Positions 1 through 64,000 of a stretch of DNA of 64,000 nucleotides are shown here, one piece after another. Positions within the stretch are counted from its first letter, which is position 1; each line of letters begins with the position of its first letter. Position numbers and translations under genes: made by a program. The DNA comes from a virus, in the IMG/VR virus record IMGVR_UViG_3300035086_000100, positions 1-64,000 of that record; one strand, written 5' to 3'. The notes under the pieces were generated by a model. That model searched no databases. It was not told where the DNA came from and saw only the letters and a list, made by a program, of their open reading frames with translations.

Positions 1-2
1 AG

Positions 3-2237
3 CGCGACCGCGCCGTTCGCGCCCTTGCCGCCGGCCAGCGTGCCCGGCAGGGGGTTCGCGGCACCCGCGCCGCCGCCGCCTGCCGTCTTCCCGGCTTTGA
101 CCGGCACGGTGCCGGCCGCGCCCCCCGCCCCGGCCAGCCCCCCGCCCGCGGTTCCGCCCGTTCCCGTCGCGAACCCGCCGCCGTTCCCGCCGATACCCGA
201 TGGCCCGCCCGCGCCGCCGCCGCCGCCCGCGAACGGCCCCCCGGCTGAACCCGCGCCGCCCTGCCCGCCCGCGTTCACCAGGCCGGAAGTCAGGGTCAGC
301 GTGTCGAACCAGTGCACCTCGGACGCCGCCCCGGTGGCCTTGACCCGGACCCGCGCCCGGCACCACACTGACCCGCCGGGGGGCGTCAGGGTGGCGATTG
401 CCAGGGTCCAGCCGGTGGTCACGTCGGTGAAGTCGGAGCCGAAAATGGTGGAAATGCTGGTGCCGGAGGCGTCGAAGAACTCGGCGCCCACCGAGCAGGA
501 CCGCCCCGACACCGCCGTCTTCGCGTACCCGGTGACCGCCACCGGGAACAGCGGGTCGCACGGCTCGCCCTGGGTCAGGATGTTGCTGCCCGAGCAGGAC
601 CCGGCCGACATATCCCCCGACGCGGCGGACGTCAGCTTCAGTGCCCCGGTGCCGGCCTGGTGCTGGGAGGCGTCGGCGGCGACGGTGGCGTTGCCGGACG
701 ATAGCCAGGTCCCGATCCCGCCGTCGAAGTTGCCCTGCTGCCCGGAGAGCTGCTGGAACGCCGACGCCCCGGTGCCGCCCGCCCCGGACGTCGCCGTGTT
801 GTCGGGCCGGTTCGACCCGCCGTGCGCGGTGACGACCAGCCCGCCGTCCCCGGTGAACGACGCCAGGTCCGCGGTCCCCGAGGTCGAGTTCCCCCCGGCC
901 GGGACGTGCACCGGGTAGGTGTTGCCGGGGGTGACGGGGATGCCGGGCTCGCCGTGGTACTCGCCGCCGCCGCCGCCGGCCCGGAACAGGTTCGACGAGT
1001 CGGAGGAACCCTTCCCGCCCGCCCCGTACGTCTCGGCCCGCTGGATGCTCGTGGTCCCCGCCGCGGCGAGGTGCAGGAAGTCGCCGGGCGTGGAGTACAC
1101 CTTGGTGTGCTGGCTGGTGGTGCCGGCGGGCTGCTGGACCTGCAGGGAGAACGGGGACCGCGCCGACCCGGCGATCCCGGCCAGGTCGATCACGGTCCCG
1201 GTGACCGGCTGCTGCGCGGCGGTGGTGGCGAACGCGACGGCCTGGAACGTGTCGAGGTAGATGTCGGAGTACCGCATGTCGCCTTCGGCCCGCGACGACG
1301 CCTTGATCGTGTACCCGGTGATCGCGCCCAGGTTCAGGGATCCCGTGACGGGGAGGGGCACCCGGATCCGCTGCCACACCGGGGCGTAGGAGTTGTTGGA
1401 CATCTTGACCCGGCGGGTCACGTGGGTGCTGGCCGTGTGGACCCCGTCGCTCAGGGTGAACGTGAACTGCACCGGCCCGGCCTTGCGGCGGCCCCAGAAC
1501 TCGAACCAGTTGCTGGACCCGAACCCGGCCCACACCGTCAGCCCGTTCAGGCCGGCCAGGTTGACCGGCCCGATCCCGGTCCGGGTGTAGACGGCGAGCG
1601 CCCCGGCGCCGTCCGTGCCGGTGAACCAGAACGCCGAGTTCGACCCCGGCCCGGTCGCTGACCGTGACCAGTGCGTCCCGGTCACCGTCGAGTAGTCGTC
1701 GATCACCACGGTCGACCCGGGCGCGGCCTTCCCGCTGATCGGCGACGGGAAATCGGCGACCGTGGGCACGTCGGACCGGCCGTACGGCGCGGCGGTGAAT
1801 GACAGGGTCAGCGTCGACACGAGTCCCTGGTCCAGCGGGATCGAGTAGTCGACCACCGTGGCGGAGGCCCGGTAGCAGTCCAGGACCAGCGGCAGGCCGC
1901 CCTCGCGGGTCCACTTCAGGGTGAACGTCTCGGCGTCGACGGCCCGCACTAGCATTTCCCGTGCCGCCGCGAGGGTGGCCCGGTCGTTCTGGGAGTTCCC
2001 GGTGGACGGGACCTGGATGACGACGGGGATCGACGGGGTCCGGTTCCCGGCCCGCCGGCCCGCCGGCCGTTCCCCGTCCAGGATCAGGCTGGCCACGAAC
2101 GACGACTGCGGGTCCGGGGAGCCGAGTGAGTAACCGGGGCCGAGCCGGAACATCGCGCCCGCGCATTCGGGGATCGTCGAGGCGACGCCGCCGCCCAGGA
2201 GCTGGATCTGCTCGCAGAGTATGAGCGAGTCCGTCAT
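3..2237 (-). CDS. Minor tail protein (distal-tail-like N-terminus, Gly-rich segments); runs off the window end
   Basis: Manually translated frame MTDSLILCEQIQLLGGG... directly after the tape measure gene; no stop seen before the window edge; absent from the ORF track because it is partial. Confidence 0.75.
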   Translation of the reverse strand, partial: MTDSLILCEQIQLLGGGVASTIPECAGAMFRLGPGYSLGSPDPQSSFVASLILDGERPAGRRAGNRTPSIPVVIQVPSTGNSQNDRATLAAAREMLVRAVDAETFTLKWTREGGLPLVLDCYRASATVVDYSIPLDQGLVSTLTLSFTAAPYGRSDVPTVADFPSPISGKAAPGSTVVIDDYSTVTGTHWSRSATGPGSNSAFWFTGTDGAGALAVYTRTGIGPVNLAGLNGLTVWAGFGSSNWFEFWGRRKAGPVQFTFTLSDGVHTASTHVTRRVKMSNNSYAPVWQRIRVPLPVTGSLNLGAITGYTIKASSRAEGDMRYSDIYLDTFQAVAFATTAAQQPVTGTVIDLAGIAGSARSPFSLQVQQPAGTTSQHTKVYSTPGDFLHLAAAGTTSIQRAETYGAGGKGSSDSSNLFRAGGGGGEYHGEPGIPVTPGNTYPVHVPAGGNSTSGTADLASFTGDGGLVVTAHGGSNRPDNTATSGAGGTGASAFQQLSGQQGNFDGGIGTWLSSGNATVAADASQHQAGTGALKLTSAASGDMSAGSCSGSNILTQGEPCDPLFPVAVTGYAKTAVSGRSCSVGAEFFDASGTSISTIFGSDFTDVTTGWTLAIATLTPPGGSVWCRARVRVKATGAASEVHWFDTLTLTSGLVNAGGQGGAGSAGGPFAGGGGGAGGPSGIGGNGGGFATGTGGTAGGGLAGAGGAAGTVPVKAGKTAGGGGAGAANPLPGTLAGGKGANGAVA

Positions 2238-2251
2238 TCACCCGCCCCTGG

Positions 2252-5200
2252 TCATCTCGGCGAGTACGCGGACCGGTAAGCAGATTTCGACGCTGCCGCC
2301 CCGAGGGCTTCGGCGACCCCGTCAGCGGTCATCCCGGCGTTGTCGTAGACGGCCCCGATGAGCCGGGAGATCAGCCCGGCCACGTCGCTGAGGGACGCTC
2401 CCTGCGGCTGGCTGCCGCTGTCCCTGGTCAGGTGCTCGGGCCTGCCGGTGCGGTTGTCCATGAGCGTGATCCCGGGCGGGAGCCAGCCGCCGTTGTCGAA
2501 CGACCGGAGACGGGGGTTCGGCCCGGCCAGCCCCCGCCCCCCGGTCGAGGCACTGGGAGGCACCCCGAAGCCGGTGTTGCCGCCCGAACCGGAGATCAGC
2601 GTGCCCAGGGCGGGGTCGGCGGCGTTCATCATCGTCCCGTTGCCGATACTCAGCCCGACGTGGGTCGCGCCGCCGCCGGTTCCGTAGAAGAACACGAGTG
2701 CCGCCGGCTGGTCGCCGCTGGGCTGCGCCCACAACTGCTGTTCCTGCGACGTACGGGGCGCGGGAATCCCGAAATGGTGATAGACGAATGACGTGTAGCC
2801 GCTGTTGTGGACTACCAGGCCGTTGGCCACGAAGTTGTGCGTGCCGTCGACCGTGATGTCGTAGGTATCGGCCTCGCCGAGCGGCGTCACCGACAGCAGC
2901 GGCTCGGTCTCGAACCGGCCCTGCTCCAGCCTCACCAGCAGGTCGCCGGGCCGCAGGGAGTCAACCTGAATCCACGCGTGCCCGTCGCCGGGCGCGTACT
3001 CCCCGCCAGGGCGGATCACCAGGAACGGGTGATTGCCGCTGGCCTTCAGTTCCCGCGATGCCGTCGCCACCAGGTACGTCATCTGGAAGCGCGGCTCGGA
3101 GCGCCTGAGAACGCGCCTGAGGACCGGCTTTCCCTGGTCCCAGGTGATGACCGTGTCCCCCGCTGTCACGCTCACGATCGGCTTGAGGCCGTCAGCGGTG
3201 CGCACGAGGGAGTCCCCGGTCAGGCAGCAGTCCCAGCCTCCGGGTGTCGTGCCCCCCCACACGTACGGGGTGCCGAGGAACTGCTTGGCGTACTCCAGGA
3301 TCGCCAGCGGCCCCCCGGTAGCATTGCCGAGGCCGCCCAGCAGTTGCGCCCGCGCGGCGGCGATGGACTTGCGGAGAGCGGCTGCGGCTGCCGTGGCGTC
3401 AGCCGACTCGATCATCGACTGGGTTGCGCGCCATTCCCGCGCATCGAACGCGCCGAGACCGTCCGGGGTGCCCGAGAAGCGGGCCGCGAGCCCTCCGCCG
3501 GCCATCTTCGGGAACCGCTTCTCGTTGACCGCGTCCATGAACGCGATGCCGTAATGGGCGACTGCCGCCGCGTTCTGCACGTACTCCTTGTTCGACAGCC
3601 GGAACAGGCCCGCCGTGTCGGAGGTGCCGGTGCCGGGACCGGTGATCAGGCCGCCCGTGGCCGCGCCGCCGTGCAGCTTCCCGGTCCCCCCGCCCACGGA
3701 GATGGTGCCGGCGTTGGTGATCGTGAACGAGCCGGAGCCCTTGACGGAGATCGTGACGGCCTTGGAGTGCACGCCGGCGATCTGGCCGATCAGCTTGTCG
3801 ACCTTCGCCGCGGCCTCTTTCGCGGTGTCCCCGGCGGCGATGAAGTCCCTGATGAGCTGCGCGCGTGCCGCAGCCTTCCCCGCTGCGGTGCTGCCGTTCT
3901 TCTCCACGCCGGCGGTGTAGGTGTCGACCAGCTTGTTGGCCTGCTGAGCGCTAAGGCCCTGGTGCACGAAGTCGGCGACCATCTGCGCCCGGAAATGCTG
4001 CGCGGCATCCGACGCGGTGCCGTTGTGCGCGACGGCCAGGGTGTAGGCGTCGGTGAGGGTTTTCGCCTTCTTGCTGTTCAGCGCCGACGTGGTGAGGTCG
4101 GCGGCGAACTGCGCCCGCGGGATGTGCCCGGCCTGGATCACCGCGGTCAGCTGTTTCGTGGCCTTGGCGAACGCGGCCTGGGCCAGCGCGGCGGCCATCG
4201 ACGACGCTTTCTTTTCCGCCGCCGCCAGGGCCGTTATCTGATCCCCCGCGCCGCGCAGGTTCTTCAGGCCTAGCGCCTTGCCGATATCGGCGTTGCTGCT
4301 GAGCGTCTTGTGGAGCTGATCGGCCAGTTTCCGGTACCCTGCGATGTTGGTGCCGGTCGCCTTGTCTGCCTGAGCCTGCTCGGCGACGAACTTGCCGGCC
4401 TTGCCGGTGACGTTGTCGAAGGCGTTGGCCAGCGTGGCGATGGCGAACGCCCCGGCGGCAGCGAAGTTGACCACCGGGATGAGCGCCGAAACCCCGCCGA
4501 GAATCCTCGCGCCGCCACCCTCTGCCGCCCTGGCAGCACCTCCGCCCGCAGCCCCCGCCGCGCCTTCAGCGCCCGCGACGCCCTTGCCGGCGATGCCGCC
4601 CTCGGCCCCGGCACCCACCATCGTCTCGGCGGCCCGCTGCATGTTCACCGATGCCGTGAGCATCGTGTCCCCGGCGGCCTGCATCGCGGCTGCGCCGCTG
4701 ACCTTGGTGGTGAAGTCGAGGCTGCCGCCGGGCGTGAGCAGGTTCCACAGCTTGGCGAGGCCCTGGCCGACGAAGTTCACCCCGACCGAGATGATCTTGC
4801 GGCCGAAACTGAACTTGGAGATCAGCAGCAGCGAGGCCGCCAGGTCGGCTACCGGCTGCACGAAGCCGGGCGGCAACTTGGCGATCAGGCCGAAGAACCC
4901 GGTCAGCAGCCGGATCTCGGCCCCGCCCGCAGGACCCCCGAGAAGCCCCCCGCCGAGCGTTTTCAGCGCCCCGCCGACCGCCAGCAGCAGATGCCCGACC
5001 ACCGGGCCGTTGTCATGCACCCAGGCCAGGAACTTCTGGATGTCCGCCCGCGACGCATCGGACTGGGACCACGTCAGGAACGAGGTTCCCAGGTGGGTGA
5101 TGCCCTGGTCCACGTCGCCGATCAGGGGCCTGAACTGGGGCAGCAAGATGATGAAGCCGTGGAAGAAGTTCAGCAGCGCCCCGCCGCCGGCGTTGATGAC

Positions 5201-6055
5201 GCTGCTTCCCTCGGTGCCGATGAACTTCGCGAACGCAGAGAACGCGGGCGAGGCCACCAGCGACGCGAACGCCGACCCCAGCGACGACACGACCTGCGAC
5301 ACGTCAGAGACGACGGGTTTCGCGAACGACATGGCCTTGGTGATCCCGGCCATCCACGGCGCCACCGACGCGGCGATCACCGGGGTCAGGGACTTCTTGA
5401 CCGCCGTCCACTGATCCGACATGGCGCCGAGCTGCTTCGACAGCGCGATCTGGGCCGGTGACATGTTGGCGTAGGCCAGGTTGATGGCCTTCTGCTCGGC
5501 CAGGTACGCCGACGACTTCGACGCCCCCGCCGCGATGGCCGCGTTGTACCGTTCCTGCGCGAGCTGGACCTTGGACGCCGCCGAGGACGCCTGCCCGATC
5601 ACCGACTTGGCGACCGAGCCGTACGCCGCGAGGGCGATCCCGCCGGTTGCCAGCGCCGACCCGAACGCCACCGCCGTGCCGGTAGCCGCGCCGAGGACCG
5701 TCATCGCGGCGGGAAGCGCCAGGATCGCCGGGCCGAGCCAGGCCGGGGCCTGCGACAGGCCGCCGGCGATCTTGACGCCGATGGTCTGGTCGGAGAACTT
5801 CTTCAGTTCCGCGATCTTGGCTTTGGCCCTGGCGGTGTCCAGGTCGACGTTGCCCTTGACGACGGGCTTCTTGCGCTTCAGTTTCTCGATCTCGGCGTCG
5901 GCCTTGGCCGGGTCCGCGCTGATCGGGACCGTGACACCTTCGCGGGCGAACTTGTCGGCGTCCGCCCTGGCGGCCCTCAGCTCGTCGTTGAACGGCGTCC
6001 TGTCCAGCGTGAGTCTTGCCTCGACGTCACCTGCGTTAAAAGCCGTGGGACTCAC
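2252..6055 (-). CDS. Tape measure protein with C-terminal NlpC/P60 peptidase interrupted by a mini-intein
   Basis: 1267 aa, Ala/Gly-rich, follows the tail chaperones; GTPYVWGG..WDC / SGYTSFVY..HVG NlpC/P60 motifs. Confidence 0.92.
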   Translation of the reverse strand: MSPTAFNAGDVEARLTLDRTPFNDELRAARADADKFAREGVTVPISADPAKADAEIEKLKRKKPVVKGNVDLDTARAKAKIAELKKFSDQTIGVKIAGGLSQAPAWLGPAILALPAAMTVLGAATGTAVAFGSALATGGIALAAYGSVAKSVIGQASSAASKVQLAQERYNAAIAAGASKSSAYLAEQKAINLAYANMSPAQIALSKQLGAMSDQWTAVKKSLTPVIAASVAPWMAGITKAMSFAKPVVSDVSQVVSSLGSAFASLVASPAFSAFAKFIGTEGSSVINAGGGALLNFFHGFIILLPQFRPLIGDVDQGITHLGTSFLTWSQSDASRADIQKFLAWVHDNGPVVGHLLLAVGGALKTLGGGLLGGPAGGAEIRLLTGFFGLIAKLPPGFVQPVADLAASLLLISKFSFGRKIISVGVNFVGQGLAKLWNLLTPGGSLDFTTKVSGAAAMQAAGDTMLTASVNMQRAAETMVGAGAEGGIAGKGVAGAEGAAGAAGGGAARAAEGGGARILGGVSALIPVVNFAAAGAFAIATLANAFDNVTGKAGKFVAEQAQADKATGTNIAGYRKLADQLHKTLSSNADIGKALGLKNLRGAGDQITALAAAEKKASSMAAALAQAAFAKATKQLTAVIQAGHIPRAQFAADLTTSALNSKKAKTLTDAYTLAVAHNGTASDAAQHFRAQMVADFVHQGLSAQQANKLVDTYTAGVEKNGSTAAGKAAARAQLIRDFIAAGDTAKEAAAKVDKLIGQIAGVHSKAVTISVKGSGSFTITNAGTISVGGGTGKLHGGAATGGLITGPGTGTSDTAGLFRLSNKEYVQNAAAVAHYGIAFMDAVNEKRFPKMAGGGLAARFSGTPDGLGAFDAREWRATQSMIESADATAAAAALRKSIAAARAQLLGGLGNATGGPLAILEYAKQFLGTPYVWGGTTPGGWDCCLTGDSLVRTADGLKPIVSVTAGDTVITWDQGKPVLRRVLRRSEPRFQMTYLVATASRELKASGNHPFLVIRPGGEYAPGDGHAWIQVDSLRPGDLLVRLEQGRFETEPLLSVTPLGEADTYDITVDGTHNFVANGLVVHNSGYTSFVYHHFGIPAPRTSQEQQLWAQPSGDQPAALVFFYGTGGGATHVGLSIGNGTMMNAADPALGTLISGSGGNTGFGVPPSASTGGRGLAGPNPRLRSFDNGGWLPPGITLMDNRTGRPEHLTRDSGSQPQGASLSDVAGLISRLIGAVYDNAGMTADGVAEALGAAASKSAYRSAYSPR
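2804..3226 (-). mobile_element. Mini-intein (141 aa, no endonuclease) in the NlpC/P60 active site
   Basis: Starts CLTGDSLV, block B ASGNHPF, block F TYDITVDGTHNF, ends VVHN followed by Ser. Confidence 0.92.
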
Positions 6056-6348
6056 CCCCCGGCGAGTTCCGCCCTCATCGCCAGCAGGTCAATAACGTCC
6101 GCTCCGGTATCCGCTGTCCGCTGCGTGATCCCGGCCTTCTCCGCCAGTTCCTCGCCGGACTCGGGCAACTCGATCAGGCCCTCGGCGGCGAATCCTTCGA
6201 CGTGGTTCCGCTGCTCCCACCATTCGAGGGAGTCCCATTCGGCCGTGCCGTAGTTGAGGTGGCGTCTCGCCAGATGCAGGATCAGCCGGCGGCTGGAGAC
6301 CGCACTATCGCTAGAGGCGGACTGCCAGCGCCGGTCACGGCTTCCGGG
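6052..6348 (-). CDS. Tail assembly chaperone, frameshifted C-terminal part (GT)
   Basis: Open -1 frame overlapping the upstream chaperone, ending at the tape measure start; EWDSLEWWEQ motif. Confidence 0.65.
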   Translation of the reverse strand, partial: PGSRDRRWQSASSDSAVSSRRLILHLARRHLNYGTAEWDSLEWWEQRNHVEGFAAEGLIELPESGEELAEKAGITQRTADTGADVIDLLAMRAELAGG

Positions 6349-6788
6349 TCCATCACCTCTTTCATCAGCCACTCGACGAACGCGGCCATGATGCGGTGCG
6401 GCAGCAGCAGCAGGATCTCCGTCGACGGGTCGCCGGAGCACAGCTTGGAGAACATGGCGGCCTCGCGCCTGCGGGTGGCGTCGCCCTTCTTCGCGTCCGC
6501 GCTGGCCAGTGCGGCGAGCTGGGCGTCTGTCGCGTCCGGGCCGGGTTCGGCTGCCTCGCCGGCCGCATCCGCGGTTTCCGCGTCCGCTACAGCCGCCCTG
6601 GCTTCCCTCCGGAGCCGCTGCATCTCCCTGGCTGATGCCTGGAGGTATGCCTGCACCTGGAGGGAGGTGGGCTCCCGGATCGTGCCCTTCGCCTCGGCTA
6701 GCTCCCTGATGTTGTTCGGAGGGCCGGCCAGCGCCGAAAAATCGTAGTCAAGTCTCTCAAGCACCGTTCCGGCGTTGAAGGTGGCCAC
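6282..6788 (-). CDS. Tail assembly chaperone (G)
   Basis: Position between major tail and tape measure genes; 168 aa, helical. Confidence 0.75.
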   Translation of the reverse strand: MATFNAGTVLERLDYDFSALAGPPNNIRELAEAKGTIREPTSLQVQAYLQASAREMQRLRREARAAVADAETADAAGEAAEPGPDATDAQLAALASADAKKGDATRRREAAMFSKLCSGDPSTEILLLLPHRIMAAFVEWLMKEVMDPEAVTGAGSPPLAIVRSPAAG

Positions 6789-6803
6789 GGCATCCTTTCC
6801 GGA

Positions 6804-6843
6804 TTGACTTGTGGTGCTACCACAGATAGAGTGGTGCTACCAC
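6804..6843 (+). promoter_or_regulatory. Housekeeping-type promoter with two GTGGTGCTACCAC operator boxes
   Basis: TTGACT-17 bp-TAGAGT; identical 13-bp near-palindromes at 6811-6823 and 6831-6843. Confidence 0.8.
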
Positions 6844-6861
6844 CGAATGAGGGAGCACCGG

Positions 6862-7272
6862 ATGACAGCCGCGAGGGCACAGAAGAACATGGACGCCGCA
6901 CTGGTCCTGCTCGCCGCCCGCTATGAGCGCGTCGCGATGCACGCGGTCAAGGCCACACAGGACGTACCGGCTGACGGCGACGACTACGCCGATGCGGATG
7001 GCCACGAGATCGCCGCACAGTTGGGGATCTGGAACATCCGCGCCATCTCAGGCGGCCGGGTCACGATCCGCAAGACCGGGATCACGCTTCCCTGCGGCAA
7101 CGGCTACTCAGTAACGATCGACCTTGCAGGGAACGACACCTACACCGTGCGCCGGATCTTCACCCGCGCCGGCAAGGTCTGGGTCAAGGGCGAGCGCACC
7201 GACGTTTACGCCGATCAGGTCGGCGAGGTTGCCTACCGCGCCGGGATGTTCCGCGACGTGTGGGCAGCCTGA
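6862..7272 (+). CDS. Hypothetical protein (island cargo)
   Basis: RBS GAGGGAG, downstream of the 6804 promoter. Confidence 0.7.
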   Translation: MTAARAQKNMDAALVLLAARYERVAMHAVKATQDVPADGDDYADADGHEIAAQLGIWNIRAISGGRVTIRKTGITLPCGNGYSVTIDLAGNDTYTVRRIFTRAGKVWVKGERTDVYADQVGEVAYRAGMFRDVWAA

Positions 7273-7514
7273 TGGGCGACCGCCACAAGCACGGCCCGAT
7301 CTCCTTCCGGCCAACGGAGGGGGACCGGGCATGGCTTCACGACTACGCCGCCGAGACCGGTCGGCCAGTGCGCGCCGTACTCAAGGAAGCGCTGGCCGAG
7401 TACCGGCTACACCGCAGCGTCAACGGCAAGATCGTCATCCACAAGGACGGCGATCCCCGGAACAACAACCCCGCCAACCTGGAGATCAGGGAAGCACCAG
7501 AGGAGAAGCAGTGA
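7272..7514 (+). CDS. Ribbon-helix-helix-like regulator with a short HNH-like remnant
   Basis: ISFRP..RAWL..YAAETGRPVRAVLKEAL pattern; HKDGDPRNNNPANL tail; TGATG coupling. Confidence 0.6.
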   Translation: MGDRHKHGPISFRPTEGDRAWLHDYAAETGRPVRAVLKEALAEYRLHRSVNGKIVIHKDGDPRNNNPANLEIREAPEEKQ

Positions 7515-7885
7515 GCTACGCCTACGAAGCCGCGACCGGCAGCAAGCTCGGGATAACCCGGTGCGACGAAGGCCACCTGATGATCACGGCTGTCTCCTGG
7601 GCGAGCGACTCCGGCATACCGGTCTGCGTCGCTGCCCAGGACGCGCCCGGGGTGCTGGACGAGATGTGCGAGTGGGCGCAGATCGAGACCCGCGCGAGCC
7701 TGCTGGCCAAGGTGGCGGGACTGGAGGCCGAGAACCTGCGGCTGAACAGGCAACTGACCGCGAAGTGGCTGGACGAATCGCCGGCCACGTTCTCCGGGCT
7801 GGACGGCGCCGACCCGATCAGGTGGGACGACGACGGCGCACGGCATGCCAGCGAGCCGTCTGGCAGCGAAGTGGACACCCCATGA
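7511..7885 (+). CDS. Hypothetical protein
   Basis: GTGA overlap, RBS GAGGAG. Confidence 0.6.
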   Translation: MSYAYEAATGSKLGITRCDEGHLMITAVSWASDSGIPVCVAAQDAPGVLDEMCEWAQIETRASLLAKVAGLEAENLRLNRQLTAKWLDESPATFSGLDGADPIRWDDDGARHASEPSGSEVDTP

Positions 7886-8172
7886 GGATCTACGTCAGGG
7901 GACCGCACCTAGGACCCGTACGGACCACGCTCTGGTCATCGGGCAGCAGCAGCAACGGCGGGTGCCTGGCCCTGTTCCTCGCGTTCGGGCTGTCCCTGGG
8001 CATAGTCGCGCTCGGGGCGTTCCTGGTCAGTCACTGGCAGGTCACGCTGATAGCGGCCGGGGTGGTAGCGCTTCTGCTGGCCGGAAGGTACGGGAGGCGC
8101 AGGGAAAGGGCTCAGGCGGCAGCGAAGCCGGAGACACCGGAATCGCCGGCCGCGCAAAGCGACCGCAGGTAA
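7882..8172 (+). CDS. Small membrane protein (2 TM)
   Basis: ATGA overlap; two hydrophobic stretches. Confidence 0.6.
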   Translation: MRIYVRGPHLGPVRTTLWSSGSSSNGGCLALFLAFGLSLGIVALGAFLVSHWQVTLIAAGVVALLLAGRYGRRRERAQAAAKPETPESPAAQSDRR

Positions 8173-8181
8173 CAGGAGGCA

Positions 8182-8394
8182 GTGATGGACCTCAAGCCGC
8201 TGGCACCCGGGCAGAAGGTAACGGTCTACAAGATGTACTACTCGTTCTGCCCCAACCCCGGATGCGGTGCGATCAACGACTACGCCGACACGATAGGAGA
8301 AGCACGGAAGAACGCGAAGGCCCACGAGCGCGCCCACAACGCTGGCCGCACGGAGCGACCGGCGGTAACGGGGCCTACGAGCCAAGATGAATGA
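8182..8394 (+). CDS. Small putative Zn-finger protein
   Basis: RBS AGGAGG; CPNPGC...HERAH. Confidence 0.55.
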   Translation: MMDLKPLAPGQKVTVYKMYYSFCPNPGCGAINDYADTIGEARKNAKAHERAHNAGRTERPAVTGPTSQDE

Positions 8395-8561
8395 AGGCTC
8401 CCGCCACGCCCGGGCAGCGCTGCTCCCAGGTCATCCGCTCGCACCTGGGGCACCTTCCCCCGGCCGACATGTGAGAGTTCGTGTCGGCCGGGCTCCCGGT
8501 GACGGTCAGGCTTCCCGGCACCGTGTTAGAGGTCCATGCCGTGGTCATCTTGGCCTCCTGG

Positions 8562-9200
8562 TCAGTAGTGGCGCCACGTCTTGCCGGCGACGATCAGGCT
8601 GATGCTCGGGCCGCTCACGTCGTACTCGGTCGCGAGGTCGGCCTGCAACTCGCCAGCAGCGGCGCGGCTGCGGATGTCCGCGACGATTGCCCACGTGAGC
8701 TTGGCGTGCTTGTTCTTCTCGCCGCGATTCGCCGACCGATCCCGCACCTTGTCTTCTGCGTCCTCGGCGGGTGTGCCGTAGCAGAGATTCGCTAGCCGGT
8801 TATCGAGATAGCGACCAGGACCGTGCCGGACTTGCTGACCCGGAGGGCACGGGCCGACGAACGCCTGCGCGACTAGCTGGTGGACATAGGCGGTTACCCC
8901 GCCCCCGTCCCGGCACAGCTTCACGGCGAGGTAGCCGTACTGGCCGGACGTGAACGGCTTGAGCGTGCGGCCGGGATGCCCTAGCCGGGATTCACTGCGG
9001 ACGCGCCCGAGGTCGCTGACGTCATACAGCCCCTCCCAGCCGACCACGGGAAGCCATCGCTCTCCGGGCAGGTCGGGCGTTACCTTTGGTGCCGGCTGCC
9101 CGAGCGGATCGCCGTACTTGTACCAGCGCTTGTAGTGAGCGCCGCACCAGTCGCGCTTGTGCCAGGGATTGTCGCAGAGCGAGCATGTACGATCGGCCAC
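8562..9200 (-). CDS. Free-standing NUMOD4-HNH homing endonuclease with C-terminal HTH
   Basis: ERWLPVVGWEGLYDVSDLGRVRS (NUMOD4); VHQLVAQAFVGP..VRH..DNRLANL (HNH). Confidence 0.9.
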   Translation of the reverse strand: MADRTCSLCDNPWHKRDWCGAHYKRWYKYGDPLGQPAPKVTPDLPGERWLPVVGWEGLYDVSDLGRVRSESRLGHPGRTLKPFTSGQYGYLAVKLCRDGGGVTAYVHQLVAQAFVGPCPPGQQVRHGPGRYLDNRLANLCYGTPAEDAEDKVRDRSANRGEKNKHAKLTWAIVADIRSRAAAGELQADLATEYDVSGPSISLIVAGKTWRHY

Positions 9201-9356
9201 GTCGATGCCTCTTACCAGGTGTCGGTGACGCTCTGGTGCCTGCTACTTGGAGAGGTGCAGGCACTGGAGCCTAATTCGCACATTCTATCGGATCGATGAT
9301 CCTATGGGTCACTGAACACACTGTGCGGCCTATCCCGATGTCGAATCGGACAAACG

Positions 9357-9965
9357 CTATGAAGTCGCGATTGCCGTCAAATCCACCCACACGATGGACG
9401 AGAAGGCACAAGTGGCACCAAAGGTACAGGGGTATAGCCTCTGGTTCGCCGCGCGCCGGTAGGACGTGGCCACCGTGCCGCTGGACATGACTCCCGGGAT
9501 GCTGAGCACCCGCGCGAACCCGAACTGGTTCTTGCCGATGACGGCACAGGCAAGCGTCGGGAAGTTGAGCGACATCGACAAAACGCTCTTGCCAGGCTGG
9601 CCAGCCCCCGGCGCGGTGACCGCTATGCTGCCCGCTGCCCCGTAAGCTACGTTCAGGTTTGTCAGGGTCTCTTCCGAGAAGTTAAAGCTGACCTCGAAGG
9701 TCGCTTTGTCCACTATCTTCGCTACTGGTGTAGGTTGTTCCTCAATACTGATATCGACCACCGAAGGCGTCCATGTCAGGGTAACTCCCGCGTCGGTCGC
9801 GCCGATGTAGGACCACCCGCCGCCAGTCCACGACGACCCGACGCCCAGGTTCTGGTCCGAGGGAAGGGCCGTGTTCAGGGGCGCGGTGAACACCAGGCCG
9901 AGCCCGTAAAGCACGTTGGTGGTGGTGACTGCGGGAGGCGTGTAGAGAAGCGGTGCGCCGGCCAT
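9357..9965 (-). CDS. Major tail (tube) protein
   Basis: WSYIGATDAGVTLTW..F.F.EETLTNL tail-tube pattern; synteny. Confidence 0.85.
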   Translation of the reverse strand: MAGAPLLYTPPAVTTTNVLYGLGLVFTAPLNTALPSDQNLGVGSSWTGGGWSYIGATDAGVTLTWTPSVVDISIEEQPTPVAKIVDKATFEVSFNFSEETLTNLNVAYGAAGSIAVTAPGAGQPGKSVLSMSLNFPTLACAVIGKNQFGFARVLSIPGVMSSGTVATSYRRAANQRLYPCTFGATCAFSSIVWVDLTAIATS

Positions 9966-10045
9966 GGTCGGGTCTCCTTAGCTGAGGCATGCGGAAAGCC
10001 GCCACGGCGGGGCGGGAATGGGTGCTAGCCGTTTAGGCTGCGACG

Positions 10046-10621
10046 ATGAGCGCGATAGGTGATCCGGTGCCGGTGGCTATCCGGGTACTGCTGCGGGTCG
10101 AGTACGCGGACGGGCAGATCCGGGAGTTCGAGGCCGACCGGCCCGATGCGCTGAAGCTGGAGATCAGCCGCCCGAACTGGCCGCAGATCAGCCCCGAGCG
10201 CGCGCTGGAGTTCCCGGCCGGCGACGTGTTCAGCGTGAGCCTCGGCTTCACGCGCAACGGCGATCCCCGCAAGCACCCGATGACGCTGCGGCACTACGCC
10301 AGCGGCGAGCGGGTCATGGTCACGCCGGATGAGCTGTCAGACGAGGCGCGCAAGGCGCGCAAACTGGCTGACGCCATGACCGAGATGGCCGCGCGCCTGC
10401 CGCCCGGTGCCGCCGAACTCATCGCCGGAATGCCTGTCGACGTGGCGCTGCACAAGCTCGGCTGGACGGGCGAACTTCCGGCGCCGGTTACGGCTGAGCG
10501 GCCGAAACTGGAGTGGCTGGCCGCGCACGGCACCTACATGACGGACGAGGAGAAGCGGCGGCTAGGGGAACTGCGGGCCGCGCTGACCGCCGGGCTATCG
10601 CAGCCAGGCGACCCGGCCTAG
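10046..10621 (+). CDS. Hypothetical protein (leaderless island gene)
   Basis: TAGGCT -10 box 6 nt before ATG; CTAG stop overlap with the convergent gene. Confidence 0.65.
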   Translation: MSAIGDPVPVAIRVLLRVEYADGQIREFEADRPDALKLEISRPNWPQISPERALEFPAGDVFSVSLGFTRNGDPRKHPMTLRHYASGERVMVTPDELSDEARKARKLADAMTEMAARLPPGAAELIAGMPVDVALHKLGWTGELPAPVTAERPKLEWLAAHGTYMTDEEKRRLGELRAALTAGLSQPGDPA

Positions 10622-10962
10622 ACCTCCCGCAGCCTGAACCCTGCCAGCCGGGCGGCCTCATGCGCCCGCCCGGCGGTCTCCGGGTCGCAGTCGGTACCCT
10701 CCGCCGTAATCACGACTGACTCGCCGCCCGGCTCGAGCGGAGGGACGGTCAGCGACCCGAAGTTCACCGGGGCGAGGCGCACCGTTCCGTCCGGGGACGG
10801 CTCCCGCGGCTCATCCGGCGCTGCGGGCTCAGGGAACCCGGTCGGGATCGGGTCGGGCTCGGGCTGATCCGCGGGAAGCACCCTTACCGACCCTGAGCCG
10901 CCCAGAGACGTGCCGGAAGGGCTGGTGACGGGCTTCCGCCCGGGTTCGTCAGGCGTCGTCAC
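10618..10962 (-). CDS. Hypothetical Pro-rich protein in the tail cluster
   Basis: RBS GGAGG, same orientation as structural genes. Confidence 0.6.
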   Translation of the reverse strand: MTTPDEPGRKPVTSPSGTSLGGSGSVRVLPADQPEPDPIPTGFPEPAAPDEPREPSPDGTVRLAPVNFGSLTVPPLEPGGESVVITAEGTDCDPETAGRAHEAARLAGFRLREV

Positions 10963-10971
10963 AGGAGCCTC

Positions 10972-11343
10972 CTAGGGCGTCGGCACCAACTGGTAGAGGG
11001 TCACCGAGTTGCCGGTGACAACGGAGAAGTCGATCCACATCAGGCCGGTGCCGTCCGGCTGGGTGAAGTCGGCGGCCGACCACGGGCCGAACAGGTAGTT
11101 CGTGGAGTTCGCGAGCGTCTTGGTGAGCGTCGCCACCGGGTACGCCTGGCCCTGGACCTGCCGGCCTATCCAGGTGCTCATGGTGCACGTCCCGGCCACC
11201 CCGATGTAGACGACGAGGAACACCTGGCCATTGTTGGTGAAGTTCACCCCGGTAAAGGTGGCCAGCGTCTGCGCGCCCGTCGTCGGGAGCGTCAGGCCTG
11301 CCGTGCCTGCCAGGTTGACTGGCGTCAGGGTCACCCGTGCCAT
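10972..11343 (-). CDS. Putative virion structural protein
   Basis: Thr/Gly-rich, 123 aa, in the neck-tail cluster. Confidence 0.65.
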   Translation of the reverse strand: MARVTLTPVNLAGTAGLTLPTTGAQTLATFTGVNFTNNGQVFLVVYIGVAGTCTMSTWIGRQVQGQAYPVATLTKTLANSTNYLFGPWSAADFTQPDGTGLMWIDFSVVTGNSVTLYQLVPTP

Positions 11344-11385
11344 GTCGTACCGCCTTCCTCAGAGCCGCTGACCTGCGAAGACGGG

Positions 11386-12090
11386 CTATGAATTGTCCGG
11401 CACCCACTTCTGGAGGTCGGCCTGCACGGTGAGCGTGAACGCGGCCGACGCCCCGATGGCGAGCACCGCGATCCGGAACGTCGACCCGGGGAAGCCCTCG
11501 AACGGCACCGAGTACCGGTCGGTGGTCGCCGGGACGGAGGGAAGCAGCACCTGGCCGCCCGTGATCAGGCGGTTCAGGACGGTACCCGGCGCGGGGGAGA
11601 CGGCACTGGACCATGCCCACGTCGGCGCGGCCGAGTAGGTCATGGAGATAGCGCCGGCGGCGGGAACGATGTAGGTCCCGGCACCGGCCCCGACCGTGAC
11701 GCTGTTGACGACCACCGCGGTCATGGTGCCGCCCGTGATCACCACGGTCACCGGGTAGGTGTTCGGGTTCTGGACCGCGACCGTGGTGGCGGGGACGGAC
11801 GGGGTGGCGGGTGCCGCCGTGCCCAGCGCCGCCGCGACCGAGGCGAGCTGCTCCGCGGCGGGGTTCGGGTACCACGAGGTGGACAGGCCCTCGGCGGTGT
11901 CCTGGTGCTGGAACAGCAGGTACAGCGCCGTGGGGGCGGTGGTGATGGCGGCGAACTTGACCCGCAGCAGGCCCCGGACGAAGTCGGAGCCGCCCTGGGT
12001 GATCGTTCCGGGGGTGAGCACGCCGGGGGAGACCGCTCCGGTGCAGGCGAGGGCGGTCGCAAGGGTCAGCTGGTCAGTCTCGTAGCCCAA
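11386..12090 (-). CDS. Putative virion structural protein
   Basis: Thr/Ala/Val-rich, in the neck-tail cluster. Confidence 0.6.
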   Translation of the reverse strand: MGYETDQLTLATALACTGAVSPGVLTPGTITQGGSDFVRGLLRVKFAAITTAPTALYLLFQHQDTAEGLSTSWYPNPAAEQLASVAAALGTAAPATPSVPATTVAVQNPNTYPVTVVITGGTMTAVVVNSVTVGAGAGTYIVPAAGAISMTYSAAPTWAWSSAVSPAPGTVLNRLITGGQVLLPSVPATTDRYSVPFEGFPGSTFRIAVLAIGASAAFTLTVQADLQKWVPDNS

Positions 12091-12104
12091 AGTAGGACAT
12101 CTCC

Positions 12105-12518
12105 CTAGTTTCCGGCAATGCAGATGTAATTAGTTACAAACTCGTACCTGTCGCCGTCGTCAGGCCCTGAGGCGAGCGGTGACGGGGTGCCGCCGAGGCG
12201 GTGAACGTGGACGATGACGCGCCCGCTGATGACGGCAGGGAACTGCGCGCCGAGGATGAGGGCGTCGAGCGCGTAGGCGTCGGCCTCGGCGCCGGCCTGG
12301 TCGTTCTGGCCGCCCCGTACCCGCGCCTGGAACCCGCCGGCGTCGGCGGCGCCTTCCAGCAGGTAGCCCGGCCCTGGGGTCACGGTGATGACCACGAGCC
12401 GGTCAGGTGAGTCGGGGATGTAGGGGCCGGCCAGGACGGGGGAGCCGGTTTCCTGGGTGGCGTCCCATCCGAGGGTGCCGGTTATCCAGGCGATGACGGA
12501 CGTGGTCGGCAGCGGCAC
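12105..12518 (-). CDS. Tail terminator / minor capsid-family protein
   Basis: PDSPDRLVVIT..FQARVRG..DDGDRYEFVTNY. Confidence 0.8.
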   Translation of the reverse strand: MPLPTTSVIAWITGTLGWDATQETGSPVLAGPYIPDSPDRLVVITVTPGPGYLLEGAADAGGFQARVRGGQNDQAGAEADAYALDALILGAQFPAVISGRVIVHVHRLGGTPSPLASGPDDGDRYEFVTNYICIAGN

Positions 12519-12553
12519 GGGCTCACCGTCCCGATGCCTAGACTCGTCGTCTG

Positions 12554-12835
12554 ATGCCCCCGATACCTGATGCCCGGATCGAAATCTCGCAGGCCGACCT
12601 GCTACACGTCCTGCTCTGCGCCCTGAGTTACGACGCCAGACTGCCCTACGGCCTCATACCCGAGGGGATATACGGCGCACTGAACGCGGAGGGCAAGCAG
12701 TGGATAGACAGCCAGCCGCCGCCCGGTGAGCCACGGAAATTACGGCCTCGCCCGGAGTGCTCGCAGCCGTTCGCGGACAGCGGGATCAGCAGGGAAACCC
12801 CACCGCCCGTACTTGCCGAGCGCCAGTCCCGCTGA
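12554..12835 (+). CDS. Hypothetical protein (island gene)
   Basis: TAGACT box upstream of ATG; 3' end overlaps the convergent gene. Confidence 0.5.
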   Translation: MPPIPDARIEISQADLLHVLLCALSYDARLPYGLIPEGIYGALNAEGKQWIDSQPPPGEPRKLRPRPECSQPFADSGISRETPPPVLAERQSR

Positions 12836-12952
12836 TGACGGTTCCCTGCACACGACAGCGGGCCTGCGGCGGTAGTCGACGTCGTGATGGCGGTCGAACG
12901 CGCTGAGGGAGGCGAACGAGAGCCCGCACGGCGAGCATGTGCAGGCGGCCAC
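12740..12952 (-). CDS. FDXHR-type Zn-binding small protein
   Basis: CSPCGLSFASLSAFDRHH...C...GL. Confidence 0.65.
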   Translation of the reverse strand: MAACTCSPCGLSFASLSAFDRHHDVDYRRRPAVVCREPSSAGLALGKYGRWGFPADPAVRERLRALRARP

Positions 12953-13140
12953 GTCTCACCTCGTTACGGGCGAGTCGCCATCAGAACAGGGCATTAGCAG
13001 CGTACCGTGACCGGAGGGCAGCCGTCCGTAGCCGGAAGCTAGAACGCGGCGAGAACCGCGCACCACCTCAACCAATCAAAACCGAGATTGCGTTGGCGCA
13101 TTTCAGGTCATTGAATAGCCGGTGCCGGGCGGCTGCCCGC

Positions 13141-13643
13141 CTAGATGCCCCGGCTCCACAGGAACCGGAGTTCTTTCAGGCTGAACTTCGACGGCACCGG
13201 GTGATGGGCGCGGTAGATAGCCTTCAGTTCGTCCTCGGATAGCCGGTGCTGGCGAGGTTCGCGGTCGTAGACGGTCGCTCCGTCGCTGGTGACGCTGGGA
13301 TGCCCTGAGGCGCGGAGGTTGGAGTACAAAACCGGAGCCCTAGTGGCCACTCCGCCGTCTTCCGCCAAGTCCTCAACGGAGCGGACCATCCCCGGTTCCG
13401 GGCCTTCGTCCAGGAGCGTCCTGGCGATGTCCTCGAAGTAGCCGCGATAGTTCGTCATCAGCGGTTCGGTGAGGTACATGGCCTGGCCGCCGCGGGGGTG
13501 CTTGAAATCTAGCCGCTAAAAGCCCCTCGTGCTGATATCTGGCGTAAATGCCCTAAAATCTGGTCAACCACGACAGTACCAATGAGGTCGCCGTGCCCGA
13601 CCAGATCCTCCAGCTCTTGCGTTCGCTCAGCGAAGGTGCTCAT
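13141..13643 (-). CDS. Neck / head-tail joining protein (HK97 gp10-like), 160 aa if two 10-nt inserts are bypassed
   Basis: RBS GGAGGAGG and ATG at 13643; removing 13547-13556 and a second 10 nt near 13510-13519 restores DQIYARYQHEGLDFKHPRGGQAMYL in frame with ORF 13141-13479. Confidence 0.8.
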
Positions 13644-13667
13644 GACCACCTCCTCCGAGCCATGCGT

Positions 13668-14177
13668 CTACCGCCACCCGTCGATGAGCCTTGATCCCGC
13701 AGCACCCGCCGGCATGATCCCGCCCCGCCCGTCCGGCTCGGTGCCGCTATCCTCGTATTTAAAGATAGACGGAATGGTGTTTACGACGTGCCCGCCATTG
13801 CTTACCGGGTCATTAGGCGGAGTGGGTACCACGTCTATCTTTCCGGCCTGAATGTCATTCAGCGTCTTAATCGCATCTTGATAGCCGAGATAGACCGGGT
13901 CAAAGGCACTCAGGTCTTTGCCTTTGCGGTAAGTCAGTGTCGCGTAAAAGGTTGCGAGCTGAATCGCGACTGTCTTGATCAGGTCGGGGATCACGATGAC
14001 CGGGTCATTGGCGTCCACAAACCACGCCGTGCCGGCATAGGCCGAAACCTTGGCCGACGCCTGGGCAATCGCGGCCTGCAACTGGGCGTCCTCAAGCGCA
14101 GCGCACGTCCCCGTGCCCGCATCCGTTCCTGCCACGTTGGACCGGATATCGGCGGGAGTGCAGTACGAAACCGGCAT
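13668..14177 (-). CDS. Head-to-tail adaptor (Mu gp36-like)
   Basis: YCTPADI..AIAQASAKVSAY..IPDLIKTVAIQLATF..YQDAIKTLNDIQAGKI. Confidence 0.8.
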   Translation of the reverse strand: MPVSYCTPADIRSNVAGTDAGTGTCAALEDAQLQAAIAQASAKVSAYAGTAWFVDANDPVIVIPDLIKTVAIQLATFYATLTYRKGKDLSAFDPVYLGYQDAIKTLNDIQAGKIDVVPTPPNDPVSNGGHVVNTIPSIFKYEDSGTEPDGRGGIMPAGAAGSRLIDGWR

Positions 14178-14221
14178 GTTGACCCCTCTTGCGTCGGCAT
14201 GCCCGGTTAAAGTCTCACGTC

Positions 14222-14419
14222 ATGGATCAGATCAAGTGGGTCAAGAGTTCCCTGAGCAACAGTTTCGCCAACTGCGTGGAGGTCGCTGACCTGGGAGGAG
14301 GCACGGTGGGCGTCCGCGACTCGAAAGACCCGGACGGCCCGGTGCTGGTGTTCACTCCCGGCGAGTGGCAGGCGTTCCTCGGCGGGGCACGGGGCGGCGA
14401 GTTCGACCGGTTCGGCTAA
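14222..14419 (+). CDS. DUF397 domain protein
   Basis: WVKSSLS..NCVEVA..VGVRDSKDPDGPVLVFTPGEWQAF. Confidence 0.92.
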   Translation: MDQIKWVKSSLSNSFANCVEVADLGGGTVGVRDSKDPDGPVLVFTPGEWQAFLGGARGGEFDRFG

Positions 14420-14551
14420 CCGCCCGGTCTGGCCGCGACCGCCTCAACGGGGAGGCTCGCGGCCATCACCATCCGGCCAGCCACAGCACGGCGGTGACGA
14501 CCACCGCGACGATGATGACGGCGACGACCGCCCGGATGATCTCCCCGCCGT

Positions 14552-14746
14552 TCACGGATTCCCTTCGCAGCAGCCGCACAGCGGATCTGAGCACCGGCTG
14601 TGCTGCCTGCGGCGGCATCTCCCGCACACGAACTCGGCATCAGGCGGCTGCACGTCTTCAGGCTCGCCGGTCCCGAACTCGTACGGAGCGCCCGTGAAGC
14701 CCTGCGCGTACTCCGCTACCGCCGCGCCGTCGAGCCGCTCGGTCAC
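14552..14746 (-). CDS. Small Cys-rich hypothetical protein
   Basis: CGRC..H..C..CGCC. Confidence 0.5.
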   Translation of the reverse strand: MTERLDGAAVAEYAQGFTGAPYEFGTGEPEDVQPPDAEFVCGRCRRRQHSRCSDPLCGCCEGNP

Positions 14747-14758
14747 TGCCAGGATCCC

Positions 14759-15328
14759 CTACTTGCCCTTGTGCGCGTCCGGGTCTACGGACAGGTCCAG
14801 ACCCGGGTCCTTGCCCTCAGGCGCGTTCCTCGGGTCAGCTGGATCGGGGGCATTCGGGTCGGCGTCCTCGATCACCCTGACCGTCGTCGAGCCTGCCGGG
14901 TCGGGACGTGCGCCGAACTGCTGCGCCTTCGGGCGGCTGCCGAACAGGTCACGGGCCTTGACGTCCGGCGCCGGGTCGTTCTGCTCCTTCGCCGGGCGGA
15001 TAACCGGGACGCGGTGACGGCGCCGGTCATTGAACCGGGCGGCCTGCTCGTCGGTGAGGAACACGGTGTCGCCCCGGTGGACGACGTCTGCGGCCTTGTC
15101 CTCGCCGGGGGCGGTGACGCGCGGAATGCTGAGGTTGGTGAGCGCCTCATAGTTTGAGCCCCTCGGGGTGGCAACCCCGGCCGGCTTCGCCGCTGGCCGC
15201 GTTCCGGGCGATTCCTGAAGCTGGCGCACGGCCTCGCGGAGTTCGGCGATTTCCCGGTCTCGCTCCTCTGCCGTCGCCTCGGGTGCGGGCTGGCTCGTTT
15301 CTGCCGCCTTCTGGCCGGCTGCGGGCAT
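14759..15328 (-). CDS. Hypothetical head-associated protein
   Basis: RBS AAGGAG; immediately after the major capsid gene. Confidence 0.65.
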   Translation of the reverse strand: MPAAGQKAAETSQPAPEATAEERDREIAELREAVRQLQESPGTRPAAKPAGVATPRGSNYEALTNLSIPRVTAPGEDKAADVVHRGDTVFLTDEQAARFNDRRRHRVPVIRPAKEQNDPAPDVKARDLFGSRPKAQQFGARPDPAGSTTVRVIEDADPNAPDPADPRNAPEGKDPGLDLSVDPDAHKGK

Positions 15329-15401
15329 GGATGACTCCTTCGTGACGGGGGGTAAACGGACACGCGTCACGAAGGACGGTGTTCGGAATGTCTGGTCTGG
15401 G

Positions 15402-16313
15402 TTAGATACCCGACAAAAGTACGAAAGCTAGGGGTTCGTCAAGCCCTATGGCGGATTGGCGCTGAATATCCGATCTGCTGGACTTGGTCTTTTCGTCTCG
15501 ATACAGGGGACTTGCCTGAAATTCCAGCTCATCCGCGACAAACCCGCATCTCTGCCGCATAAGCACCAAGGCGTTGCCCGAAGGGATCTGCCTTGACCGC
15601 AAGGTGTCGAGATCGAGGATTTTATTAGGAAGTACCCCCGTGTACTGGAGGTTTTCTGACGCTATGTCCCCGATGTACGGCGCCGCGAAGGAACTGCTCT
15701 GAATGAGGGTATTCTTCGTTCCTGTCCCGATAATCATCGTGTCGGCCTCGAAGCCCAGGTACGACGTGAAGCCGAGGCTGCTGGGCACGCTGGCGTTCTC
15801 GACCAGGAACACCGCATTGGCGATGTCTGCCCGGATCGTCGCGTTGGACGATGCCCACGGCGCGCCCACCGCGAGGGTCTGGATGCCCCCGTTGGCGACC
15901 ACGGCGCTGTAGAAAGCCTGCTCCCACGAGTACGTCATCGTGTTCTTCACCTGGCGGAGCTGCCTGGTCAGCGGGTCCATGATCATGCGGCGGCGCATCT
16001 GGTCGGAGACGCTGACCGCCATCGCGCGCTCGTGGGTGAACACCACGCGCGGAATCCCGACGCTGGTCGGCACGACCGGCACCTCGCCGAACTCGGCCCG
16101 GATCTCGGGCACGTCATCGGCGTACAGCGGCGTCGACTCCGAGTAGCGCACGGCGCCGCTGTTCGTCATCCCGCCCTTCCGCAGGATCACGTCCATGATG
16201 AACTCGTTCTGGGTCATTTCCAGGATGAGTTCGGGGATGATCAGCGGGTCCTTCAGCAGCGCGTCATAGGTGATGCGCGGGCCGTCCATGCTGGTGATCG
16301 AAGAAACTGGCAC
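15402..16313 (-). CDS. Major capsid protein
   Basis: 303 aa; LLKDPLIIP..EFGEVPV..AIGLDEPLAFVLLSGI; follows protease and decoration genes. Confidence 0.88.
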   Translation of the reverse strand: MPVSSITSMDGPRITYDALLKDPLIIPELILEMTQNEFIMDVILRKGGMTNSGAVRYSESTPLYADDVPEIRAEFGEVPVVPTSVGIPRVVFTHERAMAVSVSDQMRRRMIMDPLTRQLRQVKNTMTYSWEQAFYSAVVANGGIQTLAVGAPWASSNATIRADIANAVFLVENASVPSSLGFTSYLGFEADTMIIGTGTKNTLIQSSSFAAPYIGDIASENLQYTGVLPNKILDLDTLRSRQIPSGNALVLMRQRCGFVADELEFQASPLYRDEKTKSSRSDIQRQSAIGLDEPLAFVLLSGI

Positions 16314-16421
16314 GGGGTGTCACTCCTCTGCGGAGGGCAGGCGGGGAGAAACCCCGTCCGGGGTCGGGCGGCAGTAACGCCGCTGATGGCTCTCAGTGGC
16401 CGGAAACGGCCGGGGGAAGGG

Positions 16422-16880
16422 TCAGCCGAACAGGCGCATGCGGGCCACGGTCGCGCCCGCGAGAACGCCGCCGGGCTGGGTGCAGCGGCCGATGATCGTC
16501 GCCGGGAGGGTGTCGGTGCCGGACACCCAGGGGGTGACCTGGCCGGACGCGGCCGACTTGAGGAGCTGGCCGAACGCCGCCGCCGCCGCGTACGTCACCC
16601 GGATGTCGACGGGGCCGTGGTAGACGGCGGCGTAGTCGGGCAGGACAGACAGGTCCACGAGAGGCGCGCTGCCGGCGTACTGGTCGGTGAACGCCGCCTG
16701 GGACACGACCGGCGAGGCGTCGTTGCCGGCCACGCCGAGCACGTTGATGGCGCCGGCTCCCGCGACTGAGACCGTGGTGGCGGGGCCGGCGTCCGGGATG
16801 ACGAGCTGGCCGCCGAGCACGAGCGCGGACACCTGGTAGCTATCGGGGCCAGTCCGGTAATGGGGCAAAACTCCCGGCAT
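16422..16880 (-). CDS. Capsid decoration/cement protein
   Basis: VLGVAGNDA..FGQLLKSAASGQV..IIGRC; synteny. Confidence 0.75.
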   Translation of the reverse strand: MPGVLPHYRTGPDSYQVSALVLGGQLVIPDAGPATTVSVAGAGAINVLGVAGNDASPVVSQAAFTDQYAGSAPLVDLSVLPDYAAVYHGPVDIRVTYAAAAAFGQLLKSAASGQVTPWVSGTDTLPATIIGRCTQPGGVLAGATVARMRLFG

Positions 16881-16970
16881 GATTCACCGTTCCTTTGTCT
16901 GGGCACAGTTCAGGCCCGCGCGGGGCGGGTGAGACGTGCGGGGGGTGCTAGTTGGAGACGCCTACGGGGA

Positions 16971-18251
16971 TCAGAGCCCGGTCATCTGCCGGTAGCCGGA
17001 CTTGATGGCGGCACGGTCGGCAACCTGGGCCTCTTCGGCCGCTGCGGCTTCCTCGGCCCCGAAGTCGAGGGCGGTGCCGGTCTCGGCGGACAGGTCCAGG
17101 GCCTTGACGGTCCGGCCGTACTCAGTCAGTACCTTGCGGACGATCGCCCCGGCGTCGATGCTCGTGCCGTTGGCGAGTTCCACTACCCGGCCGGTGCCTT
17201 CGAGCAGGGGGCGGGCAAGGTCGGTGATGCGGGGCGGGATGCCGTGCAGCCGGGCGAACGCGTCGCGTTCCTTCTCGAACGTCGCCGTGTCCAGCGCCTT
17301 GCGGATCGTCGCCAGCTCGAGCGCGTTCTCGTCGGCGCGGGAGTTGGCCAGGTCGATCGCGGCCTGAGCCTCAGCGGACAGGGCAGCGCCCGCGGCAGTG
17401 AGTTCGCCGTCCGCCTTGGCGTCATCCTTGGCGGGCTCATCCTCGGTGCCGTCGTCCTCGCCGACCTCATCGAGCAGGGCCTGCAGCTCCTCGTCGGACA
17501 GTTCCGGCTCGGGGGTCAGCAGCGCGTCGAACTGGTCGTCGGGCAGGTCCAGCAGCTTCGCCAGCCGGGCCTCCTGTGCCTCTGTGAAAGCCATGGTCTT
17601 GTCCTCCGTAGTGGGAGCGGGCGGGGCTGCCGGATCGGCTGTGCGCGGTTCTGGGGGCTGCAGGGGGGCATCCGCGGGAGAGGCGCCAGCGGGCTTGGCG
17701 TACTCGGCACTCGTCAGGTCGAGGACATCGCCGCCGTCGCCGGAGAGATCCATGCCCTGCCACATCCCGGAAGCCAGTGCGGCCGTGACGGGCTCCCACT
17801 GCCGCATGCCGGTCAGGCGCGGGTCCAGGGTGCCCAGGACGTGCTTGATGGCGGCGGGAAAGAACTTGCCGTCCGCCCGCCCGTAGGCCTCGACGATGGA
17901 CGCGGAGATGCCCAGGTCGGGAAACTCGGTCAGGTAGTCGCCGGCGGCCTTCCCGGCTTCGACGATCACGTCGAGCCCGTCGTCGGTCAGCTCCAGGTCG
18001 CGGACCGTGCCGCGCCGCTGCTCCACCTTGTTGGTGTGCTTGTTGTCGTGGCTGGCGAACTGGAACGGCACCGCGTCGTAGGCCTTGTCGCGGAACGCCT
18101 GCACCAGCCGCGCCAGGTAGTCGCGCGTGAAGCTGATCTTCCGGCCCTCGTAGGTGATGTCACCTATCGGCAGGAGCTGCCTTCGCCACATGGTGGCGCC
18201 GACGCGCTGCGGCTTGCCGCTGGTGACCGGCGTCAGGAGAGTGGTGGTCAC
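16971..18251 (-). CDS. Capsid maturation protease/scaffold fusion (Mu gpI-like)
   Basis: HDNKH..GISASI..HVLGTLDPRLTGM protease part plus acidic helical scaffold part. Confidence 0.8.
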   Translation of the reverse strand: MTTTLLTPVTSGKPQRVGATMWRRQLLPIGDITYEGRKISFTRDYLARLVQAFRDKAYDAVPFQFASHDNKHTNKVEQRRGTVRDLELTDDGLDVIVEAGKAAGDYLTEFPDLGISASIVEAYGRADGKFFPAAIKHVLGTLDPRLTGMRQWEPVTAALASGMWQGMDLSGDGGDVLDLTSAEYAKPAGASPADAPLQPPEPRTADPAAPPAPTTEDKTMAFTEAQEARLAKLLDLPDDQFDALLTPEPELSDEELQALLDEVGEDDGTEDEPAKDDAKADGELTAAGAALSAEAQAAIDLANSRADENALELATIRKALDTATFEKERDAFARLHGIPPRITDLARPLLEGTGRVVELANGTSIDAGAIVRKVLTEYGRTVKALDLSAETGTALDFGAEEAAAAEEAQVADRAAIKSGYRQMTGL

Positions 18252-18499
18252 GGCAGCACCCCCCAGATCTGGACGGGAGCGCATCCGGCCGCGACAGATG
18301 ACTGGTACTGGTAGGGGGGCATGTCCGGGCAGGCGGTCGCGTTGACCACGTACGTGCCGAGGCCCTGATCTGCGGCACCGCCTGTCGGGTAGTGCCAGAC
18401 CCGTGCGGCGGGCAGCACTGCCCGGAGTTGCGCCACTTCGCTGCGGAGCGCCCGGATCTCGTCGCGGAGGCTTGCCAGTTCGGACTGCTCGGCGGTCAC
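18248..18499 (-). CDS. Small coiled-coil hypothetical protein
   Basis: LASLRDEIRALRSEVAQLR; GTGA overlap with the protease gene. Confidence 0.5.
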   Translation of the reverse strand: MTAEQSELASLRDEIRALRSEVAQLRAVLPAARVWHYPTGGAADQGLGTYVVNATACPDMPPYQYQSSVAAGCAPVQIWGVLP

Positions 18500-18535
18500 G
18501 TCACGCTCCCTGCCGCTGGTGAAAGGATGGGGATC

Positions 18536-19247
18536 ATGAAAACTGCCCTGCCGGTCTCGTCGCCTGAGATCGAGGCCCTGCTGAGACGGCTGCCTAAAGG
18601 GCCGGCGGAACTGTTCGAGCGCTACCGGTACCGCGATCCTTCGAGGGTCTGCGATGAGCGGATGGCGGAACTGAGGGTCATCGACCTTGACTTGTGCGCG
18701 GCCTGCAAGGCAGACGGGTGGCCGTGCCCGCAGCACCGTGCCCCCGGATGCCCGAGATGGCCGTGCAGGGAGCACCGGCCGGACGGGGCGGACATGGAAC
18801 TAGCGGGATGAGCGGGCCGCGGACTGGCCGCAGGTGGCTGCTCGGCGCGGCGCTCGGCGCATGCCTTCCCGCCGGCGCGGTTCTCGCTCAGGTGATCGCT
18901 GGCCGGGTTTTCTTCGGATGGGCGCTGCTCGCCGTGGCAGCCGCCGAGTTCGCGGGCTGCGCCTTCGGTACCGGCTGCCTCGCCAGGTACCTCACGATCC
19001 GGTCCTGCCGTCAGGAGATCAGGCTGCTCCGCTCGGGCTCGCTGCCTGAGGATGAGGTCCAGTGAGCGCCGTCGACCTGGAGCCGTCCGAAGCGCGGTAC
19101 CTCTCGGTTCTGCTGGCCAGGGACATCTGCGACGACGAAGAGCGCGAGGTAGCGGAAACTCCCACCGCGAGGCGGCACCGGCTGATCTGGGTGAAACTTC
19201 AGCCTGCCTGCCAGTGGGACGAAGCCGACTCGATTACGCCGCCTTAG
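18536..19247 (+). other. Island of three small overlapping genes (18536-18811 Cys/His-rich, 18808-19065 membrane, 19062-19247)
   Basis: Start/stop overlaps (ATGA, GTGA). Confidence 0.55.
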
Positions 19248-20025
19248 CCGCAGCCTTCGCGTGCATCGCCGCCGCCCGTTTCGCCAGCGCCAGCGCCTGC
19301 CCGTGGCCCATGCCCTTGCCCCGCAGCTTCTTGTACACCTTCGCGCACTCCGGGCTCATTCCCGGGGCTTTCCCGTCGCCCGTCGTGGTCACTTTCGGGC
19401 CGTCCGAGGAGGTCACCGAGGGGACAGAGGCGAGATCCACGCCGGCATGATCGCCCGCATAGCCCTTCACCGCCGCGATGCCCGAACCGCCCGACTGGGC
19501 CGCGTCGCGCATCTTCGCGTTCTTCTGCGCCGCCTGCTGGTTGTGGTAGCGGATCAGCCCCGCCAGCGCTCCCTGCTGCGAGCCTGACGCCGGGGTCTGC
19601 TTGCCGTCGCTGTGGGTCGCCCCGTAGCCGGTGCCCTTCGGCGTAATCGTGCCCACCTTCATGCCGCTGGACTTGTGCATGACGCTGATCACGCCCGGCG
19701 CGGTACGGCCCATCTGCACGTCTGCGGCGCCCCGTATGACCGGCATCCTGGAACTGGCCAAGTCGATCGCCCCTGTTTCGTTTGCGCCCTCGAATGGCCA
19801 CGTGCCCTTGACGCCCGGCTCGTTCACCGCGTTCAGTTCCCTCGCCCGCCTGATGATCAGCGCCTTCAGCGCGGGACGTTTCGACGGGTCCAGCCTGCCT
19901 ACCGACCGGATGGCTTTCTTCAGGTACGCAACGTCCGGTATCGGTGCCTCGCCGCCCGGGAGCGCCTTTCCGGCCGCCGCGAGTTTCCTGCGCCCTTCCG
20001 CCCGTTCGGGTGCCGGCGTTTTCAA
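19234..20025 (-). CDS. Head-region accessory protein (DUF6582-like N-terminus)
   Basis: RRKLAAAGKALPGG..PIPDVAYLKKAIRSVGR..IIRRAREL. Confidence 0.6.
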   Translation of the reverse strand: MKTPAPERAEGRRKLAAAGKALPGGEAPIPDVAYLKKAIRSVGRLDPSKRPALKALIIRRARELNAVNEPGVKGTWPFEGANETGAIDLASSRMPVIRGAADVQMGRTAPGVISVMHKSSGMKVGTITPKGTGYGATHSDGKQTPASGSQQGALAGLIRYHNQQAAQKNAKMRDAAQSGGSGIAAVKGYAGDHAGVDLASVPSVTSSDGPKVTTTGDGKAPGMSPECAKVYKKLRGKGMGHGQALALAKRAAAMHAKAAAKAA

Positions 20026-20061
20026 GTCGCGCCCCCGTCCCCGTTACTACCGTGATCATCC

Positions 20062-20340
20062 ATGTGGTTCGGGAGACGGCTGAGGATGAGGGTGTCGTAC
20101 ACGGCCCGATGGGCGACCGGGACGGGAACCGAGCCGCGAGGGGTGCGGATCCGCCACGGCGACGGCACTATCTCGGAATGCGTGCTGGTCCGCGAGCCGG
20201 GCCGCAGGCGGATCGCCCGGTGGATGGCGGTACCGCCGGACGGAACGGTCTTCGACCCGGCGGCTGACTCGCTTCAGGTTGACCTGCTGCCCGCCCGTAC
20301 CTCGGTCATGGTGCCGCTGGCGGTGTACCGGCGGTACTAG
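20062..20340 (+). CDS. Hypothetical protein (island gene)
   Basis: TACCGT box upstream; start may be 20086. Confidence 0.5.
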   Translation: MWFGRRLRMRVSYTARWATGTGTEPRGVRIRHGDGTISECVLVREPGRRRIARWMAVPPDGTVFDPAADSLQVDLLPARTSVMVPLAVYRRY

Positions 20341-20350
20341 CGCTGGCCGG

Positions 20351-21238
20351 TCACTGGTGCGCCGCCTGGGCGTCCAGCCGGTTCGCTGCCTTAGACAGCA
20401 TCCGGGCGTCATTCTTGAGCAGCTTGATCTGCCCGTTCAGCTTCGCGACCCTCGACTGCTGAGGCTTTCCTGACTTCATGGCCGCCGCGATCCTCGCCGC
20501 AACCCTGGCCTGCTTGGACTTGCCGCCCGCCTTGCGGGTCGCTGCCGCTTTCTTCGCCGCCGCCGACTTGACGCCCGACACGGCCTTGCGCGGCTGGGGG
20601 ATGCCTGCTATCAGCGCGTCCCGCTGCCGTGTCAGTGCCGCTACCCGCAGCATGATCTGGTGCGCGAGATGCCGGTCTTGCGAGGCTTGGTAGCGGAGCT
20701 GCTGTGCCCGCGTCATCGGACCCGCCAGCCCCGGTGCGGCAGGGATAGCGGCGGACTTCGGCGTGTTCCGTGCCCGTGCCGCCGCTGCCGGCTGGCCGCC
20801 CTTGTTGCCGAACTTCCCGCCCGCTGCCCGGGGGTGAAGGGCCTCGGTGTACATGCCGGCCAGGTCGACCGAGGGGCCGTCGTTCGCGTGGCTGTGCGCG
20901 GCAGCCTTCAGGCTCTCCCACTCGGCAATTGCCTCAGCCGCTGCCGCCCGTACTTCCGGATGCACTTTCCCGCCGCCGCGAGCCCACCGCTTCACGACGC
21001 CGATCGCCATCTGGATCGCCGACGACTCGTCCTTGGCCCGGCCGGTTCGCAGCAGCGCGTGCGCGATGTTCTGCACGTACGCCGGAAGTTGCGCGCCTTT
21101 CATCCGGAACAGGCCCGGCCCTGAGGGGGACCCGAACGGGTGATGGACCGTGGACACGACCGGCGTCTCGGCGGACAGGGCGATTTCGCTGCCTGCGAAC
21201 GGGTGCCACGCTGCGGCTACCGGGTCCTCGACCGTCAC
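20351..21238 (-). CDS. Head-region accessory protein with HPR motif and basic C-terminus
   Basis: LPAYVQNIAHAL..AIGVVKRWA; EALHPRAAGGKFG. Confidence 0.65.
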   Translation of the reverse strand: MTVEDPVAAAWHPFAGSEIALSAETPVVSTVHHPFGSPSGPGLFRMKGAQLPAYVQNIAHALLRTGRAKDESSAIQMAIGVVKRWARGGGKVHPEVRAAAAEAIAEWESLKAAAHSHANDGPSVDLAGMYTEALHPRAAGGKFGNKGGQPAAAARARNTPKSAAIPAAPGLAGPMTRAQQLRYQASQDRHLAHQIMLRVAALTRQRDALIAGIPQPRKAVSGVKSAAAKKAAATRKAGGKSKQARVAARIAAAMKSGKPQQSRVAKLNGQIKLLKNDARMLSKAANRLDAQAAHQ

Positions 21239-21256
21239 GGCAGCTCCCCTAAACTG

Positions 21257-21285
21257 TTGACTCTGTCACCTTGACAGGGTAAACT
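21257..21285 (+). promoter_or_regulatory. Promoter with palindromic operator in the spacer
   Basis: TTGACT-17 bp-TAAACT; CTGTCA-N3-TGACAG at 21263-21277. Confidence 0.75.
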
Positions 21286-21327
21286 AAAGATGTAAGGAGA
21301 GAGGCTCCTTGCGGGGGGAGGAAATCC

Positions 21328-21549
21328 ATGAAGGCCGAGACCTACCGGGGCGTGAAGCTCAAGGTCAAGAAAGGCCGCGACTGGGGCTATCTGGCTCACT
21401 TCGTCAACGGCGTGCCGTGGGGCGAATGGATCGGCACCGACGAGGCGAAGGCTCTCGCGGGGATGCACGGCTACGTGGATGACGCAATAGCGCGCCCGGA
21501 TGCATATGCGGACTACTGGCAGCCAGGATTCAAGAAGGAGCAGTCATGA
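21328..21549 (+). CDS. Hypothetical protein
   Basis: RBS GGAGG, first gene of the island. Confidence 0.65.
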   Translation: MKAETYRGVKLKVKKGRDWGYLAHFVNGVPWGEWIGTDEAKALAGMHGYVDDAIARPDAYADYWQPGFKKEQS

Positions 21550-23132
21550 TCACCATCACCCACACTCACCAGGACGGAACGCTGGTCGACGGCACCGACA
21601 AGGGCGACGGTTCGGCCGCCATCCTGAAAGCGTGCCGGTTCCGCTGGTTCCCGTCGATCAAGGTCTGGGGCATCGCCCAGTCACGGGACCATCTGGCCAA
21701 GCGCTGGCAGATCGAGGATGCCGCGAAGCAGTTGCGCGCGGCCGGCTTCGAGGTGACCGTCGAGATCGACGACACCCCGCGCGAGGTTGTGCAGGTCAAG
21801 GCCGACCGCGCCGAGCGACTGGATGACCGGTACGACAGGCTGACCGCGAAAGCTGAGCGCGGCTCGGCTGAGGCCGAGCGCCGGTTCGCGACCGCCGACC
21901 ATTACTCCGAGCGGTTCGCCGGCGGCCAGCCGATCCTGGTAGGCCACCACTCCGAGCGCGGCGCGAGGGTCGCGCAGAAGCGCATCGACCAGAACATGCG
22001 GGCCGGCTGCGAGGCCGTCCGCGACGCCGAGCGCGCCGCGCAGGCCGCCTCGGTGGTCGGTGCCGCCGACGCCTACCGCGAGCGCCCCGCCGTGATCATC
22101 CGGCGGATCGCCAAGACCGAGGCCGACCTGCGGAAAGTCGGGCACGACATCAACGGCACGAGGCCCGCAAACGACTGGCGCGGCGCTTACGCCCCCGAGT
22201 TGGGGCACAAGCCGGCCAGCGGCGCGTGGCTGGAGCAGTGCGAGGCCCGCAAGACGTTCCTTGAGCACCAGCTAGCCGCCGACAAGGCAGCACTGGCCGA
22301 GCACGAGGCAAACGGCTACGTCATCCACTCGCGGGAGACGATCCACAAGGGCGACTTCATCGCCTACTGGGGCAGCAGGCGCAGCGAGGTAGTGCGCGTG
22401 AACGCCAAGACGGTCAGCCTGAAGACTCAGTACACGTGGACTGACAAGGTCTCGTACGAGGAGATCAAGGCGATCGAGTGCCCGCACGAGGGCACCGTCA
22501 CCAAGGCCGCGCCGGCCAAGCCGCTGCCGAAGCGCGGGAAGCCAGCCGTGACCGTGCCTGAGGTGCCCGCCGAGCGCCCGGAGCCGCTGCTCATCGACGC
22601 GCGGCGCGAGTTCTTCCCCACCCCTGACGCCGTTGTCCAGCGCATGATCCGGATGGCGGGCTACCCGGGCGAAGGCATGACGGTACTCGAACCGTCCGCC
22701 GGGCTCGGTGCCATCGCGCGGCCTGTCGCCGCACTGGGCGCATCGGTTGACTGCATCGAGATCGACCGTCAGCTAGCCGACCGGATGCGCACGGCAGGAT
22801 TCGAGGTCCGGTGCGGTGACTTCCTCGAAACCGAGCCCGTGCCCGCATACGACCGGGTGATCATGAACCCGCCGTTCGCGCACGGCGTCGACGCGAAGCA
22901 CGTCCTGCATGCGCTGAAGTTCCTGCGCCCCGGCGGCCTGCTCGTCTCGGTCATGGCCGGCAGCATCCCGAGCCGGTCAGGCAAGGACGCGGACCGCATC
23001 AGGGAACTGGCCGGCACCGAAGGCGGCCTGATCGAGTTGCTGCCCGGCGGGTCGTTCACCGAATCCGGCACCGCCGTGTCCGCCGTGATCGTCGTCATCC
23101 CGGTCCCGGCCGTGCAGGCGAGCGCGGCATGA
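21546..23132 (+). CDS. DUF3560 domain fused to an N6-adenine-type methyltransferase
   Basis: GQPILVGHHSER; FFPTP, VLEPSAGLG, IMNPPF. Confidence 0.85.
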   Translation: MITITHTHQDGTLVDGTDKGDGSAAILKACRFRWFPSIKVWGIAQSRDHLAKRWQIEDAAKQLRAAGFEVTVEIDDTPREVVQVKADRAERLDDRYDRLTAKAERGSAEAERRFATADHYSERFAGGQPILVGHHSERGARVAQKRIDQNMRAGCEAVRDAERAAQAASVVGAADAYRERPAVIIRRIAKTEADLRKVGHDINGTRPANDWRGAYAPELGHKPASGAWLEQCEARKTFLEHQLAADKAALAEHEANGYVIHSRETIHKGDFIAYWGSRRSEVVRVNAKTVSLKTQYTWTDKVSYEEIKAIECPHEGTVTKAAPAKPLPKRGKPAVTVPEVPAERPEPLLIDARREFFPTPDAVVQRMIRMAGYPGEGMTVLEPSAGLGAIARPVAALGASVDCIEIDRQLADRMRTAGFEVRCGDFLETEPVPAYDRVIMNPPFAHGVDAKHVLHALKFLRPGGLLVSVMAGSIPSRSGKDADRIRELAGTEGGLIELLPGGSFTESGTAVSAVIVVIPVPAVQASAA

Positions 23133-23341
23133 CCGGGTGGAAGCGCGCCCTGTGCGGCCTGACCGAGATAGCGCAGATGGCGGGAGTGTCCAAGCAGCGA
23201 GCGGGGGTGATCATGGATCACCCGGACGCGCCCGAGCCGCTCGACGAACTGGCGCAGGGACGCGTCTGGTCCTGTGCTGCCGTGGAGAAGTTCCTCAGCG
23301 AGCCGAGGCGGAGGGTCACGCGGGAGGAACGTCAGGCATGA
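23129..23341 (+). CDS. AlpA-like HTH regulator
   Basis: GLTEIAQMAGVSKQRA..PEP..L..GRVW. Confidence 0.75.
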   Translation: MTGWKRALCGLTEIAQMAGVSKQRAGVIMDHPDAPEPLDELAQGRVWSCAAVEKFLSEPRRRVTREERQA

Positions 23342-23516
23342 GCGCGTGATCGAACGGGACCTCTGTCACCTGGCCGTCCGGGATCGCCCTGATCTCGGCG
23401 GCCATCTTCACGTACAGCCGCACGTTCCTGGCCGTTCTCGGCACGCCGGCGTCACGGAAATCCCTGCCCGCCGCCGCCGCCATCAGCATCTTGTGCGCAG
23501 CCTCGCCGCGTTCCAT
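23316..23516 (-). CDS. 66-aa protein, candidate immunity protein for the zeta domain
   Basis: TGATG coupling to the zeta-domain gene. Confidence 0.5.
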   Translation of the reverse strand: MERGEAAHKMLMAAAAGRDFRDAGVPRTARNVRLYVKMAAEIRAIPDGQVTEVPFDHALMPDVPPA

Positions 23517-24790
23517 CACGTGAACCTCTCGTGTTCCTTCGCCAGGAACCTTGCCCACGCCTTCTTGTCCTGCACCGACCAGTCGCCGCCCGCCGGCTTG
23601 GAGCCGATGAGGTGGATGGACCGGTCGGGCCGGTCGTTGTTGTCCCACAGTTCCGCCGAGTCGAACAGCCCGTTCTTCACTGCCTGCCGGAACGCCCCCG
23701 TCACCGACGCGTGGGTTTCGCGCAGGTAGGTAAGCGGCACGACGCGGCCGGTTTTCGCCGCCCGCTGGTCGGCCCTGCCCGCCGCCGTGGCCGTGTCGGC
23801 CGTCACGTACTGGCCGTGCACCCGGTAGCCGGCCGCCTTCGCCTCCGCTGCCTTCCCCGCGAGCTTCGGGTAACTGGAATCCCCGGTCCCGTCGAGAGTA
23901 AAGTCCCGTTTCCCGGCGACCGCGCGGGACATGATCTTCTTCGCCAGCGCCGACGATTCCTCGTGCACGAAAGCGGCAGCGCCCTTATCGCCTGCCGCGA
24001 CGCCCGTCTGGTATTCGGGAAGCTGCGCCTTGATCGCGTCCGGGTCGATGACCACGCCGCTTACCGGGCTCTGCTTCAGCATCGCCGACTTGCCCGACGC
24101 CGGGCCGCCGCCCATGAACGTCGCCACCGGGTCATGCGACGGCGAGGTCCCCGCCAGCGCCCTGCCGATGATTTTCTCGTGCAGCGCGGCACGCTCCGGG
24201 GTGAGCTGGCCGTCGCGGGTGTGCTGCTCAAGGCTGTCCGCGAACGTCCCGCCGCCCTTGGCGAACTTGCCGTGGAAGCCGCGCGGGTGCAGCGCCTCAT
24301 CCCAGGCCAGTCCGATCGCTGTCCCTTCGCCGGCCAGGTTCTTCGCCGCCGCCTGCCTCTTGTGCACCGCATCCCACGGACCCGACGCCGTTTTCGCTGT
24401 CCCCACCCATGCCGTGACCGGCCGTCCCAGGGCGATGCTCGCGAGTGACCGGCTGTGGCCATCTACGAGGCGCAGGAGGTTCGTGCCCGGACGCCTCACC
24501 GCGACTACCGGCTTCCGTGCCCCCGAGCGGAGCGACGAGACCATGGAGGCGATCTTCCGCTTGTCCGCTGCCGCGAGTTTCCAGTTCGGGTCGGAGCGGT
24601 CAAGCTGGCGGGTGGGCACCTGAACCGGGCCTTTCGTCCATGCCAGGTCATCGACCCAGGCCAGGGCACCGGGCGGGTAATCGCGGGCCAGTTGCAGCTT
24701 GACCTCTTCGGCCGTCGTCAGCTTCCGTGGCGTAGCGAGGGGCGCATGCGGATCCGAAACGGGTGATGCCGACGCTTGCGGAGCGGACAT
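23516..24790 (-). CDS. ParB-like domain, HPR motif and zeta-toxin-family P-loop kinase fusion
   Basis: PVV..LVDGHSR; WDEALHPRGFHGKF; GGGPASGKS, IDPDAIK..LPEY, VHEESS, LDGT. Confidence 0.85.
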   Translation of the reverse strand: MSAPQASASPVSDPHAPLATPRKLTTAEEVKLQLARDYPPGALAWVDDLAWTKGPVQVPTRQLDRSDPNWKLAAADKRKIASMVSSLRSGARKPVVAVRRPGTNLLRLVDGHSRSLASIALGRPVTAWVGTAKTASGPWDAVHKRQAAAKNLAGEGTAIGLAWDEALHPRGFHGKFAKGGGTFADSLEQHTRDGQLTPERAALHEKIIGRALAGTSPSHDPVATFMGGGPASGKSAMLKQSPVSGVVIDPDAIKAQLPEYQTGVAAGDKGAAAFVHEESSALAKKIMSRAVAGKRDFTLDGTGDSSYPKLAGKAAEAKAAGYRVHGQYVTADTATAAGRADQRAAKTGRVVPLTYLRETHASVTGAFRQAVKNGLFDSAELWDNNDRPDRSIHLIGSKPAGGDWSVQDKKAWARFLAKEHERFT

Positions 24791-24858
24791 TGCCTGCTCA
24801 CCGGCCGTTCCCCGTTACCGTGGTTGACCGGCAAGAACGCACCGAGGGGAGAGCGGAG

Positions 24859-25593
24859 TTGGCCGACTACGCCGAGTCCATCTGGGTTGAGTCAACCAGG
24901 GGACCGGACGATGAGCCCGCGTGCCTGATCCGGTGGGGGATGCTGGAATATTACGCGCCGGTAGCCGACGTGCGGGAAACGGCGGTCGACCTGTTCACGT
25001 GCGCGGCGTACTCGGAACTGATGATGACACTGCTCGTGAAACTGGATCTCCCGCCGCACGTGGTGTCCCAGATGACCACGGAACTGCTCGATGACCGGGA
25101 GAAACGGTACTTCGGGGCACTGACCACGATCACGCTGATACCCGCAGGATCATCGAAGCGCAAGGAGCCCCTGGTGCTGCTGAAACGCGGGTCGATGAAA
25201 GGCTCGGTGAGCCCGGATGAGGCACGGGCAATGGCGCTGCGGTGGCTCGAAGCAGCGGAGGCCACCGAATCGGATCAGCTGGTGAGCGAGGCCCTGCGGG
25301 CGACCGGGTTTGATGACGCGGCGCAGGAGAAGGTTTTCGGCTACCTGCGGGAACTGCGGAAAGCGTAGGGCGGCATGGCGGACGACAGCACTCACTACCG
25401 GGTGTCACTGGGCTGCGGCTGCAGCTTCAATGAGCACCGGCCGGCGCGGGTAGTCGCGCCCGTCGACGGCGAGATGCGCGCTTGCGGCCATCCCGAGCAC
25501 TATCCGGCGCAGTTCCCTGCGACATACCGGCGGCTCACCGAGGCGGAGTTCTGGCAGCCTAGGGAAGTACCGGAGCGCCCCGAAACGGCCTGA
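24859..25593 (+). other. Island of two hypothetical genes (24859-25368, 25375-25593)
   Basis: Adjacent ORFs with RBS-like sequence; opposite to the head genes. Confidence 0.55.
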
Positions 25594-26230
25594 CCGGAAT
25601 GCAGCGGCAGGAATTGTGAACTGTCCCCGGATACGACGGGTGGCCTTCGATGACCGGAGGATGGTCGGCCCGGAAGTTCCGCCCGCTGGCTCTTGAGCAC
25701 CCCGGCGAGCATCTCCGGTCCTTGACGGCCAGCCAACCGAGCAGATTCCCGTGTTCCGCTGCCATGCCGTCCACCCGGGACGCTGCCGTGACTCTCTGCT
25801 GGCAGGCCGTGACATGCATGGCGAGGTAACGGCGTTCTGTGCCGATCGCGTCCAGGACAGCGGCTCTCACCGGCTCGCGGCGGGACCGGGCATCAGTCAC
25901 GGCGGCCTGTACCCGCCTGCACGCGGCCAGGAAGAACGCAGCGCGGCGATGCAGGTTGGTCCTGACCGCCCACCGGGTAGCAGGTCCCGTGCCTTCCAGC
26001 ACGTCCTGAGGCCACGACATGACCAATTCCGCGCACGCCGCCAGGGCAAGGTAGCCGACCCCGGCCGCAGAGAGAAGCCTGCGGAGAGCGGACATGACCG
26101 CTACGGCGGTGAGCGCTGTCCCGAGCGCGGCGATGACCGCGGCGATCAGGACGGCATCGGACGGTGCCGCTGGGGGGTTCTGCTGCGGTTGCGCCGAAGG
26201 GTTAGCCGGTGCTAGCGCCGTGGCGGCCAC
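25559..26230 (-). CDS. Minor head protein (MuF-like)
   Basis: LGW..DRRCSPGC..PGTVHNSCRC C-terminal motif; near portal. Confidence 0.75.
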   Translation of the reverse strand: MAATALAPANPSAQPQQNPPAAPSDAVLIAAVIAALGTALTAVAVMSALRRLLSAAGVGYLALAACAELVMSWPQDVLEGTGPATRWAVRTNLHRRAAFFLAACRRVQAAVTDARSRREPVRAAVLDAIGTERRYLAMHVTACQQRVTAASRVDGMAAEHGNLLGWLAVKDRRCSPGCSRASGRNFRADHPPVIEGHPSYPGTVHNSCRCIPVRPFRGAPVLP

Positions 26231-26262
26231 GTCGCACCGCCTGCCTGCCCTACGCTGCCCCG

Positions 26263-26529
26263 ATGGACCACCTGATACGTTCCGAGGGCGCTCCGGTCGA
26301 CCGGCTCACGCGCCTGTGCGACGCCATGATCGAGGCACTGAAAGCCTGCCCGGAGTACCGGGAAGGCGACAAGGTCATCATCATGGCCGACGACGGCGAG
26401 CGGGGCGGCAACATCCTGCACGGCTACGCCAAAGCCGAGGACGCGCTGACTGACGTGCTGCTCCACACGAAAGCGATCTTCGAGGCGCACGGCCGGAAAC
26501 TCACGCTCAGGCCGACCCGGGCCAGCTTA
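26263..26529 (+). CDS. Hypothetical island gene; no stop codon until 27438, in-frame TTA at 26527
   Basis: TACGCT -10 box 6 nt before ATG; protein-like sequence for 88 codons, then antisense shadow. Confidence 0.5.
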
Positions 26530-26883
26530 CGGCTTGGTCCCGTACGCGGCCGGGACATGCCCGTTGCCGCCCGGCACGCCGTCCCGCAGGATCTGGGCGA
26601 ACTGGTCCCGCAGCGCCTTCACCGACTCCCTCACCGCCCGCGACACGTCAGCGTCGCTCACGGTGTTGCCCGCGAACTTCGACGTTGCGCCGAGGTCAGG
26701 CTGTCCCAGCAGCGGGGACCGGCACGCAATCAGCAGTATCCACACGATCACGTCCTGCCCGGTCTGGGCCTGAACCGCTCCCATCGACACCGAGTAGCCG
26801 AACTCCTCAGCGGGGGCGCATTCCCGGATCGCCTCAGACGCTGCTGTCCTGATGCGCTCCGCGATGTCGTACGGCTCTGCCAC
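26527..26883 (-). CDS. Hypothetical protein after portal
   Basis: 118-aa ORF abutting the portal stop. Confidence 0.6.
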   Translation of the reverse strand: MAEPYDIAERIRTAASEAIRECAPAEEFGYSVSMGAVQAQTGQDVIVWILLIACRSPLLGQPDLGATSKFAGNTVSDADVSRAVRESVKALRDQFAQILRDGVPGGNGHVPAAYGTKP

Positions 26884-26886
26884 CCG

Positions 26887-28407
26887 CTACCCCTTGGTTC
26901 CGAAGTTCGGCACGCTGAACGGCTGCGCCATGTCCTCGGGAAGCGGGGCCGCGTTCGACTCCTTCAGCGCCTTCTGCGCGATCTTGTGCGCCGCATCGAC
27001 CCCGCCCGCCAGCGAGCCGAGCTGGGCGGCTGCCTGCGGCGGCATTCCCGGTGCCGCTGCCGGGGCCTGTGCCGCCCGGTCCTTCGCCGCCTGCTGGATG
27101 ATCTGCTCCACCGCGGAAACGTCGAGGTTCAGGAACGTGGCCAATCTAGTGGTGATGATGTCCAGGATCCCTGCGGGCACCTGAAGTGCGGGGGCTACGG
27201 ACATTGCCTGGAACAGGCCCACGAGTGCGGTGTCGCTCTCGTCGGTGAGCGCGCCGAATTTGAACGTGGGATAGGCGGCGTCGGGGCCGAAATTCAATGT
27301 CACCAGAGGAGCGAGTACGTCGTGCGTGATGGCGGCTTCCATCTCGGCGGTGACGGCCTGGCGGGACTTGAGGAAGAACGCGGACTGGTCCTGGGACAGG
27401 GCGAGGGAGCCGCGGCCGAGGCTAGCCAGGGACGCTAGGCCCGTGAAGCCCGCGAGGACTGAGGAGACCTGCCATGTTTCGAGGAAGGACAGGGCCTCGC
27501 TGAACTGCCCGGCACCCTTGCCCGCCGACTCCAAGATCTCGAACTGCTTAGCACCCTGGGGCGGGCGCTCGAATCCGACCACGCCCGATGCGCGCATGGA
27601 CGCGATGTCGTCCGCGTGCGCGTTGGCCTCTCTCGCCGACTGGCCGTAGACCAGGACTTTCGGTAGGCTCTGCTGTTCAATGTACTGATACCAGAGGAAA
27701 ATGAGCTTTAGCTTGGTTTGGTAGCACCAGTAACAAATGTCCAGTTCCGATGTGCCGGTGAGCGGCTGGCGGTGCTTCCCGTTGACGTAGACAAACGAGC
27801 GGATAGCGGGAATATCGACGTAACCGGGCGTAGATCCCTGCGCCCGCGTCCGGGATTCGCCGCCGACGAGCCACTGCCGCTGCCTGAACCCGTCGAACGC
27901 GCCGGTCCGGGCGTCCCGCCTGAGTTCGCAGGTCGACACCGGCCGCCACGCCAGTTTCTCGTAAATGATCTTGCCGTCCGAGTCGCGCTGAGCGAAAACC
28001 TTCTCGTGGAAGCTCTGGCGGTACGTCTGCGCGCTCGTGACCTGGCCGATCACGTCCTGCAGCGGCGTCTTCATCCCGCCGGCGGTGTGCGGCTCCATCA
28101 GCACGGAGCGGCAGAATTCAGCCTCGCCCTTGTCGCCCTTGGTCTTCTCGATCGCGCGGCTTGCCTGGCGGATCGGCAGGGTCAGGACGGCTTCGAGGGC
28201 AGCGGCCTGGCCGTCGCGGGTGAGCATGACCCCGACATCTCGGGCATCCCACGTGCCGTAGTCGAATACCTCGCCTTTGCCGTAAAAGGCATACATACGG
28301 TCAGAGCTATCGAAACTGGTTCCGAGTTCCCCGCGCATGAGCTGGCTGCGGGTAGACGGCTTCAGGTCCGGGAACGCGACGATCTTCGCGTTCTGGGAAC
28401 CGGCCAC
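26887..28407 (-). CDS. Portal protein (Mu gp29/DUF935-like)
   Basis: 506 aa after terminase; LAPLVTLNFG..YPTFKF. Confidence 0.85.
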   Translation of the reverse strand: MAGSQNAKIVAFPDLKPSTRSQLMRGELGTSFDSSDRMYAFYGKGEVFDYGTWDARDVGVMLTRDGQAAALEAVLTLPIRQASRAIEKTKGDKGEAEFCRSVLMEPHTAGGMKTPLQDVIGQVTSAQTYRQSFHEKVFAQRDSDGKIIYEKLAWRPVSTCELRRDARTGAFDGFRQRQWLVGGESRTRAQGSTPGYVDIPAIRSFVYVNGKHRQPLTGTSELDICYWCYQTKLKLIFLWYQYIEQQSLPKVLVYGQSAREANAHADDIASMRASGVVGFERPPQGAKQFEILESAGKGAGQFSEALSFLETWQVSSVLAGFTGLASLASLGRGSLALSQDQSAFFLKSRQAVTAEMEAAITHDVLAPLVTLNFGPDAAYPTFKFGALTDESDTALVGLFQAMSVAPALQVPAGILDIITTRLATFLNLDVSAVEQIIQQAAKDRAAQAPAAAPGMPPQAAAQLGSLAGGVDAAHKIAQKALKESNAAPLPEDMAQPFSVPNFGTKG

Positions 28408-28437
28408 GGGAGGACTCCTCCCGGCTACGCTCTGCCC

Positions 28438-28722
28438 ATGTCCGAGGGAACCTCAGCGGCGCGGCTGCGCGAAATCCTGTCCCGCCACGGCGAGGCACGG
28501 GCGATGCTCGTGTCCGACGCGATGTACCACGCCCAGATCCGCTACACGTGCGACCTGCTCGACGTTGTCGACGAAGTAGCGGACCCGGAGACGGCCAAGC
28601 GGATCACGGATGCGATCGGGGACCGGCTGGCAGGCCCGGAAGCGAGCGACGCCATCAAGCGGGCCGTGGAGGCGGCTGCGGAGATCGGGGCGCTGAGCCG
28701 GTCATGCCGCCCGCCCCGCTAG
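28438..28722 (+). CDS. Hypothetical protein (leaderless island gene)
   Basis: TACGCT -10 box 6 nt before ATG. Confidence 0.55.
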   Translation: MSEGTSAARLREILSRHGEARAMLVSDAMYHAQIRYTCDLLDVVDEVADPETAKRITDAIGDRLAGPEASDAIKRAVEAAAEIGALSRSCRPPR

Positions 28723-28723
28723 C

Positions 28724-28954
28724 TCAGTTGCTCACCGCTCTGTGCAATCCGGGGGTGCCCCGGACAATCGCGGCCGGGCTCGCCGTATCCGCCGATCCGG
28801 GCGCAGCAGGCACGATGCCGCCCGCTGCCAGGAGCTGGACCGTGAACGGGGATGCCGGGTCAAGGGGAAGGCTGGTTCCCGCTTTCGCGATCCACGACGC
28901 GACCGCCGACCAGACCTGCAGGTCACGCTGGGCGGTGTAGAGGACGGTGGCCAC
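28724..28954 (-). CDS. Hypothetical protein
   Basis: GTG start, 76 aa. Confidence 0.45.
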   Translation of the reverse strand: MATVLYTAQRDLQVWSAVASWIAKAGTSLPLDPASPFTVQLLAAGGIVPAAPGSADTASPAAIVRGTPGLHRAVSN

Positions 28955-28973
28955 GGAGGGATCACCGCCCGCG

Positions 28974-29201
28974 TCAGTGAACGTCTGCCGCCTTGCATTC
29001 GCCGAGCAGCCTGAGAGCTTCGTCGCGCCCGCCGACCCGGAGGATGGCGTCATAGAAGTCGGGGTCGATCACAGCGGCGTGTATCCGGCCGCGCTGGGTG
29101 ATGGCCGTCATCTGGTAACGCATGCGGACGCGGGTGATCAGCTCGGCCAGTTCAGCGCGGGCTTCGGTGATGCTGACTGCCGCCGGCGGGTCGTTGCTCA
29201 T
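28974..29201 (-). CDS. Phd/YefM-family antitoxin-like DNA-binding protein
   Basis: VSITEARAELAELITRV..AITQRGR.AAVI; leaderless TTGACG-18 bp-TACAGT promoter. Confidence 0.8.
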   Translation of the reverse strand: MSNDPPAAVSITEARAELAELITRVRMRYQMTAITQRGRIHAAVIDPDFYDAILRVGGRDEALRLLGECKAADVH

Positions 29202-29211
29202 GCCCTGAACT

Positions 29212-29282
29212 GTACCGGCCGTACCGAGATAACGTCAAGTACGGTCTGTACAAGTAGGCGTTCCGCGTGGTACGTTTAGTAC
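29212..29282. promoter_or_regulatory. Divergent promoter region with three GTAC-N5-GTAC boxes
   Basis: Boxes at 29212-29224, 29239-29251, 29270-29282; variant at 29589-29601. Confidence 0.75.
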
Positions 29283-30419
29283 ATGAGATCAAACGAGGGC
29301 ATCGCCAGGATGACGCGCAAGGCAGAGGATCACGACACGCACGCCCTGTGCGACGCGCTGCTGATGCTCGGCCTGAAACTGGGCGAGAGCGGGCTAGATG
29401 AGGCCGAGCGCATGACGCGGGCCGTCCTGATCGACGTGCTGTGCAAGCGTCACCCCGAGGCCGACGCCGCGTTCGATGCCTGGGCAACCGACTTCGAGGC
29501 CTACATGAAGGCCACCGCAGAAGAGGCCATCACCAGCGCCGCGCTTGCGGCGGTCGGTGCCGGTCGGCGCTAACTGGACCAGCCTTCCGCACGGTCTGTA
29601 CGGACGTAGGGCGCGAAGCTAGCGGCAGGCACGCAAGGATTCAGGATCGGCAGCGAGGAGGAGTGATGTACGAACTCAAGCTAGCCAGCGGCGCCGTGGT
29701 CACATGGAACGGCGCAAGCGAGACCGACGCCGCCAAGCGCTATGCCGACTGCCACCGTGACGCCACGGTGATAGCCACCCGCCCGATCAGGCACGGCCTG
29801 TTCATAGGGGCACCGACTGCCGGCTAGGCAGCCAACCCGAGGGAGTAGCCATGAGCAGTCCCTGCCCCGAATGCGGGTGCTCGCCCGAACAGCCGTGGTA
29901 CTGCGGGTGTTCCAACGAGGACTGCCCGTGCAGCGGCAGCGATGACGACGATGACGGAGAGTGAGATGCCGGGACTTCCCGCTAACTACGACACCGACCT
30001 GTCCCGCGAACCAGAGCCGCCCCGGTGCTACTGCGCCGGTACCGGGTGGATCGCATGGCCAGACGGTGACATCGAGCCGCACCCGTTCAACCCGTCCGGC
30101 GATGATCCGGCGCTGCGCGAGTCGTGCCGCGCCCTCTGCGATCCGAAGGGGGTGTAAGACGATGACCGAGGACACGGGCCGGCTAGCGCAGCCGCAGCAG
30201 CGATCGGTGAACGTGCAGGCATTCGGCGACACCATGGCCGAAATCGAGATGGCGGCGCTGGACAAGGCACGGGAGTACTTCGGCGAGGGCTGGCGCATGC
30301 GGATCGAGCCGAGCTACCGGGCGCACACGGTAGGCGAGCATGACCCGAACCGCGTCGCGGCGGCAGGCAAGGCGTATCAGGCCCACGTGATCGTCAGCCT
30401 CGTCGAGCCTGAAGCGTAA
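29283..30419 (+). other. Island of five small genes (29283-29573, 29666-29827, 29851-29964, 29966-30157, 30162-30419)
   Basis: Short ORFs with RBS or leaderless starts between portal and terminase. Confidence 0.55.
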
Positions 30420-30422
30420 TCG

Positions 30423-33257
30423 CTAGCGCCACGAGTGCACGTTCGGCCTTGACGGCCTTCCGTCGTCATCCTGGGGAGCGAACGAGTCCACGCCCCACCC
30501 GTTGTCCCGCTGGCCGTAATCGGTTCCCTGCTGCTGCTGAGTTGCCCGCCTGTGACGCGGGTCGGAGGGGCGGGACAGTTCGTCCAGCTCGGCCTGCAGG
30601 GCGTAGCGGCGGGCACCGGCAGCACGGGGGGTGCCGGAGAGGTCGAAGTCGTGATCGAGGAACGGCGTTATCGCCCAGACCAGGCTATCGAGCCTGTCCG
30701 GCGATCTTTCGCCCGCAGCGCCAGTAAACGTGACGCATTGATCCTCTAGTTCCACGTGCGGGCCGTTGACGTGCCGCACGATGTCCCGCTCGTACAGTGC
30801 CGCTACCGGCTCGGCGCGGGTCCGCTTCGCCTGCGATGCGTGCACCACCTGATACGGAACCGACACGCCCAGGTCGCGCATGACCTGCCGCAACGTCGCT
30901 TCAAGGTAGGCGCCGCCGTGGTTCTTCTCCAGGATGACCCGGCCGTCCCAGCGTTCGGCCACCCGGACGACGCGCTTCAGGAACGGGACCGCGCCGATCC
31001 GGCCGCCCCACGACTCAGGGACGTACAGCCGCCGGTCCCCGCCGATCCCCGCGACGGTGTAGGCGCACTCGTCGGAATCCTCGGTGCCGTCAGAGGGGTC
31101 AGCGCCCACCGTGACCTGATGAAGCCGCCCGTCAGCGCCGCCGGGGACCTCCGGGACCTGGATCGACTCCAGCAGATCCCTTGACCAGAGAGCGTTCTCG
31201 ACGTCGTCGAGTAGTTCGCCCTCAAGCTCCTGGCGTTCCAGCCGCGTGCCCGTGGCTCTCGCCACGACTGATCGGTAGAACGTCTCCGACAGGTTCGCGA
31301 GGTTGTCGGCCGTCCTGAGCCTGCGGACCACCACGCCCGGTTCGTCGCGCAGCAAGCGCCGGATCAGCTTCGCCGCAGGCCGGGAGATCTTCGGGGTTCC
31401 GTCCGCGATGATCCGCGAGATTCCCTTGCGGACCGCGTAGGCGATCGACTCATCCCACGCCGTCGCCCACTTCAGCCACAGGCCGATCTCACTGCACCAG
31501 CACGCTGTCAGGTTCTTGCCCTGCACCCGCAGCGCGCCGTCGTTCGCCGAGTCGACGTAGATGACGTGACCAGACCGCAAGCCGATCTCGCCATAGGACC
31601 GGTGAGCGTAGGCCACGGTCCGGCTCGTGCCGTTCTTGACCTCGCCCGCACTGGTCCCCAGCGCTGCGAGAAACCCGCTCTCACCCTCGACGCAGACTGT
31701 CCATGCGTCCCGGTAGGTCGGGGCCACGATTGCCCAGTCGGCGGGTTCCGGCGTGTCCTGGATGAGCTGGGCGAGGCCCTGAGCGGAACTCCGGGTGTTG
31801 TGAGTCGGAACCATCGACTCGCCAGCGAGGTACATGTGATGCGGAGAGTCGACCGTCAGGCAGCGCATGGCCACGGGGTCGATCCGCTCAGCGCTAACGA
31901 TCATGCGGTGGTAGTGGCGGAACGCCTGCGCAGTGGGCATCTTGCAGCGGGCAAGTTTGCGGGACAGCCTGAATACGGGAATCGTCGGCCGCCAGGTGAC
32001 GCGCCACTTCGGCCCGCAGTCGCGCCCGTACAGCGTTGCCCGCCCCTCGGCGCAGACGGGCTTCTGGCCCAGCGACCGCGCCAGTTCGACCACGGCGTCA
32101 GCAAGGGGCTTGCAGGTGCTGGTGAACTCGACAGCGCAGCGTCGGGCGTCGGCACTGCCGTCTGTGTCCATCAGACCTTGCAGCAGCGCCAGCCGCTGAC
32201 TAGCGGACGCCCGGAGATACTCGGACGGAACGTGTTTGCTGCCGATCACGCCCAACTTGCGCAGCCGTCCGGTAAGGCCGGCGGGGTCGCGGGCATACGC
32301 CTGGCCGCCGATGAGGTAGCCCGGACACCGGTCGCCGTTCGGGCGCAACGGCTTGACGGTCTCGCCGCAAGCGCGGATGTGATCCAGGATCTCGGGGTCG
32401 GCCGAGGTGAGCGTGGCGTTGACCGATGATCCGTCGCCGAGCCAGCAGCCCAGGACGTAGGGATGCACGGGAAGGCCGGCTTCGGGCAGGTCAAGCGCAC
32501 CGCACACCGGAACCGAGTGGTTCGTGTCGCCTCGCGCGCCGAACGTGAGCGTGTCGGCAATCTGCTGCGTGGTGCGGATGCGCGGGCCGGGTGAGTCCGG
32601 GAACACTAGCGGCTCGGTCTTGCGCTCGACATAGGCGCCTGCGGTCAGGTGCCTGATCAGGCCGGTCCGGGATAGCCCGGTCTGCCGTATGACCTGATCG
32701 ACCGTTGCACCGCCTGCGCGGAGCGCCAGTGCGGGCTCTACCTGCTGGCGGGTCAGGTAGTTGTTGCCGCCGGGCAGTGGCCGCCGCCTTCGCCACGCCG
32801 GCCAGTCGTCGGGCAGGCGGGATGAGTCGTCATAGGGGGAGCGGAGAAACTCCTTGCGCTCGGCATGCGTCCACGTCACCCACTGGTGATCCGAGCACGC
32901 GTCAATGAACGTGCCGTCCGAGAACCGCAGCCGGTAGGCCACCTTCGGGATGTCATCGAACGTCGCCGTGACCCGGCAGATCCGCCCTGCTTCGTCGAAG
33001 ACTTCGTCGCCTGCGTTGATCTCGCCTAGTTTCGCCCAGCCGCGAGGCGTGGGAATGGGGGTAGCCACATCAAGTAGCTTACCGGCCCCTCTGCCGCCCT
33101 GATAATAAACGACGCGCCAGTCGCCCTCGGGCAGGAGCTGATCGGGCCGGGCGGTTCTCAGCCACTCCTTCTGAGGGTCCGCATGCACTCGCTTCCAGGC
33201 CCGCAGTTCAGCGAGTAGCCGCAGCTTCTCCGGAGGCGCCTGATGGATCACTGGCAC
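30423..33257 (-). CDS. terL: Terminase large subunit with intein
   Basis: Walker A GRGAGK|T, IVAPT, DGTPK, nuclease GADPS..ILEKNHGG..PDRLDSLVWA. Confidence 0.95.
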   Translation of the reverse strand: MPVIHQAPPEKLRLLAELRAWKRVHADPQKEWLRTARPDQLLPEGDWRVVYYQGGRGAGKLLDVATPIPTPRGWAKLGEINAGDEVFDEAGRICRVTATFDDIPKVAYRLRFSDGTFIDACSDHQWVTWTHAERKEFLRSPYDDSSRLPDDWPAWRRRRPLPGGNNYLTRQQVEPALALRAGGATVDQVIRQTGLSRTGLIRHLTAGAYVERKTEPLVFPDSPGPRIRTTQQIADTLTFGARGDTNHSVPVCGALDLPEAGLPVHPYVLGCWLGDGSSVNATLTSADPEILDHIRACGETVKPLRPNGDRCPGYLIGGQAYARDPAGLTGRLRKLGVIGSKHVPSEYLRASASQRLALLQGLMDTDGSADARRCAVEFTSTCKPLADAVVELARSLGQKPVCAEGRATLYGRDCGPKWRVTWRPTIPVFRLSRKLARCKMPTAQAFRHYHRMIVSAERIDPVAMRCLTVDSPHHMYLAGESMVPTHNTRSSAQGLAQLIQDTPEPADWAIVAPTYRDAWTVCVEGESGFLAALGTSAGEVKNGTSRTVAYAHRSYGEIGLRSGHVIYVDSANDGALRVQGKNLTACWCSEIGLWLKWATAWDESIAYAVRKGISRIIADGTPKISRPAAKLIRRLLRDEPGVVVRRLRTADNLANLSETFYRSVVARATGTRLERQELEGELLDDVENALWSRDLLESIQVPEVPGGADGRLHQVTVGADPSDGTEDSDECAYTVAGIGGDRRLYVPESWGGRIGAVPFLKRVVRVAERWDGRVILEKNHGGAYLEATLRQVMRDLGVSVPYQVVHASQAKRTRAEPVAALYERDIVRHVNGPHVELEDQCVTFTGAAGERSPDRLDSLVWAITPFLDHDFDLSGTPRAAGARRYALQAELDELSRPSDPRHRRATQQQQGTDYGQRDNGWGVDSFAPQDDDGRPSRPNVHSWR
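31797..33077 (-). mobile_element. Class 3 intein with LAGLIDADG endonuclease (427 aa) in the Walker A motif
   Basis: Starts LLDVATPIPTP; HQW, MRCLTVD, PTHN|T; GCWLGDG and GLMDTDG motifs. Confidence 0.9.
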
Positions 33258-33741
33258 GCTCGGCCATCTCCGCTGTCAGTTGCTCGATCTCGGCATCGAC
33301 CGCGCTCTCCGGAACGAATTCGACGCGGGTCTTCGCCGCCGGGTACAGGTCCCGCAGTTTCGCTTCCTCCTGGTCGAACCTCAGCAGCCGGTCCAGCGCC
33401 GACAGGACCGGGGCGTCGTCAAGAAGCGGCTCCCCGGTTTCGGGGTGCAGGACCAGCCGGCCGTCTGACACCTTGTAGTGCCGGGCGGCCAGGACCCGGT
33501 AGGCGGCCCGGCGGTAGTCCTGGAGGCGTTCCAGCAGCATCGCCATCGACTCGGGGCTCGCCAGCGAGCCGCGCATCGAGGCGGTGGCGTGGCGCTGGAT
33601 CGCGAGCCCGACCGTGACGTGGCTGCGGTAGCCGAGCTGGGCGGCGATCTGCCGGTAGGACAGCCCGCGCCGGTACAGGTCGGCGGCCTGGGCGTCGCGT
33701 TCCATCACGTCCTGGGAGGGGCGGCGGGACATGGCGGCCAC
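33208..33741 (-). CDS. Terminase small subunit (HTH)
   Basis: RDAQAADLYRRGLSYRQIAAQLGY; directly upstream of terL. Confidence 0.75.
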   Translation of the reverse strand: MAAMSRRPSQDVMERDAQAADLYRRGLSYRQIAAQLGYRSHVTVGLAIQRHATASMRGSLASPESMAMLLERLQDYRRAAYRVLAARHYKVSDGRLVLHPETGEPLLDDAPVLSALDRLLRFDQEEAKLRDLYPAAKTRVEFVPESAVDAEIEQLTAEMAERASDPSGASGEAAATR

Positions 33742-33768
33742 CTCCGGTGCGTTCAGTGACCCATGCGT

Positions 33769-34557
33769 TCAGTGAACAGGCATCGCGGACGACCGGATGC
33801 CGACCGTCCAGAGGAGATCGCCGGATTGGAGGTACGGCAGGCATTTCGCCTCGTAGAGCGGGTCCAGGGCAAGGCCGCCGAGGACGTTAGGTGCGCGGTC
33901 GGCGTAGGCGTACGGGCTCGCGGCGAGGCGCACCATGTCGCGCCAGCCGGGGGCGTGGCGGTCAAGGCACGGGGCCGGGTCTCCGCCGACGCGGACGCCG
34001 AGCACAGGAACGGCACGGGGCAGGCCGCCGAGAATCCCGGCGAGGGTCATGCCGCTGCCCACGGGCACCACGAGCCGTTCGCAGGCGGGGAGGCTCGCGG
34101 CCTGTTCCGCTACCTGGCGCAGGTAGGCGGGGTGGTCCATGCCGTAGCCAATCGACGCCCAGCCGGGCAGGGCTGCGGTGTCGGCGCGGAACCGGGCCTT
34201 GATGACGCTGAGCCGAGCCGGGTTGTGGCGCAGGACGATCGCGCCGGCCGCCGCCGCGCACGCGGTCTCGCAGGTTTCCCCGCCCGACCCGGTGTGCAGC
34301 CGCGCGGGGATGCCGAGGGCGCGTGCCGCCAGGGCCGCGCGCTCTAGCTGGGGGCTGATCCGCGACCCGGCGGTGATGATCCCGGCGCGGCCTGCGGCGG
34401 CCTCGATTACCGCGCGGGCCTTCGCGCCCGACGCGCCGCCTAGTGACCAGGCGTCCTCGCGCTTGACGAGGATGCCGTCGTGCTCCTCAACCGGCGTAAT
34501 CTCGGGCGTGAAGTCGGGGACGGCTATGGCGCGCACCAGGAGCAGCGCGCCGGTCAC
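33769..34557 (-). CDS. PLP-dependent enzyme (ACC deaminase/D-cysteine desulfhydrase-like)
   Basis: VKRED..GAKAR, VPVGSGMTLAG, LDPLYEAK. Confidence 0.8.
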   Translation of the reverse strand: MTGALLLVRAIAVPDFTPEITPVEEHDGILVKREDAWSLGGASGAKARAVIEAAAGRAGIITAGSRISPQLERAALAARALGIPARLHTGSGGETCETACAAAAGAIVLRHNPARLSVIKARFRADTAALPGWASIGYGMDHPAYLRQVAEQAASLPACERLVVPVGSGMTLAGILGGLPRAVPVLGVRVGGDPAPCLDRHAPGWRDMVRLAASPYAYADRAPNVLGGLALDPLYEAKCLPYLQSGDLLWTVGIRSSAMPVH

Positions 34558-35966
34558 GCCGTCTGGCTGTCGTCGCCCCATGCTTCCGTTACCTCATCCG
34601 GCAAGTACAGGTCCACCTTGCCGCATGCCTTGGCGGCGCGCTGACGGCTTCCCTTGCAGAAGACCGACACGTCCTGATGCGTCCGCCCGAGCGTTCGTGC
34701 GCCCTCGAACATACGGGGGGCGCGTATCGGGAGGCTGCCGACCGACGTCACGAGTACCGCGCCCGATGCGAACATGAGCCCGGCCGATGCTGCGGCGCGC
34801 ACCGTCATGGCCCGGAAGTCGACGAGGCGGCCGGTCTTATCGTCCCGCACGTCGCCAGTCACGATCACGGCGAAGCGGTCCGGGCGGAGGGCGGCAGCAA
34901 CGCCCTTCAGTATGTGCGTGTAGGTGTCCTCAAATGCAGCCTCGCCCATGCCCGACAGGTCGGCCGGATCGTCGCTGTACCGCTCCAGCCAGAGGTAGGG
35001 CGGGCAGGCGAGTATGAAGTCCGCACTATCCGGCATCAGATCGCTAACCCACTCGGCGGAATCGCCTATGGCCCACGTGACCGCCTCGCGGTTGATGAGC
35101 CTGCGGGCGGCGAAGTCGTCGGCCTGCTCCATGTTGGCCTTGACCTGATCGGCTGACAAGTCGTTGCCGATGTACCGACGCCCGGTCATTGCGGCCATGA
35201 GGCCACGCACGGAGCCGCCGGCGAACGGATCAATCACGGTACCCTCGCGCGGGCAGAACCAGCGGTAGGCGAGTTCGCATAGCACTGGATCGAAGATGCT
35301 TACCGTGCCGCCTTCGGTCGCATCTGTCTTCAGGCGGCTCGGCCCTCGATCGGCCGCCGCGCTGAAGTCAATCAGGCTCCCGTCGCGGCCGACCTCAGAC
35401 TTCAGCCCGAGATCAGCCCATGCCCTCTTGCGGTCTCGCCACCAGCCTTGCCGGGAGTCGAGTACGTCGAAGGGCGGGATCAGGAAACGGTCGGCCAGGG
35501 ACGGGCGATCCTCCGGGCCGTCACCATGACCCGAGCCCTCGCCGCCGCCGGATTCGTCCCGGCCCAGCAGATCGGCAATGTCATCCAGATCATGGACCGA
35601 GTAGCCGGTGCCGTCTAGATCGCCGTCTAGCGCGGCAAGCAGTTCCGCGAGGGCCTGGGTGTCATCCTCTGCCAAGTCCGCTAGGCGGTTGTCCGCTAGA
35701 TTCACTCTTCGCGCTTCGTCATCGGTGCAGGTGATGACCTCGCACCGCACCGTCTCGTGACCTTCGGCCTGAAGCGCGTCAGCGGTGTGATTCCCGGCCA
35801 GGATCACCAGGCCCGAGCCGGTGTCGCGGACGACGATGGCGCGGTACTGGCCGAGGCGGCGCACCGAGGAGCGGATCTCGCCGACGTTGCCGCGCCGGGC
35901 GTTGCCGGGGAACCGCGCCAGGTCCGCTACGGCTATGTCGCGTGTCCCCGCTGGAGTGACGGCCAC
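34554..35966 (-). CDS. ParB-like domain fused to a DNA amino-methyltransferase
   Basis: PGNARRG..ILAGNHT..LADNR; IDPFAGGSVRG; ACPPY. Confidence 0.85.
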   Translation of the reverse strand: MAVTPAGTRDIAVADLARFPGNARRGNVGEIRSSVRRLGQYRAIVVRDTGSGLVILAGNHTADALQAEGHETVRCEVITCTDDEARRVNLADNRLADLAEDDTQALAELLAALDGDLDGTGYSVHDLDDIADLLGRDESGGGEGSGHGDGPEDRPSLADRFLIPPFDVLDSRQGWWRDRKRAWADLGLKSEVGRDGSLIDFSAAADRGPSRLKTDATEGGTVSIFDPVLCELAYRWFCPREGTVIDPFAGGSVRGLMAAMTGRRYIGNDLSADQVKANMEQADDFAARRLINREAVTWAIGDSAEWVSDLMPDSADFILACPPYLWLERYSDDPADLSGMGEAAFEDTYTHILKGVAAALRPDRFAVIVTGDVRDDKTGRLVDFRAMTVRAAASAGLMFASGAVLVTSVGSLPIRAPRMFEGARTLGRTHQDVSVFCKGSRQRAAKACGKVDLYLPDEVTEAWGDDSQTA

Positions 35967-36035
35967 GCAGCCTCCCCGCTTGCCGGCCGGTGGGCGATGC
36001 TGACTTGCCGCAGGTCAAAACGTTGAATGGATGAC

Positions 36036-36064
36036 TTGACAACGTTTAGCTAGAAGCGTAGATT
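36036..36064 (+). promoter_or_regulatory. Housekeeping-type promoter of an island
   Basis: TTGACA-17 bp-TAGATT. Confidence 0.75.
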
Positions 36065-36104
36065 CAACCTTGCAGGAACATCCCGACAACGAAAGTGGTC
36101 CCCG

Positions 36105-36410
36105 GTGAACATCACCCGCGAGCAGCTAGACGACATCCTCGACGCGGCCGAACTATACGAGGCCGACGACGACAGCTACGACAGCGACGGCCACGTCACC
36201 GTCACCAGTGACTATTCCGGTCGCGGCATGTACGGCGCGGCCTGCCTCGGTTTCACGGTTTCGCACCTTGCCGACGCATTCAAGATCGCCGTCGCGATGG
36301 GCGGCGTCCTCGGAGCCGACGAGGCCCGCGAGATCGCCGGCAAGGCCCGCAGCGACAGCATGGGCCGCGACGTGATCGTCTACTTCCCCGGAGTCACCCT
36401 CGATGCCTGA
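36105..36410 (+). CDS. Hypothetical acidic protein
   Basis: DYSGRGMYG..C.G..DSMGRDVIVYFP. Confidence 0.7.
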   Translation: MNITREQLDDILDAAELYEADDDSYDSDGHVTVTSDYSGRGMYGAACLGFTVSHLADAFKIAVAMGGVLGADEAREIAGKARSDSMGRDVIVYFPGVTLDA

Positions 36411-36633
36411 GCCGGTCATCTACCACGGCGCCGCAGAACTTGCGGCGCTGTTCGGCGTGAAGCCCGGAACAATCGACACGTGGCGGAAACGCTACCCGGA
36501 CTTCCCCGAGCCGGACGCCTTCACCGGGCGCGTAGCCGGGTGGCTGCCGTCCCGTGAGGCCGAGATGCGGGCGTGGCGCGCATCCCGGCCGGGGCGGGGC
36601 GCGGGCGGGGGCAGACCGCGCAGGGTGAGCTAG
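36403..36633 (+). CDS. AlpA/MerR-like HTH regulator
   Basis: GAAELAALFGVKPGTIDTWRKRYPDFPEP..RPGRG. Confidence 0.75.
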   Translation: MPEPVIYHGAAELAALFGVKPGTIDTWRKRYPDFPEPDAFTGRVAGWLPSREAEMRAWRASRPGRGAGGGRPRRVS

Positions 36634-37178
36634 TTCGAGACGCCCGCGTTGCCTACCTGGGCGGGCGGGGCCGGGGGCACGAGTCCCTGAACCGCAGCCA
36701 CGCCCGCAGTGACCGATGCGGCAGCGGCGACCAGGCCCGGCGTGGTCCCGTCCGGGGAGCCGTTCACCAGCGCGTCCAGGCCGGACAGGTCCAGGGTCGG
36801 GTTCTGCGCCTGAAGCGCCGCGATCTCCGCCGCTACCTGCTCCACCGCCGACGTGTTGGCTACCTCAGCGGCCTGGATGTCAGCGAGTGCCCCGCCGAGT
36901 GCCTGCACGTCAGCGTCAAGGTTTTCCTGCGTCATGATGATCTTCTCCAGTTTGGCGTCTATCGCTACGAGGGCGGCGAGGATTCCGGCCGCCGGGGACG
37001 GTACGGGCGGGGGGTCGGGGGCGCAGCGGGACAGGTGCTCGTCGAACGCCGACGCGGTGCGCAGCACGATCTCGGCGCCGTAGTCGCAGCCCGCGTACAG
37101 CTCGACGGCCAGCCGCAGCCCTTCCCGGGTCGGGGGGACGTGCCTGTCGGAATCGGTCACGGGCGGGGCCGGCGCCAC
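36630..37178 (-). CDS. Hypothetical protein
   Basis: ORF with coiled-coil-like middle; start uncertain. Confidence 0.55.
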   Translation of the reverse strand: MAPAPPVTDSDRHVPPTREGLRLAVELYAGCDYGAEIVLRTASAFDEHLSRCAPDPPPVPSPAAGILAALVAIDAKLEKIIMTQENLDADVQALGGALADIQAAEVANTSAVEQVAAEIAALQAQNPTLDLSGLDALVNGSPDGTTPGLVAAAASVTAGVAAVQGLVPPAPPAQVGNAGVSN

Positions 37179-37333
37179 GGGTACCAGCCGGCGGCCTGGG
37201 ACAAGGCCAGCAGGATCAGGCCCGCGAGCGTGAAGTCTGCGGTGAGGTCCGCGGTTCCGTGCCCGGCGACCTTGAGGATCAGGGCGATGGCGAAGGCCAG
37301 GGCTGCCGCTACGGCGACGGTGATGGCGAGCAC
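37157..37333 (-). CDS. Small 2-TM membrane protein (58 aa)
   Basis: Manual translation MLAITVAVAAALAFAIALILK..LAGLILLALSQAAGWYPWRRPRP; RBS GGAGG. Confidence 0.6.
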   Translation of the reverse strand: MLAITVAVAAALAFAIALILKVAGHGTADLTADFTLAGLILLALSQAAGWYPWRRPRP

Positions 37334-37342
37334 GGGAGCCTC

Positions 37343-37549
37343 CTACGCGGCGCGGGTCCGGCGCATCCGGGCGGCGACCTTCGCTATCTCGTTGTAGTCA
37401 TAGGCCGGCCACCTGCCGAGCTGCCCGAGCGGCTCGATGCCGTTGCGGTCGATCCAGGTCCGCACCGTCGACGGGGGCACGCCCAGGATCCGGGCGGCGC
37501 GGGTGGGCGTGACCAGGTCATCGGGGTGCAGGGTGGCGCGGGGGGGCAT
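37343..37549 (-). CDS. MerR-like HTH protein
   Basis: LVTPTRAARILGVPPSTVRTW. Confidence 0.75.
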   Translation of the reverse strand: MPPRATLHPDDLVTPTRAARILGVPPSTVRTWIDRNGIEPLGQLGRWPAYDYNEIAKVAARMRRTRAA

Positions 37550-37628
37550 AGGCACCCCCAACGCCGCGAAGGCCCGCAGGCAAGCGCGGCGGCGGCATGC
37601 ATGCGGGCACAACTGTGTTACGGGCGCT

Positions 37629-37657
37629 AGCGTCTCACTCTCTGTAGCGCAAGTCAA
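37629..37657 (-). promoter_or_regulatory. Candidate late promoter
   Basis: TTGACT-17 bp-GACGCT facing the packaging genes. Confidence 0.4.
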
Positions 37658-37669
37658 CACGGTCCGTGA

Positions 37670-38527
37670 TCAGGCGGCTTGGCGCTGCCTTCGGTGCTCG
37701 GCCTCCAGTGCCGCCATCTGAGCCTGGTACACACGCGCCATCAGGAGGGTGAACTGCTGGCCGGCGTAAGCCTGCGGGCACGCCGTGCACCTCACTATTT
37801 CCTCCCATCCGCCCTCCCGTGCCTCGTACTGCACCAGCGTCAGCGCATCGCAGCCGTACCCGTCGCACGCCACTTCGGTGATGCGGCGGCGCTGCCGGTT
37901 CAGGCCCAGCATGCCCCGTGCTCTCCCGGCGATGGCCAGGAACTCAAGCCCCGCGTCGGTGCCGCCCATCTCGCGGAACTCCCACGCGTCCCCCGCCGAG
38001 TCGAAGAACAGCACCAGGCCCGGGTTCGTCTCCGCCAGTTCGGCCAGCCGCGACGGGGAGGCGTAGCGGGATTTCGGTTCCGGTTCCAGGGACAGCAGCG
38101 TGTCCAGGTGCCCGTCCGGCCCCAGGGTCCGGCACGCGTCCGATAGCGCTTTCCCGTCCCGGCGCTGGCCGGCAGGGTAGTCCGACAGCCGGGCGACCGC
38201 CCTGCTTTGCTCTTCCCACCCGACCGCGACCAGCACCATCTCCCGCATGAACGCCTCCACGTCCGCCGCCACGGGGATGGGTGCCTCGCGTGACCCGGAT
38301 ACCCGTTCCCCTGCCTGGCCGGTCCTGGGCAGCATCAGGGCCAGGTTCGCGTACGCTTCGGGGAGCCAGCCGATCGTGCGGCCGATCCAGTCGCGGCAGG
38401 TCAGGCAGAACGCCCGGGGGCAGAGCGCGGCGTTGCCCTGGTAGTCGGCTTCCGCGCATCTCCGTCCGTTCGCGCAGGGGGTTCCGGAGTCGTTTTCCCC
38501 GTCGATGTCCGGGCCGTACCGTGCCAT
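37670..38527 (-). CDS. Zn-binding protein, putative late transcription regulator
   Basis: CxxC pairs at both ends; position ahead of the packaging module. Confidence 0.6.
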   Translation of the reverse strand: MARYGPDIDGENDSGTPCANGRRCAEADYQGNAALCPRAFCLTCRDWIGRTIGWLPEAYANLALMLPRTGQAGERVSGSREAPIPVAADVEAFMREMVLVAVGWEEQSRAVARLSDYPAGQRRDGKALSDACRTLGPDGHLDTLLSLEPEPKSRYASPSRLAELAETNPGLVLFFDSAGDAWEFREMGGTDAGLEFLAIAGRARGMLGLNRQRRRITEVACDGYGCDALTLVQYEAREGGWEEIVRCTACPQAYAGQQFTLLMARVYQAQMAALEAEHRRQRQAA

Positions 38528-38707
38528 GGGCGATCACTCCCGGTGCGCATTGGATGCACAGAGAGTAACGCGCCGAGAGGGCGGGGATCAGCGGCGGCGT
38601 AGTTCACGTGCAGCAGCAGACCGAGCTTGCAGCGCTGCTCAGGCGTCAGCGGCGGAGCCTTGTCGACCAGTGCGCGGATGTAGTCGTCCATCGGCCAGCG
38701 GTGACAG

Positions 38708-39193
38708 TCAGACTTCCATGATCCTCGGCGCGTCCGGCGACTCGTCAGCCAGCATCGAGGCGAACTGGTCCAGCATCGCGGTCTCGGACGGCTTCAGCTC
38801 TCCCCGGCCCACCCGGGCTATCGCGTCCTTCCACCGCTCGGACATGTTCACCGGCTCTACCGCCGTCGCCGCCAGCGCGTTCACGATCCGGGGATCGGTA
38901 CCCTCAGGCACGCGGAACCGGAACGTGCAGTAGGTCGGGTCGAAGTCGTCGTCAGCATCGCAGATGCAGTCCGGGTGCGCCGCGAGCGCGTCATTGACGG
39001 CCTTGTAGTCCGCGCGGTTCGGCCCGCCGGTCCTGGTGTACACCGCGATCACCGGGCCGTCCTCGCCTCGCTCGGCCCACGCGTCCCGGAACCGGGCTAC
39101 CTCCGGGTTGCCGAGCAGGCCCAGCAGCAGCGCTCCCCGCTCGGCCTGCTTCCCGTCACCCAGCACCACGTCGTAGAGGCCCATGGGCGCCAT
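38708..39193 (-). CDS. Hypothetical protein
   Basis: RFRDAW..VYTRTGGPNR..DDDFDPTY. Confidence 0.7.
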   Translation of the reverse strand: MAPMGLYDVVLGDGKQAERGALLLGLLGNPEVARFRDAWAERGEDGPVIAVYTRTGGPNRADYKAVNDALAAHPDCICDADDDFDPTYCTFRFRVPEGTDPRIVNALAATAVEPVNMSERWKDAIARVGRGELKPSETAMLDQFASMLADESPDAPRIMEV

Positions 39194-39374
39194 GATGCCG
39201 CAGGCGGGGAGCGGTTTTCAGCCGGCCGGCCTTACGTCCGGCACTCGCACGGAACAGCCCGGAGTAGCCCCTAGCGGTGCGTGGCGTACCTGACGGCGCA
39301 CACAAGGAAGCGGCGGGGGGTGCCCATGACCTCGAGGCTCCCACCGCCGCCGGATTCGCGGAGTACGTCACGCA

Positions 39375-39668
39375 CTATGCGGCCCTTGCCCGCCGTTTCA
39401 GTCCCTTACGCTGATTCGGGCTCAACCCCCCGTAGACACCCCAGCGCTCGTCATGCTCCAGCGCGAACTCAAGGCAGGGTGTTCTCACGGGACAAGCCCG
39501 GCATACCTGCTTGGCTGCCCTGGTCCCGCCGCCCTTTTCCGGATAGAAAATTTCGGGATCAGTCTCGGCGCACAGCGCGAGGTCTTGCCACGCCGGTCCC
39601 TGTGCGTTCACGTCCGGTCCGATGCCGGGATCGCCGGGCATGATCCTGATGATTTCGTCCATCGTCAT
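39375..39668 (-). CDS. whiB: WhiB family transcriptional regulator
   Basis: WQDLALCAETDPEIFYP..AKQVCRACPVRTPCLEFAL..GVYGGLS. Confidence 0.92.
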   Translation of the reverse strand: MTMDEIIRIMPGDPGIGPDVNAQGPAWQDLALCAETDPEIFYPEKGGGTRAAKQVCRACPVRTPCLEFALEHDERWGVYGGLSPNQRKGLKRRARAA

Positions 39669-39680
39669 TCCTTAACTTGC

Positions 39681-40346
39681 CTAGCGGACCGCGCTGTACC
39701 CGAGGAACGCCAGCAGGATCACCAGCGCGGGCGTGACGACCAGCACCTCAGGGCGAGTTGCCGTAGTGAAAGCAAACGGCTCGGGCAGCAGCCTGAACCG
39801 GTACCGGGAGAACGGCAGCAGCAGCGGGCAGCCTGAGTCCGTGCACATGTCCCCGGTGATGTGGGTGGCGCATCCCAGCCCCACCGCGAGCGCTACGAGG
39901 GACAGGCCGGTACCGGTGGCTGTCATCGCGACCGCCCCGCCGATAGCGAGAGCATCGGACCAGTGGCCGCCGAGCCGCAGCGCGATCAGCGCCCCGGCCA
40001 GGATGAGCGTCAGCAGCACGCCGAGCCCGATGCGTCCGGCAGTGTCGTGCCGGTACTGCACCGCCAGCCACGCCAGGACCGTGAACACCGCGACGCCGAT
40101 GAGCGTGTGGGTGCCGTGCCGGTGCCCGCCGGAGACCTTGCCTACCAGCCAGGCGAACGAGTGCGTCGCGAAGCCGAACGAGCGGGCCAGGGTGGAGTTC
40201 GGGTGATCGATGTCCGGGAGTACCGCCGCGCCGGCAGTCAGGCCGGCCATGAGCGCGGCCTGCGGGAGCGGCAGGTGCAGGACGTAGATGCTCGCTGCCG
40301 AGCCCGTCACCGCGCCGGAGAGCGCATGGGTATGCCCGAGGCACAT
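39681..40346 (-). CDS. Membrane-bound metal-dependent hydrolase (YdjM-like)
   Basis: HTHALSG, LPDIDHP, HRHGTHT, HITGD. Confidence 0.85.
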   Translation of the reverse strand: MCLGHTHALSGAVTGSAASIYVLHLPLPQAALMAGLTAGAAVLPDIDHPNSTLARSFGFATHSFAWLVGKVSGGHRHGTHTLIGVAVFTVLAWLAVQYRHDTAGRIGLGVLLTLILAGALIALRLGGHWSDALAIGGAVAMTATGTGLSLVALAVGLGCATHITGDMCTDSGCPLLLPFSRYRFRLLPEPFAFTTATRPEVLVVTPALVILLAFLGYSAVR

Positions 40347-40348
40347 GG

Positions 40349-40639
40349 CTAGCCGGCCGCGATAACGATTATGTCGGTCGGGTGGGCTGGCCAGCAGCCA
40401 TCAGGGTCATCGTCGGCCACGATGTACACGGTCCGCTCGCCGTTCTCGCCGTGCTCCTGGTAGTCCGCTTCCGTGATCACCGGCCAGCGGCCTGACCTGT
40501 CGGGCATGACTCCCATCCGGTGGCCGCCGACCAGGATCATCCCGGGCTTGGCCTCCCCTGCCGTGATCCGCTTCACCGGGAAACCGGGCTTCCCTGTCAT
40601 TCCGGCCGCCGTCCGCAGCCTGTTCGCGAGCCTGCTCAT
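40349..40639 (-). CDS. Hypothetical protein
   Basis: RBS GGGAG, follows the FtsK gene. Confidence 0.5.
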   Translation of the reverse strand: MSRLANRLRTAAGMTGKPGFPVKRITAGEAKPGMILVGGHRMGVMPDRSGRWPVITEADYQEHGENGERTVYIVADDDPDGCWPAHPTDIIVIAAG

Positions 40640-40652
40640 CGGTTTCTCCCCT

Positions 40653-42779
40653 TCAGTTCTCTGCGTTGACGAGCGACCGGTACCGGCCACCGCCGAGGTC
40701 TTCGGCCACGCCGACCGCTACCAGGTTGCGGAGCGCCTGATCAGCGGAGAACGCGTCCGTGTCGGCCATCTGCGACACGTCATACAGATCCATCACGCCC
40801 CTGCTGGCCAGCCATGCGGCCAGCAGAGGGACGGTGACGGGCTTCGACTCCGGCGGCTGCGGCAGGTCACCCGAGTCGTGTCGACGGGGCGCGGGCGCAT
40901 CCTGGGCGGGCGGCGACCAGCGCGGCCCGGCACCCGGTCCGCTGACGACACGGCGAAGCTCGGCGGTCACCGCGAACGGCAACTGGGAGTCCTTGACGCC
41001 ATCCGGCAGCGCGGCTATCGCCTCGATCAACTGCGAGCCGTCCAGCACCGACAGCCGGCCGCCCCACCCGAGCGGCCTGATGACCGCCTCGATCTCGGGG
41101 CCGAGTTCCACCACGTCGAGGGAGATCTTCTCGGCCAGTTCCCGCACGTCCGGGCCGTCCTCGCCCGGCTTGACGTACTCGGGCAGGTGCTTGGTCCGCA
41201 TCGTCGTAGACGGCCGGTTGTCCGTGCCGTGCAGAAAGCCAAGCCCGTGCACGCCGGGGGCCAGCGCCGACGTGTCGCCCTGCACGCCCAGCATGTGCTT
41301 GCTTAGCCCGTCCGTGCGGTGAGACAGGACATTGAACGCCTTCAGCAATTCGCGGATCGCCCGCAGGCCCAGTTCGGTGAGGTCCGGCATCTGGACGACC
41401 ACCTTGACTTTCACGCCGACCTTGCGGCCCTCCATGATGATCGCGGCGACCAGCGGAATCGCGATCTTCGACAGCACCGGGTCGCGGACGATCTTCGGCC
41501 ACTCGTCGATCGTCACGTCGATGATCGGGTTCTCCGGGGTCGGGTCGAACGAGCCCTTGCCGGTGTTGACCCTGCCCAGGTGGTCGGTCCAGGTCTGGTC
41601 GCCGAACCGGGCGGCGCGGTCGCACATGAGAGCGTGCGCCATGATGATCATCTGCACGCACGCCTCAAGGCCCCATGCCATCTGGTCGGCGAAGCCCTTC
41701 CAGACCGCGAGGGGCTGGCGCTGCGGGTCACCCATCCACAGGGCAATGATCCGCTTGCCGTCGACCTTCGCCTGGCCTTCCTCGCAGGCGATGACCAGCA
41801 GGGAGCCCGTCTTGCCGGATCCCTGCTGGCCGGCCAGGATCCCGGCGGCGACTCCCGACCCGGGTATGTGCAGCAGCCAGTGAGCGTCCTCGCCGTCCGC
41901 GTACCGCCCGATCCTGACCTTCCCTGTCGCCGGGTCATACGTCGACTTGCCGTCCCACTTGTCAGCCCGGTTCCACGCGTTCTTGCGGGTCAGAACCGTC
42001 ACGATCGCCCGCCGCTCCGACCGGTCCGCCGTGTACTCCACGGTGACCTGGTCCCTGCTCACGTCGAACTGGGCGGCGACCTTCGGGATCAGCGCGAACA
42101 AGTCGCCTGTCGTGGTTTCCGACCCGGCGGGCAGCTCGATTTCCAGCGCGAACCCGTCTTTCACGTCCCGCAGAGAATGGAACCGGGCGCCCTTGCACGG
42201 GCCTGACTGCCCGAACCTGGCACTGAACGCCGTCAGCCTCGGGTCAGGAGGAGGGGGAGCAGCCGGCGCGGGCGCGGGCGGCTCAGGCGGGGGCTCGGGC
42301 CGCTTGCGCGCCCGGTACAGGCCGGGAGCGGCGACGGCCAGGCCGCCGCCGAGCATCACGAGCTGGCCCCAGCCGTTCAGGACACCCGCAGCGGTCCCTG
42401 CCGCCATGGCGGTGCAGCACGCCGCGCACGACGCCCAGGCGGCCTGCCTGCGCGCCCGTGCCCGGCCCAGCCTGCGCGCCGACGCGCCGTCAGCGGCGAG
42501 CCGGGCGGAGATCCTCGCGTGTCGCACCGCCACCCTGACCGCAGCGACCGTGCACGGGGCAGCGACCAGGGCGTAACCCCACGGCCAGCCGATCGCGTGG
42601 CCGCCGGCAACGAGGCCGTCCGCGCCGGCTACCGCGGACAGCGAGGCCAGCGCCCGGTGCTGGCGCAGGTAGGCGGCCGGGGCGCTGCCCGGCGGGGTGA
42701 ACTCGGGCGGGTCCGGGTCCGGGCACGGCTTCGACACGGCGCTCTTGCCGCCGGCGGGCTTCTTCGCGGTCGGTGCCAT
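40653..42779 (-). CDS. FtsK/SpoIIIE-family conjugal DNA translocase (TraB-like)
   Basis: N-terminal TMs, IGRYADG, Walker A GQQGSGKT, Walker B VTIDEW, EGRKVGV..Q, C-terminal wHTH-like segment. Confidence 0.85.
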   Translation of the reverse strand: MAPTAKKPAGGKSAVSKPCPDPDPPEFTPPGSAPAAYLRQHRALASLSAVAGADGLVAGGHAIGWPWGYALVAAPCTVAAVRVAVRHARISARLAADGASARRLGRARARRQAAWASCAACCTAMAAGTAAGVLNGWGQLVMLGGGLAVAAPGLYRARKRPEPPPEPPAPAPAAPPPPDPRLTAFSARFGQSGPCKGARFHSLRDVKDGFALEIELPAGSETTTGDLFALIPKVAAQFDVSRDQVTVEYTADRSERRAIVTVLTRKNAWNRADKWDGKSTYDPATGKVRIGRYADGEDAHWLLHIPGSGVAAGILAGQQGSGKTGSLLVIACEEGQAKVDGKRIIALWMGDPQRQPLAVWKGFADQMAWGLEACVQMIIMAHALMCDRAARFGDQTWTDHLGRVNTGKGSFDPTPENPIIDVTIDEWPKIVRDPVLSKIAIPLVAAIIMEGRKVGVKVKVVVQMPDLTELGLRAIRELLKAFNVLSHRTDGLSKHMLGVQGDTSALAPGVHGLGFLHGTDNRPSTTMRTKHLPEYVKPGEDGPDVRELAEKISLDVVELGPEIEAVIRPLGWGGRLSVLDGSQLIEAIAALPDGVKDSQLPFAVTAELRRVVSGPGAGPRWSPPAQDAPAPRRHDSGDLPQPPESKPVTVPLLAAWLASRGVMDLYDVSQMADTDAFSADQALRNLVAVGVAEDLGGGRYRSLVNAEN

Positions 42780-42874
42780 GGTTCCGGGTCTCCTGCCGTC
42801 CTCTTGCGGTTCGGGCCTGATGGCTTCCGCGTCCCCCGCCCGGCTTCGATCCTGCCGGGCGGGGGACGCGCACG

Positions 42875-43198
42875 TCACCGGCCAGTGCGGGCCTCGTCGG
42901 CGTACTGCTTGTGCGGGGTGTTCTCCGGCCCTCCGGCCGCGGCGACAGCCTCGCCGACCGGGACCTGGGTGTCGTTGACGGTGTCGGTCATCCGGATCCC
43001 GGACGCGACAAGGTCGGTGATCTCGGCCTGGAACACGCGGATCGCGGCGGCCTGCGACAGGTCGCCGTTGTCGGCCTCCACCTGGGCGGCCATCGTGTCG
43101 AGCAGGTCACGCAACTGCTGAAGCCGGGTAATGCAGGCGCCGGCCCAGGCAAGCCAGGCGGCATGAGTGTTCGTCTCGCCGATCAGCGGGGCAGTCAT
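42875..43198 (-). CDS. 107-aa helical transfer-associated protein
   Basis: RBS GAGGGAG; similar to the C-terminus of the upstream gene. Confidence 0.65.
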   Translation of the reverse strand: MTAPLIGETNTHAAWLAWAGACITRLQQLRDLLDTMAAQVEADNGDLSQAAAIRVFQAEITDLVASGIRMTDTVNDTQVPVGEAVAAAGGPENTPHKQYADEARTGR

Positions 43199-43223
43199 TG
43201 GTTCTCCCTCAGGTAGTGGTCGT

Positions 43224-44654
43224 CTACATCTCGGCGTAGTAATCCGGGTCGGCCACCTCGTCGGAGCCGCCGGCGCCCTGGACCGCGTCCACGTACGGGT
43301 CCTGGTGCTGGTTGACTTCCTCGACCAGGTTCCGGCCGTGGGACATCACGGCGGTGACCTGGTCAAGCCAGGCGGTCACCGCCGCCATGTGCTCCCGGCC
43401 GGCGCTCTTCGCGCTCAGGCACTTCAGCGTGTTCTCCGCCGACTGGGCGATGCCTTCGAGCGCGGCGTCGATCGCGCTGGTCAGCCCTTCCCAGTCGGCC
43501 TGGGTGTGCAGTTCACCGTCAGGCGCGCACGTCATCGGGTCTCCTTGCGGTTGCGGCGGTGCAGCCTGACCGGGCTGCGTCGGCCCTGCCGGGGCATCCG
43601 GCGGGGAATTCTGGGCGGCAGCCTCCTGCGCGATCCGGCCGGCTTCGGCGGCCAGGAACTCGGCGTCGCCAGCGGTCAGCGGCATCTCGTTGCCGTCCGC
43701 GTCCACGGGGGTTCCCGCGGCGGCCAGTTCGGCTGGCTGGCGTTCCCTGACTGCCCCGTCCGGGTAGCGGGCCGGGATGCGGGTGATGACGCCGTCCTTG
43801 CTGCTCGTGCCGCCGTACCCGCAGTACAGGCAGATGTCGGCGTTGGTGGCATTCACCACGTACCAGGTGCTTCTGGGCATGAGCTGGCGGTTGCAGCCCG
43901 GCTCGGAGCAGATCCTGACCGGCAGTTTCCATCGGGCCGGGTCTGCGCCCTCGCGGCTGACTGGCAGGCCCTGGTAGTCCGGGCACAGCAGGCAGCCCGG
44001 ATTCACGCACGCGAAGCCGGCCAGCGGCTTGCCGCAGCGGACGCAGCGCGGCGCCGGGACTGCCCCGGGTTCCGGGTCGCCCACGATCTCCGCGTCGGGA
44101 ATCTCGTCGTCGGGGGGCAAGTCGCCGTCCCGCATGGCGGGCGGGGCTTCCTCCGCATGCTCTGCGACGGCCGGACGGCTGGCACCCGGACGGCATGAGC
44201 CGCACAGCCCGTCTTTCAGGGCCGTGACAGCGGCGATGCCGCCGCACTGGCCGCACACCCCGATCCGCAGCAGCCGGGGGCGCTCGCCGTCCCGCAGGCG
44301 CTTCCTGGCCTCGCCGTAGGCGTACTTCCCGCCCCGCCATGCCGCTCCGGCGATCCGGCGCACGATCCCGGCGCCGTTGCGGAACAGCCTGCGGCGGCGC
44401 ATCGCCGCGCGAACGGCCCTGGCGGTCCTCATCGCCGCCCACGCCCAGAACGCCGGGTAGAAGGCGCCGCGCTTGCGGTCCTCTTCAAGCCGTTTCGCGA
44501 GCGCCGCGCCCGCCTTGGTTCCCTTGTCCTTCAGGGCCTGGAGTACCGCCGCGCGGACCGTGCGGCCCTCGGCCACGGCCTGCCAGATCCCGGCCTTGCC
44601 GGCGGCGTGCACGACCAGCCACGCCACCAGCATCGGCATGAGGACGACCATCAT
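43224..44654 (-). CDS. Transfer-associated protein (N-terminal TM, Zn fingers, C-terminal helical domain)
   Basis: Hydrophobic start, several CxxC pairs; internal RBS and ATG at 43535. Confidence 0.6.
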   Translation of the reverse strand: MMVVLMPMLVAWLVVHAAGKAGIWQAVAEGRTVRAAVLQALKDKGTKAGAALAKRLEEDRKRGAFYPAFWAWAAMRTARAVRAAMRRRRLFRNGAGIVRRIAGAAWRGGKYAYGEARKRLRDGERPRLLRIGVCGQCGGIAAVTALKDGLCGSCRPGASRPAVAEHAEEAPPAMRDGDLPPDDEIPDAEIVGDPEPGAVPAPRCVRCGKPLAGFACVNPGCLLCPDYQGLPVSREGADPARWKLPVRICSEPGCNRQLMPRSTWYVVNATNADICLYCGYGGTSSKDGVITRIPARYPDGAVRERQPAELAAAGTPVDADGNEMPLTAGDAEFLAAEAGRIAQEAAAQNSPPDAPAGPTQPGQAAPPQPQGDPMTCAPDGELHTQADWEGLTSAIDAALEGIAQSAENTLKCLSAKSAGREHMAAVTAWLDQVTAVMSHGRNLVEEVNQHQDPYVDAVQGAGGSDEVADPDYYAEM

Positions 44655-44667
44655 CTGAAAGGCTCCC

Positions 44668-45105
44668 TTACTGGCCGGTGATACGGGACACGACCGCACC
44701 GGCAATGTGGTCGAAGAAGCCGAGCACCCCGGCGGCCTTGTGCCCGAGCGTCAGCAGCAGCAGCGCCGGGAGGAGCAGCCCGAACGTGGGCTGCAGGATC
44801 CGGTTCGGGGTTCCGCCGAACTTCTTCACGCCGTCGTGGATGAACTCGACGGTGATCAGGCCGGTGATGCCGATCTCGATCCAGTGCGCCACGCCGGTCA
44901 GGCCCGCGATGTAGCCGCCGAGCAGGCCGGCCAGGGGGATGCCCACGGCGAAGGCGAGCCAGCCGATGATCCGCGCCGACTTCTTCTTGCGGTGCATTCC
45001 GAGGGCGATGCCGCCGAGCAGGGCGGCCCCTCCGATTGACAGGCCGGCGATCTGGCCGCCGGTCAGGCCGGCCGGGGTGACCCCGGCGGCCAGGATGATG
45101 TTCAT
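44668..45105 (-). CDS. Spd-like membrane protein (about 4 TM)
   Basis: Hydrophobic segments; context upstream of the TraB-like gene. Confidence 0.6.
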   Translation of the reverse strand: MNIILAAGVTPAGLTGGQIAGLSIGGAALLGGIALGMHRKKKSARIIGWLAFAVGIPLAGLLGGYIAGLTGVAHWIEIGITGLITVEFIHDGVKKFGGTPNRILQPTFGLLLPALLLLTLGHKAAGVLGFFDHIAGAVVSRITGQ

Positions 45106-45132
45106 TGCGATGGTTCCTTTCGGGGGGGATCG

Positions 45133-45702
45133 TTACCTGAGGTGGAAGGCCAGCCAGGCAATGCCGATGAAGGCCGCCGCCCCGCCGAGCCGGATCGGGC
45201 GGGCGAACAGCCACGCCAGCAGGTAGCCGGCGGTCACGCCGAGCCGTCCGACCGTCAGGTGGTAGCAGTTGCCGGCCGGGCCGGAGTACTTGCCGTGATG
45301 GGTGCACGCCCGGGCTGCGTTTCGGCACGGCTCGCAGCACGGCACCCAGGCCCGGGATTTGCGGTAGGCGTCATGGACGGCCAGTGACTCGGGCGAGGCG
45401 TGCCACGGGCCGCGCGGGTTGGTGACGGTCTTCCGCGCCGTCTGCCAGCACATGGCCGCCAGGTGCAGGGCGACCGTGCCGCCGCCGATCTTCAGGACCA
45501 CGCCGTCAGGCACGTCAGCGTCAGGCAGCGCCAGTGCGGCGCCAGGGTCACCGTCAGGCGCACCGTCAGGCGGAGTGTCATGCCAGCCGTCAGGCGGAGC
45601 GTCATGCCGGCGGTGGTGCCCTGGCCCGCCGCAGGACCCGTCAGCCTCGCCCGGGTCACGAAGGTCGAACTCGAAGTCAAGGTCGGGCAGCGAACTGGTC
45701 AT
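45133..45702 (-). CDS. Spd-like membrane protein with PPDG repeats
   Basis: C-terminal TMs; ATGA overlap. Confidence 0.55.
   Translation of the reverse strand: MTSSLPDLDFEFDLRDPGEADGSCGGPGHHRRHDAPPDGWHDTPPDGAPDGDPGAALALPDADVPDGVVLKIGGGTVALHLAAMCWQTARKTVTNPRGPWHASPESLAVHDAYRKSRAWVPCCEPCRNAARACTHHGKYSGPAGNCYHLTVGRLGVTAGYLLAWLFARPIRLGGAAAFIGIAWLAFHLR
45504..45646 (+). repeat. Cluster of CGTCAGGC 8-mers
   Basis: Exact copies at 45504, 45519, 45552, 45564, 45588, plus variants. Confidence 0.85.
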
Positions 45703-46005
45703 GACACCCTCGCGAGTTTCTCGGCAAGCTGGGCTAGCTGGTCGGTGAGCTGGCGGACAAGGCCCGGTCCCCGGCGGGGGATCTTCATCGCGTCGGCGGC
45801 CACGGCGCGAGCCAGCGCGGTCGCCTCCGCCAGCGCCTTCATCTCCTCGCCGGCGGACTGCGCGGCGGTCATGCGCTCCCTGTACCGGGCGCGCGCGGCA
45901 GCGGTAGTCACCGGGTACCGCCTCGCGCGCGCGGGCACGCGCAGGTGCATGCCTGCATGTGCATCCCCGCGTTGGGGGTTCCGGCAGGGCTCAGTTCCGG
46001 GCTGG

Positions 46006-46899
46006 TCACCTGTCCGCTCCTTCCGTCTCGCGTGCCGTCTCATCCAGTTCGGGCAGCCACTTGGACCGCATCTGCCGGCCCAGGCTGCTGGACGCCGAGA
46101 GCCCGGCCGCGCGGACCAGGTCGGCACCGGACGGCGCGGGCCTGCCCGCCTGGATCTCGGTGTCCCAGTAGGTGCGCATCACCTGGGCGGCGCCGTTGTT
46201 GCTCCCGGGCGGACCCGGGGGGATGCACTGCCCGGCGGTGATCGCCAGCTCCCGCGCGTGGCCGCCGGCGACCGGCAGGCGGCTGACGGGGCTGACGGAC
46301 TGGCTGGCGGCCCTGACGATTTCCGCCTGACGCTCCGCGATGGCGGCGCGACGCCCGGCCGCCTGACGCTGACGCTCTTCTTCCGCCTGACGGTCTTCTT
46401 CCGCCTGACGGTCGGCGGCCTGACGCTGACGCTCAAGCTCCGCCTGACGCTCGGCCTCCGCCGCTATCGCCTGACGCTCGGCCAGGCCCTTGCGGGCCGC
46501 CTCGGCTGCCCGCCGCTCCATGAGGGAGATCGCCAGCATGAGGAACAAGCCGGGGATCGCGGCCGTGATGTACCCCCACGCCGACGACTGCGCCCCGGCG
46601 AGGTTCCCGGCCAGGGTCAGGCCGATCCCGAAGATCATCACGATGGTGGGCCACGACATCCAGCCGCGGCGCTTGCGCCCGGTCCTGATGTCGCGCTGCC
46701 GCTCGCGGGCAGCCATCAGCACCCCGAGGTCCACGCACACGGCGATCAGCGGCGCCAGGACGCCGGGCTGGCCGTGGCCCGATGCCAGCCGCGTCCAGTG
46801 GTCGAACGAGCCGCCGAACGCGATCAGCGCGAGGGCGAGCGGGATGCCGTTGTCGGCGACCGCCCGCCCGAAGCCGTTCCCGTCCCCGGCGGCGCTCAC
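46006..46899 (-). CDS. DUF2637 (SpdA-like) membrane protein with C-terminal HTH-like segment
   Basis: AFGGSFDHW..LA..G..LIAVCVD..LTLAGN..AIP. Confidence 0.75.
   Translation of the reverse strand: MSAAGDGNGFGRAVADNGIPLALALIAFGGSFDHWTRLASGHGQPGVLAPLIAVCVDLGVLMAARERQRDIRTGRKRRGWMSWPTIVMIFGIGLTLAGNLAGAQSSAWGYITAAIPGLFLMLAISLMERRAAEAARKGLAERQAIAAEAERQAELERQRQAADRQAEEDRQAEEERQRQAAGRRAAIAERQAEIVRAASQSVSPVSRLPVAGGHARELAITAGQCIPPGPPGSNNGAAQVMRTYWDTEIQAGRPAPSGADLVRAAGLSASSSLGRQMRSKWLPELDETARETEGADR
46281..46476 (+). repeat. Cluster of GCCTGACG 8-mers (reverse complement of the 45.5 kb cluster)
   Basis: Exact copies at 46325, 46361, 46385, 46403, 46418, 46442, 46469, plus five CTGACG-core variants. 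Confidence 0.85.
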
Positions 46900-48868
46900 G
46901 ACGGCACCGCCCCGGGTGACCGGTCGCCTATGCGCCAGTTCTCGTCCCATGCCTTATCCATCGCGGACGGGTCGTACGTCGTCCCGGCCGCGATCGAGTG
47001 CATCGCCGCAGAGGGCGCACGGCGCTGGTAGTACTCGTCGTCAAAGTCGTGGAAGTGCGACCCGTGAATGATCCGGCCGTCGTCGGCGACGCCCAGCAGG
47101 TCATATTCGGCCTGCGGACCGCCGCACGCATCGCAGGCGGGCTCAAGTTCGGCGAGGCTGTCAGCCTCGGCAACTGCGGCAGCGAGCGCAGCCCGGCACT
47201 GGCGGCACAACGTCCCGGCACTGGCGGGCTCGCCGCACCAGCAGCAGTAGCGCCAGCGGTTCCGGATACGGGCGATGACGCTGAAGTCGCTGCGCCAGCG
47301 GCACTTCGGGCAGGCCAGCAGATCCAGGGGGTCAGGGTCGCCCGGCTCGGCGATCAGCGAGGCGCCGCACAGCGCGCGGGGGACCTTGATCCGCAGCCGG
47401 TCGAGCAGGCCCTGCCAGAAGCCGGCGACGTGGAGGAACGCGCTGTCCGGCGACTGCGCGAGCGGCTCGGTGGCTTCTACCTGCCAGCCCTGGTCGCAGA
47501 TCCAGAAACGTGCATCATCCGGATCCGGGTAGGCATCGCCGAGCGGGGACAGTGTGGCCATGCGCCAGGACGCCTGCACCCCGGACGGGGGCACGTGACG
47601 GGGGTCGGCGGCGATGATCCGCATCGTGCCGTCGCCCAGGATGCCCCAGATCACCGCGCCGGGCTCCATGTCCCGGGTGAGCATGTAGTAGCTGGTCATG
47701 ACGCCTCCCGGTTTTCGTCGCGCTTGGCGACCGCAGTGCCGGAGCAGGCGGGGCAGGCGGACAGGGTCAGTCCCCGCACGCCGGTCCACTCGCAGTCACC
47801 GCAGTTCCAGCGGGCAAGCGGCCTGCGCTTGGCGTTGCCGTAGGTCCGGGCGATCATGACGCCTCCCGGCTGTCGCGCTGAGCGAGATGCGCGTCCCATG
47901 CGCGGTCCGTCTCGCGCATCCACTCAGCGGCCGAACCGTTCCTCGCGTGCCAGCCCTCCCAGTACTGGGAGCCGCCGTCCGCGTGGTCGGCGTGGCGCTG
48001 CTCCTCGTCGGCCAGGGCCTGCTCTATCTCGGCCTCGGTCGGCTCACGGGCGCTCATCGGGAGCCTCCGTGGTCAGGGCAGTTGCCGTGCCAGTCGCACG
48101 ACTCGTGGTCGGTCTTGACCTCGCCGAACGAGCCGGTCGTGCCTGCCCCTCCGTCGCGTGAGCCAAGCCGGTGGTTACCCTCCGACCAGCGCTCGCCTTC
48201 GCTGCTTTCCAGCCAGGCGATGACCTCGGGGTCGTTCATGACGCCACCCGCCCGTCATAGGCGGTCTCGCAGGCGGCTGCGTAAGCGGCGGCTGCGGCGC
48301 CGATGCCGTTCGGGCACTGGTCGTCGGTCGTGACGACCCTGACTTCGCCTAGGTAGCGCTCCACCAGTGCGAAGCGTGCGGCAGGCCGGTCAAGGCGCAT
48401 CGCCTCGGTAGCCGGCTCGACCGTCAGGACCGGGACGGCGGGGAAGGCCCGGATGTTCACCGGACTAGCGACAGGATGCACTGCGAGCCGCTGGCGACCC
48501 GGTCCCGGTCCGCCAGCATCCTGCGTCCCATGATCCGGATGTCCCGCCGGAACGCCGCGATCATCGCGTCCTGCTCGGAGATCACGGCCAGCAGTTGCGT
48601 CCTTGTCATCTTGGTGACGGGGACGGGGGGTACTATCTCCACTTGAGTCAGTCCTTACTAGGGGATGCGGACTCGGATCAGCAGGGTCACCGTTTGCGGC
48701 GGTGGCCCTGCTTGCGTTCAGGGGGAAGTTCGCGGTCCCGCAGGAGTGGCCGTCAGCGGACCAGTAGACGGTCCCGCAGTTGCCGCAGACCGAAGTCATG
48801 CTCAAGCCGGCCGACCGGGGGGCGCAGGAGCGGCAGAGCGGCGGGATGGCTATCGGGGAGAAGTTCAT
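46896..48868 (-). other. Chain of small translationally coupled hypothetical genes (46896-47699, 47696-47857, 47854-48057, 48054-48239, 48457-48642 and others)
   Basis: Repeated GGAGGCGTCATGA-type RBS/start/stop overlaps. Confidence 0.55.
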
Positions 48869-49094
48869 GACTGGCCGCCCTGAGGCCATGCCGTCATGGA
48901 AGTGACGAAAGCGCCCGGCACCCGCCACTGAACGCCGACCCGCTTGGCGGGCCACGCGTCCTTGTCGGCTAGGTGCAGGCGCTTGTAAGTGGCGACGGAG
49001 ATCTTGAGCCGGTCACAGGCGATCTTGATCGGCAGCAACTCGCCATCGGTGCCCGTCAACTTCCGGACATCCGCAGAGGTGCCGTTGGTGCTCA
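48865..49094 (-). CDS. Excisionase-like HTH protein
   Basis: LLPIKIACDRLKISVATYKR..PAKRVGVQWRVP. Confidence 0.65.
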
Positions 49095-49132
49095 ACGCTG
49101 CTCCCTGTTGGCTGCAAGTACCATTCGGTTTC

Positions 49133-49173
49133 CTACCTAGGCCAATAGTAGGTAGTGCTAGCCAAGTCGTCAA
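49133..49173 (-). promoter_or_regulatory. Promoter of the transfer operon with overlapping inverted repeat
   Basis: TTGACG-17 bp-TACTAT on the minus strand; CTACCTA-N9-TAGGTAG at 49133-49155. Confidence 0.7.
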
Positions 49174-49267
49174 GGCTTGTTCATCAGTGAAAACCGGTGA
49201 ACTCGGGCGTAGCGGGTGGGGTTATGCCGCAGGAACGGAATCGGCCTAGGCAGATACCATGATTCGC

Positions 49268-50155
49268 ATGCAACCGATAGACCCCGACGACAAGCGGCAT
49301 CCGCACGTCCAGATCGCGGCCTCGATCCGCGCGGCGATCCTCACGGGAGAACTTGAGCCAGGCTCGCAACTTGACACCGGACAGGAACTGGCGGCCTTCT
49401 TCGGCGTGTCCCGCATGACCGTGGCTTCGGCGATCCGCACGCTCCGCGACGAGGGCTTCGTCCGCTCCCGCATGGGCAGCGGCGTGTTCGTCCGCGACCT
49501 GGCCAGCCTCCCCGCACCCGAAGGCGAGGAGCATCCGCTGGCCGGGACCGCGATGTTCCTGTTCGAGATAGGCCAGCTCAAGCACCAGCCCCGGTCGGGC
49601 TGGCTGCTGCTGGGCATCCCGCACCCGGAGAGCGTCGCCGAGCACTCATTCCGGGTCGGCGTCATCGGCCTGATCCTCGCGGCGATGGACGGTGCCGACG
49701 TCGGGCGCACTGCCGCCCTGGGCCTGATGCACGACGCGCACGAAACCCGGATCGGCGACGTTCCCTCAGTCGGCCGCGCCTACGTCACCACGGCGGACCC
49801 CGAAGCCATCACGGCCCACCAGGTCGCGAAGATGCCCGACGAGGCATCGAAGGCCGTGCAGGAACTCACCGCCGAGTACGAGGCGAACGTGACCCGCGAG
49901 GCGCGGCTGGCCCACGACGCGGACAAGATCGAGACGCTGCTGCAGGCCACCGAGTACCAGGCGCAGGGACATGACACCGAGACGTGGCGGGAGAACTCGG
50001 TAGCGGCACTGCGCACCGAACCAGGCCAGCGGCTGGCCCAGGCCATAGGCGCAGGCGACTCGCGGTGGTGGGCGCCATTCAATGCGTCCTACCTCGAATT
50101 GCATGCCAGTGCGCGCAACCGCACTCAGGCAAGCCGGCCCGACGAGGAGGGATGA
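49268..50155 (+). CDS. GntR-family HTH fused to an HD-domain hydrolase (YfbR-like)
   Basis: QIAASIRAAI..LAAFFGVSRMTV..GSGVFV; RSGW..ESVAEHS..HD..E..GD..HDADK. Confidence 0.88.
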   Translation: MQPIDPDDKRHPHVQIAASIRAAILTGELEPGSQLDTGQELAAFFGVSRMTVASAIRTLRDEGFVRSRMGSGVFVRDLASLPAPEGEEHPLAGTAMFLFEIGQLKHQPRSGWLLLGIPHPESVAEHSFRVGVIGLILAAMDGADVGRTAALGLMHDAHETRIGDVPSVGRAYVTTADPEAITAHQVAKMPDEASKAVQELTAEYEANVTREARLAHDADKIETLLQATEYQAQGHDTETWRENSVAALRTEPGQRLAQAIGAGDSRWWAPFNASYLELHASARNRTQASRPDEEG

Positions 50156-50925
50156 TGCGCGCCGCGATGGCCACCGAGCCCGGCGACGCGGACGTCCCCA
50201 ACGAGGACTGGTTCGGCATTGCCCCGGAAGCCGTCGTCGTGCTCGACGGCGTGACGGTACGGGCAGGCATCGAGTCAGGCTGCGGCCACGGAACGCCCTG
50301 GTACGTCCGGCGGCTCGGCGGCATGCTCATGGACGGCATCATCGCGGGCGGGCTTCCGCTCGCCGATGCGCTCGCGGGCGGCATCAGCGCCGTAGCCGCG
50401 CAGCATGCCGGGACCTGTGACCTGGGGACAGTCGGCGCACCTTCAGCCGCCGTGGGCATTGTGAGGCTCACGGGCGGCCGGGCCGACTGGCTGGTCCTTG
50501 CCGATATCAGCGTCGTTCTCGGCGAGCCCGGCGGGGTACGGGTGATCTCCGACAAGCGGGTAGACGACTCGGTGGCGGGGATCAGCGTCACCGGCCCGGC
50601 TGTTGGCCAGCGGATCGGCGAGGCCCGCACCGCGCACCGCAACCGGCCCGGCGGCTACTGGGTGGCCGCAGCCGATCCCGAGGCGGCGGCGCACGCGGTA
50701 ACCGGGTCGGCGCCGCTGGGGGACCTGCACCGGCTCGCGGTGATGACGGACGGCGCCTCGCGGCTGGCCGACATGTTCGGGATGCCGTGGCCTGACGTGC
50801 TGGCAATAGACCCCGGCGACCTGATCGCGATGGTCCGCAAGCACGAGGCGGACGACGCCGGACGGGTGCGCTACCCGCGCTTCAAGGTCAGCGACGACGC
50901 GACCGCCGTAGCGGTTTCGCCCTGA
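50152..50925 (+). CDS. PP2C-like phosphatase
   Basis: NED, VLDG, MTDG, DDAT motifs. Confidence 0.8.
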   Translation: MMRAAMATEPGDADVPNEDWFGIAPEAVVVLDGVTVRAGIESGCGHGTPWYVRRLGGMLMDGIIAGGLPLADALAGGISAVAAQHAGTCDLGTVGAPSAAVGIVRLTGGRADWLVLADISVVLGEPGGVRVISDKRVDDSVAGISVTGPAVGQRIGEARTAHRNRPGGYWVAAADPEAAAHAVTGSAPLGDLHRLAVMTDGASRLADMFGMPWPDVLAIDPGDLIAMVRKHEADDAGRVRYPRFKVSDDATAVAVSP

Positions 50926-50942
50926 GGGAATTGGGAGTCCGG

Positions 50943-51362
50943 ATGCCCAGAGCTGACCGTCCCGCCCCGCCGTACGTCCAGATCGCCGGCTACTACCGCG
51001 ACGAGATCGCCAGCGGGCAGCGCCGGGCGGGCGAACGCCTTCCGTCTATCGCCGCGATAGCCGAAGGCTGGGCAGTGGCGGCGGCCACTGCGGCGAAGGC
51101 AATCGGCCTGCTCTGCGACGAGGGGCTGATCTCCACGTCGCCACAGGGAAGCTTCGTCCTGCCGCACGGCACGGAAGGCAAGATCGACGCCGCGATCACG
51201 GCGGCTGACGCGGCGCTGAGCGCTATCCGCCTCCTGGCAGACCCCCGGGAGAAAGCCGAAGCCGCCGGGCGGCTCGTGAGCGGACTGCGCGCCCGTTCAG
51301 ATGAGGCCGACCGTATCCGGCATGCCGGCCGCGATGACGAGACCGGTGAAAACCCGGCCTGA
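50943..51362 (+). CDS. GntR-family HTH regulator
   Basis: PPYVQIAGYYRDEI..GERLPS..GSFV. Confidence 0.82.
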   Translation: MPRADRPAPPYVQIAGYYRDEIASGQRRAGERLPSIAAIAEGWAVAAATAAKAIGLLCDEGLISTSPQGSFVLPHGTEGKIDAAITAADAALSAIRLLADPREKAEAAGRLVSGLRARSDEADRIRHAGRDDETGENPA

Positions 51363-51528
51363 CCGCTAGGCTGCCCTTCAGAACTGAAAATGCCCCGGCT
51401 CTGCCTCTGACAACAGAGCACGGGGCGCGTCAACACCGAACCCCTGAAAGAACACGGTGCGACATGCACACGGTACATCCCGGCACTGACATTCCGCGCA
51501 CCCCGCTCGCGACAAGCCGCGCCGGCCG

Positions 51529-52227
51529 GTGATCGAGTCCTGGCTGAAAGCCATCCGCGACCATCCTGACCGGCCGCCAGCCACAGAGCAGGTCGTGCTC
51601 GAACGCCTCGCGCTGCGGCTGGACTGGGTGACCGGCAAAGGGTTCTGCAGCGTCCAGCAGCTCATGGAGGACACCCCGGCGGGCAAGCGGACGGTACTCC
51701 GTGCCCTCGCGTGGGCGCAGTCCGAGCCCGTGGCGATCCTCGAACAGACCCGCCGCGGCGGGCGGCGGGGCGCCGGCTACACGCTGGCGTCGGAGTGGGC
51801 GCTGGCCGTGCCCGAAAGCCAAGGTGCCGCTGACGGCACCTTGAGGCTCGTTCCCAAGGTGCCAGATGAGGCACCCCAAGGTGCCAGCTCAGCACCACCA
51901 TCAAGACCTGTACTACATCAAGACCTAAAAGAAGGTGATGACTCACTGGTCCCGCGACGCGCCCGACCTTCGGTCAGGCGAATTGACGCGATCAGATTCG
52001 TTCGCCTCGCTGCTGCCGAGGTTTACGGCCAGGACGAAGCCGACTACCTCACGGACAGCCAGTGCGCCGCGCTCTGGTACCACCTGATCGGCCGCAAGCG
52101 GCCGGGCAACCCGGTGAAGTACCTCAGCAAGCCGTTCCGCGACGCGCCGTACCTCGACACCCACGTGGCCAACGCCGGCGACGAAGAAGACTGGGAGGCC
52201 GAGATGACAGGAGTGCTGGCCGCATGA
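51529..52227 (+). CDS. Winged-HTH protein (replication-initiator-like N-terminus)
   Basis: GFCSVQQLMEDT..KRTVLRAL. Confidence 0.5.
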   Translation: MIESWLKAIRDHPDRPPATEQVVLERLALRLDWVTGKGFCSVQQLMEDTPAGKRTVLRALAWAQSEPVAILEQTRRGGRRGAGYTLASEWALAVPESQGAADGTLRLVPKVPDEAPQGASSAPPSRPVLHQDLKEGDDSLVPRRARPSVRRIDAIRFVRLAAAEVYGQDEADYLTDSQCAALWYHLIGRKRPGNPVKYLSKPFRDAPYLDTHVANAGDEEDWEAEMTGVLAA

Positions 52228-52538
52228 CGCCCGCCCATGAAGGTCCCCGGCTTGCGCGGCTGTGCGCGGTCAGGGACAACCGCACATTGTCAACGTCCGC
52301 CAAGCTCGCCTACGCCACGCTGGCGCTTTACGAGCCCGGCGAGCATCCGAGCGTCACGGACATTGCCGCAGCCATGAGCGTGAGCCGCACCACGGCGCTG
52401 AAGGCACTCCGCGATCTGGAGGCAGCCCGCGCCATCAGGGTGACAGGGAGGCGCAAGGGGCGCGGCAGCCGTGAGGTGAACACCTACGAGCTTCTGTCGC
52501 TCGCTCATCTGGCGTCGGCGTCAGGCGAGGATTCGTGA
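52224..52538 (+). CDS. Helix-turn-helix protein
   Basis: LSTSAKLAY..PSVTDIAAAMSVSRTTALKALRDLE..NTY. Confidence 0.7.
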   Translation: MTPAHEGPRLARLCAVRDNRTLSTSAKLAYATLALYEPGEHPSVTDIAAAMSVSRTTALKALRDLEAARAIRVTGRRKGRGSREVNTYELLSLAHLASASGEDS

Positions 52539-52612
52539 GTCCCGCATGTCCGCTCGGCGCGTTTTATCCCGGCACCGTGCCCGCTGGGACGCTGCGGGTT
52601 ACCCTTGCTCCC

Positions 52613-52954
52613 ATGACCGCCGAGCCGCTCCCCGAACCGGATCTCGACACGCTGGCCCGCCATGTCCTGCCCGGCAAGATCGACGCCGTGGCCTACGGGC
52701 TGAGCGTCCTGCATGCCGACGTGCGGGCGATCCGGCTGACGCAGGGAGAGCACGGCCTGATGCTCTCCGATCACGGCGAGATGCTGGCACGGCACGGCCT
52801 GCGGCTGGACTCGATCGATGCCACGCTCAGGCAGCACTCCGAGGCGCTGGGCGCGGCCGGGGAACGACTGGGAGCAATCGAGGCGAAGCTTGACGGGCAC
52901 GGCGAGCTGCTGGCGGAGATCCTGCGGCGGCTCCCGGAGAAGCCTGAGGCGTGA
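52613..52954 (+). CDS. Heptad-repeat coiled-coil protein
   Basis: TACCCT box before ATG; LxxHG heptads. Confidence 0.55.
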   Translation: MTAEPLPEPDLDTLARHVLPGKIDAVAYGLSVLHADVRAIRLTQGEHGLMLSDHGEMLARHGLRLDSIDATLRQHSEALGAAGERLGAIEAKLDGHGELLAEILRRLPEKPEA

Positions 52955-52992
52955 GGTAGAGCGCCGATGACGGTTTGATTCTGTCATTCCCT

Positions 52993-53031
52993 CAGCCCCG
53001 GTCCCCGGACGAGCCGGGAGTAGCCGGGGCT
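52993..53031. terminator. GC-rich hairpin, possible terminator
   Basis: CAGCCCCGG...CCGGGGCTG. Confidence 0.4.
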
Positions 53032-53056
53032 GGCGCATCTCCGATGATCTCCCCTG

Positions 53057-53099
53057 TTGACAGGTGCTAACCACCTATGCCAATATGGTGGTAAGCACC
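53057..53099 (+). promoter_or_regulatory. Promoter with inverted 13-bp operator boxes
   Basis: TTGACA-18 bp-CAATAT; GGTGCTAACCACC and GGTGGTAAGCACC. Confidence 0.75.
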
Positions 53100-53116
53100 C
53101 AGGACAGGAGCAAGAG

Positions 53117-53419
53117 ATGCCAGCCATGTCAACACCAGTTATCGCGGCCAGCGAACTCATCGACGAACTCGCCCGCCGCAGCTACGAGCCGCAGGAGGAC
53201 GCGCCCGAGTTCATCCGCGCCGACCTGACATTCACCGTCCTGGATTCCGTGCTCGGCACTGTCCGCGTGATCGTCGATGACGGGGTCGCGGTGATCGGTT
53301 TCGACCGGAACGGCGTCACGATGTGGTCGGCCCGCTTCGACAATGCCGCGCCGCTCGCTGCCATCGCCGGCGCGATCGACGCAGCCGAGGCCGATGCGAG
53401 AGTCGCGTTCGGTGCCTAA
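53117..53419 (+). CDS. Hypothetical protein
   Basis: RBS AGGAG downstream of the promoter. Confidence 0.6.
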   Translation: MPAMSTPVIAASELIDELARRSYEPQEDAPEFIRADLTFTVLDSVLGTVRVIVDDGVAVIGFDRNGVTMWSARFDNAAPLAAIAGAIDAAEADARVAFGA

Positions 53420-53600
53420 CCAGCACAAGAACCCGATGCTCGCCTTCCACCCCGACGACCCGAGCATCGGTGACTGGGCAAGGGCGGAAGCAGAACGGCG
53501 CGGAGTGGCGCTCAAGGTGGTCCTTGAGGAAGCCGTGACCGAGTACCGGGCATCACATGGCAACTCACCAGAGGGAACCCAGCAAGGAGAGCAGAAATGA
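53412..53600 (+). CDS. Ribbon-helix-helix-like regulator
   Basis: QHKNPMLAFHP..W..AERRG..KVVLEEAVTEYR; similar to 7272-7514. Confidence 0.6.
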   Translation: MPNQHKNPMLAFHPDDPSIGDWARAEAERRGVALKVVLEEAVTEYRASHGNSPEGTQQGEQK

Positions 53601-54614
53601 CCGAGACGACCACCCGGACCGGACGCTTCCAGATCGGCACCGTGGAAATCACCCGGACGCGGATCTACCCGCTAGACCCGTGGCTGCCGGACCACGTCAA
53701 GGAGACCGCCGCTCAGGTGGTCGTCCAGCCCGGCACCTACCCGGTCTACCGGGACGGTCTGAGTTACTACTGGCGGATGACCGGGTTCCTGAACCACCGG
53801 CACTACCGCATGGGCGACGGCATGTTCGCCATCAACGCCGCCGACGTGCCCAGCGACGATGACGTGGTGTTCTACTCGATGCGCTACGGCCCCGACGAGT
53901 GGGCCGAACTCCTCAACGGCTACGACACCGACCCGGACCCGAGGCTCATCTTCACGCTCAACCTGGGCGAGATGTGGCCGGTTCAGGGCGGCACCGAAGG
54001 AGAGCAGGAGCGATGACCGGGACGACTATTCAACTGCCGAGGCCGGCTAGCGGCGAGCACCTGAACCGGATAGCGCGGGCGGCACCCGGCGCAAAAGACT
54101 CGGTCCTCGGCATGGCGATGGATGACGAATGGACTCCGGTCGCCGCCTACCCGGCACTGGAAGACGGCGCGGACGCGGCCGGCGCGGTCGTCTCGGTCAT
54201 CCGCATGCCGGCGATGTTCTACCGGATCGCCAGCGAGGAAGCGGGCATCGACCTGACCACCGGGACGGACATGCATGATCTCGCCCACGACATAGCCGAG
54301 GCGATCTGCGGCGGCATGCTCGGGGTGTCCGGGGATGACACAGGAGGCGAGCGGCCATGAATGCCTACGTGGACCGGGAGAGCTACTACGACCGGGAACT
54401 TGACGAACTGCACGCCCATGAGGCTAAGGAGGCTGCGATGGCAGGCCAGCCGAACACCAACTACGACATTGCCGCAGACGCCCTGGACGGCCGGCTTGAG
54501 TATGACGCGGCACCCTGCGAGCGGGACCGGGAAGTCGCCGAAGCTCAGGCTTACGCGACCCTGGCCCTGTGCGACGAAGTCCGGCGGCTGGCGGACGCGC
54601 TCGCCAGTCAGTAG
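53597..54614 (+). other. Three hypothetical genes (53597-54016, 54013-54360, 54357-54614)
   Basis: ATGA overlaps with RBS. Confidence 0.6.
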
Positions 54615-55169
54615 CGGGCGAAGCTGCCTAGCACGCGAAAAAGCACCCCCGGCCCCTCTGCGCCGTGCCCGCTGTTACCAGGCGCGGAACGAGGGAACCG
54701 GGGGTGCTTCCGGTAGTGGTGCGGCGGTGGCAAATCGTCGCGCCAGCCAGCGTAGCAAGACGGCGGATGACGGGAAGGGTGATCCGGTAGCCGCCCGGGA
54801 CGCGGCTGGCGGGCGGGCGGCGCTCTTGCTACCGTGACCCTGCAGCGCAGCGAGAAAAGGATCAGCCCGCTACCGCGAACTCCCCGATCGCGGCGGCGGG
54901 CTGATCCGCTTCGCCGCCCCGGTGCAGGCCCGGAACCGGGGGATAAGGGGTTCCTGCCCCGCGGAGGGACGGCTTCCGCCCGGAGGACCGGAGCACGGGG
55001 GTGACTCCGCCTGGCCGGGCTGGATCCACTATCGCACGGCGTTGGCGGGCACGCAGCGATTGGCGGGCGAAACGGCGTGGCTGGCGCCAGAATGTCCCGC
55101 GCTCAGGTACCTGTGCAAGGGCATCTGCCGACGTATCGGCAGAGATGCCTGCACAGATACGATGCCGCG

Positions 55170-56558
55170 ATGAGTGAGGCACTGAGCGCCGCCGTGTACT
55201 GCCGCATGTCACTGGCCGTCATGGGCGACACGACGAAGGTCGAGGACCAGGAGCGGATCTGCCGGGAACTGTGCGAGCGGCTTGGCTGGCGGGTGCATGA
55301 CGTGTACGCCGACAACAACAAGTCGGCGTGGCAGAAGAACCGCAAGCGCCCGGCCTGGGACCGGATGCTCGCCGACGTCGACGCGGGCCTGATCGGCGCG
55401 ATCGTGGTCTACCACGGCGACCGGCTGGTGCGGCGGCCTCAGGATCTCGCCAAACTCATCGAGCTGGCCGACAGCAAGGGCCTGCGGCTGGCCTCGCCGA
55501 CCGGCACGCGCAACCTCGACAACGGCGACGACCGGTTCATCGTGTGGATCGAGGCCGCCGCGCAGGAGCGCTCCTCCTATGACACGTCGCGGCGCAAGAT
55601 CACCCAGTACGAGCGGATGCGGCGTGAAGGCAAGGTGCGCCCTGGCGGCAGGGGCGGCCGGTCCTACGGCTTCCGGGGCGACAACCTGACGATGATCGAG
55701 TCGGAGGCCGCGAACCTGCGGGAGGCCGCCGCCCGGATCCTGGGCGGGGAGGGCGCCGGGGCGGTCGCCGCCGACTTCACCGCGCGGGGCATCGTGACCC
55801 AGACCGGGATCCCGTTCACCTACGCCACCTTGCCGCAGCTCCTCAAGCGCCCGCGGTACGCGGGCCTGATGCCGGACGGGGTACAGCAGGCGGCATGGGA
55901 GCCGGTGCTGGAGCGGTCGCAGTGGGAGGCGCTGCGCGCGGTGCTCGGAAACCGGTCGGCCGGGTACGGGTACGCGGTGAACTCGCGCCGCTACCTGCTG
56001 TCCGGGATCGCCGAGTGCGGGTTCGGGGACTGCGGGGCGCCGCTGCAGATCCGGCACACCCGGGTCCGCGGCGACGGGCCGCCGAACGTCGGCTACGCCT
56101 GCATCAGGCCGGGCTGCCGCAAGACCTACCGGTCGCGGGTGATGCTCGACGCCTACGTGAGCCAGCGGGTGGTCTCGCTGCTGAACCAGGAAGGCAACCC
56201 GGAGCCGGCGGCGCCGCGGACGCCGGGGCTGGCCGAGCGGTACGCGGCGGCGGACGCGCAGCGCCGCGAGATCGAGGAGGTTCTCGCCGACCCGTCGCGG
56301 GGGTCGGTCCCGGCGCTGCTGAAGCGGCTGGACCGGGTGAACGCGACGCTGGCGGAACTGAGGGACCTGTCGGCGGGCGACGCCCGGTCCCGGCTCAGGA
56401 CCCGGTACGCGGGCCTGACCCTGGAGGAGTTCAGGGGCCTGCCGCTGGCGGTGCGCCGCTCGCTGGTGGCCGCCTACTTCCGGGTCGTCGTCCTGCCGTC
56501 GTCGAAGAAAGGGCCGGGGTTCCGCACCGAGGACGTCCGGATGATCCCGCGCGGCTGA
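55170..56558 (+). CDS. int: Large serine integrase
   Basis: YCRMS, DRLVR, recombinase domain, LLSGIAEC..CG Zn ribbon, coiled coil. Confidence 0.95.
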   Translation: MSEALSAAVYCRMSLAVMGDTTKVEDQERICRELCERLGWRVHDVYADNNKSAWQKNRKRPAWDRMLADVDAGLIGAIVVYHGDRLVRRPQDLAKLIELADSKGLRLASPTGTRNLDNGDDRFIVWIEAAAQERSSYDTSRRKITQYERMRREGKVRPGGRGGRSYGFRGDNLTMIESEAANLREAAARILGGEGAGAVAADFTARGIVTQTGIPFTYATLPQLLKRPRYAGLMPDGVQQAAWEPVLERSQWEALRAVLGNRSAGYGYAVNSRRYLLSGIAECGFGDCGAPLQIRHTRVRGDGPPNVGYACIRPGCRKTYRSRVMLDAYVSQRVVSLLNQEGNPEPAAPRTPGLAERYAAADAQRREIEEVLADPSRGSVPALLKRLDRVNATLAELRDLSAGDARSRLRTRYAGLTLEEFRGLPLAVRRSLVAAYFRVVVLPSSKKGPGFRTEDVRMIPRG

Positions 56559-56730
56559 CCTGCCGTTTCCGGAATGGGCGGGTAATCGGTCCGGTGCTGC
56601 AAAGTAAGCCTTGCACATTGCGTGACGACCTGATTACATATCGTGAGCTTGCCTGAAGGGCGACTCCGGACCCCGGCCGCCCTGCTTGCAAACGGCGGGC
56701 ACGTGCCGACCGGGGGAGGACACGCGCAAC

Positions 56731-57015
56731 ATGGGTTACAGGCTCGAAACGGGGATGAGAACGGCGCTCGGATGGGCGTCGGCCGCATTGTGGGTTGCCG
56801 CGGCGGGGGAGACCCTGGCCGGCGTGCGGGCGAACCTGGTGATCGCGACCGGGCTGATCGCGCTCGCGGCGAGGGAAAGGCCCGGGAGGCGGCTGCAGGA
56901 CACGGGGCCGACCGAGCAGGACTACCGCAAGGTCATCCGTGCCTACGATGCCGCGACCCGCCCGGATCCGTCGCGTGCGGCCGGTCCTCAGGCTCAGCTT
57001 CGTTCCGTTCGATGA
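56731..57015 (+). CDS. Small membrane protein
   Basis: RBS GGAGG; two hydrophobic segments. Confidence 0.5.
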   Translation: MGYRLETGMRTALGWASAALWVAAAGETLAGVRANLVIATGLIALAARERPGRRLQDTGPTEQDYRKVIRAYDAATRPDPSRAAGPQAQLRSVR

Positions 57016-57304
57016 ACGCGATGGCCTGCGCCCCGCGTTCCGGCCCCAGCTCGTCCAGCAGGATCGCGCGGCCGGCGGGGCTCAGGCCCGCATCCCGCCT
57101 GTCGTCATCCAGGCTGATGCCGAGAACTTCCTCAAGCGCGCCGATGGAGGACTTCGGCTGAGAGCGCCCGTTCTCCCAGTCGTTCACCGTCCGCACCCCG
57201 ACGCTCAGCTCGGCGGCTAGCCGCTGCTGGGTCCACCTTTTCCGCTCGCGGGCACGGCGGATTCGCTTGCCCAGCGTGGGCTCTGGTCGCATGCGCCTAA
57301 TCAT
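56933..57304 (-). CDS. XRE-family immunity repressor
   Basis: LGKRIRRARE..WTQQRLAAELSVGVRTVNDWENGRSQP; divergent from the early operon. Confidence 0.85.
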   Translation of the reverse strand: MIRRMRPEPTLGKRIRRARERKRWTQQRLAAELSVGVRTVNDWENGRSQPKSSIGALEEVLGISLDDDRRDAGLSPAGRAILLDELGPERGAQAIAFIERNEAEPEDRPHATDPGGSRHRRHG

Positions 57305-57431
57305 GGTGGCGCGTGTCTGGGCAGGTCAAGGCACTTGGCCGCACTTCACGGCGACATTTCCCGCTACGCGAACCTGCCGCGACCTGCCGGTTCCCGCTTG
57401 ACTCTGTGCCCCAACATGCCTAGTCTCGCTC

Positions 57432-57662
57432 ATGACAAGGCAGGAACCGGCAGCTACAGGAGCAGCGTTGGACACCTATCTGACCAGAGCGGAAGTCTGC
57501 GAGCGGCTCCAGATCTCCCGCGAGACATTCCGCAAGCTCGTCCTCAGGGGCGCCTTCCCCGTGACCCGGCTCGGTGCCTTCCCGCAAGGCCACCTCCGGG
57601 TCAGCGAGCGCGCACTGACGGACTACATGAGCGGCGGCAAGGCGCAGGTAAAGGCGTCATGA
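57432..57662 (+). CDS. Excisionase/Cro-like HTH protein
   Basis: YLTRAEVCERLQISRETF; leaderless TTGACT/TAGTCT promoter. Confidence 0.75.
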   Translation: MTRQEPAATGAALDTYLTRAEVCERLQISRETFRKLVLRGAFPVTRLGAFPQGHLRVSERALTDYMSGGKAQVKAS

Positions 57663-58186
57663 CTCACCCCCTCACCGAATTCGCCCACTCGCGGCGGCGC
57701 GCACCGTACGTAAGCAGCGGGGTTCTGGTTTCCCCTGTGACGCTCAAGGCCGGGCTGGCCGTGGCGAGAGTTGGGGCGCTCGTCCATCACGTCGGCGCGG
57801 CGGCTTCCGTTCTCAACGGCGACCGCATCCAGTACGGCGCTCAGTGGCTGTGCAACTCGGGCGCGAACGACGTGATCTTGCTCGCGGACGTCAGCGCCCA
57901 CAGCGGCCAAGCGTGCGTCCGGTGTGCCGACAAGGCCGCCGGGAGCTTCATCTACCGCTGCTTCGGCGAGGCTGACCTGCTGCTCTACATCGGCAGCACT
58001 GCCGGATATGCCGCACGGATGAAGCGGCACGCAGCGAAATCGGCTTGGTGGCCCGACGTCGCGCGCATCACGAAGGAGGGGTACGGGTCGATCTCGGAGG
58101 CTCGTGCCGCCGAACGGCGTGCCATCCGAGCCGAGGTACCGCAGCACAACAGCCATCGGTACGCGGCCGAGGCGGTGGCGTCATGA
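57659..58186 (+). CDS. GIY-YIG domain protein
   Basis: IYRCF..LLYIGST..R..H..WW..E..AI..P.HN. Confidence 0.75.
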   Translation: MTHPLTEFAHSRRRAPYVSSGVLVSPVTLKAGLAVARVGALVHHVGAAASVLNGDRIQYGAQWLCNSGANDVILLADVSAHSGQACVRCADKAAGSFIYRCFGEADLLLYIGSTAGYAARMKRHAAKSAWWPDVARITKEGYGSISEARAAERRAIRAEVPQHNSHRYAAEAVAS

Positions 58187-58458
58187 CCACCTGTAGGACC
58201 GTCGCAGAAGTCACCGAGGCCGCCAGGGAAGACGCGGCGAGGGAAGACCAGCCGCTCACTCAGCCCCAGGCCGACTTCTGGGCCGCACTCACCGCCCCGC
58301 ATCGCAAGCCGCCCGAGAGCGCTGACCAGCCGGGCGAAGCCGCCCCCGAGGCCGCCTAGGGCACGAAAAAAACCGGCCCGCCCTGCGGCAAACAGGACGG
58401 GACCGGGAGGGCTTCAGAGGCCCCAGGCAAGACAAACGGTAGCAGAGAGGACCAGGCA

Positions 58459-58980
58459 ATGCACGCACGATCGGCAGCGACGGTAGCTGCGCTAGAGGCC
58501 GAGGTCGGCCGTCAGCTGACCGGGCCCGAGGTCGGGGCCATGTTCCGGGTCGACCCCAAGACCGTGACCCGCTGGGCACGCCAGGGCAAGCTCACGGCGG
58601 GCAGGACCCCGGGCGGGCGGCGGCTGTACAGCGAGCGGGAGGTCGCGGATCTCCTGCGCAGGCAGACCTGCCATCCGGCGCCCGGTCAGCCCGTCCGGCC
58701 CGTCCTGCCCGTGAAGGCAGGCCCGACAGCCGAGACGCTGGCCGAGGTAGCGGCGCTGAACGCCGACTACCCGGGCTGGCACGTGTGGCTGTCCGACGCC
58801 GGGATGGTGTACGCCACGTGCAACCGGCCCTCCGCCGTGGACCCGGGGCAGGCCGGGCTGACCGAGCACGCGGACGCGCCGTGGCGGATGCGGGCGGTCC
58901 TGGCCGGGTTCGAGACCGCTGACCGGGAGAAGGCGCGGCGGTCAAGCGCTGACGCGATGCTCGCCGCGTGGAGTGCCTGA
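58459..58980 (+). CDS. BldC-family DNA-binding protein with C-terminal extension
   Basis: LTGPEVGAMFRVDPKTVTRWARQGKL..RTPGG. Confidence 0.85.
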   Translation: MHARSAATVAALEAEVGRQLTGPEVGAMFRVDPKTVTRWARQGKLTAGRTPGGRRLYSEREVADLLRRQTCHPAPGQPVRPVLPVKAGPTAETLAEVAALNADYPGWHVWLSDAGMVYATCNRPSAVDPGQAGLTEHADAPWRMRAVLAGFETADREKARRSSADAMLAAWSA

Positions 58981-59944
58981 TGCCCGCCATCCACGTCGCC
59001 AGCGCCGCCGAGCCAGCAATCCGTGTTCTGAGCCTCGGTGCCGGAGTGCAGTCGACCACGCTGCTGCTGATGTCGCTTGAGGGCATCCTGCCGAAGCTGG
59101 ACTACGCGATCTTCGCCGACACCGACTGGGAGCCGAAGCGGGTCTACGACCACCTTGACCTTGTAACCGAAGCGGCAGCAAGTGCGGGGCTTCCCGTGCT
59201 GCGCGTCAGTAGCGGCAACCTCCGGGCCGACACGATCGACCCAGTCCACCGATACGCGTCGATCCCGTACTTCATCAAGAACGCCGACGGCAGCCTCGGC
59301 ATGGGGCGCCGGCAGTGCACCAGCGAATACAAGCTGGCCCCGATCCGCCGCAAGGTCCGCGAACTGCTCGGCGCTAACGCACCCGACTTCAGGCGAGTTC
59401 CGAGAGGCCGGGTAGCAGAGCAGTGGGTCGGCTTCAGCGCTGACGAGATCGGGCGCGTTAACGACAGCTACAGCGTCCTGTACCAGCGGGCCGCGTACCC
59501 GCTGCTTGACCTTGGCATGGACCGCAAGGCATGCGAGCGGTGGCTGCGGTCGCGCGGCTGGACCTCGGTAGCCAAGAGCGCATGCATCGGGTGCCCGTTC
59601 CACGGCAACAAGCAATGGCGCGACCTCCGCGACAACAATCCCGCCGAATGGGCGGACGCGGTGGAGTTTGACCGCGCCATCCGGAAAGGCGGCGGCAAGG
59701 GCATCCCGCTGAACGGCGAGGCATTCCTGCATTCGTCGCGCGTGCCGCTCGATATCGCGCCCATCGACCGGGTCACCTCGGCTGAGTGGAAATCCCGCCA
59801 GGGTGACCTCCTCGACATCATCGCCGATGAGGAGATGGCCGAGCAGGGCAACCCTGACGGCTGCTCGCCTTACGGCTGCCGCTCCGGTGCACGGCTGGGT
59901 GGTGCTGCCTGATGCCCGCCATCCACATCGCCAGCGCCGCCGAG
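58974..59944 (+). repeat. 39-bp direct repeat (58974-59012, 59906-59944; one mismatch)
   Basis: TGCCTGATGCCCGCCATCCAC[G/A]TCGCCAGCGCCGCCGAG. Confidence 0.9.
58980..59912 (+). CDS. PAPS reductase-like (PP-loop) protein
   Basis: SLGAGVQST, IFADT..E, RQCT..YK, KSACIGCPFH. Confidence 0.8.
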   Translation: MPAIHVASAAEPAIRVLSLGAGVQSTTLLLMSLEGILPKLDYAIFADTDWEPKRVYDHLDLVTEAAASAGLPVLRVSSGNLRADTIDPVHRYASIPYFIKNADGSLGMGRRQCTSEYKLAPIRRKVRELLGANAPDFRRVPRGRVAEQWVGFSADEIGRVNDSYSVLYQRAAYPLLDLGMDRKACERWLRSRGWTSVAKSACIGCPFHGNKQWRDLRDNNPAEWADAVEFDRAIRKGGGKGIPLNGEAFLHSSRVPLDIAPIDRVTSAEWKSRQGDLLDIIADEEMAEQGNPDGCSPYGCRSGARLGGAA

Positions 59945-60809
59945 AGGCCGGATACCCGCCATGAGTGCCCGTGCTGCCGCAGGAACCTGCCCGCCCCGCT
60001 GTTCATGTGCTCGGGCTGCGAGCGGGCGGTTCCGAAGCGGACCAGGGACGCGATGGCCGCAGCCGTGGAGCGGGACGACCGCGAGGCGTGGACGGTCCTG
60101 CGATCTCAGGCCGTCACCGAAGTCACCGCCAAGCTCGCAGCAAGGAAGGCAGCAGCATGACCACCACGACGCAGGTGTCCGATACCCCGGTCGCCGAGGA
60201 GACCCTGAAAGCGCTGGGCCTGACGGTCCTGTACGGGCCGCTGCCGGGGGAGCCGGGAGGCCCGCCGCTGCCGGAAGGGCGCCGTGTCCGGGGGGTGTGG
60301 GAGGCCATCGCGGTCTACGCGGCACGGCACGGCGGGCCGGTGATGCGCCCGGAAGTCAAGCCGGCGATCGTCGCGGAGCCCGAGACAGGCCCCTTGCCGC
60401 CCTCATGGCAGAGGCAACTGGGGGCGTACCGGCGGATGGCCGGTTCCGTGCCCGTAACGCCAGCCGATCCGGTGCTGCCCGGTGACGACCCGGAGCCAGC
60501 CCAGCCCGTGATGCCCGCCGGGCAAGAGGACGGCTGGGACTGCTCGATGACTGCCGTGCTGCCGCGCGTAACGGAGCAAGGGGGGACGCCGTGAGCGCCG
60601 GGATGTTCCAGGGACCGAAGTTCGCCGGCCTCGGCGGGCTCAGGCACTTCGGGCAGCCCGACCCCGTGCCCGACCCGGTGTCATGGCGGGGATTCTCCCC
60701 GGTCCAGCGGAACGCCGCCTGGGACCGCCTCGCTGACGCGACCGCCAACGGCACTCCCGCCGAGATGGCCAGCGCCCGCGAGTACCTGATCAACGGGCCG
60801 GCGTCATGA
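59912..60809 (+). other. Three small hypothetical genes (59912-60160 Zn-finger, 60157-60594, 60591-60809)
   Basis: Start/stop overlaps. Confidence 0.55.
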
Positions 60810-61120
60810 GCGCGGTCACCGTCCCGGCGATGCTCCGGGGCTTCGCGCGGGCCAACGACGAGCGCTCCCGGTCGGCTGGGGAACGCGACCGGAACACCGC
60901 CCGCATCATCCTCGACGACGAGCGGCTGTGCGACGTGCCGGAGTCCTGGGTGGTCATCGCCCATGCGCGGGCGGAGCATCCCGAGACCGATTCGTGGGCT
61001 GAGATCGGCGAGGCCCTCGGATGGACCAAGGACCGCGCCCTCGCGTGCTGGCGGCGGCTCATCGTCTCGCTGGGCTACGCCGAACCGAAGCCGGCTTACC
61101 ACGTTAAGGACCGCTCATGA
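60806..61120 (+). CDS. WhiA C-terminal HTH-like protein
   Basis: F..AN..RS..A..VPE..R.EH..S..E.G..TKD..RRL. Confidence 0.65.
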   Translation: MSAVTVPAMLRGFARANDERSRSAGERDRNTARIILDDERLCDVPESWVVIAHARAEHPETDSWAEIGEALGWTKDRALACWRRLIVSLGYAEPKPAYHVKDRS

Positions 61121-61368
61121 GCACCGCCACGGCCAGCACCAGCGAAGAGACCCAGGCGGCCTGGGACCACCTCGCGGAATGCCTGCGCACGCTTAACGCT
61201 CTCGGTACCGGGGCCATGCACTGGTCGGAACGGTTCGCCGAGGAAGACCTCCCTCTGGGGTTGCCGCTTCAGGAAGCCGCCATCGAGGTAGCGGCGGGCG
61301 AGGCGGACGAGGCCCGCAGGGCGCTGCTGGCCAGGGGCGTGGACGTGCCGGATGAGGTCGGATCGTGA
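61117..61368 (+). CDS. Hypothetical protein
   Basis: ATGA overlap. Confidence 0.5.
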   Translation: MSTATASTSEETQAAWDHLAECLRTLNALGTGAMHWSERFAEEDLPLGLPLQEAAIEVAAGEADEARRALLARGVDVPDEVGS

Positions 61369-62582
61369 TGGCGATCGCAGAGCCGGCCAGCCTCGCGCCG
61401 GTCACTGACAAGAACTCCGGGGAGCGTTTTTATCCCTACCCCCGCAACGGGAAGCAGCTCGACTCGGTTACCTACCTGATCGGCGCCACGCAATCCAAGG
61501 CGTACCTGCGGGACTGGTACGCCGCGTCGGCCCTGGGCTGGGCAGCGGACAACCTTGAACTGTTCCTGAAGACGCTCCGGGAGAAGGGCCGCAAGGACGC
61601 GATAGCGCTGGGGGCGGACGCCGCCGAGCAGGTCCGGCTGATCAAGGCGGACTGCGGCACCTACGTTCACGACGTGGTCGAGGCGCTGACCTTGTGGGCC
61701 GCGTCGCCGCCCGGAACCGGTGCATCCGTCCCGCTCCCGCTGCTGCCCGATCACCTTGAGAACGCGCTCTACGACGGCGAGCCGCTGGCCGATATCGCGG
61801 CGTTCATGGTCGAGGGGTTCATCAACTTCATCGGCGCGTTCGGCTCCCCGAAGATCCTCGCGGCGGAGATGCAGGTCTACCACGAGCCGCTGGGGCTGGC
61901 CGGAACCCTGGACCTGATCATCGAGCTGGACGGGTACGCGATCAGCTTCGGGACCGGGCCGGACGGTGCCGACGAGATCGTGGCGTGCCCCGGCAACGTC
62001 CTGACGATCTGCATAGACGTCAAGACGGGCCGCGATCCGGACGCCACGTGGAAAGAGCAACTGGCCGCTTACCGGCGGATGCTCGAATGCCTGGTCGGGC
62101 TGGGCGAGCTCCGGCCGATGCCGAAGACGGACTGCGGCGCGGTGCTGCACCTGAGGCCCGAGTACCCGGAGGGCTACCTGCTTCAGCTCGTGTCCGCGCG
62201 CGATGACGAGCCGGCGTGGCAGAGGTTCCTGGCGATGGCGAACGGGTGCAAGGAACGCCAGGCAGCCAAGGGCAAGCCGGGACCGTCGATCAGGGCACTG
62301 CGTCCCGATGGCACGATGCCCGGTCCCCGGATCTGCGACATGGCCGGGGAGGGCTACGGGCGGGCTCTGGCGCCGCTGGCTAGGGCGCTGGGCGCTGACG
62401 CCGAACTGGCCACCGTGGCGGGATTCACGGCTGAGGAACTGCTGGCCGTCAAGGGCATCGGGCTGGTGCTGCTCGGCCAGATCCGGACCATGCTCGCCGC
62501 ACGGCGGATGTACCTCAAGGGCGAGGAACTGCTGCCCGTCCTCCATGCGGTTCGCGAATCCATTCAGCGGGAGGTGGCCTGA
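61365..62582 (+). CDS. RecB-like PD-(D/E)XK exonuclease with C-terminal HhH
   Basis: SVT.LI, GTYVH, AGTLDL, IDVKTG, QLAAY; LLAVKGIG. Confidence 0.8.
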   Translation: MMAIAEPASLAPVTDKNSGERFYPYPRNGKQLDSVTYLIGATQSKAYLRDWYAASALGWAADNLELFLKTLREKGRKDAIALGADAAEQVRLIKADCGTYVHDVVEALTLWAASPPGTGASVPLPLLPDHLENALYDGEPLADIAAFMVEGFINFIGAFGSPKILAAEMQVYHEPLGLAGTLDLIIELDGYAISFGTGPDGADEIVACPGNVLTICIDVKTGRDPDATWKEQLAAYRRMLECLVGLGELRPMPKTDCGAVLHLRPEYPEGYLLQLVSARDDEPAWQRFLAMANGCKERQAAKGKPGPSIRALRPDGTMPGPRICDMAGEGYGRALAPLARALGADAELATVAGFTAEELLAVKGIGLVLLGQIRTMLAARRMYLKGEELLPVLHAVRESIQREVA

Positions 62583-62583
62583 C

Positions 62584-63687
62584 ATGCCCGTACTCGACTT
62601 GCAAAGACGCGCCTACCAGTCCGGCCGGATCAGGCTCGGCCAGGCGGTGAAGACCGGCAAGCAGGACAAGGCCGGCAGGGACATCACCCGGCCGGTGAAG
62701 CTCGACACACTCCGTTTCACCTCGCCGTCCCGCTTCCAGGTGGAAGCGGCGGCACTGGCCTACGAAGGCGAGGTGTGCCCGTGGGACAACCGGGGCCGCA
62801 AGGAGTGGGAAGTGATCACGGCGGTCAGCGAGATCATGGTCGCCATCCCGCCCGCCGCTGACGCGATCTCCCAGTGGTACGAGATGTGGACCGGGGGCGG
62901 GTGCCAGAGACGTTGCGACTCCCAGCACGAGCAGAAGTCCGGCGGATCCTGCCTGTGCCCGCATGCGCAAGACCCGGATGACGAAGACGAAGTAGACCGG
63001 ATGGCGCGGGAGCGCGCCCGGCTGTCCAAGCTGATGCCGCCTCAGGCGTGCGGGCTGAAGACCCGGGTTTCCCTTGTCCTGCCCGACCTGCCCGACGTCG
63101 GGGTGTGGCGGCTGGACACGGGCGGCTTCTACGCGGCCGGGGAGCTGATCGGCAAGGCCGAGCTGATGGCGCTGTGCCGTGACAGAAACTTGTTCCTTCC
63201 GGCCCGGCTGTGGATTGACCACCGGGTAGACGTCGTTAACGGCCAGACCAGGAAATACCCGGTCCCGGCGCTGGAGATCCTGAAGACGTTCCGCCAGGTA
63301 GCCACGGGAGAGCTTGAGGAAGCCGGGTGGGCCGCTCAGCTTCCGCCCGCGCCGGGCCAGCCGCTCGCAATCGCGGCTCCATCGCCAGGCGTGCCCCGGC
63401 CCGGTCCTGCATCGGCCGGCACGACAGGAGCAACCGGGCCGGGGTACCCCGAACCACCGGAACTAGCTGAGGACGAGCGGAAATACCAGCTAGCCCAGGC
63501 CATCGCCGACGAGTGCGCGGGCGAGATCGCGGGAGACCGGTTCAACTTCCTGTGCGCCGAGGCCCGGGGCAAGCACCTTGAAGGCGAGTACGTGTTCATC
63601 ACCGCCGACCACGTGTCCGGCCCGGTCCTGCCGCTGAGCGAGCGCCTGACGGACCTGTGGGCACAGAAGGTCAAGGGGGCGGCATGA
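62584..63687 (+). CDS. Gp3-like recombination directionality factor family protein
   Basis: GRIRLG..P.KLDT.RFTS..YEMW..CQRRCD..C..TR....LP..GVWRL.T..F.AA.EL. Confidence 0.75.
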   Translation: MPVLDLQRRAYQSGRIRLGQAVKTGKQDKAGRDITRPVKLDTLRFTSPSRFQVEAAALAYEGEVCPWDNRGRKEWEVITAVSEIMVAIPPAADAISQWYEMWTGGGCQRRCDSQHEQKSGGSCLCPHAQDPDDEDEVDRMARERARLSKLMPPQACGLKTRVSLVLPDLPDVGVWRLDTGGFYAAGELIGKAELMALCRDRNLFLPARLWIDHRVDVVNGQTRKYPVPALEILKTFRQVATGELEEAGWAAQLPPAPGQPLAIAAPSPGVPRPGPASAGTTGATGPGYPEPPELAEDERKYQLAQAIADECAGEIAGDRFNFLCAEARGKHLEGEYVFITADHVSGPVLPLSERLTDLWAQKVKGAA

Positions 63688-63890
63688 CGCTCGCCGAATG
63701 CGCCGATGCGCTTGCCGCCGGGTTCAGGGTCATCTACAGCCCGTTTAACCCCGACGACCCGGAAGAGGCCGGCGTCATCACCTCGGTAGGGGAGACGTTC
63801 GCCCATGTCCGGTACGGGGCCGATCTCGGCTCCCGGGCCACTAACCCGGAACGGCTGAGCCTGGCCGGCTATCCGGCGGTGACCGGATGA
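63684..63890 (+). CDS. Hypothetical protein
   Basis: E.GVITSV..VRY..AT.P..L; ATGA overlap. Confidence 0.55.
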   Translation: MTLAECADALAAGFRVIYSPFNPDDPEEAGVITSVGETFAHVRYGADLGSRATNPERLSLAGYPAVTG

Positions 63891-64000
63891 ACCGTAACGG
63901 CAGGCTGAATCCCGGCTGCGGCCAGAGGAGATTCAGTAGCCAGCTAGCGGCAGAGAAGGCGCTGGCCAAGGCCCTGCTGCTGCCCGGCAACGCTGACGAC

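What the first reader, a model, noticed from the sequence alone, without database searches (positions are those of the whole stretch)
13501..13560. Two tandem 10-nt TTA-triggered translational bypass elements in a neck gene
Seen: the minus strand reads GAC CAG ATT [TTA GGGC ATT] TAC GCC AGA TAT CAG CAC GAG GGG CTT [TTA GCGG CTA] GAT TTC AAG CAC. Each bracket is exactly 10 nt, starts with TTA and ends in a codon matching the one before it (ATT/ATT; CTT/CTA). Skipping both gives a 160-aa protein with the neck-protein motif YARYQHEGLDFKHPRGGQAMYL. Normal reading stops after 44 codons. In a manual scan I found no other in-frame TTA in the minus-strand structural genes. Known: UUA is the rare, developmentally controlled (bldA tRNA) codon of streptomycetes, and single 10-nt UUA bypass candidates have been proposed in Streptomyces phage genes. 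Inference: two in series act as an AND gate, so head-tail joining happens only when tRNA-Leu(UAA) is scarce.
Basis: partly seen in the sequence, partly recalled or inferred. Interest (0 to 1): 0.95.

Follow-up and report, generated by a model that had tools for sequence, protein, structure and literature searches.

The report
Two TTA-led ribosome-hop gaps, neck gene

Summary
On the minus strand, 13556-13547 (TTAGGGCATT) and 13519-13510 (TTAGCGGCTA) split one gene into three frames. Removing exactly these 10-mers gives a 160-aa protein that aligns without gaps to intact 160-161-aa homologues.

- **Not decay.** The gene is single-copy. The part upstream of the gaps is under purifying selection as strong as the rest. 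The sister phage L016 keeps both gaps, with changed gap sequences and co-varying take-off and landing codons (ATT/ATT versus GTC/GTC).
- **TTA is otherwise almost absent.** I count 3 in 30,233 called codons of the 99-kb record.
- **The family has a hot spot.** 24 of 110 distinct related loci carry 4-13-nt gaps, all within codons 29-38. Most are headed by TTA, a few by AGA, TGA or CGA. In 21 of 23 gap types the landing triplet matches the take-off codon at two or more bases.
- **The design is known.** phiHau3 terminase, read directly, has the same codon-TTA-4 nt-matching codon pattern, twice.

Best reading: translational bypass triggered by a slowly decoded codon. The "AND gate" and bldA control ideas are untested, and the host is unknown. 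Earlier notes of this scan describe similar gaps on other DNA. This is a new member of a known kind.

The parts
13557..13643 (-). Segment 1 of the gene: ATG 13643-13641 through take-off codon ATT 13559-13557 (29 codons, MSTF...VVVDQI). An alternative GTG start lies at 13649.
   Evidence: It aligns to residues 1-30 of intact homologues. dN/dS against sister L016 is 0.16.
13547..13556 (-). Gap A: TTAGGGCATT, 10 nt. TTA is the next codon in frame. The +1 frame reads TAG at once. The last 3 nt (ATT) repeat the take-off codon.
   Evidence: Relatives carry equivalent gaps at the same codon.
13520..13546 (-). Segment 2: nine codons (YARYQHEGL) in the +1 frame, ending in take-off codon CTT 13522-13520.
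   Evidence: It matches the conserved motif of the family; Y31, Q35, H36 and L39 are invariant in A1.
13510..13519 (-). Gap C: TTAGCGGCTA, 10 nt. TTA is the next codon. The +1 frame reads TAG. The landing codon CTA is synonymous with CTT. GAGGGG lies directly 5' of the take-off codon.
   Evidence: L016 has CTT[TTAGCTA] at the same codon.
13141..13509 (-). Segment 3: 122 codons (DFKHPRGGQAMYL...WSRGI) plus stop TAG 13143-13141. Gene callers report only its last 112 codons, from ATG 13479.
   Evidence: (141 homologues, E down to 1e-65).
13509..13511 (-). TAG that ends the zero frame if the first TTA is decoded as leucine, giving a 44-codon product.
13668..14177 (-). Upstream neighbour: Mu gp36-like head-tail adaptor. 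It abuts the gene, with no endonuclease gene between them.
   Evidence: PF07030, 3.9e-9; phrog_195.
12105..12518 (-). Downstream: tail terminator. Between it and the gene lies a small FDXHR zinc-binding-like ORF (12740-12952, minus strand).
   Evidence: PF12691; PF24071, below the curated cut-off.

Best explanation
The gene at 13643-13141 (minus strand) encodes one 160-aa virion protein that is made only when ribosomes skip two 10-nt non-coding gaps.

**Proposed steps (inferred)**
1. At each gap the ribosome holds peptidyl-tRNA on the take-off codon: ATT (Ile29), then CTT (Leu38).
2. It waits for the very rare codon UUA in the A site.
3. Because Leu-tRNA(UAA) is slow to arrive, the peptidyl-tRNA unpairs and the mRNA slides 10 nt.
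4. The peptidyl-tRNA re-pairs with the matching landing triplet (ATT, then CTA).
5. Decoding resumes at the next codon (TAC, then GAT).
6. If UUA is decoded instead, the product ends after 44 codons (gap A), or runs on out of frame (gap C).

**Shown:** the gaps, their exact length, the intact protein once they are removed, purifying selection on all three segments, retention with co-varying codons in a sister phage, and the same design in phiHau3.

**Inferred:** the hop itself, its efficiency and its dependence on tRNA supply.

**Why the gaps exist is open.** My odds are about 0.3 for a sensor of UUA-decoding capacity (bldA-like control), about 0.35 for scars that protect the conserved site from homing endonucleases and are tolerated because hopping rescues the gene, and the remainder for neutral retention.
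For: 1. Removing exactly the two 10-mers gives a protein that is gap-free against 160-161-aa homologues; P0018, for example, reads VVVDQVYAKYQHEGLDFVHPRGG.
2. The nine middle codons keep residues that are invariant in the family, in their own frame.
3. There is no second copy in the 99-kb record.
4. dN/dS of codons 1-39, upstream of the last gap, is 0.06-0.4 in pairs of gap-bearing loci, about the same as for codons 40-160.
5. The window and L016 are sisters (support 97/95) at 76% protein identity, and both carry gaps A and C. The gap sequences differ: ATT[TTAGGGCATT] versus GTC[TTAAAGGGTC], and CTT[TTAGCGGCTA] versus CTT[TTAGCTA]. Take-off and landing codons changed together.
6. 24 of 110 distinct related loci have frame-breaking gaps. 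All of them lie within codons 29-38, and none lies elsewhere in codons 1-134.
7. In 21 of 23 gap types the landing triplet shares at least 2 of 3 bases with the take-off codon; the binomial tail is 2e-15 against a 0.156 chance rate.
8. TTA occurs once in 14,850 spliced codons of these genes outside the gaps, yet heads most of the gaps. In this phage it occurs 3 times in 30,233 codons.
9. A simple +1 slip is a dead end, because both gaps read T-TAG in the +1 frame.
10. phiHau3 terminase reads GGC[TTACTCCGGT]AAG and TCT[TTAACGGTCC]ACG, the same design. Its g6/g7 junction peptide was found by mass spectrometry in E. coli (PMC10732093).
Against: - There is no protein or ribosome data for this phage.
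- The host is unknown, so scarcity of tRNA-Leu(UAA) is assumed. The assumption rests on TTA avoidance and on actinomycete-type genes in the phage (WhiB, DUF397).
- No significant mRNA structure surrounds the gaps (z = -0.43), and no conserved 5' stimulator was identified.
- The match between take-off and landing codons could partly reflect how the inserts arose (micro-duplication) rather than selection for re-pairing.
- The published evidence for the mechanism is itself partial: it comes from E. coli, and the authors say it does not prove regulatory bypass.
- Two hops in series imply a low yield.
- The inserts were not checked against raw reads.
Confidence: 0.75

Rival explanations
1. The gene is a pseudogene. 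The inserts inactivated it, and this metagenomic genome is defective or uses another protein.
For: The reading frame is broken twice. Automatic gene calls give only a 112-aa remnant.
Against: - The segments upstream of the gaps are under purifying selection equal to the rest of the gene.
- Both gaps persist in a sister lineage at 76% identity, with compensating changes.
- Gaps recur in 24 of 110 loci at a single 10-codon hot spot and nowhere else in codons 1-134.
- The gene is single-copy and sits in a conserved position in the virion module.
Confidence: 0.04
2. Recoding occurs, but not by two exact 10-nt hops. Possibilities are shorter hops of 4 or 7 nt that add one or two residues, or one -1 shift at the zero-frame stop (GGC TAG) that joins segment 1 plus 15 alternative residues to segment 3.
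For: - The net shift needed from the first to the last frame is -1.
- Relatives show gaps of 4, 5, 7, 8, 11 and 13 nt, so the distance is not fixed.
- The 5-nt gap TAC[TTAGC] (L088 and L108) has a poorly matching landing triplet.
Against: - A single -1 shift would replace the invariant YA.YQHEGL motif, which is preserved exactly in the middle frame.
- Intact homologues show no length variation at these columns.
- The triplets matching the take-off codons sit exactly where a 10-nt hop would land.
- The +1 frame has an immediate TAG in both gaps.
Confidence: 0.08
3. The 10-mers are removed before translation, either at the RNA level (an unknown excision or editing step) or in a subpopulation of genomes by deletion between the 3-nt repeats.
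For: Each gap is flanked by a short direct repeat (ATT...ATT; CTT...CTA). Nothing in the data excludes RNA processing.
Against: - I know of no excision system for 4-13-nt inserts (my own knowledge).
- The near-universal rare codon at the zero-frame position of the gap head points to the ribosome, not to an RNA or DNA enzyme.
- For phiHau3, bypass was seen from a plasmid-borne gene in E. coli.
- Deletion between 3-nt repeats would be far too rare (my own knowledge).
Confidence: 0.07
4. The inserts are an assembly or sequencing artefact.
For: The record is a metagenome assembly, and I could not lay reads on it.
Against: - Two different 10-nt inserts with the same design lie 37 nt apart.
- Independent assemblies from other samples carry similar gaps in the same gene. 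One is a virus record (L074) whose spliced product matches a protein that NCBI names for Amycolatopsis taiwanensis.
Confidence: 0.02

Closest known systems
UUA-headed coding gaps in the large terminase gene of Streptomyces phage phiHau3 (g6/g7/g8); Smith et al. 2013 as cited in Antonov et al. 2023, RNA Biol 20:926 (PMC10732093)
   Same: There are two 10-nt gaps in series in one essential virion-assembly gene. The design is identical: take-off codon, TTA, 4 nt, synonymous landing codon (GGC..GGT and TCT..TCC there; ATT..ATT and CTT..CTA here). I read this directly. The genome is high-GC and TTA is very rare.
   Different: - The gene is different: an unnamed 160-aa protein between adaptor and tail terminator, not the terminase.
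- The phage is an unrelated, uncultured ~100-kb phage with an unknown host.
- The gaps lie 37 nt apart near the 5' end of the gene.
- The terminase of this phage has no such gap and instead carries a LAGLIDADG domain.
- No experiment has been done on this phage.
7-nt UUA gaps in the terminase genes of the StrepC.1 and Streptomyces catenulae prophages (PMC10732093)
   Same: These are short UUA-headed frame-breaking inserts within conserved coding sequence. Relatives of this window's gene also have 7-nt versions (L005, L016, L143).
   Different: Each is a single gap, in the terminase gene. Only 3 of 100 terminase genes carried gaps, against 24 of 110 loci for this gene.
Phage T4 gene 60 50-nt bypass with the mobA homing endonuclease
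   Same: Take-off and landing codons match, and the non-coding insert sits in an essential gene. Some relatives (L008, L011, L017, L143, L145) have an HNH endonuclease gene directly upstream of the gapped gene. This echoes mobA and gene 60.
   Different: The gap here is 10 nt, not 50. The A-site codon is a rare sense codon, not a stop. No nascent-peptide signal or stem-loop signal was identified. No endonuclease gene is adjacent in this window; the nearest HNH_3 gene is at 8562-9200.
Short hops at 'hungry' codons in E. coli (Weiss et al. 1987 and Gallant et al. 2003, as cited in PMC10732093); many short bypassed inserts in Magnusiomyces mitochondria (Lang et al. 2014)
   Same: A slowly decoded A-site codon lets peptidyl-tRNA re-pair at a nearby matching codon. 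Landing on a triplet that matches at two of three bases is tolerated.
   Different: Those cases are laboratory constructs or mitochondrial elements. Here the gaps are natural, conserved features of phage structural genes in high-GC hosts.

Membership tests
phiHau3-type UUA-initiated short coding gap | A short (7-10 nt) insert breaks the frame of a conserved gene relative to intact homologues. | tested here: met
   Two 10-nt inserts are present. Once they are removed, the product aligns gap-free to 160-161-aa homologues.
phiHau3-type UUA-initiated short coding gap | The gap begins with TTA as the next zero-frame codon after the last conserved codon. | tested here: met
   ATT|TTA and CTT|TTA. 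The same holds in phiHau3: GGC|TTA and TCT|TTA.
phiHau3-type UUA-initiated short coding gap | The triplet at the 3' end of the gap matches the take-off codon (landing site). | tested here: met
   ATT/ATT (3 of 3 bases) and CTT/CTA (2 of 3, synonymous). Family-wide, 21 of 23 gap types share at least 2 of 3 bases.
phiHau3-type UUA-initiated short coding gap | The host or genome treats UUA as exceptionally rare (Streptomyces bldA biology). | tested here: inconclusive
   The phage genome has 3 TTA in 30,233 codons. It carries WhiB and DUF397 genes. Cultured homologues of the gene occur only in Streptomyces phages. However, the host of this record is unknown, and no bldA gene could be examined.
phiHau3-type UUA-initiated short coding gap | The full-length protein is made by bypass (junction peptide detected). 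| not testable with these tools
   This needs mass spectrometry or reporter assays.
phiHau3-type UUA-initiated short coding gap | Proposed 5' stimulators: a Shine-Dalgarno-like element and a local stem-loop. | tested here: inconclusive
   GAGGGG lies directly 5' of take-off codon CTT at gap C, and there is no clear element at gap A. The fold of 13485-13590 is not better than shuffled sequence (z = -0.43).
T4 gene 60-type bypass cassette | A homing endonuclease gene is adjacent to the gapped gene. | tested here: not met
   The adaptor gene abuts the start of the gene. The nearest HNH_3 genes are at 8562-9200 and about 7260-7514. The feature is met in relatives L008, L011, L017, L143 and L145.
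T4 gene 60-type bypass cassette | A stop codon follows the take-off codon, and the gap is long (about 50 nt) with a stem-loop. | tested here: not met
   The A-site codon is the sense codon TTA and the gap is 10 nt. One relative, L145, has TGA at the gap head.
+1 programmed frameshift (prfB-like: CUU U, with SD 3 nt upstream) | A one-base slip gives an open, productive frame. | tested here: not met
   After a +1 slip, both sites read TAG immediately (ATT T|TAG and CTT T|TAG).
Phage neck / head-closure protein | Sequence or fold similarity to a characterised neck protein. | tested here: inconclusive
   - No Pfam family.
- Weak phrog_556 'minor head protein' hit, E = 3e-4.
- No Foldseek match.
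- Best VIA-align Z is 5.2, to unrelated cyclases.
- No PDB sequence relative.
- The position between adaptor and tail terminator is conserved, also in Streptomyces phage Marky gene 19.

The most novel reading that the evidence does not exclude
Hopping at slowly decoded codons may be a general, evolvable way of decoding in phages of high-GC actinomycetes. Any take-off codon followed by UUA, AGA or UGA, then 1-10 nt, then a near-matching triplet would be skipped. This would let essential virion genes carry small inserts. The 10-codon hot spot in this gene would arise from repeated attack by homing endonucleases on the adjacent conserved DNA. The surviving gaps, two in series here, would then make virion assembly depend steeply on the host's UUA-decoding capacity, that is, on its developmental state.
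Probability: 0.3. Interest if true: 0.85.

Novelty: new member of a known kind. Interest (0 to 1): 0.7.

Why it matters
**State of the field.** In the papers I found, published evidence for UUA-triggered bypass rests on three terminase genes, one of them tested. Its authors call it a neglected hypothesis and a likely 'hidden treasure trove' (PMC10732093).

**What this case adds**
- A second, unrelated essential gene with the identical two-gap design.
- A sister lineage that shows take-off and landing codons co-varying.
- A gene family in which about a quarter of natural loci carry some 23 different gap designs within ten codons.

**What it could be used for.** This is a ready-made natural mutant series for working out the rules of short-range bypass: permitted lengths, which slow codons work, and how closely the landing triplet must match. 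It also allows a test of whether the gaps sense tRNA supply or mark homing-endonuclease conflict.

**Practical point.** Gene callers split or truncate such genes. 54 of the 120 listed database homologues are under 150 aa, and many of these have N-termini read from the wrong frame.

Tried and rejected
- **DNA similarity:** no DNA match to any cultured phage.
- **Genome scan:** the scan of one genome per species found pattern matches but no confirmed relative.
- **Protein family:** Pfam gives no family for either piece of the gene. PHROGs gives only sub-threshold or weak hits.
- **Structure:** an AlphaFold model of the intact homologue (pLDDT 77.6) has no Foldseek match in the PDB. VIA-align gives only Z <= 5.2, to cyclases and pterin enzymes. 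A profile search of PDB sequences gave spurious repeat-protein hits. The fold and exact role of the protein therefore remain unassigned.
- **mRNA structure:** the fold around the gaps is not better than shuffled sequence.
- **Other gaps in the record:** the contig has no tRNA genes, so the phage does not supply its own tRNA-Leu(UAA). My scan of uncovered stretches and a scan for the gap design found no other gapped gene in the 99-kb record. The design scan was too strict to recover even the known pair, so small gaps near the 5' ends of genes cannot be excluded.
- **Rejected mechanisms:** transcriptional slippage on the T4 runs (ATTTTA, CTTTTA), because removing one T or adding two still gives TAG. 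A single +1 or -2 shift, for the same reason.
- **Endonuclease link:** tested and not met in this window. In relatives the association is only modest: 5 of 23 gapped versus 5 of 86 intact loci have a nuclease or AP2 gene directly upstream (Fisher p = 0.03).
- **Tree:** it does not prove independent origins. It needs 11 label changes, but the well-supported branches force only one.

Full report
**1. The observation**

TTAGGGCATT lies at 13556-13547 and TTAGCGGCTA at 13519-13510.

The likely start is ATG 13643, with GGAGGAGG 5 nt upstream. A GTG lies two codons further up. Read normally, the frame ends after 44 codons at TAG 13511-13509. With both 10-mers removed, the frame runs for 29 + 9 + 122 = 160 codons to TAG 13143-13141.

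Gene callers see only a 46-aa ORF and a 112-aa ORF.

**2. It is one gene in three frames**

- The 123-aa C-terminal frame has 141 database homologues. Most of the close ones are 160-161 aa.
- The spliced product aligns to them without a single gap across both junctions. Compare window ...VVVDQIYARYQHEGLDFKHPRGG... with P0018 ...VVVDQVYAKYQHEGLDFVHPRGG....
- tblastn with P0018 gives three abutting matches in frames -1, -2 and -3, covering query residues 1-30, 30-39 and 39-161. There is no second copy in the 99-kb record.
- A frameshift-aware aligner that I wrote places two skips of exactly 10 nt. The boundaries can slide by three bases, because the codon before each gap is repeated at its end (ATT..ATT) or repeated synonymously (CTT..CTA).

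**3. Context**

- The window is the first 64 kb of an IMG/VR virus record. The record is 99,059 bp, 69% G+C and linear, with a CheckV completeness estimate of 89%. It has no tRNA genes.
- On the minus strand the gene order is: capsid 15402-16313, Mu gp36-like adaptor 13668-14177, this gene, a small FDXHR-like ORF 12740-12952, tail terminator 12105-12518, major tail protein 11386-12090.
- The same order holds in relatives and in cultured Streptomyces phages such as Marky, where the intact homologue is gene 19, annotated 'hypothetical protein'.
- 'Neck gene' is therefore a reading from gene order. Pfam, PDB sequences, Foldseek and VIA-align give no assignment, and PHROGs gives only a weak 'minor head protein' hit.
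- The host is not known. The phage carries WhiB and DUF397 genes. Cultured homologues of this gene occur only in Streptomyces phages. One gapped relative, L074, has a spliced product matching P0119, which NCBI names for Amycolatopsis taiwanensis. A filamentous actinomycete host is likely but is an inference.

**4. TTA is otherwise avoided**

- My codon-score gene calls give 172 genes, 91% coverage and 30,233 codons. They contain three in-frame TTA, all in small low-scoring ORFs. One of these is probably a false call lying opposite the FDXHR ORF.
- In the spliced neck genes of 110 distinct related loci there is one TTA in 14,850 codons, while TTA heads most of the gaps.

**5. The gene is not decaying**

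| Pair of gap-bearing loci | dN/dS, codons 1-39 | dN/dS, codons 40-160 |
|---|---|---|
| window - L016 | 0.16 | 0.27 |
| L017 - L024 | 0.25 | 0.29 |
| L008 - L091 | 0.33 | 0.25 |

- Other pairs give 0.06-0.4 for codons 1-39. The part upstream of the gaps is as constrained as the part downstream.
- On a maximum-likelihood tree, the window and L016 are sisters (support 97/95) at 76% identity, and both carry gaps at the same two codons.
- Their gaps differ in sequence: ATT[TTAGGGCATT] versus GTC[TTAAAGGGTC], and CTT[TTAGCGGCTA] versus CTT[TTAGCTA].
- At gap A the take-off and landing codons changed together at two positions. This is what a requirement for re-pairing predicts.

**6. A family-wide hot spot**

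Scans of IMG/VR and of JGI metagenomes gave 160 loci, of which 110 are distinct and alignable.

- 24 have frame-breaking inserts, including 17 of the 27 closest.
- Every one lies at codons 29-38. None lies elsewhere in codons 1-134. Apparent events beyond codon 135 are alignment noise in the divergent C-terminus.
- I verified 23 gap designs in the DNA:

| Position | Gap designs (take-off codon, then gap in brackets) |
|---|---|
| After DQ / codon 30 | GTT[TTAGCGGGTG], GTA[TTACCCGGTC], GTA[AGACCCACCGGTC], GTA[AGACCCCGGTC], ATT[TTAGATG], CAG[TTAACTG] |
| Within Y-Q-H | TAC[TTAC], TAC[TTAGC], TAC[TGACCACTTAC], CAG[TTACCGCTCAG], CAG[TTACCCGG], CAG[TTACGCGG], CAA[TTATCCGA], CAA[TTACCCGA], CAG[AGACGCGCGG], CAT[TTAC], CAG[CGATCTAG] |
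| After EGL | the two forms given in section 5 |
| In-frame | CAC[TTACCC], CAG[TTAATTCTG] |

- Lengths are 4-13 nt.
- The head codon is TTA in 18 designs, AGA in 3, TGA in 1 and CGA in 1.
- The landing triplet shares at least 2 of 3 bases with the take-off codon in 21 of 23 designs (chance rate 0.156; binomial tail 2e-15). CAA pairs with CGA and CAG with CGG.
- Many short database homologues have N-termini that are simply the wrong-frame reading of such gaps.

**7. Comparison with the known case**

- Antonov et al. 2023 (PMC10732093) report, after Smith et al. 2013, two 10-nt UUA-containing blocks in the phiHau3 terminase gene and 7-nt blocks in two prophage terminase genes. That is 3 of 100 terminase genes.
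- They also report a junction peptide found by mass spectrometry for g6/g7 expressed in E. coli.
- I read the phiHau3 record directly. The gaps are GGC[TTACTCCGGT]AAG and TCT[TTAACGGTCC]ACG. This is the same design as here: codon, TTA, 4 nt, synonymous codon.
- The window is therefore a new member of this kind, in a different gene and a different phage lineage.
- The phage's own terminase (30423-33257) has no such gap. It has a LAGLIDADG domain instead.

**8. Mechanism and rivals**

- A one-base slip cannot work, because the +1 frame reads TAG at once in both gaps.
- Slippage on the T4 runs gives the same stop.
- A single -1 shift at the zero-frame stop would discard the invariant YA.YQHEGL motif, which is preserved in the middle frame.
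- That leaves skipping of the gap. A ribosomal hop at a slowly decoded codon, with re-pairing at the matching triplet, explains the head codon, the matching triplet and the variable lengths.
- RNA-level or DNA-level removal cannot be excluded without expression data. It does not explain why the gap head is a rare codon in the zero frame.
- I found no significant local RNA structure. GAGGGG lies directly before the second take-off codon.

**9. Why the gaps are there**

Points against a designed gate:
- The number of gaps varies from 0 to 2, and they occupy three positions.
- Some heads are not TTA.
- Only the window-L016 lineage has two frame-breaking gaps.

An alternative came from earlier notes of this scan, and I tested it here:
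- HNH_3 or NUMOD4 endonuclease genes lie directly upstream, on the opposite strand, in gapped relatives L008, L011 and L017/L018. By similarity, the same holds for L143 and L145.
- Five intact loci have AP2-type or Endo VII-like genes in that position. The association is modest (5 of 23 versus 5 of 86, p = 0.03).
- The hot spot lies just 5' of the most conserved DNA of the gene, codons 43-52.
- In this window no endonuclease gene is adjacent. A NUMOD4 + HNH_3 gene about 50% identical to those of L008 and L011 lies at 8562-9200.
- A 120-bp patch just upstream of gap A is 92-95% identical to L016, against about 70% in the flanks. The close backbone relative L008 drops to about 55-63% over the same stretch. 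This points to local exchange of the segment.

Both purposes remain open.

**10. Verdict**

The bypass reading is well supported by comparative evidence but not by experiment. The regulatory reading is speculative. Earlier notes of this scan describe similar TTA-led gaps in other genes of other phage genomes. None was found for this gene family by sequence look-up.

Noticed in passing
window 30423-33257 (-): The large terminase ORF is 944 aa. It has a Terminase_6C domain at residues 717-863 and a LAGLIDADG_3 domain at 354-402, so it probably contains an intein or an embedded homing endonuclease. It has no TTA gap.
   Followed up: partly
window 8562-9200 (-) and 7260-7514 (+): A NUMOD4 + HNH_3 homing-type endonuclease and a second short HNH_3 ORF sit in a block of mixed-strand genes (about 6800-10620) that interrupts the tail module. 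The first is about 50% identical to the HNH genes found directly upstream of the gapped gene in relatives L008 and L011.
   Followed up: partly
window 6058-6258 (-): A stretch with a clear coding signal but no start of its own, in another frame, lies between the 168-aa ORF 6282-6788 and the tape measure gene 2252-6055. It looks like the usual programmed frameshift extension of a tail assembly chaperone.
   Followed up: no
window 13580-13700 (-), versus L016 and L008: Mosaic patch: 92-95% nucleotide identity to L016 just upstream of gap A, against about 70% in the flanks. The otherwise closer relative L008 falls to 55-63% over the same stretch.
   Followed up: partly
window 14189-14419 (+); 39375-39668 (-); 60806-61120 (+): A DUF397 gene sits on the opposite strand inside the head-tail module. 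The phage also has a WhiB gene and a weak match to the WhiA C-terminal HTH. These are genes typical of sporulating actinomycetes and bear on the host.
   Followed up: partly
window 23516-24790 (-): A 424-aa protein with a zeta-toxin / AAA_33 kinase domain lies among the head genes.
   Followed up: no
L074 2991-3000 (IMG/VR record 2515154032_000003) and protein P0119: The 139-aa 'hypothetical protein' that NCBI names for Amycolatopsis taiwanensis appears to be a mis-called product of a gapped copy of this gene (GTA[TTACCCGGTC]). Its N-terminus is the wrong-frame reading. This would be a cultivable source of a gapped copy.
   Followed up: partly
L003 2757-3038, L005 2733-3026, L007 2714-2953, L024 2779-3027, L108 858-1040 (all opposite strand): A family of small Cys-rich ORFs (about 60-97 aa) runs antisense across or just upstream of the 5' end of the gene, in four gapped relatives and one intact one. 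It has no Pfam match and its role is unknown.
   Followed up: no
genome C1 89918 and 90597 (beyond the window): The only other in-frame TTA codons in my gene calls lie in two small early-region ORFs. The second is preceded by GGGAGG and followed by GTG, so it may lie just upstream of a very short gene.
   Followed up: no

Follow-up and report, generated by a model that had tools for sequence, protein, structure and literature searches.

A probable plasmid-type DNA transfer module conserved within the genome of a large temperate tailed actinophage

Gene content and phage setting of the module

The window analysed here is a 64,000-nt stretch (positions 1 to 64,000) of virus record IMGVR_UViG_3300035086_000100. 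A minus-strand operon extends from 49.17 to 39.38 kb of the window and faces a divergent GntR-HD regulator. Its genes encode, in order, small proteins, membrane and Cys-rich proteins (one with DUF2637), a TraB-like ATPase, a YdjM protein and a WhiB protein. Beyond the WhiB gene, the same strand carries genes for HTH proteins, followed by the packaging genes for a large terminase with a LAGLIDADG intein (30423-33257, minus strand) and a Mu-type portal (26887-28407, minus strand), and then capsid, tail and tape measure genes. The portal has no close relative; it shows 37% identity to phages of Streptomyces and 43% to one Saccharopolyspora plasmid. The first-pass annotation of this sequence had described a run continuing in the same direction into whiB, late regulators and terminase. 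All of these were found, though two small plus-strand genes (36105-36633) break the minus-strand run, and the module and the late genes therefore do not form one unbroken operon.

The record is a single 99-kb contig (completeness 89%, class linear), with the tailed-phage structural module and the tra locus on one replicon. A large serine integrase gene (55077-56558, plus strand; Pfam Resolvase E 1.2e-21, Recombinase E 1.8e-8) is located ~6 kb past the module regulator, amid other phage early genes, and a gene for a Gp3-like recombination directionality factor (RDF) is found at 62203-63687 (plus strand; Pfam Gp3-like E 1.2e-32). A tyrosine recombinase is encoded at 86484-87476 of the record, outside the window, and the record thus has two recombinases. 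Both lie outside the module interval (39681-51362), in which, as had been stated, no tyrosine integrase or AICE Rep was seen. The genome is that of a large temperate tailed phage of ~100 kb whose host is a filamentous actinobacterium.

The module regulator (49259-50155, plus strand) is a GntR wHTH (Pfam GntR E 1.3e-17) fused to a YfbR-like HD domain (HD_3 E 2.2e-31) and, judged by its sequence, is a candidate Kor/TraR-type repressor of the module. A GntR-HD gene is also divergent upstream of the module in the related locus L040 (65% identity), the HD part is present in the related phage genome G002, and weaker, HTH-only matches were found upstream of the module in loci L006, L041 and L052. A second small GntR-family protein of 143 aa is encoded at 50931-51362 (plus strand; Pfam GntR E 1.5e-8). 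At the head of the operon, a promoter-like site (49173-49145, minus strand) has a -35 TTGACG and a -10 TACTAT at a spacing of 17, which is a sigma-70-like consensus match only; one such site was found on the minus strand there versus 0.1 expected. The site is overlapped by a palindrome, CTACCTA..TAGGTAG (49133..49173 region, minus strand), read by eye from the sequence, and the two together are a candidate promoter-operator pair for this operon. Both the divergent GntR regulator and the promoter with operator had been noticed in the first reading. Four leader ORFs of 102, 61, 61 and 67 aa (47854..49173, minus strand; GC3 gene calls and translations) had no Pfam match; the first of them is putatively excisionase- or HTH-like.

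The membrane and Cys-rich proteins are encoded next, all on the minus strand. A 297-aa protein with 12 Cys (46896..47789) matched no family. The DUF2637 membrane protein (46006..46950) has 3-4 TM segments by TM scan and a charged ERQAE-repeat C-terminal part; its Pfam match (E 7.6e-7) exceeds the cut-off, and syntenic homologues with 36-53% identity were found in L006, L040-L042, L047, L048 and the phage genome G003. A 189-aa protein (45133..45702) with an acidic PDG-repeat N-terminus, a Cys cluster and two TM-like segments has syntenic homologues in every related locus, and a 145-aa membrane protein with three TM-like segments (44668..45105) has homologues in L006, G002, PhiNon1 and metagenome loci. 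They are followed by a 493-aa protein (43224..44705) with an N-terminal TM and 16 Cys, for which no family or fold and no informative Atlas or structural neighbour was found, and by a 107-aa helical protein (42875..43198) with homologues at 54-66% identity in six related loci and at 28% in L052. The C-terminal domain of the 493-aa protein is related to the 107-aa protein, and the two match one and the same stretch of L052, in agreement with the two helical proteins described before. The earlier description of a DUF2637/Spd-like membrane set was borne out for DUF2637 and for the TM-rich character of the 189-, 145- and 493-aa proteins, but the Spd label reflects position and membrane character only. 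We propose that the membrane and Cys-rich proteins may, by analogy, be functional counterparts of Spd.

On the far side of the TraB-like gene, the minus strand encodes a 113-aa ORF (40349..40690; gene call, no family match), a YdjM-family membrane-bound metal-dependent hydrolase (39681..40346; Pfam YdjM E 2.4e-24), which also follows TraB in L006 and L041, and the WhiB-family regulator (39375..39668; Pfam Whib E 8.7e-23).

The TraB-like pump and the repeat arrays

The gene previously described as an FtsK/TraB-like translocase (40653..42878, minus strand) indeed encodes a putative dsDNA translocase of FtsK fold, distantly TraB-like, with N-terminal TM helices, a motor and a C-terminal wHTH. The database gene call begins at M34 (40653-42779, 708 aa), which is likely the true start (42779). 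Walker A (GQQGSGKTG) and Walker B (IDEW) motifs are kept across the clade, and hydrophobic helices at about residues 66-190 form an N-terminal membrane anchor. Across residues 210-500 of the AF2 model, the mean pLDDT of 10-residue blocks was for the most part 72-94, falling to 57-69 near residues 320-360 and 430-440, and an H-H-H-beta-beta unit at residues 683-735 (block mean ~73-87) makes up the C-terminal wHTH. A Foldseek search with this model placed TcpA and the FtsK motor at the top (E ~1e-8, TMt 0.45-0.58).

The only family match of the pump was the NCBIfam model plasmid_TraB (E 1e-11 to 8e-14), a weak match of 45 bits against a cut-off of 800. It should be noted that this model also matches FtsK of control genomes and therefore does not by itself separate TraB from FtsK. 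With PF01580 (FtsK_SpoIIIE), no frame of the record scored at E <= 10, and some members of the pump clade add an FtsK-gamma domain (PF09397). Homologues at 27-30% identity occur in Streptomyces and Kitasatospora plasmids, some of them annotated as transfer proteins, and one linear plasmid has the same layout, with GntR divergent from small ORFs, large membrane-region genes and a TraB-like gene. A quick tree was built, in which the TraBs of module-bearing loci formed one clade (SH-aLRT 98), with PhiNon1 TraB and plasmid proteins as its sister group.

The 8-mer GCCTGACG was the top clustered 8-mer across the whole 99-kb record. Its 23 copies in the window compare with 6.0 ± 2.4 expected, and 12 of the 23 fall into two arrays that are inverted to each other. 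Array A comprises five exact copies (45504..45595, minus strand) inside the 189-aa gene, read as G-CCT-GAC-G in the PDG repeats, where CCT makes up 6 of 8 Pro codons versus 9% genome-wide (p 1e-5). Array B comprises seven exact copies (46325..46476, plus strand) that run antisense within the DUF2637 gene and are read as CGT-CAG-GC, where CGT makes up 10 of 11 Arg codons versus 5.6% genome-wide (p 3e-12). Rare codons thus occur in both arrays, in two different frames and orientations. Loci L006 and L042 have the same 8-mer core and the same inverted two-array arrangement, and in more distant relatives different 8-mers cluster at the corresponding place.

In Streptomyces plasmids, clt consists of direct 8-bp repeats that TraB recognises (PMC4447253). 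Because the two arrays are spelt in rare codons, they are, as far as sequence can indicate, a plausible clt site. The arrays are located in repetitive peptide regions, and tandem duplication accounts for part of the clustering. The 8-mer showed no clean covariation with the recognition helix of the wHTH; in L040 and L041, one helix goes with different top k-mers. A KOPS-like, genome-wide polarity of the 8-mer was rejected: the scattered copies are all on the coding strand, in the frame xGC-CTG-ACG, which uses common codons. Codon usage therefore accounts for their skew, which leaves the two arrays as the only informative copies. A role of the arrays as a pac site is unlikely, since they keep with the TraB module in relatives with different packaging genes.

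Conservation in related phages and proposed role

The block DUF2637-189-145-493-107-TraB was found, mostly complete, in eight metagenome or MAG loci. Three further phage genomes, whose portals belong to different families, have it too, a chromosomal prophage of Spirillospora among them. Portals are SPP1-type in G002, HK97-type in G003 and Mu-type in the present phage. Collinearity between the ~95-kb Spirillospora prophage and G002 extends over 41 proteins, and the prophage retains the module. TerL, TerS and two genes that lie downstream of it are common to G003 and the present phage. In two diverged phage pairs, the module is kept at a conserved position in both members. In G002 the module is on the strand opposite to the head genes, so co-transcription with late genes is not a conserved feature, and the occurrence of the module with three unrelated head modules indicates that it moves between genomes over evolutionary time. 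A DNA-pumping gene set of the kind used by Streptomyces plasmids between hyphae is a conserved part of this phage's own genome.

We consider it probable that this plasmid-type dsDNA transfer module belongs integrally to the genome of a ~100-kb temperate tailed actinophage, is conserved there by vertical descent and works by the mechanism outlined here. What is observed is the gene content, fold, synteny and conservation of the module in phage genomes, together with the arrays and their rare-codon signature; from these we infer how the operon would be regulated, how the pump would bind and move DNA, and any transfer that results. The GntR-HD repressor would control the divergent promoter of the operon, which would yield the membrane and Cys-rich Spd analogues and a hexameric, FtsK-fold, TraB-like pump anchored in the membrane via its N-terminus. 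The C-terminal wHTH of the pump would load on the two inverted GCCTGACG arrays, a clt-like site within two module genes. The phage circle, which would form on infection or once the serine integrase and RDF have excised the prophage, would then be driven, unprocessed and double-stranded, through hyphal contacts and septal cross-walls. In this way the phage genome may spread within and between mycelia without virions, on top of ordinary infection.

Because the anatomy and the comparisons speak for an integral module and the att-repeat test was negative, it is reasonable to suppose that the phage may be transmitted by both virions and naked DNA. The initial reading of a plasmid/AICE-type module in a tailed phage accordingly stands as regards a kor/spd/traB-like module that is integral and conserved; it does not stand as regards an AICE, and the identity of Spd is by position only. 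A broader proposal, which we advance tentatively, is that the pump may belong to a new TraB-like clade invisible to PF01580, in which a ~10-gene module with intragenic inverted 8-mer loading arrays is kept by several integrative tailed-actinophage lineages with different heads and a dual route of virions and naked dsDNA.

A purely intramycelial role, in which the module pumps replicating or excised phage DNA across septal cross-walls while the phage infects or is a lysogen, or secures its inheritance into spore compartments, is unlikely but is the best of the alternatives. It agrees with the position of the module just upstream of WhiB and the late genes, with the intramycelial spreading driven by the Spd proteins and TraB of pSVH1, and with the proposal that SpdB2 homologues of actinophages aid phage DNA spreading (PMC4447253). 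Against it, homologous plasmid proteins are annotated as transfer proteins, and conjugal transfer of pZL12 is reported to require a major tra gene together with two neighbouring genes (PMC3583192). The sequence features appear to fit intra- and inter-mycelial transfer alike, and neither is singled out.

It is quite improbable that the FtsK-like protein and its neighbours, with the WhiB- and BldC-like regulators of the phage, manipulate host development or division, or act in exclusion or defence, and not in DNA transfer. The ftsK, parB, ssgA and whiB genes of actinophages are generally taken as tools to manipulate host development (PMC10117723, PMC13587820), and a WhiB gene lies directly downstream of the module. 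However, the TraB model is the pump's sole family match with Pfam FtsK_SpoIIIE silent, and the pump travels with a fixed membrane set, a GntR regulator and cis arrays, like plasmid transfer modules.

The possibility of a mobile AICE or plasmid fragment nested in the prophage by recent insertion, or of a conjugative plasmid carrying a prophage, was assessed separately. The first-pass annotation had named flanking att repeats as the mark of a nested element. No direct repeat of at least 16 nt flanks the module, 14-mers are at chance (3 versus 2.45), and there is no tRNA within the window. The search for a Rep covered Prim-Pol and DUF3631: Prim-Pol was not found in the record, and the DUF3631 profile was uninformative, as its control gave no match anywhere. 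The record has no AAA_31 ParA, and the sole ParB_N match (18 bits; small ORFs partly scanned) is in a methylase-like protein, so plasmid-prophage status is unsupported. The slightly higher GC of the module (~72% versus 67-70%), its three unrelated head modules and the two recombinases of the record would suit such an origin, but lacking flanking att-like repeats, a tRNA, its own Int and, among the types searched, its own Rep, keeping its linkage to phage genes in the two diverged pairs, and lying in G002 ~80 kb from a serine integrase at the provirus end, the module is highly improbable as a nested element, and this explanation was rejected.

Phage infection and conjugation are commonly viewed as separate routes of gene flow, and in mycelial actinomycetes one pump can shift a whole double-stranded replicon. 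A prophage with its own pump of this kind could spread while leaving its host alive, evade receptor-based resistance and mobilise chromosomal DNA. If our reading is true, part of the 'prophage' count of mycelial actinomycetes would be self-conjugative, and such elements would be under-counted, since the pump is invisible to AICE/ICE detection based on PF01580. The dual-transfer idea is testable, as the cultured Spirillospora sp. NPDC048911 carries a related prophage.

Comparison with known systems

AICEs are defined by Int, Rep and Tra (Ghinet et al. 2011; PMC3218068). Their Tra carries PF01580, whereas the pump of this phage has no match to it. AICEs also have Int at one end, flanking att repeats and their own Rep, whereas the present module has no flanking repeats and the serine integrase is ~6 kb off.

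The TraB/clt/Spd/TraR system of Streptomyces (pSVH1, pIJ101 and the AICE pSAM2) resembles the module in its GntR-type regulator beside the operon, its translationally coupled small and membrane proteins, its anchored FtsK-like pump with a C-terminal wHTH, and its clustered 8-bp repeats, here as a candidate clt only. In contrast to these systems, the pump of this phage falls in a separate clade missed by PF01580, the regulator bears an HD domain, and the repeats, grouped as two arrays of opposite orientation, lie within genes upstream of traB. The interval showed neither a Rep nor a Nudix Pif, and the element that carries the module is a tailed phage.

PhiNon1 of Nonomuraea gerenzanensis (NZ_LT559120) is a plasmid-phage reported as circular and integrated (PMC5431353), and the main text of that paper does not mention TraB. 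It has the same gene order as found here, in which a DUF2637 gene is followed by small genes, one gene of 396 aa and a TraB-like gene of 654 aa (27% identity), but it is 59 kb in size, integrates at a tRNA-Val gene and has its TraB in the sister group. SpdB2 homologues on actinophages (phiC31, VWB) have been suggested to aid the spreading of phage DNA (Thoma et al. 2015; PMC4447253). By annotation only, the phiC31 record has no FtsK-fold or TraB-like pump, and a search for DUF2637 in phiC31, in pZL12 and in a plasmid counterpart detected none. In tblastn searches, the DUF2637 protein had no match in the phage collection and the 493-aa protein none in the plasmid collection; equating DUF2637 with the SpdB2 family noted in phiC31 is thus unsupported.

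The same architecture is seen in pZL12 (GQ919031, ~90 kb), in which a GntR gene stands divergently to an operon that encodes small proteins, membrane proteins and a 725-aa FtsK/SpoIIIE-like Tra, with terminase, portal, head and tail genes next on the same strand. This plasmid-prophage, also called phiZL12, reportedly makes infectious virions and returns to the plasmid state, a dual lifestyle of virions and DNA spread. Close kinship was rejected, as there is almost no similarity in sequence: seven weak matches among ~150 proteins, confined to the C-terminus of TerL, the GntR HTH and a C5-methylase, with none within the module save the GntR HTH. The Tra protein of pZL12 shows no significant similarity to the present pump (BLASTP E ~1). 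Furthermore, pZL12 encodes ParA and ParB and its replication is that of a plasmid, whereas the present phage has a serine integrase and a Gp3-like RDF, with no ParA found. The concept of a phage with a plasmid-type transfer locus is therefore not new, pZL12/phiZL12 (Zhong et al. 2010, J Bacteriol 192:3747) being a precedent with an unrelated Tra protein and a reported transfer locus, and the present family suggests that the same solution exists in integrative prophages of several lineages. What is new here is the TraB clade missed by PF01580, a backbone that is integrative and not that of a plasmid, and the presence of repeat arrays within genes.

Phage backbone and layout of the putative transfer module

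The source record is a single IMG/VR entry of 99,059 bp, of which the window comprises bases 1-64000; its topology in IMG/VR is linear, and its completeness was estimated by CheckV as 89%. At the G+C content of the window (~69%) plain ORF lists give no useful result, so third-position G+C was used to call genes. The late genes run leftwards on the minus strand. They encode a large terminase (30423-33257) into which a LAGLIDADG intein is inserted, a portal of Mu type (26887-28407), a protein bearing a zeta-toxin domain, a capsid protein, and a tape measure that has Hint and NlpC/P60 domains. On the plus strand, a GntR-HD gene starts at 49.3 kb, with a second GntR gene beyond it, followed by genes for a serine integrase of the large type (55077-56558) and for an RDF that is Gp3-like (62203-63687). 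Past the window end, the same record carries methylases, an HNH protein, a tyrosine recombinase, and a GH25 lysin. This gene content therefore identifies the record as a tailed temperate phage.

In the terminase protein (944 aa), the LAGLIDADG homing-endonuclease/intein insert occupies residues ~343-402, N-terminal to the RNaseH-like nuclease domain. In the tape measure (1267 aa; 2252-6055, minus strand), Hint/intein-splicing matches immediately precede the NlpC/P60 peptidase domain, and the protein with the zeta-toxin/AAA_33 kinase domain (424 aa; 23516-24790, minus strand) is encoded between portal and capsid, within the head-gene region. Upstream of the terminase, a 470-aa protein (34554-35966, minus strand) shows a weak ParB_N-like N-terminus, which is 65% identical to a protein of phage genome G003, and a weak DNA-methylase match. 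The phage also encodes a short DnaN (beta-clamp) central-domain protein (G000:C1:72070-72672, equivalent to L001:8070-8672). When the record was circularised in silico (window 1-3 joined to G000:C1:99030-99059), the minus-strand tail gene leaving position 1 stopped three codons later, and this stop coincides, possibly by chance, with a hairpin at the far end of the record. In another collection, the contig that encodes the tail-gene protein has a length of 101,606 bp.

The first-pass annotation had described a plasmid-type conjugation module, and all of the items it listed, from right to left, were found. These included a putative promoter with operator upstream of the minus-strand operon, which begins at a promoter-like site (49173-49145) overlapping a palindrome (~49133-49156). 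Four small ORFs and a 297-aa protein with 12 Cys come first, followed by a membrane protein of the DUF2637 family (46006-46950; E 7.6e-7), proteins of 189 and 145 aa that have two and three TM-like segments, respectively, a 493-aa protein that contains 16 Cys and has a TM segment at its N-terminus, a helical protein of 107 aa that is related to the C-terminal part of the 493-aa one, and the TraB-like ATPase (40653-42878; 741 aa as called, probably 708 aa). A 113-aa ORF, a YdjM hydrolase, and WhiB complete the series, all on the minus strand. The same-direction run claimed to extend into whiB and terminase is right as to orientation but is not unbroken, since two small plus-strand genes interpose at 36.1-36.6 kb. 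The common orientation of the module and late genes, as judged from the gene calls, does not prove a single transcript.

The divergent regulator (49259-50155, plus strand) joins a GntR wHTH to an HD/YfbR-like 5'-deoxynucleotidase domain; the usual effector domain of GntR regulators is UTRA or FCD. The protein is 65% identical in L040, a locus with a related module, and its HD part is 46% identical in phage genome G002. Possibly it is a Kor protein that senses nucleotides.

Identity and phylogeny of the TraB-like ATPase

The ATPase matched no family in Pfam or PHROGs, and PF01580 had no match in any reading frame of the record. Its sole family match was NCBIfam plasmid_TraB (E 1e-11, 45 bits), which is supportive but not discriminating because this model also matches FtsK of control genomes. 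The protein contains Walker A (GQQGSGKTG) and Walker B (IDEW) motifs. Its N-terminal helices are hydrophobic, and a helix-helix-helix-hairpin unit lies at its C-terminus, in a C-terminal domain of about residues 675-741. In an AlphaFold model built from 19 homologues, pLDDT values (10-residue block means) were mostly between 72 and 94 for residues 210-500 but fell to 57-69 near ~320-360 and ~430-440. Foldseek placed the pCW3 coupling protein TcpA and FtsK motor domains at the top (E ~1e-8, TM by target 0.45-0.58), with EccC and EssC next. A tblastn search of 50,697 phage records gave no match, and 30 actinomycete plasmids matched at 27-30% identity, some with annotated transfer proteins. One of these, a linear, ParA-bearing Kitasatospora plasmid, has the same layout as the module, with a divergent GntR gene, small ORFs, large membrane-region genes, and a TraB-like gene. 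We conclude that the ATPase belongs, as a distant member, to the TraB branch of the FtsK-HerA superfamily and has the TraB domain architecture. In the Kitasatospora plasmid, a complete dnaN (L025:13476-14684) also lies a few kb downstream of the gene for the TraB-like protein.

In a quick ML tree with SH-aLRT support, the phage TraBs and metagenome sequences formed one clade (SH-aLRT 98), with PhiNon1 (a Nonomuraea element), the Kitasatospora plasmid, and two genomes as its sister group and the Tra protein from pZL12, a Streptomyces plasmid-phage, as a remote outgroup. The terminal branch of the window's protein (P0001) was 0.89, about three times longer than those of its nearest relatives (0.2-0.4), which may be partly due to the over-long N-terminal start used. 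Some TraB-clade members (L006:9458-12355, plus strand; P0014, P0018, and P0019) have an extra C-terminal FtsK-gamma wHTH (PF09397) beyond the conserved wHTH. The clade is rare in sequenced genomes: a census of 401 sampled Actinomycetes genomes gave one close match (G001, the sample centre itself) and three distant ones.

The module within phage genomes and its candidate clt

The block from DUF2637 through the 189-, 145-, 493-, and 107-aa proteins to TraB was found mostly complete, at 30-66% identity, in one contig of a Streptosporangiaceae MAG and in seven contigs from metagenomes. L040 has a divergent GntR-HD gene upstream of the block, and L006 and L041 have YdjM downstream of it. Most of the block is also present in three further phage genomes. 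The IMG/VR record G003 (159.8 kb) has a portal of HK97 type, and its TraB gene is divided between the contig ends; its terminase subunits and two of its genes downstream of the module are shared with the window phage. The provirus G002 (104.8 kb) has a portal of SPP1 type and ends with a serine integrase. A prophage of ~95 kb in a Spirillospora chromosome (contig 4, ~565-658 kb) matches G002 collinearly over 41 proteins and has kept the module.

The alternative raised in the first-pass annotation, a module bounded by att-like repeats, did not fit, as no direct repeat of at least 16 nt joins both flanks and their common 14-mers (3 vs 2.45 expected) are at chance level. No tRNA genes were found in the window, and a search of the record found neither Prim-Pol nor ParA and a single 18-bit ParB_N match, inside a methylase-like protein. 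A recent self-contained insertion is rejected by the lack of flanking repeats and tRNA and by the retention of the block in other phage genomes. The module is thus a mosaic unit that has long persisted in several phage lineages. In L040, TraB is followed by a tyrosine recombinase gene, and six copies of ACGCGTCG lie within 50 bp just upstream of that gene (L040:11965-12015); the Spirillospora prophage likewise has a tyrosine recombinase after TraB (L007:13891-14550).

The window contains 23 copies of the 8-mer GCCTGACG, where 6.0 ± 2.4 were expected, and no other 8-mer of the entire record is more clustered. Twelve copies form two arrays of opposite orientation with ~730 bp between them; one array has five copies (45504-45595) and the other seven (46325-46476). 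Codon usage accounts for the copies scattered elsewhere. In the 189-aa gene the 8-mer is read G-CCT-GAC-G, giving PDG repeats, whereas the DUF2637 gene reads its complement as CGT-CAG-GC, giving RQA repeats. Array codons are atypical, with CCT for 6 of 8 Pro (9% genome-wide) and CGT for 10 of 11 Arg (5.6% genome-wide). Tandem duplication can explain the repetition inside one array, but it cannot explain one 8-mer common to two genes, two frames, and two orientations. The same core and inverted arrangement recur in L006 and L042, whose TraBs are ~50% identical to that of the window phage. Remoter relatives have different clustered 8-mers at the equivalent position (GTCCGGGA in L052, GCCGGCCA in L048, and ACCAGGTC in the Spirillospora prophage); among them, G002 has eight GTCCGAGA in both orientations within one gene. 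Clean covariation of the 8-mer with the wHTH recognition helix among relatives could not be shown. The clt loci of Streptomyces plasmids consist of direct 8-bp repeats recognised by the TraB wHTH (PMC4447253). Together with this precedent, the 8-mer statistics, codon bias, and relatives' arrays make the two arrays a good candidate for clt.

Comparison with known plasmid-phages

The hybrid phage-conjugative interpretation of the first-pass annotation is partly supported: a plasmid-type module is integral to the phage, and the identity of this module is well supported, with considerable confidence. Its use in virion-independent spread of the phage genome, counting conjugative or intramycelial transfer alike, is a part that we infer and consider somewhat favoured. 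The element is best described as a conjugative plasmid-phage or a phage-AICE hybrid, and a related prophage is present in a cultured strain, Spirillospora sp. NPDC048911. IMG/VR UViG 2880505610 likewise comes from an isolate.

A related module is present in PhiNon1, which was reported to be both circular and integrated; a term search of the main text of that paper gave no mention of TraB (PMC5431353). SpdB2 homologues on phiC31 and VWB were suggested by Thoma et al. (2015) as possibly assisting the spreading of phage DNA (PMC4447253), and ftsK-like genes in other phages were treated as tools for manipulating host development (PMC10117723, PMC13587820). In the literature on phage-plasmids, TraB, and Streptomyces, we found no description of this module-bearing phage family.

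The layout of pZL12/phiZL12 (GQ919031, 90.4 kb) is the same, with a GntR gene divergent from an operon encoding a membrane protein, a protein of 766 aa, and an FtsK/SpoIIIE-like one of 725 aa, and with terminase, portal, head, and tail genes next on the same strand as the tra operon. Its conjugal transfer reportedly requires a major tra gene together with two adjacent genes (PMC3583192). Replication, transfer, and a plasmid/lytic phage cycle all figure in the title of the original pZL12 paper. PLSDB contains five pZL12-like Streptomyces plasmids of 88-102 kb (AP023409.1, NZ_CP109332.1, NZ_CP108705.1, NZ_CP109440.1, and NZ_CP109172.1), whose Tra is 77-90% identical to pZL12.71c. Therefore pZL12, described as a singleton phage in 2020 (PMC7157519), now has relatives, which are filed as plain plasmids.

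Unlike pZL12, the window phage has a serine integrase and RDF without detectable partition genes, and looks integrative, like its Spirillospora relative. Its regulator, unlike that of pZL12, has an HD domain, its candidate clt consists of two inverted arrays within coding genes, and its pump, in contrast to that of pZL12, is missed by the PF01580 screen by which AICE Tra proteins were defined (PMC3218068). The two phages have almost no sequence in common, and no significant similarity links the Tra of one to that of the other; a TraB-type pump and a tailed phage have therefore been united independently at least twice.

Follow-up and report, generated by a model that had tools for sequence, protein, structure and literature searches.

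Opposed arrays of a short DNA word inside two genes of a TraB-type module in an actinomycete phage: candidate docking sites for a DNA-transfer machinery

Why is the same short DNA word repeated in opposite orientations inside two neighboring genes of a phage, and which protein would read it? The locus lies in a window of 64,000 nucleotides (positions 1 to 64,000 of IMG/VR record IMGVR_UViG_3300035086_000100). The same genome encodes a terminase, a portal protein, a major head protein and a tape measure protein and belongs to an actinomycete phage. A first-pass annotation had proposed that the repeats form a clt locus, a bipolar loading site recognized by the winged helix of a TraB translocase. 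The locus is a clean case in a field where most actinomycete TraB systems lack an established cis site or reader and an established route of dsDNA presentation. It offers a short word with a selection signature at a single base (a wobble T), two candidate readers within 5 kb, and natural variants in which word, helix-turn-helix (HTH) domain and type of pump have been swapped.

The genes and the two arrays

Gene D (46006..46950, minus strand) encodes a DUF2637 membrane protein of 314 aa, as judged from Pfam (DUF2637, E 7.6e-7), PHROGs (phrog_733) and an AlphaFold model. In the model, four helices of the transmembrane (TM) type are followed by a long helix with the RQA repeats (residues 124-218), then by a linker without order and, at the C-terminus, an HTH of three helices. 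The predicted HTH (residues 251-313; 46012..46200, minus strand), whose putative recognition helix contains SSLGRQ, had no Pfam match and no PDB sequence-profile match, and a Foldseek search with the model of D gave no usable fold match. No match of D to an SpdA-type family was found in Pfam, NCBIfam or PHROGs.

Gene P (45133..45702, minus strand) encodes a conserved membrane protein of 189 aa of no known family, described here from its sequence features and its relatives: acidic repeats at the N-terminus, the conserved core NPRGP..PESL..AYR.SRAW and, at the C-terminus, a hydrophobic helix. Pfam, NCBIfam and PHROG searches with P were without match. A small helical ORF of 57 aa (45699..45872, minus strand), the stop of which overlaps the start of P (ATGA), lies between D and P; weak tblastn matches to it were found at the same position in two related loci (L003 and L008).

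D and P are both located on the minus strand upstream of the gene for a TraB-like dsDNA translocase of FtsK fold (40653..42878, minus strand). This protein has N-terminal TM helices, an FtsK-fold motor (residues 213-646) and, according to a structure model, a C-terminal winged helix (residues 683-735; 40674-40832 in the window). It matched the NCBIfam model plasmid_TraB with E 1e-11, far below the cut-off (44 vs 800 bits), and its best Foldseek matches were FtsK motor domains (6t8g, E 7.7e-13). The C-terminus gave only a weak TrmB wHTH match and is not an FtsK gamma domain by Pfam; PDB sequence profiles for TraB gave no match. The assignment of the arrays to a TraB/FtsK-type transfer module was borne out by the motor fold, the TM helices and the predicted winged helix. 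The element also encodes a ParB-methyltransferase (34554-35966) and GntR-type regulators.

A recount reproduced exactly the repeats reported at first, five at 45504-45595 and seven at 46325-46476, each set the reverse complement of the other. The 8-mer CGTCAGGC occurs on the plus strand at 45504, 45519, 45552, 45564 and 45588, and on the minus strand (read as GCCTGACG on the plus strand) at 46325, 46361, 46385, 46403, 46418, 46442 and 46469. Counted over both strands of the window it is present 23 times, against 6.0 +/- 2.3 in dinucleotide shuffles (0/100 reached 23), and GCCTGACG/CGTCAGGC is locally the most clustered 8-mer of the whole window.

On the coding strand of D, array 1 (46284..46476, minus strand) has 12 CGTCA cores, of which seven belong to a full CGTCAGGC. 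It is written in the frame CGT-CAG-GCn (Arg-Gln-Ala) within the coiled-coil linker of D, where CGT is used for 10 of the 11 Arg codons of residues 159-207 and for 0/26 elsewhere in D. Array 2 (45504..45643, minus strand), the reverse complement of array 1, has nine TGACG cores (ten in the whole P gene), again on the coding strand, here that of P; five are part of a complete GCCTGACG. Its frame is NNT-GAC-Gnn (x-Asp-Gly/Ala) in the N-terminal low-complexity part of P; a T-ending codon precedes Asp in 12 of 14 cases. The inverted arrays are separated by about 0.7-1.5 kb and are entirely contained in coding sequence, at 2.6-3.8 kb upstream of traB and away from its 3' end. In the clade of the window locus (WIN), no further strong repeat array was found near traB, and none comparable after it.

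Constraint on the DNA word

The argument that CCT and CGT are uncommon codons stands, since CGT accounts for 4.4% of the Arg codons of the element and CCT for 6.2% of its Pro codons. Enrichment of the 8-mer was compared with two nulls in which the protein sequence was held fixed. After resampling from the codon usage of the element, 0.37 copies were expected in D and 0.17 in P, against seven and five observed (0/20000 reached the observed number in either gene; P<5e-5). After permutation of synonymous codons within each gene, P was 5e-5 for D and likewise for P. The enrichment expected from the first pass was thus found far above a codon-shuffled background in both genes.

Relatives were found by profile; single-protein scans for close relatives returned none. 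The opposed layout, with CGTCA clusters on the coding strand in D and on the opposite strand in P, is present in seven loci (WIN, L001, L006, L007, L008, L013 and L029). In six loci, with TraB identities of just 48-56%, 49 of the 61 codons that precede Asp in the P repeat have T as their last base, compared with 4-11% T at third positions elsewhere in these genes; the encoded residue itself is variable (P, A, G, T, H, V, I, R). In the same comparison, 27 of the 47 Arg codons that stand before Gln in the D linker are CGT; among the other Arg codons the number is 12 of about 125.

More distant loci carry other words, each common to both arrays of its locus: GAACCAG in L005, GCCGGCCA in L014, GGTAAC in L030 and CAGGTC in L019 and L003. 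The matrix of 6-mer sharing among loci is block-diagonal, and the encoded peptides are wholly different between word classes (RQAE, NQ, QVPD, VT). Outside these loci, plasmids in PLSDB yielded TraBs of only about 29% identity, and two such loci (L023 and L024) were without comparable arrays. No homologues of D or TraB were found among the cultured phages of INPHARED, and no arrays in 30 chromosomal DUF2637 genes from the same order, which have another HTH type.

These sequence comparisons indicate that selection acts on the DNA word and not on the peptide, because TGACG is kept by means of rare T-ending codons, the amino acid varies, and distant relatives carry another word in both arrays. The constraint on DNA proposed at first is upheld in that the wobble T is kept while the residue varies and the codon nulls are exceeded. 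A conserved peptide repeat with loss of the 8-mer would have spoken for the protein; the reverse was found, with PPDG, ADG, GDG, TDA and VDA in the peptide and TGACG kept. It follows for annotation in general that cis sites can hide in linker codons, outside the reach of gene callers and of intergenic motif searches.

The words could also be by-products of two tandem peptide repeats, expanded by slippage and complementary by chance, without function as DNA. In both arrays Tandem Repeats Finder detects periodicities of 12, 18 and 24 bp, as such an origin would give, and slippage with conversion makes the copies non-independent. We nevertheless find it hardly credible: the wobble T persists across seven loci whose divergence is saturating, even as the first two bases of the codon change, the shared word is conserved in both genes between word classes whose peptides are not, and the triplets of a further locus (L065) alternate in orientation, which slippage cannot produce. 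Translational pausing at rare codons was rejected; it leaves unexplained the fixed NNT-GAC-G register, the same word on the opposite strand of another gene, and the unrelated words in L005, L014 and L030. An inversion switch between the arrays was also rejected, as both genes have the same order and orientation in 8/8 loci and no invertase is adjacent.

A constraint on nucleotides might act in the transcript, with the complementary arrays of one polycistronic mRNA pairing at long range and controlling the translation or stability of the genes between them. The opposite orientation is conserved, complementarity between the arrays reaches 13 perfect bases, and both arrays are 3' of a single promoter-like site, the sole sigma-70-like match upstream of the D-P-TraB gene run (49145..49173, minus strand), which is divergent from a GntR-type gene (49259-50155, plus strand). 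Pairing of this kind is very improbable in our estimation. The shared word of L005 and L014 is mostly in the same orientation or nearly palindromic, an Rfam search was without match, and the exact 12-bp phase maintained in the P arrays, with many interchangeable partners, fits coating by a protein better than a defined RNA fold. We know of no precedent for such array pairing.

Candidate readers of the word

As far as can be judged from sequence, the most likely role of the arrays is to dock proteins of a DNA-transfer machinery. The alternative that they dock a protein of another function, either as a partition-type centromere with iterons like those of parC or tubC or as the target of a regulator silencing the transfer operon, is improbable. 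It draws on the ParB-methyltransferase and GntR-type regulators of the element and on the general resemblance of two blocks of 12-bp-phased direct repeats to type II/III centromeres. The arrays, however, travel with the D-P-TraB module, and the flanks of the relatives share no partition or phage genes with the window; ParR, TubR and ParM genes are absent from adjacent positions, and GntR operators are normally single palindromes in promoters.

Two proteins of the module are candidate readers. The SSLGRQ helix of the D HTH is present in 7/7 TGACG loci and is different in every locus with another word (L014, L005, L030 and L065). L029 has TGACG arrays in both genes and keeps the SSLGRQ helix, although its TraB, just 34% identical, ends after the motor domain without a winged helix, a domain also missing from the sequence immediately downstream. 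D is favored over TraB as the reader because TGACG tracks SSLGRQ and because L029 keeps the arrays though its TraB lacks the winged helix. Shared ancestry confounds this association of helix with word, which is based on about a dozen loci.

The main rival to D is a true clt, in which the 8-mers are bound by the winged helix of TraB, with hexamers forming on both arrays and the inversion providing a bipolar or converging loading site. We regard it as possible, if on the unlikely side. TraB has the expected TM, FtsK-motor and winged-helix parts, the helix and wing layout of the last is the same as in the C-terminus of pIJ101 Tra, and the wing carries RYR in the TGACG clade only (RYA or NYA elsewhere). 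The arrays are also the only strong repeat clusters of the module in this clade, and clt of Streptomyces plasmids consists of clusters of 7-9-bp repeats bound by TraB/TraA, with TGACACC in pWTY27 (PMC3583192, PMC4447253). Against this, besides L029, the putative recognition helix varies freely within the TGACG clade, the domain carries a net negative charge (-3 to -8), L014 combines a closely similar winged helix with another word, and the arrays are located upstream of traB, away from the 3' end. L065 carries a homologous HTH with TGTGACC/GGTCACA triplets of alternating orientation in its own linker and, besides these, a separate GTGGCAC array directly after the translocase gene, the classical clt position. 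The winged helix of TraB, put forward as reader at first, is accordingly not established in that role and is partly contradicted by the arrays of L029, by its variable helix and by the way SSLGRQ tracks the word.

Outside the arrays, CGTCAG occurs +38/-10 to the left of the locus and +22/-41 to the right, and this skew follows the coding strand on both sides. A genome-wide polarity like that of KOPS was considered and is not claimed, because the strand switch of CGTCAG near the locus follows gene orientation. The arrays could form a bipolar loading site, although gene orientation accounts for the polarity that the word shows along the contig.

With a probability of about 0.42, the two arrays form one bipartite cis element read by the HTH of D, which would tether DNA at a membrane translocon in the manner of sps and SpdA2. 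In this model, two adjacent genes of a TraB/Spd-type transfer module carry the arrays in linker codons that are free of constraint. Each array would supply about ten phased copies of the short word (core TGACG; here GCCTGACG), the two facing each other across about 0.7 kb. Array 1 lies in the gene for the DUF2637 protein itself, and the C-terminal HTH of this protein would bind the word; many coiled-coil, membrane-anchored copies of D may coat both arrays. The coated dsDNA of the element would then be held at the membrane beside the TraB pump, and the locus would be a cis site for transfer or spreading, clt-like in function, with TraB not the sequence reader. The comparisons show selection on the word as DNA, a conserved inverted layout of two arrays and a joint change of the word in both arrays of distant relatives, and the folds of D and TraB are predicted; we infer both the identity of the binder and the effect of binding.

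Several points stand against reading by D. Should TraB depend on a clt, the WIN clade offers no candidate other than these arrays; known TraB/TraA proteins bind direct repeats of 7-9 bp (PMC3583192), and the arrays are non-palindromic direct repeats where sps sites are 12-bp palindromes. The membrane protein of the L019/L003/L002 clade has no fused HTH, with a possible HTH on a separate ORF, the HTH of D is without Pfam, PDB or fold match, and the 30 chromosomal DUF2637 genes, with their other HTH type, are without arrays.

The module stands in a genome with phage structural genes and so bears on the question of whether any actinophages travel as DNA via a conjugation-type pump. It is rather doubtful, but conceivable, that the locus is a novel type of transfer locus, in which a membrane-anchored DUF2637-HTH adaptor, in place of TraB, reads an element-specific word in its own and a neighboring gene and hands the dsDNA of a tailed phage or phage-plasmid to TraB, with hyphal spread without particles. 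If true, the phage genome could spread from hypha to hypha by conjugation-like transfer.

Comparison with known systems

Like clt and its TraB recognition sequences (TRS), the locus has a cluster of short words (5-9 bp) on an element that encodes an FtsK-like TraB with a C-terminal winged helix. In pSVH1, clt is placed at the 3' end of traB or directly behind it. The clt repeat of pWTY27, TGACACC, has such a position and is bound by a TraB/TraA-type protein (PMC3583192). According to PMC4447253 and PMC3583192, the clt repeats of Streptomyces plasmids are element-specific words, with an 8-bp TRS in pSVH1 and 9 bp in pJV1. Here, too, the word differs between elements, and the TGAC core is common to pWTY27 DC1. 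The locus differs from clt in having two opposed arrays of about ten copies each with 12-bp phasing, in their location inside the coding sequence of two other genes, and in comparative data that do not point to the TraB winged helix.

KOPS and SRS of FtsK and SpoIIIE likewise join an 8-bp word to an FtsK-family dsDNA pump, and orientation matters there; the two present arrays face each other. KOPS, however, is dispersed and skewed across replichores, whereas the present word is concentrated in two arrays with a skew that derives from gene orientation, and the present TraB does not end in an FtsK gamma domain by Pfam.

In parC of R1 and tubC of pBtoxis, phased direct repeats, each of about 11-12 bp, are grouped in two blocks and cooperatively coated by a small DNA-binding protein. 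The present arrays differ from these in being inside genes and mutually inverted, with no ParM/TubZ-type motor or ParR/TubR gene adjacent.

The sps palindromes inside spdA2 of pIJ101, which encode SRDD/E, are bound by SpdA2 (PMC4170104), and SpdA contacts TraB and Spd proteins and has been proposed as an interface to the DNA substrate (PMC4447253). The locus differs in that sps is a 12-bp palindrome in one to three copies, compared with 10-12 non-palindromic copies of 5-8 bp and a second, inverted array in a neighboring gene; D is a DUF2637 protein without detectable SpdA similarity, and the phenotype of sps is plasmid stability, not transfer. Common to both is a protein-binding DNA motif (here a candidate one) inside the coding region of a spread-type gene, conserved as DNA and imposing a peptide motif. 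In the known case the encoded protein binds the motif, and D carries a predicted HTH with array 1 in its own linker codons.

Gene content and organization of the module

The source contig is a 99-kb virus record. Its tailed-phage genes (2252-35966) share a strand with the TraB module and encode a tape-measure-like protein (2252-6055), the major head protein (15402-16313), the portal (26887-28407), the large terminase (30423-33257) and a ParB-methyltransferase. As phage structural and packaging genes are present on the same contig, the conjugation-type module sits in a phage genome. Between the packaging genes and a divergent GntR-type gene (49259-50155), a minus-strand run comprises, in order, an ORF of unassigned family (46896-47789), the DUF2637 membrane protein gene D (46006-46950, 314 aa), a 57-aa ORF, the conserved gene P (45133-45702, 189 aa), three ORFs (44668-45105, 43224-44705 and 42875-43198), traB (40653-42878) and ydjM. 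The sole promoter-like site preceding the run is at 49173-49145 (minus strand), and no terminator was found between D and P.

TraB, the FtsK-type dsDNA translocase, matched NCBIfam plasmid_TraB weakly (E 1e-11). Its AlphaFold model contains N-terminal TM helices, a confident motor, for which FtsK-dsDNA structures were the best structural matches (6t8g, E 7.7e-13), and a C-terminal winged helix (683-735). The AlphaFold model of D has four membrane-type helices, the last extending as a long helix (124-218) bearing RQA repeats, after which a disordered linker leads to a three-helix HTH at 251-313. Of the four copies of the 10-bp palindrome CCGGTACCGG in the contig (30036, 39798, 39907 and 40677), three lie within 900 bp at or after the traB 3' end (one in its last codons, two in ydjM). 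This cluster, not seen in relatives, may represent a set of operators or a clt, the TraB-bound repeat locus of Streptomyces plasmids, in its classical position. The four copies of CAAGGTGCC in the window lie within 250 bp near ~51820, inside a gene right of the GntR region, and look like iterons.

Relatives were collected by running a TraB profile on genomes, IMG/VR and metagenomes; L029, L030 and L065 were added by D profiles. The order D, (small ORF), P, three genes, TraB is kept in L001, L006, L007, L008 and L013 (TraB 48-56% identical to the window's) and in L014 (47%), and more distantly in L003, L005, L019 and L002. The family occurs mostly in Streptosporangiales-type metagenomic and viral contigs, and since the flanks of most loci have no phage genes in common with the window, the module is a cassette. 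A genuine FtsK_gamma domain is present in some TraB homologues (L001, P0016, P0020, P0021); in L001 (12101-12352, E 2e-20) it comes after the acidic winged helix proper to the family. Nonomuraea gerenzanensis plasmid III, a 59-kb circular 'plasmid' with tail-like genes (collagen-like, peptidoglycan-recognition), has a distant TraB and a DUF2637 gene (L023, 4339-5220), with palindromes GGGACACC-N8-GGTGTCCC before and inside the latter in place of direct-repeat arrays.

The repeated word and the level of constraint

The top locally clustered 8-mer of the window is CGTCAGGC, with 23 copies versus 6.0 ± 2.3 in shuffled sequence. Five plus-strand copies lie in P (45504-45595) and seven minus-strand copies in D (46325-46476), and the two arrays have perfect 13-mers in common. 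On the coding strands the word reads CCG-CCT-GAC-GGn (PPDG) in P and CGT-CAG-GCn (RQA) in D. CGT accounts for 4.4% of Arg codons in the element and CCT for 6.2% of Pro codons. In D, CGT makes up 10 of 11 Arg codons in residues 159-207 and 0 of 26 elsewhere; in P, 12 of the 14 codons preceding Asp have T as third base. The first-pass annotation had proposed comparison with a codon-shuffled background, and the enrichment held. With the protein sequence fixed and codons redrawn from the element's usage, 0.37 copies were expected in D (7 observed) and 0.17 in P (5 observed), and none of 20000 trials reached the observed counts. Permutation of synonymous codons within each gene gave P = 5e-5 for both D and P.

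When k-mers were scanned without bias in each locus, the top clusters fell at the same two places. In the window, L001, L006, L007, L008, L013 and L029, CGTCA is clustered in D on the coding strand, and in the N-terminal region of P on the other strand. In the P repeat, NNT-GAC-Gnn, Asp is preceded by P, A, G, T, H, V, I or R. The codon for this residue ends in T in 49/61 cases over six loci, versus T3 of 4-11% in the remainder of the same genes, and the P arrays hold strictly to a 12-bp phase (e.g. at nine sites of L001, 6756-6852). In D, Arg preceding Gln is CGT in 27/47 cases versus 12/~125 for other Arg codons. Synonymous sites are saturated at the divergence of these loci, and since T is retained across copies that differ at codon positions one and two, concerted evolution within the array cannot be the explanation. 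The universal part is the core TGACG with G/C-rich flanks; the exact 8-mer varies among loci. To judge from these sequences, the selective constraint is on the DNA word, as the first-pass annotation had suggested. The outcome it had named as a refutation, peptide repeats kept and the 8-mer lost, is reversed: it is the peptide that varies, with the DNA core preserved. Although the words do encode peptide repeats, it is hardly credible that the arrays are a pure by-product of them.

The D-P intergenic stretch (45875-46005) contains a CGCGCGC run and the near-palindrome GCAGGTGCATGCCTGCATGTGCATCC, possibly an operator between the two arrays; GCATGCGC repeats occupy the equivalent place in L005 (6296-6324). 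Outside the arrays, CGTCAG is distributed +38/-10 left of the locus and +22/-41 right of it over the whole contig, with a strand switch at the gene-orientation divergence point near 49 kb. This KOPS-like polarity was striking at first, but the skew tracks the coding strand and is accounted for by a preference for CTG-ACG there.

Co-variation of the arrays and candidate readers

In distant elements another word is present in both arrays: GAACCAG in L005 (8 copies in D, 7 in P), GCCGGCCA/TGGCCGGC in L014, GGTAAC in L030 and CAGGTC in L019 and L003. The array peptides (RQAE, NQ, QVPD) are unrelated between word classes. When all D linkers and P N-termini were compared pairwise for common repeated 6-mers, the resulting matrix was block-diagonal; TGACG loci have 9-43 in opposite orientation (with the exception of L006 D versus window P, 5) and 0-14 in the same orientation, and L014, L005 and L030 are highest on their own diagonal. 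Long-range RNA pairing between the inverted arrays is very unlikely, since no Rfam match was found and the words have the same orientation in some relatives. In L065 (IMG/VR contig, 7706-7969) the linker of a homologous HTH protein gene carries alternating TGTGACC/GGTCACA triplets at 12-bp spacing, encoding Val-Thr in both orientations; because the triplets alternate, slippage cannot be their origin.

The module encodes two predicted DNA-binding domains, the TraB winged helix and the D HTH. The former has the same layout as the pIJ101 Tra C-terminus and is net acidic (-3 to -8); the TraB C-terminus matched TrmB only weakly and, in the window, gave no FtsK_gamma match. Among the TGACG loci the third helix of the winged-helix domain is freely variable, and L014 has a different word, yet a very similar winged helix. 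The L029 TraB (11341-13206, 34% identical) ends straight after the motor (…YTGEGQVLRDAA), without linker or winged helix, and the unrelated ORF that follows contains no winged helix; both D and P nevertheless retain intact TGACG arrays. The D HTH helix SSLGRQ....W, in contrast, is invariant in 7/7 TGACG loci and differs in every other word class (YSLGKK in L014, HPSLASRKRKEW in L065, other helices in L005 and L030). L030 combines another HTH and another word with a canonical FtsK-type pump, and the membrane domains of D in L030 and L029 are 50% and 51% identical to the window's.

These correlations, over about a dozen related loci, favour the D HTH rather than TraB as the reader of the arrays. 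The first-pass annotation had proposed a clt read by TraB. The arrays do belong to the TraB module, and no other array near traB able to serve as clt was found in the window's clade, but the comparison points away from the winged helix (L029, variable third helix), and a TraB-read clt is doubtful, if still a serious alternative. L065 has, besides its linker array, a separate GTGGCAC array (11075-11196, 6-7 copies, both orientations) directly after the FtsK_gamma-bearing translocase gene, where a clt classically lies; a linker array thus need not be the same thing as a clt. Three points count against D as reader: its HTH had no family or structure match, the L019 clade is without the fusion, and, as noted, the window's clade offers no other candidate clt near traB. 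Binding by another protein, or a centromere role, is rather improbable.

Proposed mechanism and comparison with known systems

D has a long coiled coil and, on a flexible tether, its HTH. If it is the reader, many copies of this membrane protein could coat both phased arrays and fix this part of the element's dsDNA at the membrane, beside TraB and Spd-like proteins. The conserved head-to-head orientation of the arrays may determine how the complex is arranged or in which direction a pump engages.

Repeat clusters bound by TraB/TraA are known as clt (PMC3583192, PMC4447253), and a binding site inside a spread gene is also known, SpdA2 binding sps motifs within its own gene (PMC4170104). SpdA contacts TraB and essential Spd proteins; a role in connecting the DNA substrate with the translocation machinery has been suggested for it (PMC4447253). 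The arrangement proposed for D, a predicted binder with the motif in its own gene, would match the logic of SpdA2. New are the two inverted, phased arrays, each embedded in the linker codons of one of two neighbouring genes upstream of traB, the conservation of this layout across the module family while the word is replaced, and comparative evidence that the DUF2637-HTH protein, not TraB, may be the reader.
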